DNA of 57,696 bases, filler included, from Streblomastix strix (taxonomy: Eukaryota), in assembly GCA_008636045.1 (NCBI GenBank). It is 2 parts of 2 records of this genome, joined end to end, with 100 filler letters (N's around TTAATTAATTAA, not from the genome) between each part and the next. Parts side by side here need not be neighbours in the genome. Positions count along the whole stretch, not along the records: positions 28,921 to 57,696 come from SNRW01000114.1; 1 more part is not named here. One strand, 5' to 3'. The translations under genes were made by a program, and so were the position numbers. The notes beneath the pieces are model-generated. The model did not search any database, was not told the DNA's origin, and saw only the letters and a program-made list of their open reading frames with translations. Shown in pieces: positions 1 to 57,696 of the stretch. The stretch's first letter is position 1. Each line of letters starts with the position of its first letter.

Positions 1-2
1 GC

Positions 3-168
3 TAAGTTGATGTTGGCAGCTGCAAGATCATGAAGCAGATGGAACCATAGTTGACTGGGGATGAACTCAAGAGGTAAGGGTTTGATAGCGTCTTCTTCCC
101 AGCGAACTATATGAATACGAACCTCAACTTGCCAGAGTATGTGATATATGACCCTGCCAGAGTGAAAG
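3..168 (+). CDS. 3' part of a PARP-fold/Gig2-like ADP-ribosyltransferase domain (5'-partial at window edge)
   Basis: Frame 3 with TAR=Q reads QVDVGSCKIMKQMEPQLTGDELKRQGFDSVFFPANYMNTNLNLPEYVIYDPARVK. V-x-VG, G-[FY]-D-S-V and E-Y-V-I-Y-D match the C-terminal strands of PARP-type ART domains. Followed by a probable 31-nt GTAAG..TTAG intron (169-199); the true 3' end is unresolved. Confidence 0.6.
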
Positions 169-737
169 GTAAGAGATAAGTATGAGAATAATGAATTAGC
201 AATAACGTATTCATTCGTCATAGCAAACCGAGTAACAGTTAATTTGTTTCTATTTATATTCATACACTTAACATTTTGTTATCATCTTTCCAATTCATCA
301 CAAAAAAATTGGACAAGATATCACTATCAAGTATTAGACATCATCAAACGATTTATTACCAGAGTTTATTTTAATTTTGGTTTTGATTTAAATTTTGTAA
401 TTTTCAATAGTAATAAATATAATTAATTAATACTTAAATTCATTTAAATTATTTTAATTTTATTTTCGCTAAAACTGCTTTATCCGCATCTCATAAAGAT
501 CCAGAGACGCAGAATTAAACCCATTATACCTTGCAAATGAATAAACTTTCGACTACAAATTATTTTTAAACTAACAATCTAGCAAATTATTTATTATCTT
601 TATTAACAATTTATTTTGCCCACCCTATTTTGTCTAGTTTTTACTATATAGGTATATTAATTGTAGCGTTCGAAATAGGCAAGGCTTGCAGCTATGAACA
701 GATGTGTAAAACAAATGCAATAAGAAGAAAGACTTGA

Positions 738-1454
738 GACATATTTTTATTTTTGATAAGATTGGCTTTTCCTATCTACCCTTTAGTTAGGGAGTTTTTC
801 ACACACAAAGAAAAATCAAATTCTGATTCCATCTCGCCACAAGATACTGAAACGAAGTAGTGGTTACAGAAGCTGGCACCTGTACTGGGTAAAGGAGAGA
901 GACACAATACAAAAGCGGCAATACGACTGGTTAGCTCAAGAATCAACTAAAAACCGAAAGATTATGACGCACTGTGCCTAGAGCTAGATGAGGATCATAT
1001 TAAAGCGCTCAGCGAGAGGTCCAGATTAGATTTGACTCCATTCAATATCGTGATGCCTCCTCGGATCGTAGATGGCGAGAGATCTCCACAAATTGGCGGA
1101 TTAGTGAGAAATTTGGTAGCAGTCCAATGTACAGGTATTATGGCGATTGAATCAATTTTCAAGAAAAGCAAAGAGGAAGCAGCAGAGCGAATGTTTGACA
1201 TGTTTGAACTAGTAAGTCAAGCCATAGGTGAAGCCTAATAGCTACAAAAGCAGAATATCAACTTCCGAAGCAACCAATTCTGCTATAATCGATCTCCCGT
1301 TTCGGCTGCGTTAAGTCCAAAAGACAAAAAAGCTTGGAAGGAGAACAAATCGATCAGCATGAACACTTCCCACAGTCAGAGTTGAAAAGGAGGGTCAGGT
1401 AAATCACCATCTGCTAGAGCAAGAAGCTAATAAAGGGGAAGAAGAAGCAGATGA
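738..1454 (+). pseudogene. DIRS gag-like ORF1
   Basis: Frame 3 open 738-1382 with TAR=Q (...LDLTPFNIVMPPRIVDGERSPQIGGLVRNLVAVQ...AERMFDMFELVSQAIGEAQQLQKQNINF...), TGA at 1383, then an R/G/S-rich tail. Lies directly upstream of the RT ORF. Confidence 0.6.
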
Positions 1455-1861
1455 AGTTACAAAAGCTGCAAATGAGTAAATTCATTGTTAATACAATAAA
1501 TGAAGCTTAATCAACGTTAGGATTAGATCTAACATAATTATAATTTTCGTTCTTCGAAAAATTCTAGTGTAAATGTCATGTTGAACAAAAACATTCAGCC
1601 ATAAACAGAGTCAAAGACCTCCCGTCATGTCTATCAGCTTAGCAATCAGTTGTATAATGATGAGCACAATCTCTTATATGGATAAAGCGTTACTGTACAC
1701 AATAGGCTCCCAGATTAAGTAGCTTTTGATGATATACTAACAAATCAGAAGTGTGACAACTTACATAATAGTCCAAGAACAGCTATTGAACAATGATCAG
1801 TTATGTTAAAATCTCAGTTACTCCACCTTGGATCATTTAATGTAGTGTTCCTGATGCAGTA

Positions 1862-3796
1862 GGAGCATAACTGCAATGGTACAGAGCGAAATGGGTAGAG
1901 ATTTGTGCATCCCAAATAATGATAAAAGGTGCTTAAGCTAATTGGAAAGATGTGGAAGCACCAGTGCAGCTGCAGAAATCTCGGAAATTTCAAGAATTTC
2001 GGGGAACAGAAGAAGAAGAAAAGATTTACTTAGAAGCACTACAGGAAGAAATTCAATAGGGAGATGAAACTCGAATTCCAATGGAAGAAGCGTTATTCTT
2101 AAACCGAACATTTGCAATTCCCAAGAAAGATGGTTGAAAAAGAATGATCCTAGATTGTCGTTAAGTTAATAAATATCTTCAAGACATATCATTTAAAGGA
2201 GAAGACTTCAAAAAGATAGCAAACATAACCTTAAGAGGAGACTGGGCAACAGTGTGAGACATTAGCAGTGTTTACAATCACATTAAAGTTTCAGAAGAGC
2301 ACCAGAAGTACCTCGCATTCACATTCGCTAAAGAAACGTATACATACATAGGTATGCCCTTCGGTCTGCAAACAGCACTGTACATCTTCCATAAACACCT
2401 ACATCAATCTATCACCCTACTAAGAAAAGAAGGCATTAGAATGATAGTATTCATCGAAGACATACTGATATTGGCCTAGAACCCAGATCTATTGATACTG
2501 CAGACATAAAGGGCTAAATAGCTTCTCGAAAGTATTGAATGGATAATTAGCCCGAAATTAATACTTATCTCGTCGTAATAAGTCCAACACATTGGATAGA
2601 TGTGGAATCTAACCAATCTCAACATTAGAATGCCAGAAGATAAAAGAATAAAGATGACTAGTCACCTAATTAACTGATACAAATAATCTCAAAGAAGATT
2701 TACAGTGAATATTCGAAATATAACATGAGTAATATGTAAACTTATCCTTCTGAACCTTCAATTTCCTAAATTACTGCTCCATATGAAACTTCTGTTCATA
2801 TTTCTGAATCAAGCCAAGGGTCCTCAAGGTTGGAACGGTCTGGGATTGATAACGCCTAAACTTAGGATATATTTGAGCTGGTAGCCATCTAAAGTAAGAG
2901 AAAACAAACAGTAAACCTTCGAAGTAATTCCTTATCAAGTATTGATAGTAACTGAAGCATCTAGGAGAGGATGGGGAGCTACATTATAGCTCAATAATAA
3001 CGAGATCGAGTTCAAGAGCTGCGGAATCTGGAAAAAGAGCTCGGTCCTAAAATCCAGTAACTAGAGAGGTCTAACAGACGTTCTTTGCGCAATATGCCGA
3101 TTCGAAAAGCACTTGAAGCAGGAATAAATCCATTAAGTGCACTTGTAAATGGACAATACAACAACCAGCTATAACATCAATAGAGCGAATTCTTCCAGAA
3201 CACTTTCACATATTACAGATACAATTCTCCGGACAATGAAATAATTTAAAATCTAAATTAAGTCAACACACATTCCAGGCATATTTAATAAGATTGCAGA
3301 TTCACTATCGAGGCTTAATAGAGCAGGCGACTACAATCTAAGCGGAAAAACAGCTTCGAGAGCTTGTAAGTGGATGAAATTTAGACCGACAATCGATATA
3401 TTCGAAAGCAGTAGGAATCGTCCAACTAAGGAGTATTGTATAATTATTCAAGATAGATAGGCAGAAGCAAGAAACGCGTTTAGCATAAGTTGGGCACGAG
3501 AGCAACCAATAATTCATCCTCTAATTGCTCTAATCGGTCGATGTCCGAAGAGAGTGTAACATGAAAGAATTTAAGCATTAATAATAACACCTAAGTGGTA
3601 AGGACAATATTGGTGGCCTCTTCTTCAGCAAATGACAGTAAGTTCGGTAAATTAAGGACACGCAGATCAAATTCTGAAGAATGGTACAATCGCAAATAAA
3701 AGAGCATGGGCACTTCTACTAGGAGAGCTTCTAACGAGCTTAATAAGCGGTAGGAAAGAGGAGAAAAATGAGAAAGCTTGTTAAAAGAAGCAATGA
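1862..3796 (+). pseudogene. DIRS pol: reverse transcriptase + RNase H + methyltransferase-like domain, inactivated
   Basis: Single frame. RT motifs: FAIPKKDG*KRMILDCRQVN, DISSVYNHI, YLAF, GMPFGL, and FIED (2450-2461) in place of YxDD. RNase H motifs: TEASRRGWGA (2951; TDAS decayed), DNTTT, HIPGIFNKIADSLSR. MT-like motifs: TIDIF...NAFSISW...IIHP...IITPKWQGQYWWPLL. Several in-frame TGA (2135, 2255 and others). Confidence 0.9.
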
Positions 3797-4010
3797 GAGG
3801 AGCTGGAGCATCTAATGAAGCTATAAATAATCAAATCATTCAATTGAACAAGTCATGTAAATGTCACAAATAGAGTCTGGGTTATCCATCTAAATATCAA
3901 CAAATAAATATCTTGCGAGCAACAGATATTGCCTTATTGAAATAACATTAGATATTCATTATCAATTTAAAAGCTTGATTAAGATCATGCATCTTTGCCC
4001 CTGCAGCAAT
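3770..4010 (+). pseudogene. Truncated N-terminus of DIRS ORF3 (tyrosine recombinase position)
   Basis: Overlapping frame reads ESLLKEAMRGAGASNEAINNQIIQLNKSCKCHKQSLGYPSKY...IFIINLKA*. It stops before any catalytic R-H-R-Y residues, so the call rests on position. Confidence 0.45.
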
Positions 4011-4042
4011 TCAAAATGTTTTTAAAATTGTGAATGTGATAT

Positions 4043-5914
4043 ATGTAATTAGGAAAAATATTAAAAACATTAACTATTCATCCAGGAACATTTTCAATAT
4101 CCAAGCAAAATTTCTAAGATTAACCAGTTACTGAACAAACATCTAGTGGAGTTAGATATACAAGATCACCATTAGGAGCAAGATGTAAATCATCATGTTC
4201 AACGGTACAAACTTGTTAAGTGAATTGGACAATTTCCATACCTGCAAGTACATTAGCGATATAACTAATTGAAACAAATGAAGAACCCGATTAATATAAA
4301 AAGAGAAATAAAATCAATGGTAAAGTAGATTCCCAAGGTAATGTAACAAAAGATATGTCATAAGGCGCATAAAATTATTATGAAAAAACAGCTGAAAGAG
4401 TTGAGAATTCTGAGCAATTACGTTTTTGGCTTGGATTTTCAACTGCGTGTGGAACATTTCACCAATTTCAATTGATGCTTGATGCCACTGCATTATGGGA
4501 AACTTCAATATATGCCAGAGAATAAGCAGTTATTAGTTATAATTCTTTGAATGATTTGTGCACTATTAATAGTGTTAGTGTTTCTTCATTAGAAAGTATC
4601 ATTTCTGGTAAAAGTCTTTGTGGAATATTTAATGAAATATGTCTATTTGATATTGACACATAAGCAGCTTCAACTCCTTGGTATTTTAAAATTCCATTTG
4701 ATATTACATTTAACGGCGTCCTTGCTCTTAATTAATTGAATCTAACCTTTGATTCATTTCCTGTTCTTACTAGGATTTATGTTTCACTTTTTCTATAACT
4801 TTGGATATAAGATTATCTATAGGATTTGAATGTAGTTTGGCTTAATAAATAAGATACTGTAAGAAACTAACACTTAGTTTACCACATGATTCCACCTGAG
4901 AAACCAGACACAATATATCTACTAGCTGAACCTACTGATGAAGGAATATTTAATTATATGAAATATAATGTACGAATAGTCAATATGTAAAATTCTGGAT
5001 TAGTTGATAGATTACCATAGAACAATATGAATTAAATTAAAAATGCACGATTTGAAAAATTGGAGATATAAAACGTAAGTTTTGATTTTGAAAATAAGGA
5101 AGCAATAATTAATATGATTAGTGAGTAAAGAATAGTCAATTTCCTTACCTAAATATTTAGATCTTAATCATCAAATTTCCCATTTAGTGGTTTTATTCAA
5201 ACAAGTGGATCAATGTAAAGTATTATGTCATTATCTAATATTAAATCACTATTTATGACGTTTGCCATGCCGTAGTATCTTATTTGGTTCTATCCAATAT
5301 TAATTTATGGTTTTGATTTAGTTATTGATTAACGACACGTAATTCCTTAACCGTTTGAAGCATTAACGTAAACCGTTAATGGAGTAATGTTTGATTGTTT
5401 CGTTGATTAAGATGTTGTTAGTGCTCCATCAGATTTGTTTCATTCACTTACATTTGAAAATATAAATTGCACTGATAAAGATTATTTCTACGGTAATGGA
5501 GATATAAATGTATTCAATTCGTCTACATTAAATAATCGTTCTAAAGCAGTTAAAACACTATATCTTAACAAATATATGCTTATATTGAAATTGGCTACTG
5601 ATGATTCATATATGTGAGGCTATAACTCCTCAAAATATTGAGCAAGAACAAATATATAAGTTATTTTACATGGTAATTTGATTAAAGGAGTATTAGATAG
5701 TACGGAGATAAATAAAGAGTAGAACTAAAATGACTTAAAATAATTTATTGCTATGAGAAGTTATCTTGATCCAACTAAAGCATCTATTACTCCAATGTTA
5801 CATTATCTATGTGATGCATTTATACGAATTACATTTGATAATAATTCTGATCCATAAGTGTTAAATATTGACGTTATTGGTGAGATTCGAGGAAGTACGA
5901 TTAATACTGGTTGA
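4043..5914 (+). pseudogene. Polinton/Maverick-type major capsid protein-like ORF (~623 codons, 2 internal TGA)
   Basis: One frame from ATG4043 to TGA5912 with TAR=Q; beta-rich. Segments LRFWLGFSTACG...AREQAVI...LESIISGKSLCGIF, FDSFPVLTR, KYMLILKLATDDSYM*GYNS and ITPMLHYLCDAFIRI resemble the double-jelly-roll capsid family of metamonad Mavericks as I recall it. Internal TGA at 5615 and 5639. Confidence 0.65.
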
Positions 5915-6079
5915 AAAGCAAAAATAATTATTTTTCATTTGCATATCTTTGATTCGCAAGCATATTTGATCGCTGCTTCCCAAATTGTCTTAAATATAGA
6001 ATGCCAATTAATGTTCAATTATTCTAAAGAATAGATTGTTGTTTCATTAAACCCATCTATTTGTTTATTTTTAAATTTG

Positions 6080-6838
6080 TCAATTAGCCGACGAATTATG
6101 AATAGCTTATGAATCACATACCTATGCACAAAAATCATCAGGTAAACTTAGCTAAAACATTGTATTTATTATAACATTTCCATTAGGATTAATAAAACAA
6201 TTTATAGAAAGAGCACCATTCCAGCATATTGGATAACCATATACTCTTTACGCAAATAATACAGCAAATAATGGTATGTTAGTTGGTGTTTCTATGAATT
6301 TTGGTTTTATAGCATTATCAACGATAGAGAATAAAGTATATCCTGATTACCATACTGTGTTAGGATCAGAGTGAGTAATTTGCAGTGAAATATATACTCT
6401 ACTATTTTATGTTGTTAATGTGCCCCAAATTAAATGTTCATACATTCCATATGCAATTGATGAATAACATGCATTTTCAATTGATTCATAGTCTAACTTA
6501 TCTTTATCAATAGTGTCACCATTAGCTAACAGAATTTAATTACTTGTTCCAACTTATTTAATAATTTTGCCAGCTATAATTGGCTATAAAAATGTCTTTA
6601 TTCCACGAATAATCTAGTCAGAATGTAAATTAACAAAATCGATAGAATTCCTAAAAAATTAACTCAAATAATTAAAATACTTAATAATCTCATTATCAAT
6701 AACTTATAATAATGTATTACGTTCTTTAATTTATTTTTAAACCTCTTCTTATTATTATATTATTTTACTAACCTATTCTTACTAATTAATCTATTCATCT
6801 TCGTCAATCATATCTAAATCGCTTAATTGTTATTCCAT
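6080..6838 (-). CDS. Viral fibre/receptor-binding-like protein (252 aa)
   Basis: Open ATG6838 to TGA6080. Q/E coiled N-terminus, then FVNLHSDQIIRGIKTFLQPIIAGKIIKQVGTSNQILLANG (Q-x-I-x-G-x-KTF...ILLANG phage tail-fibre-type motif), then a beta-rich C-terminal head (VYISLQIT...GYTLFSI...IKP...CFINPNGNVII). Confidence 0.6.
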
Positions 6839-6873
6839 TTTTATTCCAAAAATAATTACCATTTATTCCGCAA

Positions 6874-7560
6874 TCAAAAGTCATTATCTGTAATCTCTAC
6901 CTCTTGTGCATCAGATAAACGAACAAAATCCTTGTTAATTCGATACAGTTTCTCAATAGAGTTGAATAGTACATTATCGATAACAGATATACTAACGTTT
7001 TTAATTAATACATCCATCACTCTGATCAGATCTTTCTTTTTATATGATTTACCTATGCATGAATGTAATTGCATCAGTGGTTCTTCTAATACTATTTCAA
7101 TATCATCTTCATTTTCTTATGTAATTAGTGACCACAGTTTAATAAAATTATCAGATGAAAGTATAAAATCATCACCTCTTTTTCTTGTTGTTACCGTCTT
7201 CCATAGGCAATCGATAATGAATTTCATTACCTACAAATTAGGGTGGGAAAGATAAGTATTTTTAACTACTTCATCAGGTTCAACTTAAGCAGTTGTTCTA
7301 TCTACTTATTTATATTTATCTTTATTATATTTACTCTTATAATTAGTAATTTTTTATTATGTAAGGATTTATTATTCAGGCGTTGATGTAATTGTTTCAT
7401 TTACTACATCCTATTATTCTTTAGGTTTAATCGTTTCATCGATTGTTGGCATTGATTTAATCCTGCTAATTGCATCATCAATCAATTGCAATAATATTTT
7501 ATCTTCATCCGCTAATACTTTATGTTTAATCTCAGACACGTACTTTTTGGTTTTTGACAT
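6874..7560 (-). CDS. Maverick-associated hypothetical protein (228 aa)
   Basis: Open ATG7560 to TGA6874 with TAR=Q: MSKTKKYVSEIK...KRGDDFILSSDNFIKLWSLITQENEDDIEIVLEE...HSCIGKS...; intron-less and tightly packed with neighbours. Confidence 0.6.
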
Positions 7561-7629
7561 GCAAAATTAGTTTCTTTATATGCTTTTTATCAATTTACTA
7601 ATTTGAAATTAATCAATTGGACTTACAAC

Positions 7630-8242
7630 ATGCCTTGAAGAATTTAATGGAGAATGGAACAAATATTGAATACTTTGACAACGGATATGTCATCCAAATT
7701 AATAAAGATATTAAAGTGTTCGAAGATGGAAAAAAGACTCCTAAAAAATTAACTTAAATATAGTAGAATAAGTTATTATTATAAGCTAAAGGTGGAGGGA
7801 TAGAACTAAAAAAATTTTTAAAAAAGCATCTTAAAAATAAATTGATGATGAAGATGAAGATTTTATATCTTATGAACAGTAAATGGAATAAAATAAAAGC
7901 GATGATTCCTTAAGCGAAGTTTGAGAAAAACCATTAAAGAAGTAAATTAGGAAAAGTGTAGTTAAAATATCAAAAACTCCATAAATTAATTATACTAATC
8001 CCCAACATGATTAAAAAGAAATAATAAAATTAAAAACTGAAAATTCATTTAATAAACAATAACATTAAGATGCTATCAAACAAATACAGAAATATAAATT
8101 AAAAGCTAAACGAAACTAATAGTCAAAATATGTTATTGAAAGGGAATATCCATAATAAATTTAACCGGAACATTAATAAATCATTCAAAAATAACTCCAA
8201 GAAGAACAGTAATAGGAATACAATGATTTTGATTTATATTGA
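7630..8242 (+). pseudogene. Maverick-associated hypothetical ORF, frameshifted
   Basis: MENGTNIEYFDNGYVIQINKDIKVFEDGKKTPKKLTQIQQNKLLLQAKGG..., an apparent frameshift in the A/T runs near 7810-7825, an internal TGA near 7922, and an end at NDFDLY-TGA (8240). Confidence 0.45.
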
Positions 8243-8270
8243 TACAATTATTATTTGTTCCAATTTTAAA

Positions 8271-8531
8271 ATGGACAATTAAATGTATGTATATTTAAAA
8301 CAGCTAGAAACATATCTACTAAACGAATATTAGCAAAAGAATAAAGAAATTGTAGAATTTGATATAGAGATAAAGAAAAAATAAGTACGACATCTATATG
8401 ATTTGCTTGATCATACTCGTGATTCAATACGTATAGCTGAAGCATATCTTAAAAATAAAGACTAATCAAACATCAATGAATAATATACACTCATTATTTT
8501 ATTTATATTAATTAATTAGCATTGCTCATGA
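8271..8531 (+). CDS. Small helical hypothetical protein (86 aa), viral region
   Basis: ATG8271 to TGA8529 open with TAR=Q: MDNQMYVYLKQLETYLLNEYQQKNKEIVEFDIEIKKKQVRHLYDLLDHTRDSIRIAEAYLKNK... Confidence 0.45.
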
Positions 8532-9140
8532 AGAATTTTCGTCGTAAGTTCAAAACAATATTTATTATAATCAATTTATCCACGCTTTGGCTATTTCATC
8601 AATTTGTGCATTTTCCTATGATTAATGGAGCCATATCTATGTATGTGCTTCCGCTATAGGCAAAATCGCAAATTGACGGAAATTTTCCAAAATCGCGGGT
8701 AAATTGATTTTATTAAATATGATTTTGAACTTGCCCCAAACTTCTTCATTCTATACTATATATATAGAAAACCTTCACTTTATTAAAATTTATATTTCTA
8801 AATAAACATATATAGTTACTTATTATATCTTAATTCAAAATTCAAATTAAAAGAATAACATATATAATCATAGAAATAAACATAAAAAAATAAAAATAAA
8901 CTTAAGTAATGGAAAAAATGAAAGATAGTTAACCAATCGAACATAAGCCAGAAATATTGAGATAAAACACCTTTTTGATAAAAAATGGTTTCACACTAAT
9001 GCTCAGAGACTTCCCCGTAGATGAATGAGGAGTAGCCTATATAACATGAGAAGATTATACCTGAATATTAATTCTTCTAATGAACCATTAATGGAAACTA
9101 TTGATGGAAAGCATTAATTTTTCTCATTGATTTTACGAGT

Positions 9141-9300
9141 GAGTGTGATGTTCTGTAGCACTTTGTATGAACCGACATCGCGTAAGCGTTTTCATTATGA
9201 AAAGCGTCATGTATTTACAAGAGTGGATGATGTACTGTAGCACTTATTTTTAAAGAACGACATCACGTAGGCGTTTTCGTTATGAAAAACACTGTGTAAA
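9141..9300. repeat. Imperfect 2 x ~80-bp tandem repeat with internal inverted repeat
   Basis: GAGTG..GATGTWCTGTAGCACTT...CGACATCRCGTARGCGTTTTCRTTATGAAAA occurs at 9141 and 9221; TTTTCAT-T-ATGAAAA is self-complementary. Confidence 0.85.
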
Positions 9301-10100
9301 TTAGTTTTTTTATGAGAATTTAAAGAATGAAGTTAGGGCAAAGAATTTTGATAGGCTAGCGAAAAATACATTAGTAGTATATAGGGAATGTCTTAATAAT
9401 AACTTTTAAAGTGAAAACTCACAATATGCTTTTAACGTTTTTGTTATAGACTTTAGAGATTATTTTTGAACGAAAGGCGTTAGCCTGATGATAAGAAACA
9501 ATAATAAAAAATAAAACAAAAAAAGATAAAATTAATTGTTTTTATATCCCCTATCAAGTTAGGACAAAGATATTACCAATATGTTACTGGAGGGTGTAAC
9601 TCAAGACATAACCTCAACGAATGCAGCAATGAAGAGCAGCACTTCACTTTCGAGGATCTGATCCATTACACTTCACATGTGTATCCTTATAAATCGGTGT
9701 TCATATTAATTTGCTTGGTTAAGTATCAAAAATAAAATCGGGGCAGGGTTTTTGAAGGTGGGGCAGGCATTTCTGGAATCCTCAAGTTTTTAATGCATCT
9801 AATAGATAACATTATACAATTTATCTAGAGCTATTAAAGATGAATAAAAAAGCATTTCGCTTTATTTTGTTTATTAATTTCTTATTTTCCTCTAAAATAT
9901 TCAATGATATTTTTAATTGCATAATTATTTTAATAATATATTTCAATTTTATTCTTCTATTCATTTATTTTATATTTTTATTTAATTGTTATGTACATTA
10001 TATATTGAGATTCATATTTAAATCGAATATTTATTGTAAGAAACCAGTGTTTGTGACGTGAAACAAGGAAAAAACACACGATAAAGGCAAGAATACCAAT

Positions 10101-12042
10101 TCACATTTTCTTATGTTTTTTGGCACTTTAATGATATTGATAATAAATTATCAATTCATTTTTAACATCCAAAGCTTTCTATTTTATCTTATAATATTTA
10201 TCTTCCTCATTTTTCATCAGATGAGCATCAATATCTTCATTCCCTCCAAATTCTTCAATACTTTCAAATTACCGAAGAATTATGTTTCTATTATTAAGTG
10301 CTTCAGATTTAATTTCTCTTTGATAATTAATATATCTTAATATTACTTTAAAGCTTTCTAATGCAAATTCTATTTCTGAATTTTGTTCACTATCAACGAG
10401 CGGGCAAAGAGCAGAAGAAAATTCAGTATTTTTCAACTATTCACATACTTCTTTATCATTGTATGACATTATTCTCTCCAAAATAAGTTGACTTGTGCTT
10501 CTAATTCTTTCTGAATAATCCTTATCTTCACATTTTTCATTAAACATTCTATGATCTTATTTCTTCAATGCAACAAGTTTAATCAGAGCTGGAACAAGTG
10601 TGTGCATCGAATAGGAACTCTTCATGCACCATGTTTGTATACTGAGAAGGAACTTAAGAACATGCAACGCTTCCATAACTACTTTCTGAGAAGTGAGAAT
10701 TACAGGATAACTTTGGAAATTGAGCTATGATTGATTTATAGAGAGTGACTATGTTGAAGAAATGTTTATATGAGGTGTGAGAATATTGCCAATATCCTTA
10801 TGCTGTCTGATATGATAGTTTATGTTATCGAATGAACATATGAATTCTTTCATTAGTTCATAAATGGCAAGTAGAAGCTCTTATGATGCTGATCGTTCTG
10901 ATTAATTTGAACATCTAGAGTAATAAAGTCCTATTTTCTTGCAGATATCAATCAAATAATCAACTTTATTCAGGAAATCATCCCATTAAATGGGGCATGA
11001 ATTTGTAAATGCATATTTTTCAGATTATCCATCTAATGATTTAATTAATTTGGCAGACAATTCAATCTATTCTGAATTTTCATTAATTAAAGTCAATAAT
11101 GATCCTTTTTGAAGTGCTTATTCTTCTTTAATAAGTTTATTGAAGAGTTTTGTTATTTAATTCTGAATTATATCTAAACTTATTTTGAGATATTCATCTT
11201 TAATACATATTGATTTATCCTTCATTATCATTAGATATAAAAGTACAATTTTCTCAGCAGCTTTTGGCATTTATTTGTTTTCATTTTTGATATATTCAGT
11301 TACTACTGTATTAAATAGATCTTCAATCATCTTTTTCAATCCAGATTCTTTCATATTCTATTAAACACTAATTTTATATGATATAATTCCACTTCGAAAT
11401 TCATTTTCTGTTTCATTCATAGAAGTTAGACATTCAACCACATATTGTAATATACTCAATAATGCAAGCTCTGGAGCAGTTGAACAAGATCCAAGATACG
11501 CTTTGAAAGTTTGAAGAATTTATTTATCAAATGAAATTAATAGGTTAGTATTGTCGGTTTGTTTGCATTATAAGTAAATATTATTCAATTATTCAGATTT
11601 CTATTCATCTGTAAAATGTGCTGATTCAAATATTTGTTTTATTGATTGAAGAGAAATTGGTAATTGTTTTATTTGATATTATTAATCTTACTGGTCTGAA
11701 TGTGAGTCAATGAGTATTTGAGTAAGAGACGAAGTATTATGATTATTTGGGTCAATGGTCTGAAGTGTTTATAAAGATTGACTTCCTTACTATTGCTAAA
11801 ATTCAGAATTCATTTATAGCTCTGATATTTATTATTTTTATTTCTCAATTAGTAAAGAAAGTAATTTATTTACTTTATCTGCTTCCTTTTTTTTATCGAG
11901 AGTGCTGCTTGATTCATGCATTTAATTGTTCAATTTCTGCGTTAATTCATTAATTTATTAATTTTTTTTTTTCCAATTGTTCTTTTAACTGTGAAATTTC
12001 TTCATCCACCTTTGAAATAGTATATTTTACTTTTTTAGACAT
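10101..12042 (-). CDS. Lineage-specific coiled-coil + helical (ARM-like) repeat protein, with apparent frameshift in an A11 run
   Basis: Open frame from ~11960 to TGA10101 with TAR=Q, ending IEEFGGNEDIDAHLMK...IKQKALDVKNEL. The N-terminal MSKKVKYTISKVDEEISQLKEQLE (ATG12042) joins this frame only if the run at 11962-11972 is one base shorter. Confidence 0.65.
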
Positions 12043-12844
12043 TATATAACTAAGAATGATATATTAAAGAAAAGAAAATATGATTAAATAATTTAATCTT
12101 AAAATAATATTAAGATCAAAATTGTAAATTATGTTAGAATAAAATGCATTTCATAATGAATTAAATGCATTTTTTTAAATAAAATTTAATAAATTTATCT
12201 GTAACTATTAGCTGGATTCGAATTAATATTTTTAGTTTAATAATTAAAACAAAAAATAAAAACAAAATGATAATATATATAAAATTAAATTTTGGATTTT
12301 GATCTTGTGGTAGAATTTGTAGATTTAATAAAATTTATAACTTTCTTAATTCTCCTTGATTAAAAAAAAATGTTTTGGAAAATAAGTAAATATTTTGAGA
12401 TTAAAAATGATTATTTCATAAATAAATATATGATTTATATCATGAAAAGGAAGAATAGCTACAGTACGCTTTACACAGGAACCATCATCAATTATTTTAG
12501 TATTTTATTTTGATATTTATTTACTGCAAAAATAATATTTAATTTATTATTTATCTACTAAAATAAGTCACTAAATATGGCGTAATATTTTATTTGAACA
12601 AAAATTCAAGTTATCCCCTTGTTAACTTCATATATTTTTTATTTAATTTAATAATTATATTTATTTTATATTTTATAACGGAACCAATGTACATATATTA
12701 CCAAATGTTTCTTTTATTTTTTTAAAATTAAAATTTTTAAATTTTTTTTTAAAAAAATTTATCTTGCCCTCTTAATTTTCCATATTTTTTTATAAATTTG
12801 AATTTTTTTTATTTTTTTTAGTTTATTATAGAAGATAAAATAAT

Positions 12845-14091
12845 ATGGAGAGAAAAATCCATATTGATGTTTAGAAACCTACTGAAGTTTGCACTTTTTT
12901 TCTAAATTTCTTTATATATATATATATTTTTAACAAATATTTATTATTAATAAACTTTTATCCTTTAAGCTAACCCAAATATAAAATCTTCTGGAGAATA
13001 TTGATTAAATATAAGATAATAAATTGAAAGATGCTCTTTAACACCTTCTCAACATGGTTGTATAATGTATGTAAATAAAATATTTTTCTTTTATCATTTT
13101 TTCAATTGTTTATTTGTAGTTTCTTCTGATAAATACTTTCAAATTGAAAATTTGATGTTTAAAAAACTTGTCAGCATATATCAGAAACAATAAGATTAAG
13201 AAATATCTGTTTGAAATTATTATTTTAATATTAGCTGTTCGAAAATTTTTATATTATTTTAATTATCTTTTTCTACAGGCACTTTGTTTGAGCATTTTAG
13301 TTAATTCAACCACTAAAATGAATCGAAATATGCAAAATGAACATTTTTAGTTATTATTCATCTCTCTGATGATTGCAATCCAATCTCCAATAAGAGAAAT
13401 CAGTGCAACTGGTGCCACTTCCATAATAAAGATAATAAAATCAAACTTCAAATTCCGTAATTTCATTTCACAAAGAAGCATTTTCATCCAGAAATCGGCG
13501 GATATATTAAAGAGTGGATCTTAGCTTTAGTTTCAAATATAATCCCCAAAAGAAGCATATTCAATTCATACAAAATTAGCTGTTATTGACATCTTAAACT
13601 AATTGTTGAAATTCTTTGATATTGAATTTGATGAATAAGAAATAATGAATTTGATTGAAGCACTTCAAACCGATCAGTATGTGATAAGTGAGAAGAAAAA
13701 GAAAAAAGAAGATGATACTGATTTATTGAAAGATAATGCAGAACAATTATTGAGTGTAATTAAACATTAATTTAAGTAATAATTTGGAAAAGTGCAGCAG
13801 GTCAATGAACAAAAGAAATAAGGTACTAAATCCATGCAATCTGATTATAAACATATCATTAAAATGAAAAGGATACTTTCAGTCATTTACTTCATCATAA
13901 TTATTATAATAATTGCATCAATATGCGTTATTGGCTTCAAATACTATAAATAAATGAAAATAATAAATGATGAAGTAACAATAGTTAAATAAGATAAAAT
14001 TAAAGCTGAATAAGAATTATAGAGTGTACTTTAATAGATACAAGATGAAAAGGATAAATTGTCTAAAAAGAAAAAGAATAAAGGAAAATGA
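12845..14091 (+). CDS. Hypothetical protein: helical N-terminus, one transmembrane helix, coiled coil (3 introns; may extend past TGA14089)
   Basis: ATG12845; GT-AG introns starting at 12887, ~13067 and ~13210 preserve the frame; hydrophobic segment ILSVIYFIIIIIIIASICVIGF (~13870-13940). Confidence 0.6.
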
Positions 14092-14788
14092 CTTATTAAG
14101 CAATCATGAAAATTACAAAATGAAATTAGAGTTATATAATTAAGGTATGATTTAGTTTTCAAATTTATTTAAATTTATATATTTAATAAATCTATTTTTT
14201 ATATTATAATTAAAAGATAAGAAGGAATAGAAATAACAATTTAAAAACATGAGCAGTCTTTTTTATATATATTCATATTTTTAAATTTCGTTTTATAATT
14301 GTATCTACAATGTGTCTATTAATATTTATTTATTTTTTTTTAAAAAAATAATTTAAGTAATAAATAAATACTAACCAATTTTATCTAAAATAATTCATAA
14401 AATAAAGAAAAATGCATTCTTTTTGTTGAGAAAATTGAAATATTTTAAGTGAAATCATTTTCTGGTCTTATTTTTTTGTAAAAATTTTTACAAAAATTAT
14501 TTAATTATTTTTCTAATACTAATTAACACAAAATTTAATTAAAATTCAAAAAATTTGATTTAACTTTTAAATTATACATAAAAAAACCGTTTTCCTGTTT
14601 ATTTCTAATATTAGAATATATTTCTTAGTTAAACAGTAATAAATTTGTTTATAAATATATTAATATATTATTTAAATTAATTAAATATAAATTTGCTTCA
14701 TATTTAGGAAGAGCAAAATTTCCCCAAATTTTTGAAATATTTTTTGAAAGATAAAAGGAACTAAAATAAATTAATTAATAAAATAAAA

Positions 14789-17700
14789 ATGGGAGCACAG
14801 ACGTCATAGGACGATTCAAATTAAGTTGCAGAGAACTAAATTACTCATAATTAGTCCACGAGAAACACCAAGAGACCATTTAGTGGACAATTTGAAAGAG
14901 TTGAAAAAAATATTTTAGAAAATGAAAAAAGAAATCAGCAGTCTTCTACTAAATCACAATAAGGTAAAAAAATCAAATATATTTAACCTACATTCTCTAT
15001 CCTGAGTTAAAAGCACTAACATGACTTTTCTCCTCAAGTTAATTAATCTGAACAAAACTAATAAGAATTGAACAGAGAATAAAAACATCAATAAATTCAG
15101 TTTGATAAAAAAGTACCACGTTAAAAATAGCATTTTGTTTAGAAAGAAGATTCAAAAAAGATGTAAAATATTGAATAATGAAATAAAAATAAAGAAATTG
15201 ATTTAATTGAGGAGAAAAGAGTTGAAAATTATTCAAATAAATTGATTATAAAAGATAATAAATAACTGAAACAAATATAACTAGATTAACAGCTCTCAAA
15301 AGCACAGGCTATTATTGTTGAAAAGAATTAAGCTAAATTATTGCAATAATAAATGAATACTAAATAATAAGACAGTAGAAAAAACTATCATCGTAGTTCA
15401 AGTTTATCTATGTTTAATCCAGATGATAAATAACAAAATGAAAAATAAAAAGATATTAGAAAAGATAAAAACAATGAAAAATAAGAATAGAATGAATAAA
15501 AGAAAGAGAAATAATAGAATAAATTGAATATGATAAAAATGAAGACAAACAATAATGAAATAGCAAATTAAACTGATTAATTGATAGAATTGGGACAAGT
15601 TAAGAGAATTACAAAAGATGCAGAAATTAATTAAACTATGAATAATTAAAGTATATAATAACAAAATTTAAATACAGCAGAATAAAATTACTAAAAGAAA
15701 TAAGAAGATTAATAAAATCAAAATAAAGAAAATCCAAAGAAAAATCTTCATAAAAATTAAGATAATTTAAAAAGTAACAACATCGATTCTCCTCTTTAAG
15801 ATTAGAACCCCGCTATGACTAGTAAAAAATCTGTAAAGAAAGATAAATAAAAACAATAAACAGAACCATTTATTCCACCGTCAAAAATTCCTCATTAATT
15901 ATATACTGCATTTTCTTCATATAGTCAGTAATCTGCTCTATCAAAATTTTAACAATCAATTAATTAATCAAAATAAGTGATTATTAAATAATATTAATAA
16001 TTCCCAAACACTGCTAAAGGAAAATTTGATTCATTGTATCATTAATTTTAAGAATCAGATTCAATTGATTAGAAATCATAAATTGTTGAATTGGTCAAAT
16101 TGAATATATAATAAATGAATTTAGCTTAATTCTTATCAATTATTGATAATTCACTATGCGTTTTAATAATTAATGATATATAAAAATGTATAAAAAGAGA
16201 AAATAATTCAGATGTTAATAACCATAAAGAAGAAAATATGAATTAAATTAATGAAATTAATTAATATGCACAATAAAATGCTTATTCTCAATATTAATAG
16301 TAACAATAATTTATTCTCATTCTTGATATTTTGTAAGAGATTGTAGACTATGGTGCTTCAATTTAATTGAATTATGACTATTCTCAATTTTTCAATGTTT
16401 TATTCAAATCAGGGATTTATAATGAAATTGAAATAGTATTAAGAAAAGAAAATGAAAAATTAGATAATTTATTAATTAATTATATTAATGCAGAGATAGA
16501 AATTGTAAATAAGAATGAATAAGATATAATTTCTCCTGAAAATTAAAACATACTTGATTAATAAGAAATAATTGAATAATAATAATTACAACTTCAGAAA
16601 TAATAAGAATAAATATTATTAAAACTTACTTTGATTTATTGTGCCATTAATAAGAATATTTGTGTTAGTTCTGACATTTTAAATATTGTTTGGAATATCT
16701 TTGATGATAACATATCTAATATAATACAACAATTTAAGAAAATTAATAAACAATATGTTTAAAATGTAAAATTAAATGAAAAACAAATCATACTTAATAG
16801 TAATGAATATGCTGATACAATTGGCAAAATAACATATAATGATAATGAAAATTATTTTAATACTGATTATGAATAAGAATTAATCAAAATAACTAAAATA
16901 ATAAAATCTTTACAATTAATTATAATAGTTGAGAATAATTTAAATAATATAATTGATTAAAGTAAGTTTAATAAAAGATTGAAATTCCTTCTTCATATTA
17001 ATTGTTCTTAAGCATCTAAATGCAAAATAAATATATCACTTCCGAATTGTTTACAACTTCAATAATTGTAAGAGAAAATAATTTCAATAATTGTGTTAAT
17101 AACCTAAAATCCTAATAATTGTAAGCAATTCTTGTAATTTGATCACTCAATTCTTGAATATTTGTGTTAATTTATCATTTCATTCACATCAACTCTAGTA
17201 TATCATAAATCAACAACAAATGAATAATAGAAATAATCTTCTTTAAATTCTTTATCTTCATCAAATTATCAAAGATCCTAATTATAAACATCATAAGCAT
17301 CAATTTCTCAAAAATTTGCTTTTGATTCATTTAATTCACTAATAAATCTGTTTGAAATTAATTAAGAATATTTTAATCAATCATAATTGATGAAATAATA
17401 ATAATAATTTAATGTTTCATTTGCTGAAATATATAAAGTTATTAATAAAAATAGATTAAGAACAAAATAATCGATAATTATTTAATAATAATGTGTTAAT
17501 CAAAGATTAGTGTGTTTAAATTGGTTCAGTAAAATGATGATAATAATAATAAATAAACATTAAACTCCATTTTCTGATGACCATGGGATAATATTAAGAG
17601 AGATTATTAATCCAATTTGTATAAGTGGATTATGTGTTGAAGAAAATATTGATGTAATAAAATAAGGATTTCATTGTTTATTTGATATTTTATCTTAATT

Positions 17701-17938
17701 ACAAAAATAGAATCATGATTTAAAAAATAATTTAATAGGAGAAATAGAAAATTAGATGATATCAAGAAAACTTTAATAAATAAGCTATTTATTTATTGAA
17801 TTATGCAAATAATTTGAAGAATAAGGATTAATTGAAGAATTAGATGTTGATTTGTTTATTTCATAGCATGAATTGAATTTATAGAATATTAGAGTTGAAT
17901 CGCGATAATGCTTAAAATTAATAACAAAATATATTTGA
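14789..17938 (+). CDS. Lineage-specific helical-repeat protein with N-myristoylation-type start (MGAQTS); one in-frame TGA at 15179
   Basis: ATG14789 and terminal TGA17936 are in the same frame, ~1049 codons with TAR=Q. C-terminus FEEQGLIEELDVDLF resembles that of the 10101-12042 gene. Confidence 0.7.
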
Positions 17939-18399
17939 TATAATCATTTTTATTTAATTTTGTGTTGAGTAAATTTTTTTATATTTATGTTCGTGTTAAA
18001 TGTATGTCTGTTTTTTTATTTTATATGTTTAAATTCAAATTTAATTTCATTTATTGATTTTATTATTTAATTTAAATGAGTTTAATAAGTAAATAAAAGT
18101 AATATGAAGTATTTATTTAAAAAATTTCGAAGTTCGGTTTTTATTTTTTTTATTTTAATTCATTCCTTATTATGGTCATTGATGACTCAAGGAATTGAAT
18201 TGACTATGCACATCTTAAAATATTGAAAATGATATTACTTTTACATTTTCTTATTTTAACTCATGAATAACAATTTAAAGATTTATTCGCAAAACTCTAC
18301 TATTTATTAAACATTAAGAATTTGAAACTAGTAATAATAAAGTTACATAGAGATATAAAAAAGTTGATGTTGATATGAATTGCTTGATGTAGTGAAATT

Positions 18400-19040
18400 A
18401 TTTTGAAAAGTATAAATTAAACGTTAATGAACTCTTCATTATTCACTCTTTCCCTAAGAAGATTGAAATACTCTGAGATTGAATGAATTGTGAGATGATT
18501 AAGCTTTCATTGTGTATTGCTTGATAATACTTTGATCATACCATCAGAACAAACAGTAATAAGTATAGATTGGTGAGTTACAATCTGTGTGCTTCCTTTA
18601 CTGAACTGTAAGTATGTTGTACTTGTTAACTAAATCGACTCTATTAATCTACAATTCCGATTTATCCATTATTCTTAACTAATTAATTGAGATTTAATCT
18701 GTTGAATTGAGATTTAAACCAAATAAATTTGAATTACTGTTTGACTTTGATGTATTTCTGGCAATTTAGATTGGTTTAGATACTTTAAGGATTAAATGAG
18801 TTTATAGAAGGATACGTTTTAGAACTATCTTGCATCTAAAACATGAAGATATCCATGATTTGCTGTTATAAGGAGTGGGATTGTATCTTGAGTTTGATAA
18901 TGAGATTATGCAAGCGATTTTGTAATAGATAAAATTCTTTCTCAATATCATATCTCACAAGATCACCAGAAATGAATCCAATAATGACATTAGTTGAGGA
19001 TGTAATGCAATATCTCGAACTGCTCTATAGTGTTGCATTA
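18400..19040 (-). pseudogene. Degraded WD40/beta-propeller-like gene fragment
   Basis: Pieces in shifting frames: VIIGFISGDLVRYDIE, LLITANHGYLHVLDAR, ILITVCSDGMIKVLS. No intact ORF. Confidence 0.35.
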
Positions 19041-19252
19041 TAAAATTACGAGGTTCAAATATTTGGATAATAGAGAATATTAATATTAAGAAGATTATGA
19101 AGAAAAAATTCTCAAAATAAATAAAAATAAAAAATGGATAATAAAATAAAAATTTAAAAATTAAATAACAATATATAGTAAAATTAATGATTGTATAAAA
19201 TATTATTATTATCTTTTAAATGATGATTCAATTATTCTTATTGTATATTAAT

Positions 19253-22200
19253 TCACATTTTCTAAGACATCATCATTTTTTCTTAATCTCCAATTATTGA
19301 TATTATTAATGGAATTAATTCTTTTGCTTTGAGTTTAATTTATTATTTTTTATCTTCATCCCAATCATAATACCATTTATTTCCCAATTCATTAACATAT
19401 TCATTATTTGTTAATTATTCAATTTTATCTTTAACAGCTAAAGCAATTTTTAATTAATTAATATTTGATCCATATTTAAGAATAGAAAGTGAGAAATTAA
19501 GATATTCAAGAGTTTGATATTCATATTTGAAGAATTTCATTTCAAATTAATTAGAAAGAATCGCATCATGGTTATCTATATAAATATATATTAAAATAAT
19601 AAAATAAAATAAATAAAAAATAATTAATAACAAATAAAAAAGTATACCTGGGCATTCAGCAATAATTGAAAGTTCTTCAAAATCATTATTAAGTTTGAGT
19701 TCTTCAATTACACTATTCCTGATTTCTGCTGGAAGAGGAAGAGATTTGAATAAATATGAAAGTGTTTATGCATAATATCTTAGAATATTTTCATTTTTTT
19801 CATCATCTTTGAATATTTGAATTAATTTTGGAATTGTTCCATCTATTTATAATTATTTATGCAATGGATGTTATTATCCTAATTTTAATCCATTATTTTA
19901 AATTTTGATATAATTCAATATTAAATTAATTGATTCATTTCTAACATTATTATCTTTAGAATCTTATGTTTTTATAACGAGTAAAGAAATTAAATTAATA
20001 TTATTCTTATCATTTATTATTGATATTATTAATGAAAGTAATTCTTTGGATTTGGATTTAATTTCTTATTTTCTATCTTTATTCCAACCATAATAATTTC
20101 CCAATTCATCAATATATTCATCATTTGTTAATTATTCAATTTTATCTTTAATAACTGATGCAACTTTTAATTAATTAATATTTGATCCATATTTTAGAAT
20201 AGAAAGTGAGATATTAAGATATTCAAGAATATATTTATCATTTTAGAAGAGTTTCTTTTCAAATTAATTAGCAAGAATTGCATCATGGTTATCTTTATAA
20301 ATATTATATATTATAATAAATATATAATTTCATTTAAAAAAAATATAAATATAATTAAATATATTTATATATACATATATTCAATAATAAATAATTTATA
20401 TACCAGGACATTCAGCAAGAATTGAAAGCTCATCAAAATCAGGAGAATAATATTATTTGAGTTTTCCAATAACATTATTTCTGATTTCTGGTGGAAGAGG
20501 AAGAGATTTGAATAAATAAGAAAGTGTTTATGCAATATCATTTTGAATATCTTTATCTTTTTCATCTTTAAATATTTGAATTAATTTTTGAATTGTTCCA
20601 TCAGATTAAAATTATTTATGCAATGGATGTTATTATCCTAATTTTAATCCATTAATTTAAAGTTTGATTTAATTTAATATTCTACAAATTAAATTTTATT
20701 TATAATTATTATCTTATGAATCTTATATCTCTGTAACTAATTATGAAATTAAACTAATATCAATTTTATCATTTATTATTGATATTATTATTGGAAGTAA
20801 ATCTTCTGCTTTAGATTAAATTTCTAATTATTTTTCATTGATATGATTTAATGTTTGTTCTATCGGATAAATTGTATATTCATCATTTGTTAATTTTTCA
20901 ACTTTAATATTAACAGCTAAAGCAACTTTAAATTTATTAATATTTGATCCATATTTAAGAATTTAAAGTGAGATATTAAGATATTCAAGATTAAATTTAT
21001 TATTTGAGAAGAGTTTCATTTAAAATTAATTAGAAAGAATTGTATCATGGTTGTCTAAATAAATATAATATATTGAAATTAATAAAATAAAATAAATAAA
21101 AAATAATTAATAACAAATAAAAAAGTATACCTGGGCATTCAGCAATAATTGAAAGTTCTTCAAAATCATTATTAAGTTTGAGTTCTTCAATTACACTATT
21201 CCTGATTTCTGCTGGAAGAGGAAGAGATTTGAATAAATATGAAAGTGTTTATGCATAATATCTTAGAATATTTTCATTTTTTTCATCATCTTTGAATATT
21301 TGAATTAATTTTGGAATTGTTCCATCTATTTATAATTATTAATGTAATGGATGTTATTATCCTAATTTTAATCCATCTAATCCTGCTTTTATTATTATTA
21401 ATATTATTTGAATTATATATAATCTAACATTTATTTCTTTTGAATCAATAAATTTCAACAATTGTTAAATAATTTCCATTTCAAATAATTTATTCTTTTA
21501 CTCAATTTGAATTTATTTAGATAGATAATATAAGGGTTAAAGATATCCTGTTTTCATTTAATTAAGAGGAAGATAATTAATAATATGTAAATATTGATTA
21601 AAAAAATCAGTTAATTCATAAATTATTTCTTCAATATATTAATTATGAATAAGTTAAAGTATTATATTCTAATTTATAGCAATAATTTCCCCTTCCCCAT
21701 CTTCTTTTGAAATCGCTTTTTCAATCATTTCATTTATCATTTATAATAATCCTGCTTTAATCAATTAAATTTTTCCTTCTTTACTTCGATTTTAAAAAAT
21801 TCTTCCAATTTTCATAATTTCTTTCAATTAATCTGGGTATTTATATGCACTCATTATTTATTTGGCTTCATCATTATCTTTTATTTTATTAAGAGTTTCT
21901 TTTGATATTAAGCTTTGAATTAATTATTATGTTTATTAAGATCCAAATAAGAAAAGATTTATAATTAAGTAAAGAGAATATTTGATGGTCTCAGAATCGA
22001 TATATTCACCATCTGACCCTTTCCTATAAAAATAAAAAATATTATATTATATAAATAAAAAATTTGAAGAGTGTGTATTATTTTATTAAAGTTTCATACT
22101 TTAAATATTCAGTTGTTGTCTTAATTCCATTTTCAACAATAATTAATTCATGGTTCTCTAAGAATGAATAAGAAAATATGATTAAGTAAAAAAATAAAAA

Positions 22201-25200
22201 TAATTAATATTATTAATTTATTTAAATTAACCTTAATTCAAAGCAATTAACGAGAGTGATTCTAATGAATATTTTCTATTATCATCTTCTTCAGATTTTG
22301 ATTATTCACAAAACATTTTGATAATTTGATCTTTAAGATTTATTGGTAGTTTGATTCCTTCTGGATTAAGAATATCGAGAAGTTCACAAGCATATTTCTT
22401 ATTCTTTATATCACTTTCATCATTCAAAATTACATCTTATATTATTGTTATTATAATTTATTATTCTTCTAATTAATCAAAATAAGGAAGAGGATGAGTA
22501 AGAAGTTATTGTAAGTGATATTGAGACGAAGATGAATATTCTGATTATTAAAGTAATTACGATCCTTTCTAAATGATATAAGTGAATGTCAAAAGAATTT
22601 ATTCTTAAATATCATTATCATTATTTTTCAGTTTTGGTGAAATAATCTGAAATATTCCCTTTTAAAATAATTAATGAGTATGTTTTGCTGATCCATAAAA
22701 GCAAATTATTTTTATGGATTCAATTATTTCTTATGTTAATTATTCAATTGGAGTATTTTTTATTAATTCAAATAGTTTAATTATTAGACCAGATTAAAAA
22801 ATTAATTCAATATCTTTTTCATTCTTAATAGTCAAAAAATTTATAATTAAAATTATTTTTCTTATTATATCTTTGCAAATAATTTTAACCTTATCTGAAG
22901 CTTATTCATATTATTATTCTTATAATGTTAAAGATTCTAAAGCATTTAAGGTTTTTGCAAAATAATTAAAGATTTCTGTGTTTGTTTTATTTGTTTCAAT
23001 TATATAATCTATAAATTTATTAATTGTTTAGATGCGTTTAAGATTTAAAGGGTAATTTGAGTTTAAGTAATTAGGAATATCATTATTTACAATTTCTTTT
23101 ATTATTATAAGAAGTTATTATCTTTCTATTTAAATTATTTATTTTTCATTATCAAACCATCTTTACCCTTTTCCAAATTCATTCAGGTATTAAATATTTG
23201 TTAATTTCATAACTTCTTATTAGGCATATAGAGCAAATTTCATTCTATTTTCAATGGTTTAATATTTAACATATTTCAAAGTGAGATGAAAATAATCGAA
23301 TGTTTTCTTTATAAATTCAAAGATTTTATTTTCAATGCCATTCTCAAGAATAATTTATTTATTCTCTTTGAATAATAAGTAATTAATTAAAAATAAAAAA
23401 AATAGTAAAAATTAAAATTTATAATAATAAAAAAATTATAATTAAAATTGATTATTGAATATATTATATTAGTTATACCTGGATATTCATAAAGAAGTGC
23501 CAATTTATTTTAATCTTTTTTATTTTAGAGTTCTTGAATTACTTTAATTTCTATTTCAGGTGGAAGAGGATATGCTTTGTAAAGATTTGCAATAATTTGT
23601 GCAACTATATAATGAATATCCTTTTTATTTTTGTCTTTCAATAATGAATTAATATTCATTAATATTTCATTTGTCATTAATTATTGACGAATTGGATGTT
23701 ATTCTCCTTATTTCAACTCATTCATTCCTTTTTCAATGAAGTTTGATATTATCAGATTAGCTTTATTGATTATATCTTTATCTTCTGAATTAAATATTCT
23801 TATTATTGTCTAAATCATCTCTTTAGAAAACAATCTTTGATTTTGAATTGGAGAAAGTTTTTCAGAAATTAATAGAAGTATATCAAGTTATTCTAATTTG
23901 ATTTCTGAAACTTTAAGTGAATTGAGATTATAAAGTTATTGATTAATAAAATCAGATTCATTGAATGTTAATCTATATGTTTCTATGGTATTTTATGAAA
24001 TAATATGTTATATTTATTCAAGAATAATCAATAATCCTTCTTTATTATCTTCTTAAATCATTATTTTAACAATCTCTTCGTTCAGAACAATTGTTAATCC
24101 AGCATTAAATAATTCATCTAAATATTCTTCATTTTTATTATTAATTGATCTTCTAATCTTCATAAGTTACTCATAAGTAATTTCGTCTAAGAATGCAGAC
24201 TTTATAATTTTAGCTTCGGATCCATAATATTAATTGTTCTTCAATTATTCAATCAATTCTGATGTCACTATTTTATTAATTTCAAGTTTTGTTTTCTGTG
24301 AACCATTAATATAAAGGTATTACAAAATTATAAGTGAATTTCTGATTATTTCTAAATTATTCTATTCATTAATTGATTTGAATTCTTAAGATATCATATC
24401 AATCATGTCTTCATCCAGGATAGTTTAATTATTTTCTAGTATTAAAAATATTTCAATAAATAATTAAAGAAATTTAATAATAATTATTAATATTTATTAT
24501 TATAATAGTAATTAATATTATTTATACTTTTGTTTACAGCAAAATAAGTTAATGCTTTAAGTGCATGATTTCTAAGGTTCTTATCTTTGGATTTGATTAA
24601 TTCACAAAACCAAGAAATAATTTTTGGTACAAATTCTCCTTTGAGTTTAAAACCATTAATATATAATATATCAAGAATTTCACAAACTTTTTCCTTATTT
24701 TCAATATTATATTCATTATCAAGAAGAATTTCTTAAACTAAAAATTATATTACATTTTGTCTTTCCAATATTGTTTGATATGGATGTTGAAAAAGAAGAA
24801 GTTTCTATATATGAGATATTGTTTCTTAAGATGATATTTGCAAGTCCCCAAATATATTGTGGGTATTTTTTCTCCCTGAAATGTTGAGAAATGATTATTA
24901 TTGAAAATGAATAGATGACTAAGAATGCTAAGATGAATTTGAATGTTAGGATAATTACGAGTTGGATTTTTGAGATAAATTAGAATTATTAAGAGAGAAT
25001 TTTGGTTTATTTTATTATTATTGATCATTTTCTTCTATATTTGATAATTGCAATAATTATGATTATTTTATACGCTTCCATCCATTTCTAATGATATTGA
25101 GAAATATCTAAAGAATCATTTTTTATAGCTGTCGATTATTATTCTTGAGAAATGGAGCGAGAGAAATAATTGTATTCATATAAAACATCTTCTAAATATG

Positions 25201-27607
25201 TTTTGGTGTTCCTTTTTAAATAATAATTTCTATTATTTCAATCATTTCTTATTTTGTTTCATCTATGGGTGTGCGAGAGATTAAATTAACTAGTTCGCAA
25301 GCAAATCCAGTTGTAATACTTTGATAAGTGTATTTTTCTTCAACAATATTCTAGCGAGTAATTAAAACTACATCATTTATAATTTCTTTTGTAATTGAAT
25401 TCATTTCTTCTGAAATTTCAGCTTATTCAACAGTTTGAACAGATCTTATTGCTCGTAATGCTTCTGCGAACTTTTCAAATATATTTTATGAAGAAGGTTT
25501 TACTTTTAACAATTTAATTTCTTCTTTAATTTCATTAAGTTATTAAATAGTTACAGGTTATATTTCTAATAATTATGTTTATTAGAATTTTTTATTTCTT
25601 TCTAAATCTTTTTAATTTTGGGTTTCTTCAAATATAATAATATTCTTCTTGATTTATTCAATTTCAATTATAATTTAAGTTGAAGGGCGTTTGTTATAGT
25701 CCTGAAAATATAAATTGATTGAAAAATAATTTAATTTACTTATAAATTAAATTAATTAAAAATAATTAAATAATAAAATTATTTGATTATTAGAATTCAA
25801 ACTGGATTTAACATTGCAGTTATTTTTTCATTAAGTTCATTAAAAACCCCAAATGGTAAAGGTTCATAATCACCATTTTTAATCTTTTCAATCATCTCCT
25901 AATCTGATGATGCAGAAAATGGATATTAACCTGTAATCAGTTCATATATGCAAACTCCAACTGCGAAGACATCTGAAGATAAAGTCATCCTTAATAAAAA
26001 AATGAAATAATAATTGTTTTTTTGCAATAAAAATATAATTATAACATACTTTCCTGTTAGCCAAACTTCTGCAGCTTAATATTTTCTATATTAATTATAA
26101 TAAACATTAAAATTAATATTTAAAATTAGTTTTAAAAAATAAATTCTATTTACAAACTTTGTACCAGCAACAGTAGCAAAACCTTCTACTGAGATATCTT
26201 TGGCTAACCCGAAATCACCTGAAAAATAAGAAAAATATTAATAAATGTAATGTGATAATGTAATTAATCAATCGAATTCAAATATAAAAATTATTACCTA
26301 ATCGAGCTGTTCCATCTTCCATAATAAAGATATTGGCTGGTTTGATATCTCTATGAATAATTCCTTTTGAATGCATGAAGTCAACGGCTTTGATAATCTG
26401 TGCAAAAAGAGCCCATACGCGCTGTTTTATAATATATATAACAATAAATATTAATAAATCAAAATAATATTAATATATATAATAATTAATATAAACATAC
26501 ATTTAATCGTTCTTCTTCTGGTAATAATTATAAATCTTTGATAACTTTTTTCAAGTCTCCAAGCTCGCAATAGTCAGTTATCATATATAATTCAAATCTG
26601 TCTACAAAAGCCCAAATCAAACGAACCTTAAAAATAAAAAGTAAATATAAAAAATATTATTATTTTAATAATAAATGAAAAAAAAGCGATTAAAGCAAAC
26701 AGTATAGCGTGACGACAGTTTCTGCATAATTTCAGCTTCTTGATCAGCTCTTTTTTTATCATTATCCTCCAAATAGTCCACTTCAATAAATAATTAAATG
26801 TATAATTTAATAAATTGTGAAATCAACCAAATTTTCAAACCTCGCTTCATCACATATTATTTCCCAGTCAATTTCAGTAGCACTAAAAATGTCTTACCCA
26901 TTGCACCACCAGAAAGCTTCTTCATAATGTCAACTGAAAAAGATTAATAAATAAAATAGAAATAAATCAGAATATAAAATAATTCATACAATCTTCATAT
27001 GTTGGGGTTTCAAAAAGCAAATTGTGCCTAAACAAATAATATCCAAATAATTTTTTAAAAAAATTAAAATTGAATAAAAAAGTATTTAATTATCAAACCA
27101 TGAAGAAGCAGAAGTATTTACAGATATTACTGATTAAATTGATGAAAAAGATTACAATGACTTATGAGAATGATCTGTATAAAAAGGATTGGTTAAATCT
27201 TCAGGTGAATTGGTTTCAATATTTTATTTATATTTTGAATGATGCGATTATTAAGATTGTTAAGATTATTTAGAATGACAAGAATACGTTGCATCACTTA
27301 TATTATCAGGTACTTTTGTTTCTTATCCATGTTTAGATCCTGAAATAAGTGATTTATTTTCCTAATTTGAAATATTTGATTATGCTAAATACGCTTAGAC
27401 TTGATCTTCTGATTGTTCACCATTAAAGGGTAGTAAATATTCCTATGGCACTTTTCCAATCAAGCTGTTCTTCTCAATCGTATAATACTCAATTTCTTTT
27501 TTGATCACTCGCACAATTTCTCCTTTTGTTACTGAAATAAATTAAGGATTACTATCCTGTCCAGCATAATCCCTAATTACTTCGTATTATTCATCGATTT
27601 GCGCCAT
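19253..27607 (-). CDS. SH3 domain + NEK-like Ser/Thr kinase + long ARM-like repeat array (multi-exon)
   Basis: ATG27607. SH3: YEVIRDYAGQ...FISVTKGEIVRVI...GKVPQEYL. Kinase motifs across short introns: LSGGAMGKTFLV, YVMKRV, DYCELGDL, IIHRDIKPANIF, LGDFGLAK, AGTKKYQAAEVW, SSDVFAVGV, PDYNKRPS. Repeated GQQHP...KSLPLP...AECP|DNHDAIL units follow. Stop TGA19253. Confidence 0.9.
19260..21400 (-). repeat. Three ~740-bp intragenic tandem units, each carrying an intron at the same position
   Basis: ~19598-19858 is essentially identical to ~21081-21341 (offset 1483), including intron sequence. The middle unit (~19880-20650) is more diverged. Confidence 0.9.
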
Positions 27608-28147
27608 TATTCTGGAGTATTTATAAGAATTTAAGAATAAATTATAAAATAATAATAAAATATAGAGAAAAAATTATATTGTCTTTTTTTTTGATCAGTA
27701 CTACAACATCATTCATTTATTAATTTCTTGAAATGTGAAAAAATATTAATTATATTTGTAAATTAAGTAATAAAATAAACTTGAAATGTAAAATATCGCA
27801 TTATAACGCGGCTAGGATGGATTTTATTGAAGAAAAAATTTTTAGTTTTGAGTGATAGAATATTATTAGTAGATGTTATAATTTAAATAATAAATATAAT
27901 GTGTGATGAATTTATTAGTTATAAGTTTGCATTAATATTCCAATTTTATAATTTGCATAACGAGTTATTCTGTGTTTTTTATAAATTTTGCAGTTATCCA
28001 ACCGTAATTTCCTTGAATGAATAATTTTAGTGTTTAATTAGCTGTAAATGTACGGAAAGGTAATAATTTGTGGAAAAAATGGAGTTTGAATTCCTTGAAA
28101 ATAAAATAATCCAGTTCGTAAATTAATTGAATTTTTTTTTCAAAAAT

Positions 28148-28820
28148 TCAAGAAGCGATTTGATTTTATTTAAATTTAATTTATTTCAAGTTTATTATAA
28201 ATAATCTACATCTAAACAAGTCTCTGAATACATCATAAGTCCTTCTCTTTTGACCATATTCTAATCCAGCTCTAGTAGAACCAAATCCCAATTTATCATC
28301 TTTTGCTAATATTTTTATCTCAACTGGAGGCGGTTGTCTCAATTTCTGCGCATCAACATCAACATTCACTGGGAATTGCTCCAATGATTGATACCCAGGA
28401 ACTGGCTTACCAATAACATGTGATATTGATCCCACTGTATATTTCATCAGTGATACATCAGAACCCATTTTAGCAGATGGTTTCGGACGATCAGATACAA
28501 TTGCAGTAGTTAAAATAATAACAGCATCTTCAGGGATAACATTCTCACCTTCTTATGGTTCATATTGTTCATTGTCATCACCGCTTGATTCAACACAAGA
28601 TTAAATACCATCTGTTTATTCAGAACCAGTTCCTGCTGCATCTGCACGTTCTTATGCTCTCATTCCACGAAGAATAGCTTTTAAAGCTGCTGTTGTCAGA
28701 AGTTATCTGTAGAATCTTGATCTCTCACGAACATCTGTATATGTATCAAAACGAGCTAGATTCATAGCATGAAGGAATAAACGGGCGATTGTTACTCCGA
28801 TTGAAGCCTAAATGATCTTT
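28148..28820 (-). CDS. AP3B: AP-3 adaptor complex beta subunit, C-terminal trunk fragment (5'-partial at gap)
   Basis: AMNLARFDTYTDVRERSRFYRQLL and YTVGSISHVIGKPVPGYQSLEQFP match the AP3B motifs LxxYDxxYDIRDRxRFxRQL and FxLGxLSHxLxxxxxGYxxLxxWP. Frame closes at TGA28148. Confidence 0.8.
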
Positions 28821-28920
28821 NNNNNNNNNNNNNNNNNNNNNNNNNNNNNNNNNNNNNNNNNNNNTTAATTAATTAANNNNNNNNNNNNNNNNNNNNNNNN
28901 NNNNNNNNNNNNNNNNNNNN
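28821..28920. other. Assembly gap / artificial linker (N44-TTAATTAATTAA-N44)
   Basis: Symmetric N runs around a palindromic 12-mer that gives TAA in all six frames; typical of synthetic contig joins. Confidence 0.9.
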
Positions 28921-29245
28921 ATAAACAGAGGAAAAATAAGAAAAAAAATAAGAATAAGAATAAGAATAATAACAAGTGTAAGAGTAAGAATAAAAATAAA
29001 AATAAGAATAAAAACAAGAATTAAATAAAGAAAAATAGAATATAATGATAATTGATGAAGAAACGGAAGATGAAATATAAATAGGGGAAAAATAAGAATA
29101 AAAATAAAATTAAGAATAATAACAAGTGTAAGAGTAAGAATAAAAATAAAAACAAGAATTAAATAAAGAAAAATAGAATATAATGATAATTGATGAAGAA
29201 ACGGAAGATGAAATATAAACAGAGGAAAAATAAGAATAGAAATAA
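28921..29245 (+). repeat. ~140-155-bp coding tandem repeat (E/Q/K-rich)
   Basis: The block AAGAATAATAACAAGTGTAAGAGTAAG...GATAATTGATGAAGAAACGGAAGATGAAATATAAA occurs twice, with a partial third unit; it abuts the gap. Confidence 0.85.
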
Positions 29246-31477
29246 AATTAAGAAACAAATGAGGATGAAATTGAAAAGGAGTAAAAAGTGAATAAAACAT
29301 TAATGCTTAAAGATTAAATCCTATATAATGATCAAGGAAAGAATGAATTATTTGAAAATAATTAAAAAGAAAAATAAATAATAGAATTGAAATAAATTGA
29401 ATAGAATGATTAATAGAAAGAAAATAATTTAATTAATACAAAGAAGAATAAGAAAAACAGAAAAAGAAACAAAATTAATTCCAAAAAATCTCGCAAGAAA
29501 AAGAGAAAGAATAAAAATATAGATAAATAAATTGTTAATTAAGAAAATGATAAATAAAATAATTAATAAAATACAATTACAAATTTAGATATTAATTAAG
29601 ATGCTTAATAAATACCACCACATCAATCTATTTCAGAAATTTTAAATAATTTTCAAAAATATTTGGACGAACTGAATTAAATAAGTAATATTTAAGGAAT
29701 TTCAAGTGAAAAAGTGAATAAAGATGGTTCAGTTAATAGTGAATTATAATCACAATAACAAACACAACAGAATTAAATTTAACCTCTTCTTCTTTAATAA
29801 GACAATTTATAATAGCTTTTAACACAACCATAATTAATTCTTTCTAATTAAGTTCCTTTAAATTTAAATACTTCTGATACTTAATTAACAGTGTTATAAT
29901 CATAATAATAAATAAATGGAAAATAAGAACAAAAAAAAGAAGGAGATGAATCTTCATCTTCATAATTCTCATCAAATGCAACATAACCTATTTCTTAATT
30001 CAAACCATTTATTAATGTTAGTAATATTAATGCACAGTAATAAATATAATCTTCATCTTCATCATCTTTAAATACTTCTAATTAATCAATAGAATAAAAT
30101 CTCCCAAAAATATTACATAATGATTCACTTCATGATAAATTAATAAAATTATAATAAACTAAATTGAAAAGGTAGTTGAAAAACAATTCAAATCATTTAA
30201 TTGAAAAGAAATTATTTGACACATAATCAAACCCACTCATAAATAAATAAATTATTAAAAAGGACAGACTTCTATTCTCAATAGATCCTATTTTTACACA
30301 AATGAATGAAATAAAGAATGATTCTTCACTTTAATAATTATTTATTAATCTTGATTCTCTCTCATTCTTCAAGCCATCTATAATAACTAAATTATTAATT
30401 GAAGAATAAAATATAGATATTTAATAGAAGATCAATAATGAGAGTAATAATAAAAAAGAAATGGAAAAAGATTAAAATAAAGAGAAAGAGAATGAAAAAG
30501 ATAAAGATAAAGATTAAGAACAACTAAAAGAAAAAAATATTAACTATTAATAAAATTTGACTAATATTAATTAAAATATTATTAATTAGCCAATTCCTTA
30601 AATTCAATAATAAGAATAAAATTTCTTTTCTACTTATTTAGATTTAACAGGAGTCTCCATTTCAACTCCTCCACAAACAACTCAATAATCAAATCAATCA
30701 ACTTTCTCTTCAAATGATAATCAATCTCAACAACAATTATAGTAACAGTAATAACCAATAATATAATAGCATTCATCATCTTCATTATAACTTAATCCTC
30801 ATTTACATCTTGATCCTCCGCCAATATCATTTATTGATTGGTAATTAATTAGAAAGTATTTAGGAATATAACAAGGTAACAATTAATAAGTAAACAATGG
30901 AGAATTTTAATAATTGAATACTCTATAAGAAATGAACGCAATTTGTTTTAAATCAGTTGTTGGTGTTGTTGTTGAATGTGCATATTCTAAAAAAAGTTTT
31001 AATGGAGGGAAAAAGAATACAAATAAAAACAGCAGAGATTTACAAATGAATTAAAATAAGTCACTTAATTATAGTTCAATTAATTTACAATTTGAAAATG
31101 GAATAAAAATGGAAACAATGAAAAGAGAAGATATAAAAATATTAAAAAGGAGAAGATAAAATGAGAATAAGAAGAAAGAGAAAGATCAATAAATGAATTA
31201 AGATATAAGAAACGAAGATAATAATAATTAATAAAAAGAGAGAAATAAATAAATAGATTGAAATAAATAAAAATAAGATGATGAATAGGAATATGAGGAT
31301 GAATTTGATTATATTTTAGATTAGAAAGAGAATAATTGGGAAGAAAATAGTATTTGGTACATCGCAGTTAGGATGATTGATGATTCTTACTTCTCTTAAT
31401 AGAATTATTTTGATATTTTAAGAGAATTGGAATAAAGCAAAATATAAAATAAAAGTTAAAATAAAAACAAATAAATC

Positions 31478-31553
<76 letters not shown>

Positions 31554-34500
31554 TGTCTTTTAATTAATGACATATTGTGGATCACTTTGTGAGATTTAAC
31601 ATTTTCTTCTCTCCATAATATTTTAGATCATAGTAAGGTGAAATATTAAGAAAGATTAAACCTGGATGTGTGTTAAGTTTAAATTAATATAAAATGTCAT
31701 TCTATGACAGAAAACATTGGTCAGGAATGCTTAAATTAGGACAATAATAAATATTATAACTACTTGATGCAGATGAAGTAAAGAAAGCTATTTTATATTA
31801 TAAGAGAGAAAGAGAAATTAAAGAATAAATAGTTAAAGAAGGAAATGAAGAAAAGAATATAAATCAAAATATAAGAAACAATTCATACTCAAAATAATCT
31901 AATAATAATAATTAATTTAAAGATAATAATAATAACTCGAAATCACCATTTTAATTTCCAGGAAGAGCAATTACTCCAACAACAAAGAGTAAATTATAGT
32001 TAAATAAGAAATATTAAGTTTTACCAACTCCAATATCCCAGAGAAATATTAGTTTGAATTAAGTACAAGTATAAAATAAGAATATTAATAATGATACAAA
32101 TCAACATTCATATATTAGTATGTTAATTCCAAATACTTTTAGAATAGAAGAAGAAATAAGAATAAAAGAATAAACCGAGTCATTCAATTAAATGACTGAT
32201 ATGGAACAAAGATTAACAGAAAGAATTAAACTATTAACAAAAATAATCATTTCATACCGGAGAAATTAATAATAATAACATTAATTCACATCATCTAATC
32301 TGAATAATTATAATAAAAATTTAAATACTACCAATAATATTAATGAACATGATATTCTTCATTATTCATTCATATCAATTTGGTCTCAATCTTTAGATCC
32401 TTCTTTTTATTCAAATTCAGAACCTTATTGGAAACCTTCAATTATTATGAGAGAATAAGAATATTAAAATAGAAATTAATAGAATTAAAATAATTATCAA
32501 CAATAACAATTGCAATAACATTAATAACAATAGTGATTAGAATAGTAACATCAATAATAATAATCAATAAGGTTACCTTCTCCATCTTTAAATCCATAAT
32601 TATAATTATAATAATAATAATAATAGAATATATATTAAAGTGATGTTGTTGGGTTAATAATATTGGTTCATTCTCCTTATTTGTGTTTATTTGACCCATT
32701 TTCACCTTTTGGCTTTGACTTAAATATTATTAAAATTGTTAATAATGATAAACTGATGAATATTTAGAGTAATAACTAATGGAATAACATATAATAAAAC
32801 GATTAATTAGGAGAAGATTAAGGAGACGAAGAAATAAATGAAAAAAGGCATAAAATGTCTTTGGCATTGACTTTTAAAGAAGGATAATGGTTTCATGGAA
32901 TGAATCTTGCATAAGAAAGAAATAATTAATTATAAAATAATATATCTGGATTTAACTCAGCAAATTAATTGTTATAATCTTCATCATCATCTTCATCATT
33001 ATAAACAGATAAATAAATACCACTTTTTGTTTCTATTGTTGCTGAAGCTCGTTCTAGAATAATTTCTCTAAGAATGTTGATTTAATAGAAAAGAGATTAA
33101 AAAGAAGAAAGAATAAGAAAGAGAAAATAGCAGAAAAAGAATAAATAAAATGTTTAATAAAATTAAGAATAAGAAATAAATGAAAATATCAATAACGATA
33201 ATAAGAATAAAAAAACTCTATTAGATTAAAATATGATAAAGAAAGATATTAATAAGAAATTAACTAATCATTAAAATTCAATTCATCCTCCATTACACAC
33301 TTCATATAAATTTTCATCTTTGATTTAATAAAAAAAGTAACTTCAATCATCAAAGTAATCAATACTTTAAAATAGTGTTAATATAAAACAAAATAAGTCT
33401 TAATAATCAATTCACACATTATCGCAAACCTCTCAAAACTCCTAATCCTCTTAATCATAACCATATTCATCTTAGAATAATACTGAAATATAAAACAAAT
33501 ATCTTCCTATTCCTTGTTATAATATGCATTTATAAAGGAATATGCCAATTAGCTCTTCTTTATTATATAACAAATTAGGAAAGAAAATATCTTAAGGTAA
33601 TTTACTGTTAAATCCATAATATTATATGGAGAAGATTCCTGCTATTTCAACAACTGCATTAGAATACTTTATTTAAAATTAACATTTAATCTCTTAATCT
33701 TATTAATCATAATAATCATCATCGTTATCTCCTTAAATATAATCATCATAATCTCATCAATATTAATAATATCCAATTCAATTCTTCTCATAACTTCCTC
33801 CAATACCTCAACATTTCATTAATTTATTAAATGTAAATCCTCTTCATTTTGATTAAGATAATTTAATATTATTCTCACATTATATTAATTTAAAAAAAAC
33901 AGACTTATACGCAACAAATTTATAGTATATAATAGAAAATATTTATATTTCAGATAACTGTTATCCTAATTAATAATTTATTAATCAATTAAAAAGAAAT
34001 GCATTACATTTAATAGATGAAACTAATAAAGGATTTAAAGATGATTAAATTAGATTAATAAGAAGAGATACAAATGAATAAGAGATTGAAAACCAGAATA
34101 GAATGGATATAAATAAGGATTAAAATTAGGAAGAAACAAACGAAACTAATAAACAACATTAATCACTGAAAGATAAAGAGATGTAATAACCTTTATTAAA
34201 TAATAATTAAATTCAAGATAAATAATAAACAAATTCTGAGAATTTTGATTCATAAGATAAAACATTATCTGATATGTCAATCAATATGTAACCAATAAAA
34301 AGAAAAAGGGGAACAGAAGATAATAATGAAAATGAGAAAGATACTCATATTGAATAAAGTTATGATAAATAAATATAGCAAGACAATAATTAAGACTTAT
34401 AAACAAATAATGACAATAATTAACTGAATGATCATAAACTAACTGGTGATAAGAGTAAAATATTAAGAAAAAGAAGAAGAATTCAGAGTGAAGATAAAGA

Positions 34501-35335
34501 GTCTTAAAACATTACAAAAATCTAATTATTTAATAAATCTAATAAAAAATAATCTGGAGATATTGAATAAAGTCAACATTCAGAATCAGATTCATTTAAT
34601 CGTCCTCTTTTTGTTAATACTCAACCATATAATTTATATTAAACTTCACTTATTCCACTTGAACCTCATAGAATATTAGCCAATTATTCTTTATTTGGTG
34701 TTGGTAACCAATAGAATTAATAGTTATAAAGGCACTTATTGTTAAGGCAAAATGTATAATAGTAATAATAGCAAAATTAAGTTAAATTATTAAAGAATAA
34801 GAAAATAAAAAAGAAACATAATAAAATTGAAAAAGAATCTCAATTTTAATTAGATGAGAATAATAATAATAATAATTAGAAGATTTAGTAGAGTAATGAT
34901 AATGATGTTCAAATTAGAACACCTGCCCAGAGAAACAATTCAGGATCTTTAACAACCCAAGATGCACTTTAATTGATTACAAAATATTAGAAGAAGAAGA
35001 AACACACTTAGCATAAAGAAAGAAAGAATACAAATTCAAAACAAAAATAATCTCACCATTCTACTCTGAAGAAATTAAAAATTGGATAATCAACATTTAA
35101 TCTACAAATTGACAAAGATAATATAAATATTCCTCATTAAGAAGGAGAATTTATGCCTCCTCCAATAGATTCATAACATTCTGCAGACGTTGGGAGCTCT
35201 TCTATTGACAAATAATCATTAACACCAGTGATTCTTGCTTAGCATATAAGCCAGCACATCTCATAGTCGAACTCTCAAATGCACTCAGACCAAAGTGAAG
35301 AATCAACTCATCAAGAGTAAAACAAATCAACTTGA
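28922..35335 (+). CDS. Giant POT1/TEBP-alpha-like OB-fold protein with Q/N-rich insertions (5'-partial; 3 in-frame TGA)
   Basis: One frame for ~2137 codons with no frameshift. OB1-like strands in order: KSVVGVVVECAYSKKS / WYIAVRMIDDS / VRFNIFF / KIKPGCVLSLNQYKMSFY. OB2-like: YQSDVVGLIILV...LCLFDP / LFVSIVAE. Internal TGA at 31259, 31568, 32534. Confidence 0.6.
31478..31552 (+). repeat. (AAT)25 microsatellite encoding poly-Asn
   Basis: Direct reading; in frame as AAT within the POT1-like ORF. Confidence 0.95.
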
Positions 35336-35633
35336 TTTGAGTGAATTTTTATCTTGTAAAATAAATTATATTTTATTTTATTTGTTATTTTATAATAAAG
35401 ATGATTTGCACACTGAAAAATAATACAATCAACGTCTTTCGAACCAGCACTCTCAAGTTCAAAATAAATTGTTAATTAATATAAGTAGCAAATTATTTTA
35501 TATAATTCATTTAATAATTTACAATTATAAAAATAATTAAGCTAGATAATCAATTTTTTTTGAAATATGATGATTTCTTGAAATTTTAAACATTTAACTT
35601 AATTTAAAATAAATTTTTCTTTATTAATTCAGA

Positions 35634-38600
35634 ATGCCGTTTAATCTTGCTGTATCGCCGCCTTCGGCTTAGTTCACGCAGTACCGCGTTGGCGGAAAAT
35701 ACCCTTTCTATTTTACCGTTACGAACAGCGAGCCAACCTCAGTTCATGTTCGTATAGTTCCACCTCTAAATGCATGTTTCAAGGTCTGGGAAGTGACTCA
35801 ACTAGAGAGAACAACTGGAAAGGTCGCTCCTGGGCTCAGCGTCAGCTATGAAATTTTATTTACGCCTGAACATCTAGAGCCCATTCATGACAATATTTAA
35901 ATATAGACAGAAAAAGGAAGTACGACATTTTAAATTACAGCATAGTTGGCTCCACCTGTTTTAACTCTTCCTCAGATTCTGGATTGTGGACCATGCTTCA
36001 ATGATAAGTCAAAAATTATTGAAATAAAGTTCAGCAACCTCGGTGGAACAGGAACATTTGCATTTGAACAGCCGGGAATTGAATCAAAGGAAGTAACCCT
36101 AGCAACACTTCATATTGCAAAATCCAATTAAAATGATAACACAAAGAACAAAGGGAAAAGCAATGGAGTTCCAGGATCATATCTTAATACAAAATATTTT
36201 GTAATTGAACCCAAGTATTTCCATCTTGAAAAAGGTGAAGAAGGAACAGTGCGTGTTACTTACTACCCAATGGGAGTGAAGAAAACGAAAAGTCGGATTA
36301 ATGATGAGTCAGATTCTGATTCTATTAATGTAAGTGAAGATGAGAAAGGATCAATTTGTAGTCCTCATGAAATAATGGTCTAATTGAACTGTAATGATTA
36401 TTTAATCTTACCTATATATCTGAAAGGACAGGTATACTTTATTTATCATTTGAATATTCATATTATTTATTGAACTATTCTAATTAATATTCTATTTATC
36501 CTCTAATATCAGAGTATAAGACCTTTTGCATTCATTCCTCTACCTCCTACAACAGCACCACTTCCTTCACTTGATGAATCATAACTTAATATTCTCACTC
36601 AACCATTCATCTTTAGAGCTCCTGTTCCACCTCGTTCTTTATTCTTCACTCAGACTCCATTATATACTTCAAACACACAGGAAAGTTTGATATACTTTTA
36701 TTATAATATTTTATTCTCTTTATTTATTACTCTTAATTATTTATTTCTTTTTATATAATATTATTTTATGTAATATTATTTTATATAATATTATTTTATA
36801 TAATATTATTTACTATATTCGTAGTTCTTGTGTATAATCCATGTCCACTTCCTATTAGATTTAATTGGTTATTTTTAGATGCACCTTTAGATTATATTCG
36901 TGGAACTGATATTAGAATGTTATTATATAATATTGCAACTCGAAGACGTACATAAACTAAATAAATAAATGAAATATCTAATGAATTAAATGATAATGAT
37001 AATCTTATTTTAGAAATGGATTCTATTCTATAAGAAAAGCTTATTGAAGGATTAGATTATTTATAAATAGAGCCTTAAAATGGAATAATCAATGCATTTA
37101 CATAATCAAAGTTTCACATCACATTTACACCCCAACCACCTCAGATATCAAATTAATCAATTTCATAATCAAATAAAGCAAGATCAATTGGAGGAAGAAT
37201 TGGTGAGTAAGGATTCAGAACTAATTATGATTCATGGATGTTTATGTATGCATCAATGTCTACTCTTCCCCCAAATGGATCTTAATCTCCATATTCATTA
37301 TGGGATTAATAAATAACTGATCCATCTGGAGTTAGAGATATTAATAAAGAGAAAGGAATTGTATCTGTGAATGACAAATCATAAAATAAAAATAATTAAT
37401 AAACCACTTCATCACTTTTATAAACAGAAGAAAATAATTAATTCTCATTAGATCCAAATTAATAAGAATAATTAATAGCAGAAACAACAACATCTTCATC
37501 ATCTTAATCTACTTCTTAATCTTCTATTAAATCATTTGGTAGAAAAGGTGAGAATCTTTTATTTACATTACCTGTATCTGGGACATCATCAATTCCTGAT
37601 CTTTCATTAATCCAATAATCAAAGCTTGTTAGTATTCATAATAGTAACTAATTAAATGAAGGAGATGGAAATGCATCAAAATCCAGATCAATAATTAAAT
37701 ATGATTATCCGATAAGTAATGAAAAAGGAACAACTAGATCTTCATTTGGATCATCTGCTCTATCAACTGCATTAACATAATTGTCTTTAATTCCTACAGA
37801 TCCATTACATCCAGTATGTGCACTTAGAATAGAGGAACCTTGTATTGATTTTGGAGTACTTCCTCCAAATAGGTTCAATATAATGAATGTAACCCTTGTT
37901 AATACATCTCCAAATAAAAGATTGAGATATAAATGGAGAATTAGAATAGATGATGAAAAGAAGAGATAAAGATTAGCAAATGAAAAGAATGAAGTTGTTC
38001 CAATAAAGAATTCAGATTAATATCCTGAACCTTAATTTATTCCATTTGTAAATGCTGTATAAGTAATTGAGAAAGTCTTCACTCCAGATGTTGTATAAAT
38101 GATTCTGAATAATAATCCTCTTGAATTATTTGGATTGGGATTATAGAAAGTATAAAATAATTAAGAAGATGACAGTGAAGAGAAAGAATAAGAAGATAAT
38201 AATGATGATCAAAGGCAAAATTTGGTTGTTATTAGAAACACAGCAATTGAATTATATAATGAAATAGAGACCACAAATAGCTATTCAATATATAGAGAAT
38301 AATAATCAGTTGGATTAATGGTTGTATCTTCACCAAATGGAGTAATTGAACCTGGATAAAGTATGGTTCTTAGTGTTGGATTTGCTTGTGTTAATTAACA
38401 TACGATGGATTTACTATCTAGAATTGTTGTAGAAGAAATTGACTCTGATGGGAAATATTAAGAAACAAAGAATAAAGAAGTAGAAGATGAATTAATAGAT
38501 GAAGAGGATAATTAAAATGAATCAAACTCTTTGGTACTCGCACTTTCAGGTGCTGTATTAGTACCAGTTGTTGCAGTTGATCCTCCTTTCCTGTCCCTTG

Positions 38601-41600
38601 AAGCAACGTATGTTAATATAACAAGTGAGAAGAAACTGAAATTAATTAATTCAACTGGAGTACCATGTAACTTTGTTTGGGAGACAATAATAATGAATGG
38701 ATAAGGAGAAGCAGAATTAGATGTATTGAATGAGAATGATGATGAAGAAGAAGATTTCTTGAATGATTAAGATAAGAGCTCAACACCATAACATTATATA
38801 CCTGAGACTCCAGCTTCATAAATGAGACTTAAAAGGAAAAGATCCCAATAATTCTCTCTTACATTTAATCCACCAACTGGAGAACTTGGACCGAATAAGA
38901 CAATTGATATTATGATGTCTTTCACTCCTTATACTGGAGGACCATATGAATTAGCAGGTGTATGTCATATTGCAGATACTCATAATGCAGCAACTGGATT
39001 AATAATAAGAGCATTTGCTGACTCATTAAGTGTTAATTACTCAGTTGAAGATCCAATAACTCATGAATAACCAAATACTCCAATAAATGATGTTTATGAT
39101 TATCAAAAAGGGAAATCAATAATATTCCCAGATGACATCCCAGTTGGTTCTATTAAGCATATGTTAGTAAAACTAATTAATCCAACAACAATAACTGCCT
39201 ATTATACTCTTAAATTCATTAGATTTCATGCTCCTGCCAATGAATAAGAATTAAAAACAATGTATAGACAAAGAAAAAAGAAGAGAAATGAATAAATAAA
39301 AGAATTAAGTGAATTACAACCAATTATTGAAAGACCAGAACTATTAGAAAGTGAATAAGGAAGTAGAAAGGATTAAAATAATCCAATTAAATCTCCATTT
39401 GAAACATATTAAGGACCTCAAGATAATGATGATAAAGCTGGAGAAGATGAAGATGCAGCATTTGATGTTATGGCACCAATTGCAATAGAAAAGAAAGTTC
39501 AACCAATTGATGAATCAAAAGGAATATAATCAGGAAGTCTAATTGTAAAGAATGGAAGAGTCTTTAGAACTAAAGCATCAATACAAGAAGAATAGGAACC
39601 AAAAGGAGAAGCTGCAAAGAAGAAAAAGATTAAATAAACTTTGAATGAATTAAAGAAAGTAGCTGATGCATCCAGAGTTAATTTAAAAGTCGTTAAAGTA
39701 GACACATCAAAGAAAGTGAAAGAAAAGAATGTATCTGTGAAGACTCAAGTATCGAGTAATTAATCTGCCAATTCATTAATGACAGCTGTTGATTCTTCAT
39801 AATCCAATCAATTCCCCAAGAAACCATAAATAAGAGGATCAGCAGATGAACATAAATCATATTTTGTCAAACCATCAAAAGCATCTTCAATATTTCTGTC
39901 AAATTAAGGATAAGAATTCTGTGAAAAGGAGATAAAGAAATAATCTGAGATTAGAGAAAGCTAAATTAGATTAGGAAGAGGAAAAGGAATTGCTTTATTT
40001 CCTTCTCCATCTCCTAAAGGAATGTTATTACCTGAATCTGTACTTGTTATTGATGTTGCTTTGTATAGTAATGCATAAGGTGTTTATAGAGATAATCTAG
40101 TTGCTAGATTTTATGAAGTTTAGGGGCACATTGGTAAATAATGGAAGGAACCTGAAGATATTAATGAAAGATAATTCAATACAGAAGAAGAGAAATAAAA
40201 CTTTATTTAAGAACAATAAGAATTAAAAGATAAGAAAGACAAATATATTCGAGATCCAAAGAACTATCTAATTGACCACATAAAGGAGGCAGCTCCTCCA
40301 ATTTCTATTCCTGTTTATGCAGGAATAGTTGGAAGGGAATTGGAGTTTGATGGAGGTCCAACTTCTCTATTCCCAGAAAGATTGGATGGAGAAGATTAAT
40401 AAGAGAATGAGAAGAAGAATGAAGAATAAAGAAAAGAATTAAATGAATAAAATTATGATGAATAAATGGAATAATAAAGGAAAATCCCAAATCCTAAATT
40501 ATCTCCACTTCCATAATTATCTTTCTTACCAACTCTTAGAAATATTGGAGACTTGACAAAATAAATAAGAATTGCAAACAAATCATGCTTTGATATCCTT
40601 CTTTAATGGATTAGATATGAATAACCAAGAGAAAGACCTCCAATATTACAAGTAAGAATTGAATTTGGGAATTAATAGAAAGAAAGAAATGATGATATTA
40701 ATGATGGATCATTTAAAGGAGAAGGAAACTAATAATAATCAACAAAAATATAATAATAATAATCAAAAGAACCTTCAGATAAACCTAAAGTAATAATTGA
40801 TGCATATCATCCAAAAGAAATAAATGAAGATAAAATAATGCCTCCGTTTACAATATTCCCAGAATCAACTATTGTTAAGAGGGGTTCATCATATAATTTT
40901 GATTTATTCCTTCATACTGATTCACCTTCATTAGTTGATGGATTGAATACTTTACTATTAGAAGCAAAAGCAACTCCAATATATCCTCGAATTTCATAAA
41001 TCTAATAAGTAGGAACATTAACATAATAAACTAAATAAATGATACCAGAATTGAGATAATTATATGACTTATAAGGAAGAAGATTGAATTGGTATACTTC
41101 TGAACTAATTAAAGAGGTGAGAAGTCTTTAATTATATCCAATATTCTAAGATCAAAGATCAGGTAATATTTTCTTCTTACCTCCAACTGATCTCTCAAAT
41201 ACGAAATCTTTTTCTTCTTCATTTAAATAATCTCCTCTTCCATCATCAACTGTTAATTCCCCATTTCCTTTGGGATAATCATAGCCAATTACTGATGGAA
41301 TAATACCATACCCAAAAGGAGCTATAAATGAAAGATTGAACACTGCATTGGCTGAAACAGCATAAGATCAATCATATGCATAATAGATTCTGAATGCAAC
41401 TAACAGAGATGATGCTACAAAAGCTCTTTCAAATTAATTAGTTAAAAGATCACTATAAAAGAGATATTAGAGAATGAGAGCTGTTATTCCTCCTCCAGAA
41501 TAGTACTTAAGAAACAGAGCTATTGTTGCAATGCTAAAAAGAACTTCAAGGAAACATAGATTATCAAAAGGAGATAAATAATAATATAAATAATTAAAAG

Positions 41601-44356
41601 GAGATACTTAAATATAATTTGAAGTAGATGATTCTCCAAAGACTGCAGATGGTGATGTATCCATGAATTTCTTAATCAATGCAGTTGCTGGAAGTAAAAA
41701 TGGAGCCAGAATTAATCCATTTGCAGAAGAAGCATTACATTCAACTCCTCCACTAAGATTCCTAACAACAGTAATTGTGATTAAACCTTATTTAACACCT
41801 TCAGTTAATTAGATGAGATTCATTCTTGCACCTCCTCCTCATCCTTCAACTCCTAAACCCAAATAACTTGTTCTTACAAATACTTCATAAGCTACTCTTT
41901 CTTTTGTTGCCATTATTTCCCCACCTTTTGTATTCGTTGTTAATTAATTTGATGAAGACATTGAAACTCTGAAGAAAACTGGATCTAAGATCTTACAATA
42001 AATATCAAATGTTACGAAGAGATCAACAAGTACTGAGAATTTAGTAAAAAAAGCTTTTACATCAACAACTGCTTCACATGAAGTGATGGATTACAACTAA
42101 ATACCTCCTGTAGCAAAGACCATATCAAGAACTCCATTACCAGTTGTATTAAAAGGAGGGAAGCCTATTGCATTAACAAGGGAGGATATTATGAAGTCAT
42201 GTGGCCTTAAAGAAGATTAAATTATTAATTATACAAAGATAACCAAAAGTAAAGAAAGAGATTAAACGATTAAATCCAGTTCAACTGATAAAAATAATCT
42301 TTCTCCAGAGAAATTAAGAACTCCAAAATAATAAACCAAACCATAATCTCCATCAAAATAAGGAATGAAATAATAGTAACAATTAAATAGTAATAAAATC
42401 TCCTCTAAAACACCAAATAAGACACCAGAAACAATTGAAAGAAGAGGATTAAGCAGAAATTCATAATTAAGTGTCTCAGTTTCATAAGCTGCATTTGTAC
42501 CTCTGGGAAGTTCAACAGCCAATGCAATGCTCAATTAGAGGATATAAGAAATGAAGTATAGTCAGAATACAACACAATCAACATAACTTGTTGCTCTTTC
42601 ACCAAGGGAGAATTGTGAAATAAGTGTTTCTATTATAAATGAAGCAATAGATAATAAGAATGGAGATATTAGAGAGAAAAGAGGAATTGGAAGTGGAACT
42701 GTAATGTAAGGAAGGGAAGCTAAATAATTGGCTTTGGCAATGAAACATTGGTAAATAAATAAGAGAAGAAAAGAGAAAGAGATTGTATTGGCAAGTGATG
42801 ATTATGATATTGATGAAGATATTGGAGTTGATGGAGATGGTAATACTGGATCAATTGGTGAATAAGATGATCAGATTGAGAATAATGATGATATATATTT
42901 GGACTTTGATTATGATGATGTTGAATCTTAATCTGCAAATGCAGATACTAAATAAACAAAAGCGGATTTTAATATGAATAAATAAATTGGATAATAATAA
43001 TAATAATAAGGATTTGAATAAGAATAATAATAATAATAATAGGGTATTTCATTGGGAGGAAGAAGATTAATAAGAAAGAAACCAAGAAGAAGAAGAATAG
43101 AAGAAATAATTCTCCCTAAAGAAGAACCTCAGGCCAAATATTTAGGATTCAAAGCTGAATGGCCTGAAGATGAGGAAATTAAAGGAGAAATCGCAATATT
43201 AAATATTTCTGGTGAAGAAATGAATACTGGAAATGATTCATAAAAGAACAAAGATTCAAAAGATAAAGAAAATAACAAAGAAAGAGTAAGAATTGGATTA
43301 AGAGGTTAGATTAGACATGCATTACTATTACCATAAGTGTATCTTGCTCTTATTCAAAGAAATTAAGTAATGATAGCAGATACAACTGTCTTAAGAGTGG
43401 GTAAATTAATTAACTCTTCAGATGATTCAAAAACAGATAAAAATAGATCTAAAACAGATCGATCTAATTCATCATAGAATAACTATAAGTTTAGTAACTA
43501 ATTAATACCAAATCCTCTGTAATAAAGTATTAATCATCCAGATACATCTATAATGAATGTAGATAATCCATAATCTATTCCACCATAACCACTTTCCCCA
43601 TCTTCATAATCTATCCTTAGTATTTAACCTCCTCCTTTCTCACCATATGGATATTTCACTATTGACTTTGGTACTATAAGAATAAATCCAGAATATCCTC
43701 CTGTATTCAGATATGCAATGTTGAATGTAAGTAGTATAGATGCTCATTATAGAGTAACATTTTAAGCTCTTATAAGATCTCCAGCTGTTAGTTCAGTACT
43801 TCTACAGACTCCAGGATTAACAATTGGAAGAGCTCCACTTGCATTAACTGATTCAATACTCATCACTCCATCTACACTCACTCAATATTCTTCCATCTCA
43901 CAATAATAATCTTCATCTGCTTCACTTCCTAATGAAAAATCAAATTAAATTCCTCAGCATCTAAATATTAATCGGTCTCTATCAATTCTTGCAGGTTCAT
44001 TACATCCTGATGCTGATGCTGCCTTAATCCTTTAATAGATGAAAATAACTCCAATAAGTGGTAAAGGTACTGAAAATGAAACAGCTCGTGGACCATTCAA
44101 ACTACTCTGTGGATATCGTGGTGTTGTACCTGGACATAAAGAAGGGATGTTACAATCTACATGTCTTGAGATCGAATTCAGTTTGATAGTTCAACAATTT
44201 TATATTACATTAACATATTCATTTCTTTTTTATCTATACTCTTTATTGTCAGATCCGCATGAAGTGGGTGCCTCAGCAGCGGTACTTATGGTGGAAGTTT
44301 GTGGCGGGTAGAAATTCCCACTGTTCGTGCACGGCGACGCAACGCTCGTGGAGTGA
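35634..44356 (+). CDS. DLEC1: DLEC1/CFAP81-like ASH-domain ciliary protein (3 introns)
   Basis: PPSAQFTQYRVG...VRIVPP...GKVAPGLSVSYEILFTP...LAPPVLTLPQILDCGPC, GKGIALFP...GML...SNAQGVYRDNL and C-terminal LFVHGDATLVE* match DLEC1 motifs in order. Introns ~36432-36512, 36685-36824, 44181-44252. No in-frame TGA found. An extra upstream exon is possible (AG immediately before the ATG). Confidence 0.85.
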
Positions 44357-44678
44357 TAACCATCAATTCATACATTATTTTATTTACAATAAAATATTTT
44401 TAAATAATCCAACTTTAATTTCTCTGTTCTTCTAAGAAACTAACAGTAATAGTTTCATTTTTACCATTTCTGTGTTATTTAATTTATATATATACAATCA
44501 AATATATTGACACAAATAATATGAATTTTGATATTTTTTCTTCGATAACAATCCTGATTATAACTTGACAACAAGATATAATACTTATTTTTTTAAATCA
44601 CAAAAAAACTTAAAATTAAAGCCAATACCAATACATTTTACTAAAATTTAGTATTTTAAAGATTCATTTTTTCCATTT

Positions 44679-47051
<2,373 letters not shown>

Positions 47052-47182
47052 AGATGAAGATGAAGTAATTGTTTCAAAATTCAAATCATGAGTGAAAATA
47101 CAAAAATAAAATTCTTTTTACAAGTCTATGATCTGTATTTTTATTATAAAATATATATTAATTGAATAAATTCATTAATTAT

Positions 47183-54432
<7,250 letters not shown>

Positions 54433-55071
54433 AATTCCGACTAATAAATATCTATTAATATAAAATTAATTGTGAAATAATAAAATTTAACTTCTACGTG
54501 GAGATTGTGTAAAATTTATTTGAAATTTAGTATTTTTGTTCTAATTAAATCATTTACAAATAATTATGCAATTTTATGCATTAATATGGTTTAAATGTAT
54601 AAATTCTACAGTTTGAAATTAATTTAAAGATTAAATATAGATTAGAGCGCAAGAAATATCTGGTCGAATGTAAATTTTGTTTAATTTCATTTAAGTTCAT
54701 TGAAATAGAATTATAATGATTAAAGCTGTTGTTACTTATCCAAATGAATCAATTCAAAGTTTAAAAATGAAATTATACGTTTCTGGGCTGAATATCGATA
54801 TATGTGCCAAATTGTACAATGAAATGAGTGAAAATAATGTTCAAATATATATATTTACATAGCTACACTATAATAATAAAATATTATATAATGAATAGTA
54901 AGAAAATATAATTTAAACATTTAAGTGCTTTTTCCTCAATAACAACATGTTTTTAATCCTAAACCTAGTAACATTATGAATAATATAAAATTTAATTAAC
55001 ACATTTGAATCTATTAAATAATAGATTCTACTTATTAACATCAGGACGGTGCACTTAATATTTTTTATTTG

Positions 55072-55360
55072 TTTTTTATCCCACGCATAGAATTTATAAT
55101 ACAAATGGCTTAGCGTGATTTATTAAGATAAAAAATTACATTTATTGCATTAAATACGTAATTAAAGTTTATAGTATACAGTATTTAAGTTAGACATGTA
55201 CACCTTTTGGTTTTTGTTGATTTCCAGCGTATATTTATGTTACTAAACAAAATATTTTATAATGTACATATAAAATCTGATGATAAACCTTATACATATA
55301 TTTTTTATCCCACACATAGAATTTACAATACAAATGGCTTAGCGTGATTTATTAAGATAA
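55072..55360. repeat. 60-bp direct repeat pair in intergenic DNA
   Basis: TTTTTTATCCCACRCATAGAATTTAYAATACAAATGGCTTAGCGTGATTTATTAAGATAA at 55072-55131 and 55301-55360 (2 mismatches). Confidence 0.95.
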
Positions 55361-55408
55361 TTTTAATCAATGCGTACTTCATTTCTATATGGAGGAGTTT
55401 TTATTGAT

Positions 55409-56656
55409 ATGGATCCACCAAAAAAAGAGAATGAATAAACTATGAATTAAAATGAAAAACCTGCACCATTCTTCTAATCTTTATTAAATATACATTAACT
55501 TTTTGAATATGCAGAGAAAATAAGTTTGTTAAATTTATTCATAATTAAAATTTCTTATTGAATCATTTAATTATTATGTTTTTATTTTACTAGTAACTCG
55601 TTTAAGGATTTTATTTAAAGACTCTCTTAACAATCCCAAATAGTTTAATATAAAATAGCTGAATAACATACAAAAATAAATGATTAAACTCCACACAGTA
55701 TGCTTATTCTTTATTTAATAATATTTTATACTATTTTAAATATCAGCTTTTTGCAACTATTGATGAAGAGATCCAGAGATATGATGAATGCAAAACTATT
55801 TAGAATTCTCATTAACAATCATTAAAAGATGAAGAAGTTGTAATTTAAGAGAAATCAAGAATTGCTGTTGAATAACAGTCGATTGATCTTCTCTTCAAAT
55901 TTAGAGATACCTAAGAAGAATTTATATAAAGTATTATTTATTATATTTATTTAATTTTATTTTTTTTCAATATTTTTATAAATAGAATTACAAAAGAAGG
56001 GGTTAAATTTAATGAATAATGAATCCAAATCATTGCTCATAATAGAAAATGAATTAAATAATAATAATCTCAAAGATGAGCTAGAAGAAAATAGCTTCAA
56101 TTAATTATTAAATTTCATTTTACAATCATAACATCAAATCGAACAGATAATAAAAAATACAATAAGTATTAAAAGCAAAATTATTAATTAGGAAAGGGAA
56201 AAAGATAAAATAATGAACATTTTTGATTTAGATGATAAGAATGTTTTAATTGATTCTAATTAAGGAACATTCGAAGATAGAATTGACATTGGCATTTTAA
56301 GAAAGTAGAAAATTAGTTTGAATTTGAAGAATGTAAAAGGGAGAAAGATTGAAGAAAGTTCAAACAATAATGAAGGAAAAGAATACTTATAAACTTTGAA
56401 GTTAAGCAACATTCATTTATAATCTTTTAGATTAAATACATTACATGACAGAAGATGGAAAAGATTTGATGAATCCAAGATTGAAGATAAACATGAACCA
56501 GCCTCACCAAGATCAGATGCAATTGAAAAAGCAAAGAAAAAAAGAAAGAAGCAGATCATAATAATATTTATTCTGGTTATTATATTAATTATCGCCATTA
56601 TTACAGCTTTTATTTCAACAATTGTATATAGTAATAAAAAAGAAAATGTATATTGA
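55409..56656 (+). CDS. Divergent syntaxin (Qa-SNARE)-like tail-anchored protein, 3 introns
   Basis: Habc-like FFQSLLNIHQLFEYAEKIITRLRILFKDSLNNP, SNARE-like VLIDSNQGTFEDRID (cf. syntaxin-1 MLVESQGEMIDRIE), basic AKKKRKK, then a C-terminal TM helix IIIIFILVIILIIAIITAFISTIVY. Stop TGA56654. Confidence 0.7.
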
Positions 56657-56726
56657 ATCGATCTTATTTATTACAACAATAAATGAAATGTATTTGAATA
56701 AAACAAGAAGATAATAGGTATTTTAT

Positions 56727-57114
56727 TCACAGAGCTATCGAGAATCCTATCAGCGAGAAAGTGAGTAATGAAGCGAATGAGATTACCTTTCTTGTATTGA
56801 ACATTTCGATGAGTAATTGTGCAAAAGATGGCGAATCTAATACCTAGAAGAGAAGTGTATAAAGCTAAAAAGCAAGAATATACAAAATGAATAAAGAAAG
56901 AACACACCGAAATTCCGATGATACAAATAGCAAATACAAAAGATACGTAGAACGAGATCCAGATTAGCGGATTATACTCTCTAAAGACTTTAGGAAGCTT
57001 GCTATCATCTTAGAGATCCATAAGTTTGTTCGAGCGGCGAATTCCGCTGCTGTGTGTGCTTGCAGCGAGGTAATTCACAAGCAATTCGGTGTCCTCATTT
57101 TCCTGCTGTGTCAT
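56727..57114 (-). CDS. Small two-TM membrane protein (~107 aa), one intron 56844-56907
   Basis: MTQQENEDTELLVNYLAAS...PLIWISFYVSFVFAICIIGIS|VLDSPSFAQLLIEMFNTRKVISFASLLTFSLIGFSIAL*; GC-richer exons and a frame-preserving GT-AG intron. Confidence 0.6.
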
Positions 57115-57696
57115 TACTAAGACGAATATTTAAAATGATAATAAAACAATAGTAAATTGTAAAAATTAATAATAATATTAGCTAATATCGTTGAATTGGA
57201 GCAAAACGACGATTTTTTTTGTTCGTTTGCAAATTCTGTCCCAAATCCACTTTCATTCAAAATAACAATTAAAATTGATTAATAAATTACTTATTCTGCA
57301 ATTTTAGTTTTTAGTTACTATTTTAATTCAATACTTTTCTCTTCTTCTTTTAATTTTTTCTCCTTATTTTCTTTCTTCTCTTTTCTTTCTCAATTCATCT
57401 ATTCATGCCTTTTGATTTGTTTCTATTTGAATAATTCACGTAATTTCGCTTTTTCTTATCTTCATATTTCTTTTTTTCCCAATACAATTGGAATATAAAT
57501 ACATTCTCATCTTTACCCTGATCCTGGATTTTCAGGTTCTTCTTATATTTATTATTTACTTTCATTTTTATAAAAATTTTGATATGATTTACCTAACTGT
57601 ATATTTATGAATTTATTGTGAACAAGAAGTGATTTAAAAGGAAAGCTACCCTCGAATAAAAAATATTAAAAACATATTCGGAGTGTAAATTATTAT

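What the first reader, a model, noticed from the sequence alone, without database searches (positions are those of the whole stretch)
31259..32536. Candidate genetic code with no dedicated stop: internal TGA codons in an otherwise intact gene while TAA/TAG=Gln
Seen: the 6.4-kb POT1-like frame has TGA at 31259 (QID*NKQ), 31568 (FNQ*HIV) and 32534 (QQQ*LEQ) but no frameshift, despite many microsatellites and homopolymers. The first two lie in loops between strands of one OB fold that continues in frame. I found no convincing frame-preserving introns around them. TGA is also the terminator of every gene here. I found no internal TGA in DLEC1, PA2G4 or the kinase exons I read, and these use TGG for Trp. 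Known: UAR=Gln with UGA=Trp/stop exists in karyorelict ciliates and Condylostoma, and Blastocrithidia reassigns all three stops. Inference: UGA is dual-meaning here (probably Trp), which I am not aware of being described for an oxymonad-like lineage.
Basis: partly seen in the sequence, partly recalled or inferred. Interest (0 to 1): 0.88.

Follow-up and report, generated by a model that had tools for sequence, protein, structure and literature searches.

The report
Premature stops in a decaying gene
Three TGA stop codons interrupt a long gene of a likely termite-gut protist that uses TAA and TAG as ordinary codons; a broken retrotransposon nearby shows the same stops without frameshifts, so the gene is most likely just decaying, although a code that sometimes reads TGA as an amino acid is not excluded.

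Summary
The three in-frame TGAs (31259, 31568, 32534) are there, in a 2,137-codon frame without frameshift. Random assembly error is excluded and introns are unlikely. Two more host genes carry one each (15179, 53829): 5 TGA against 43 TGG in 10,842 codons (0.046%), close to Condylostoma's sense-UGA rate (0.042%).

A retrotransposon in this window with two catalytic Asp changed to Glu has 4 TGAs and no frameshift over 604 codons, and its two alignable TGAs sit at Leu and Thr/Arg columns, not Trp. A second population differs downstream of the TGAs by 3 synonymous and 13 non-synonymous changes (3.6 expected if neutral). TGA 32534 lies in a poly-Gln tract, one transition from TAA.

Best reading: nonsense substitutions in a decaying gene copy under TAA/TAG=Gln, TGA=stop (0.55). 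Rivals: leaky UGA readthrough (0.20), Trp/stop dual code (0.17), introns (0.08). No host TGA could be aligned to a homologue, and no RNA, tRNA or eRF1 was available. The POT1/OB label and the oxymonad lineage were not confirmed.

The parts
28922..35335 (+). Long Q/N/K-rich reading frame (at least 2,137 codons, 5' end missing) read with TAA/TAG as sense; family unassigned (POT1-like label unverified)
   Evidence: no family or homologue
31259..31261 (+). Internal TGA 1 (QID*NKQ), codon 780, 4,074 nt before the terminal stop; cannot be removed by a plausible intron
   Evidence: (best candidate -109 bits)
31568..31570 (+). Internal TGA 2 (FNQ*HIV), codon 883; the least well excluded intron case (72-nt GTC...TAG candidate 31555-31626, -7 bits, GC 0.26)
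32534..32536 (+). Internal TGA 3 (QQQQ*LEQQ), codon 1205, inside a poly-Gln tract; context disfavours Trp
   Evidence: best -15 bits; ln LR -6.45
35333..35335 (+). Terminal TGA, with a second in-frame TGA three codons on; next gene starts at 35634
28821..28920 (.). Artificial-looking spacer N44-TTAATTAATTAA-N44 between two pieces of 28,820 and 28,776 nt; cuts the gene's 5' end
   Evidence: that it joins two contigs is inferred
15179..15181 (+). Internal TGA at codon 131 of a 1,049-codon single-frame gene 14789-17938 (IEQ*NKN)
   Evidence: best intron candidate -18 bits
53827..53829 (-). Internal TGA near the 5' end of a long gene at about 47640-54432 (LGK*NNH)
   Evidence: best intron candidate -14 bits
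1982..3796 (+). Control: reverse transcriptase plus RNase H-like region of a broken retroelement in one frame; 4 internal TGAs (2135, 2255, 2675, 2726), no frameshift; YxDD reads FIED and TDAS reads TEAS
   Evidence: (RVT_1 E 4.5e-17; RVT_3 E 0.008, below cut-off)
4040..5914 (+). Control: capsid-like (label recalled, no Pfam match) mobile-element frame that runs on in frame through TGAs 5615 and 5639
   Evidence: (codon score +30.6 against -18.7 and -20.6)
36432..36512 (+). Control: 81-nt GT-AG intron of the DLEC1/CFAP65-like gene that holds an in-frame TGA (36471)
   Evidence: (+24.5 bits, itself in the training set)

Best explanation
The three TGAs are real in-frame stop codons that most likely arose as nonsense point mutations in a gene copy that is decaying, in an organism inferred to read TAA/TAG as glutamine and TGA as its only stop. 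Shown: with TAA/TAG as sense, TGA is the only nonsense target; about 2.4-2.7% of substitutions in this frame would make one, about half of them from TAA; and broken mobile DNA in this window collects TGAs faster than frameshifts. Inferred: the first TGA knocked the copy out (truncation, or decay of the message) and the other two followed neutrally over roughly 1-1.5% sequence change. The single TGAs near the 5' ends of two other genes would be further null alleles, or lesions tolerated by starting at a downstream ATG.
For: (1) Internal control: the RT frame 1982-3796 has 4 TGAs and 0 frameshifts in 604 codons. Its two alignable TGAs face Thr/Arg and Leu in Ty3 and foamy-virus RT, and two catalytic Asp read Glu. 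An indel ratio of 0.1 per substitution would give this with P=0.002. (2) The capsid-like frame runs through 2 TGAs without a shift. (3) Run X2, of another study, differs downstream of the TGAs by 3 synonymous and 13 non-synonymous listed changes; 3.6 are expected if neutral; P=0.047 for omega 0.4 and 0.013 for 0.3. (4) TGA 32534 sits in poly-Gln; summed context ln LR is -5.1 against all-Trp; mutation predicts 46-60% of new TGAs from TAA and 2-7% from TGG. (5) The best-recognised gene, DLEC1-like, has 0 TGA and 11 TGG, while 3 of 5 TGAs cluster in one gene (P=0.048). (6) Other A/G-ending codon pairs run about 3:1 to 10:1 towards A, whereas TGA:TGG is 5:43.
Against: (1) 3 of the 10 host loci counted carry a TGA and none shows a simple frameshift; P(5 of 5 lesions TGA) is 0.08-0.58 depending on the control counts. 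(2) The rate, 0.046%, matches C. magnum sense UGA, 0.042%. (3) 3 of 5 TGAs are followed by Asn, against 7% after TAA (P=0.004) and 14% after TGG (P=0.04), a pattern noticed after the fact. (4) Four of five contexts are neutral or slightly favour Trp (ln LR -0.16 to +0.73); the negative total rests on one site. (5) The X2 test is weak: 16 of 28 differences listed, depth 2-3.4, mostly low-complexity sequence, no control gene. A tandem duplicate in another gene gives a similar 4:7, so near-neutral ratios may be normal here. (6) X2 pieces show 0 gaps in 1,789 nt, and a more distant X2 contig shows 5 of 9 changed codons synonymous (P=0.03), so the region was under selection at some time. (7) The RT block is bounded by frame changes and was copied by reverse transcription, so it may understate the host indel rate.
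Confidence: 0.55

Rival explanations
1. Leaky stop: UGA far from the poly(A) tail would be read through at a useful but partial rate by near-cognate tRNAs (Trp, Cys, Arg or Gln), so new TGAs from any codon are tolerated in flexible loops of weakly expressed genes. This would be a step on the way to an ambiguous code.
For: TGAs occur in several host genes without frameshifts and mostly in Q/N/K-rich stretches. 3 of 5 follow a Gln codon, and one has C at +4. In yeast, Gln context and +4 C raise readthrough, with UGA most permissive at about 8% (PMC13192750 section 6). All three focal TGAs lie 2.8-4.1 kb from the terminal stop.
Against: Three leaky stops in series at 8% each would leave under 0.1% full-length protein. 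None is a full Gln-stop-Gln context. No stable structure follows any of the 5 TGAs (z -1.4 to +1.2). Downstream divergence looks neutral.
Confidence: 0.2
2. Ambiguous code as in karyorelicts, Condylostoma or Amoebophrya: UGA would be read as Trp inside genes and as stop near the transcript end, with TGG still strongly preferred.
For: Rate 0.046% against 0.042% in C. magnum and 0.059% in B. japonicum. UGG is strongly favoured over UGA in Amoebophrya too, with sense UGA biased to 5' ends, as at 15179 and 53829. Contexts DWN, QWH, QWN and KWN read naturally. Introns and random error do not explain the TGAs.
Against: No TGA at a Trp column was found: the only two alignable ones, in a dead element, face Thr/Arg and Leu. 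0 TGA for 11 TGG in DLEC1-like. The poly-Gln site disfavours Trp. No purifying signal against X2. No report for oxymonads in 8 searches, and a 2026 survey that checked tubulins only gives TAR=Gln.
Confidence: 0.17
3. Unusual introns (or locally wrong consensus) remove or fake some TGAs, most plausibly the 72-nt candidate over 31568.
For: An intron does hide an in-frame TGA at 36471, and one real intron containing (AAT)n scores -14 when left out of training. The 3' end of the 31555-31626 candidate is T-rich. No read or transcript covers the three codons.
Against: TGA 31259 needs an A-rich intron of at least 204 nt scoring -109 or worse; reference introns are 49-137 nt, and 19 of 21 score above 0. 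None of the 21 has C at +3 of the donor. Random error would need about 1.7% wrong bases, i.e. 47 expected in the 2,720-nt X1 contig, where 0 were seen.
Confidence: 0.08

Closest known systems
Streblomastix-type oxymonad code, TAR=Gln (NCBI table 6); PMC13002328 passages, PMC1501061 passages; Keeling and Leander 2003 not seen, cited through these
   Same: TAA/TAG are abundant in frame, gene ends seen are TGA, GT-AG introns are short and AT-rich, and the two runs that hold the DNA are labelled termite gut metagenome
   Different: Lineage is inferred, not shown: no oxymonad homologue was retrieved. Internal TGAs are not mentioned in the passages read.
Ambiguous UGA Trp/stop with UAR=Gln: Parduczia and karyorelicts, Amoebophrya sp. 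ex K. veneficum (table 27), Condylostoma magnum (table 28); PMC4967479, 10.1101/2022.04.12.488043, PMC6394959, passages read
   Same: UAR sense, TGA at gene ends, rare internal TGA at a similar rate, TGG preferred
   Different: There, UGA sits at conserved Trp columns of essential genes under strong purifying selection (dN/dS 0.013 in one example) and was confirmed by mass spectrometry and Ribo-seq in C. magnum. Here no Trp column is shown and downstream change looks neutral.
Pseudogenes with premature termination codons (general knowledge)
   Same: Several nonsense codons in one copy, neutral-looking divergence, the same pattern in dead mobile elements next door
   Different: No frameshift; only one codon can act as nonsense, about half the time reached from a Gln codon
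Eukaryotic selenoprotein UGA (oxymonad M. exilis has Sec machinery; PMC6759080 passage)
   Same: In-frame UGA in a lineage that may hold a UGA-reading tRNA
   Different: No SECIS match, no redox Cys-like context, TGAs lie in low-complexity stretches

Membership tests
Ambiguous UGA Trp/stop code (tables 27/28) | UAA and UAG are sense codons (Gln) | tested here: met
   938 in-frame TAA in the counted exons; Pfam domains lie in frames full of TAA/TAG. That the residue is Gln is inferred from CAA/TAA exchanges between duplicates and from the literature.
Ambiguous UGA Trp/stop code (tables 27/28) | UGA terminates genes | tested here: inconclusive
   6 host gene ends inspected are TGA, but they were defined under table 6; no transcripts
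Ambiguous UGA Trp/stop code (tables 27/28) | Internal UGA aligns to conserved Trp columns | tested here: inconclusive
   0 of 5 host TGAs could be aligned. 2 of 4 RT TGAs aligned, both to non-Trp columns, but in a dead element.
Ambiguous UGA Trp/stop code (tables 27/28) | Genes with internal UGA are under purifying selection | tested here: not met
   3 synonymous of 16 against X2, omega about 1.3; small sample, no control gene
Ambiguous UGA Trp/stop code (tables 27/28) | Sense-UGA frequency of about 0.04% or more | tested here: met
   5 of 10,842 codons, 0.046%; not diagnostic, and counted over whole frames rather than conserved domains
Ambiguous UGA Trp/stop code (tables 27/28) | Short 3' UTR and depletion of sense UGA near the poly(A) tail | not testable with these tools
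   No RNA holder listed
Ambiguous UGA Trp/stop code (tables 27/28) | UGA-reading tRNA-Trp and altered eRF1 | not testable with these tools
   No genome held; 0 tRNAs in the window
Ambiguous UGA Trp/stop code (tables 27/28) | Ribosomes translate through; peptides carry Trp | not testable with these tools
   needs Ribo-seq or mass spectrometry
Selenoprotein | SECIS element downstream | tested here: not met
   Rfam scan of 28921-36000 at E<=5 gave 2 weak snoRNA matches only
POT1/TEBP OB-fold family | Match to a POT1/OB profile or solved structure | tested here: not met
   No POT1/OB hit in Pfam or PDB; long low-complexity insertions lower sensitivity
POT1/TEBP OB-fold family | OB barrel in a predicted structure | tested here: inconclusive
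   Single-sequence models, pLDDT 46.7 and 39.3; no fold search run
Pseudogene | Disabling lesions and neutral evolution | tested here: inconclusive
   3 TGAs, neutral-looking 3:13, but no frameshift and no intact paralogue found

The most novel reading that the evidence does not exclude
A termite-gut oxymonad-like protist has no dedicated stop codon: TAA/TAG are Gln, and TGA is read as an amino acid (Trp, or a mix by efficient readthrough) inside genes while still ending them. This would be the first such code among metamonads, overlooked because the internal rate is only about 0.05% and highly expressed genes avoid it.
Probability: 0.3. Interest if true: 0.85.

Novelty: already known. Interest (0 to 1): 0.4.

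Why it matters
If the stops are lesions, the lesson is methodological: under TAA/TAG=Gln, dead genes collect TGAs without frameshifts and can mimic an ambiguous code. It also suggests that many gene copies in this genome are broken, which would inflate and split gene counts. If TGA is read through, this would be an independent origin of a code without a dedicated stop, in a lineage believed to lack mitochondria (PMC10703272 abstract), which would rule out a borrowed mitochondrial tRNA-Trp(UCA) as the decoder. One genome-wide column test would settle it.

Tried and rejected
No whole genome is held. No RNA holder was listed; this is no evidence either way.

Homologue searches were empty. The search for homologous proteins found nothing for the focal region, the 53829 gene or the DLEC1-like gene. 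The HMMER library gave 6 hits: the window's own 40-aa piece and 5 low-complexity matches. Locus scans found nothing in metagenome contigs, viral contigs or prokaryote genomes. Exact look-up of 8 table-11 fragments found 0 of 8. The protein atlas gave no result for this protein.

A hole proves nothing. X1's 0.98 word share fits both presence and absence of the three codons. Joints and gaps listed come from short low-complexity matches and were disregarded.

Folds were uninformative, so no fold search was run. No SECIS, no tRNA, no stable hairpin after any TGA.

Candidate TGAs at 37638, 41841, 43746 and 28389 were rejected as antisense to real genes. 7922 and 6372 lie in mobile DNA. 36471 lies in an intron.

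Errors on my side: one search had two misframed segments (its TGA counts and context test are void; redone). Protein 3 was misframed (redone). 2 of 21 reference introns were off by 1-3 nt. One search allowed only YAG ends; one search allowed any AG and GC donors.

The PNAS 2019 Streblomastix paper is not held. No supplements were read; genome-wide codon tables there could bear on novelty. Earlier scan notes had nothing on this genome or relatives.
Full report
Observation. The + frame 28922-35335 has TGA at 31259, 31568 and 32534 and ends at TGA 35333. It holds 8 TGG and 276 TAA/TAG. Over 29231-35335 it has 4 TGAs, against 31 and 79 in the other two + frames. A codon HMM that allows TGA keeps this frame on both sides, with a short switch to the Gln frame over the (AAT)n run. 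The 5' end is missing: N44-TTAATTAATTAA-N44 at 28821-28920 separates pieces of 28,820 and 28,776 nt, which I read as two joined contigs. No genome is held.

Organism. Two of 4 listed runs hold the DNA, both labelled termite gut metagenome: X1 with 0.98 of the words (possibly the source, so not independent) and X2 with 0.29, from another study. TAA/TAG are abundant sense codons, and 21 hand-picked GT-AG introns are 49-137 nt with GC 0.05-0.21. This fits Streblomastix-type oxymonads (TAR=Gln, PMC13002328 passages; introns 46-229 nt, PMC1501061 passages). It is an inference: no oxymonad homologue was retrieved.

Gene identity. Nothing supports the POT1/OB label beyond resemblance by eye. Pfam was negative on the whole frame and on 6 pieces, PDB was negative, and two folds were unusable. 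The claim that two TGAs lie between strands of one OB fold is untested.

More TGAs. In 17 exon segments from 10 host loci (10,842 codons) there are 5 internal TGAs and 43 TGG: the three focal ones, +15179 and -53829. Left out of this count: mobile DNA at 1-9000, the kinase's short exons, most PA2G4-like exons, 13156-14091 and the fragment at 18300-19100. The rate, 0.046%, is close to sense UGA in C. magnum (0.042%) and B. japonicum (0.059%) (PMC4967479 passages). Other A/G-ending pairs run about 3:1 to 10:1 towards A, so TGA is not a free synonym of TGG. The DLEC1-like gene has 0 TGA and 11 TGG in 2,724 codons.

Introns and errors. Scoring every frame-keeping GT/GC..AG candidate gave best values of -109, -7 and -15 bits for the focal sites and -18 and -14 for the other two. 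Reference introns left out in turn have median +12, with 19 of 21 above 0; the TGA at 36471 is correctly placed in an intron at +24.5. The 72-nt candidate over 31568 is the least excluded. Random consensus error would need about 1.7% wrong bases, or 47 in the 2,720-nt X1 contig 32634-35353, which has 0 differences. The three codons themselves were not covered by any listed long piece.

Testing the no-frameshift argument. About 2.4-2.7% of substitutions in this frame would create TGA, 46-60% of them from TAA and 2-7% from TGG. The window has its own control, however. The frame 1982-3796 carries RVT_1 (E 4.5e-17) and a weak RNase H-like match in one frame, with 4 internal TGAs in 604 codons. Against Ty3 and foamy-virus RT, TGA 2135 faces Thr or Arg and TGA 2255 faces the Leu before the first catalytic Asp; YxDD reads FIED and TDAS reads TEAS, so the element is very likely dead. 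A capsid-like frame also runs through 2 TGAs. Frame changes do occur in mobile DNA, upstream of the RT block and in the gene at 7640-8500 (rough). For control counts from 4:0 to 8:6, two further lesions are both TGA with P=0.33-0.78, and five lesions are all TGA with P=0.08-0.58. Absence of frameshifts is therefore weak evidence here.

Selection. Eight listed X2 pieces cover 1,789 nt downstream of TGAs 1-2 (seven also downstream of TGA 3), with 28 differences and 0 gaps. The 16 listed differences that I assigned to X2's close pieces (piece bounds are shown for only part of the records) are 3 synonymous and 13 non-synonymous, against 3.6 expected if neutral; P=0.047 for omega 0.4 and 0.11 for 0.5. 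This is weak: depth is 2-3.4, the sequence is low-complexity, there is no control gene, and a tandem duplicate elsewhere gives 4:7. A more distant X2 contig at 33504-33553 has 5 of 9 changed codons synonymous (P=0.03), so the region was once under selection.

Which residue. A context model gives ln LR for Trp against the mutational mix of +0.17, -0.16, +0.73, -6.45 and +0.58; only the poly-Gln site 32534 speaks clearly, against Trp. In the other direction, 3 of 5 TGAs precede Asn, against 14% for TGG and 7% for TAA; this was noticed after the fact. Three of 5 follow Gln, a context that raises readthrough in yeast (PMC13192750, abstract and section 6). There is no SECIS and no stable hairpin after any of the five, although M. 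exilis has Sec machinery (PMC6759080 passage).

Mechanism. Most likely (0.55) TGA is the sole stop, the first TGA inactivated this copy and two more accrued; the early TGAs in two other genes are null alleles or are bypassed by a downstream ATG (inferred). Rivals: partial readthrough that tolerates TGA in loops (0.20), a Trp/stop code (0.17), odd introns (0.08).

Known systems. UAR=Gln with UGA Trp/stop is established in karyorelicts and Condylostoma and inferred in Amoebophrya (passages); low-frequency bifunctional TGA is claimed for further ciliates (PMC10089648, outline and passages). Their defining evidence, TGA at conserved Trp columns in genes under strong selection, is not shown here, so I do not file this as a member. 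Eight paper searches listed no report of sense UGA in an oxymonad; most were seen as listings only, subscription papers are missing, and the PNAS 2019 genome paper could not be read. Also read as passages: PMC8629427, PMC10120064, PMC10703272.

Verdict. The feature is real and the best reading is ordinary. The novel reading keeps about 0.3 and can be settled by one genome-wide test. Interest 0.4.

Noticed in passing
window 28821-28920: N44-TTAATTAATTAA-N44 spacer between pieces of nearly equal length (28,820 and 28,776 nt): the window looks like two size-sorted contigs joined together, so genes across it are not neighbours.
   Followed up: yes
window 700-3900 (+): Broken retroelement (RT and RNase H-like region; DIRS-like by recall) with FIED and TEAS at catalytic motifs, many TGAs, and frame changes only upstream of about 1700.
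   Followed up: partly
window 4040-8500: Cluster of intron-free mobile-element genes in the TAA/TAG-sense code, including a capsid-like frame with no Pfam match. Endogenous viruses using the host code are reported for S. strix (PMC10120064). The gene at 7640-8500 has frame changes and a TGA at 7922.
   Followed up: partly
window 49412-51983 (-): 1.3-kb tandem duplicate, 98.7% identical (11 substitutions, 4 synonymous; one 6-nt indel), that breaks the frame of the long gene which also carries TGA 53829: a haplotype misjoin or a real lesion.
   Followed up: partly
window 45405-45535 (+): An intron of the PA2G4-like gene is made mostly of an (AAT)n run of about 108 nt; similar runs are coding elsewhere (poly-Asn near 31500, poly-Gln at 47884-48003).
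   Followed up: partly
window 18300-19100 (-): WD40-like fragment (by eye) with a frame change and a TGA; possibly another host pseudogene.
   Followed up: no
window 19293-21446 (-): Tandem ARM-like repeats of about 0.7-1.4 kb, 78-86% identical, with matching introns.
   Followed up: no
window 31259, 15179, 53829: Three of the five host internal TGAs read TGAAATAA; unexplained, and could reflect Trp-Asn, a mutation hotspot or chance.
   Followed up: partly
window, reference introns: 6 of 21 introns end in AAG, and donors are mostly GTTT or GTAT; the 2006 Streblomastix set reported only a pyrimidine before AG.
   Followed up: no
run X2, window 33504-33553: A more divergent contig (12 differences, 5 of 9 changed codons synonymous) suggests a paralogue or a related species with this gene in the same sample.
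   Followed up: partly
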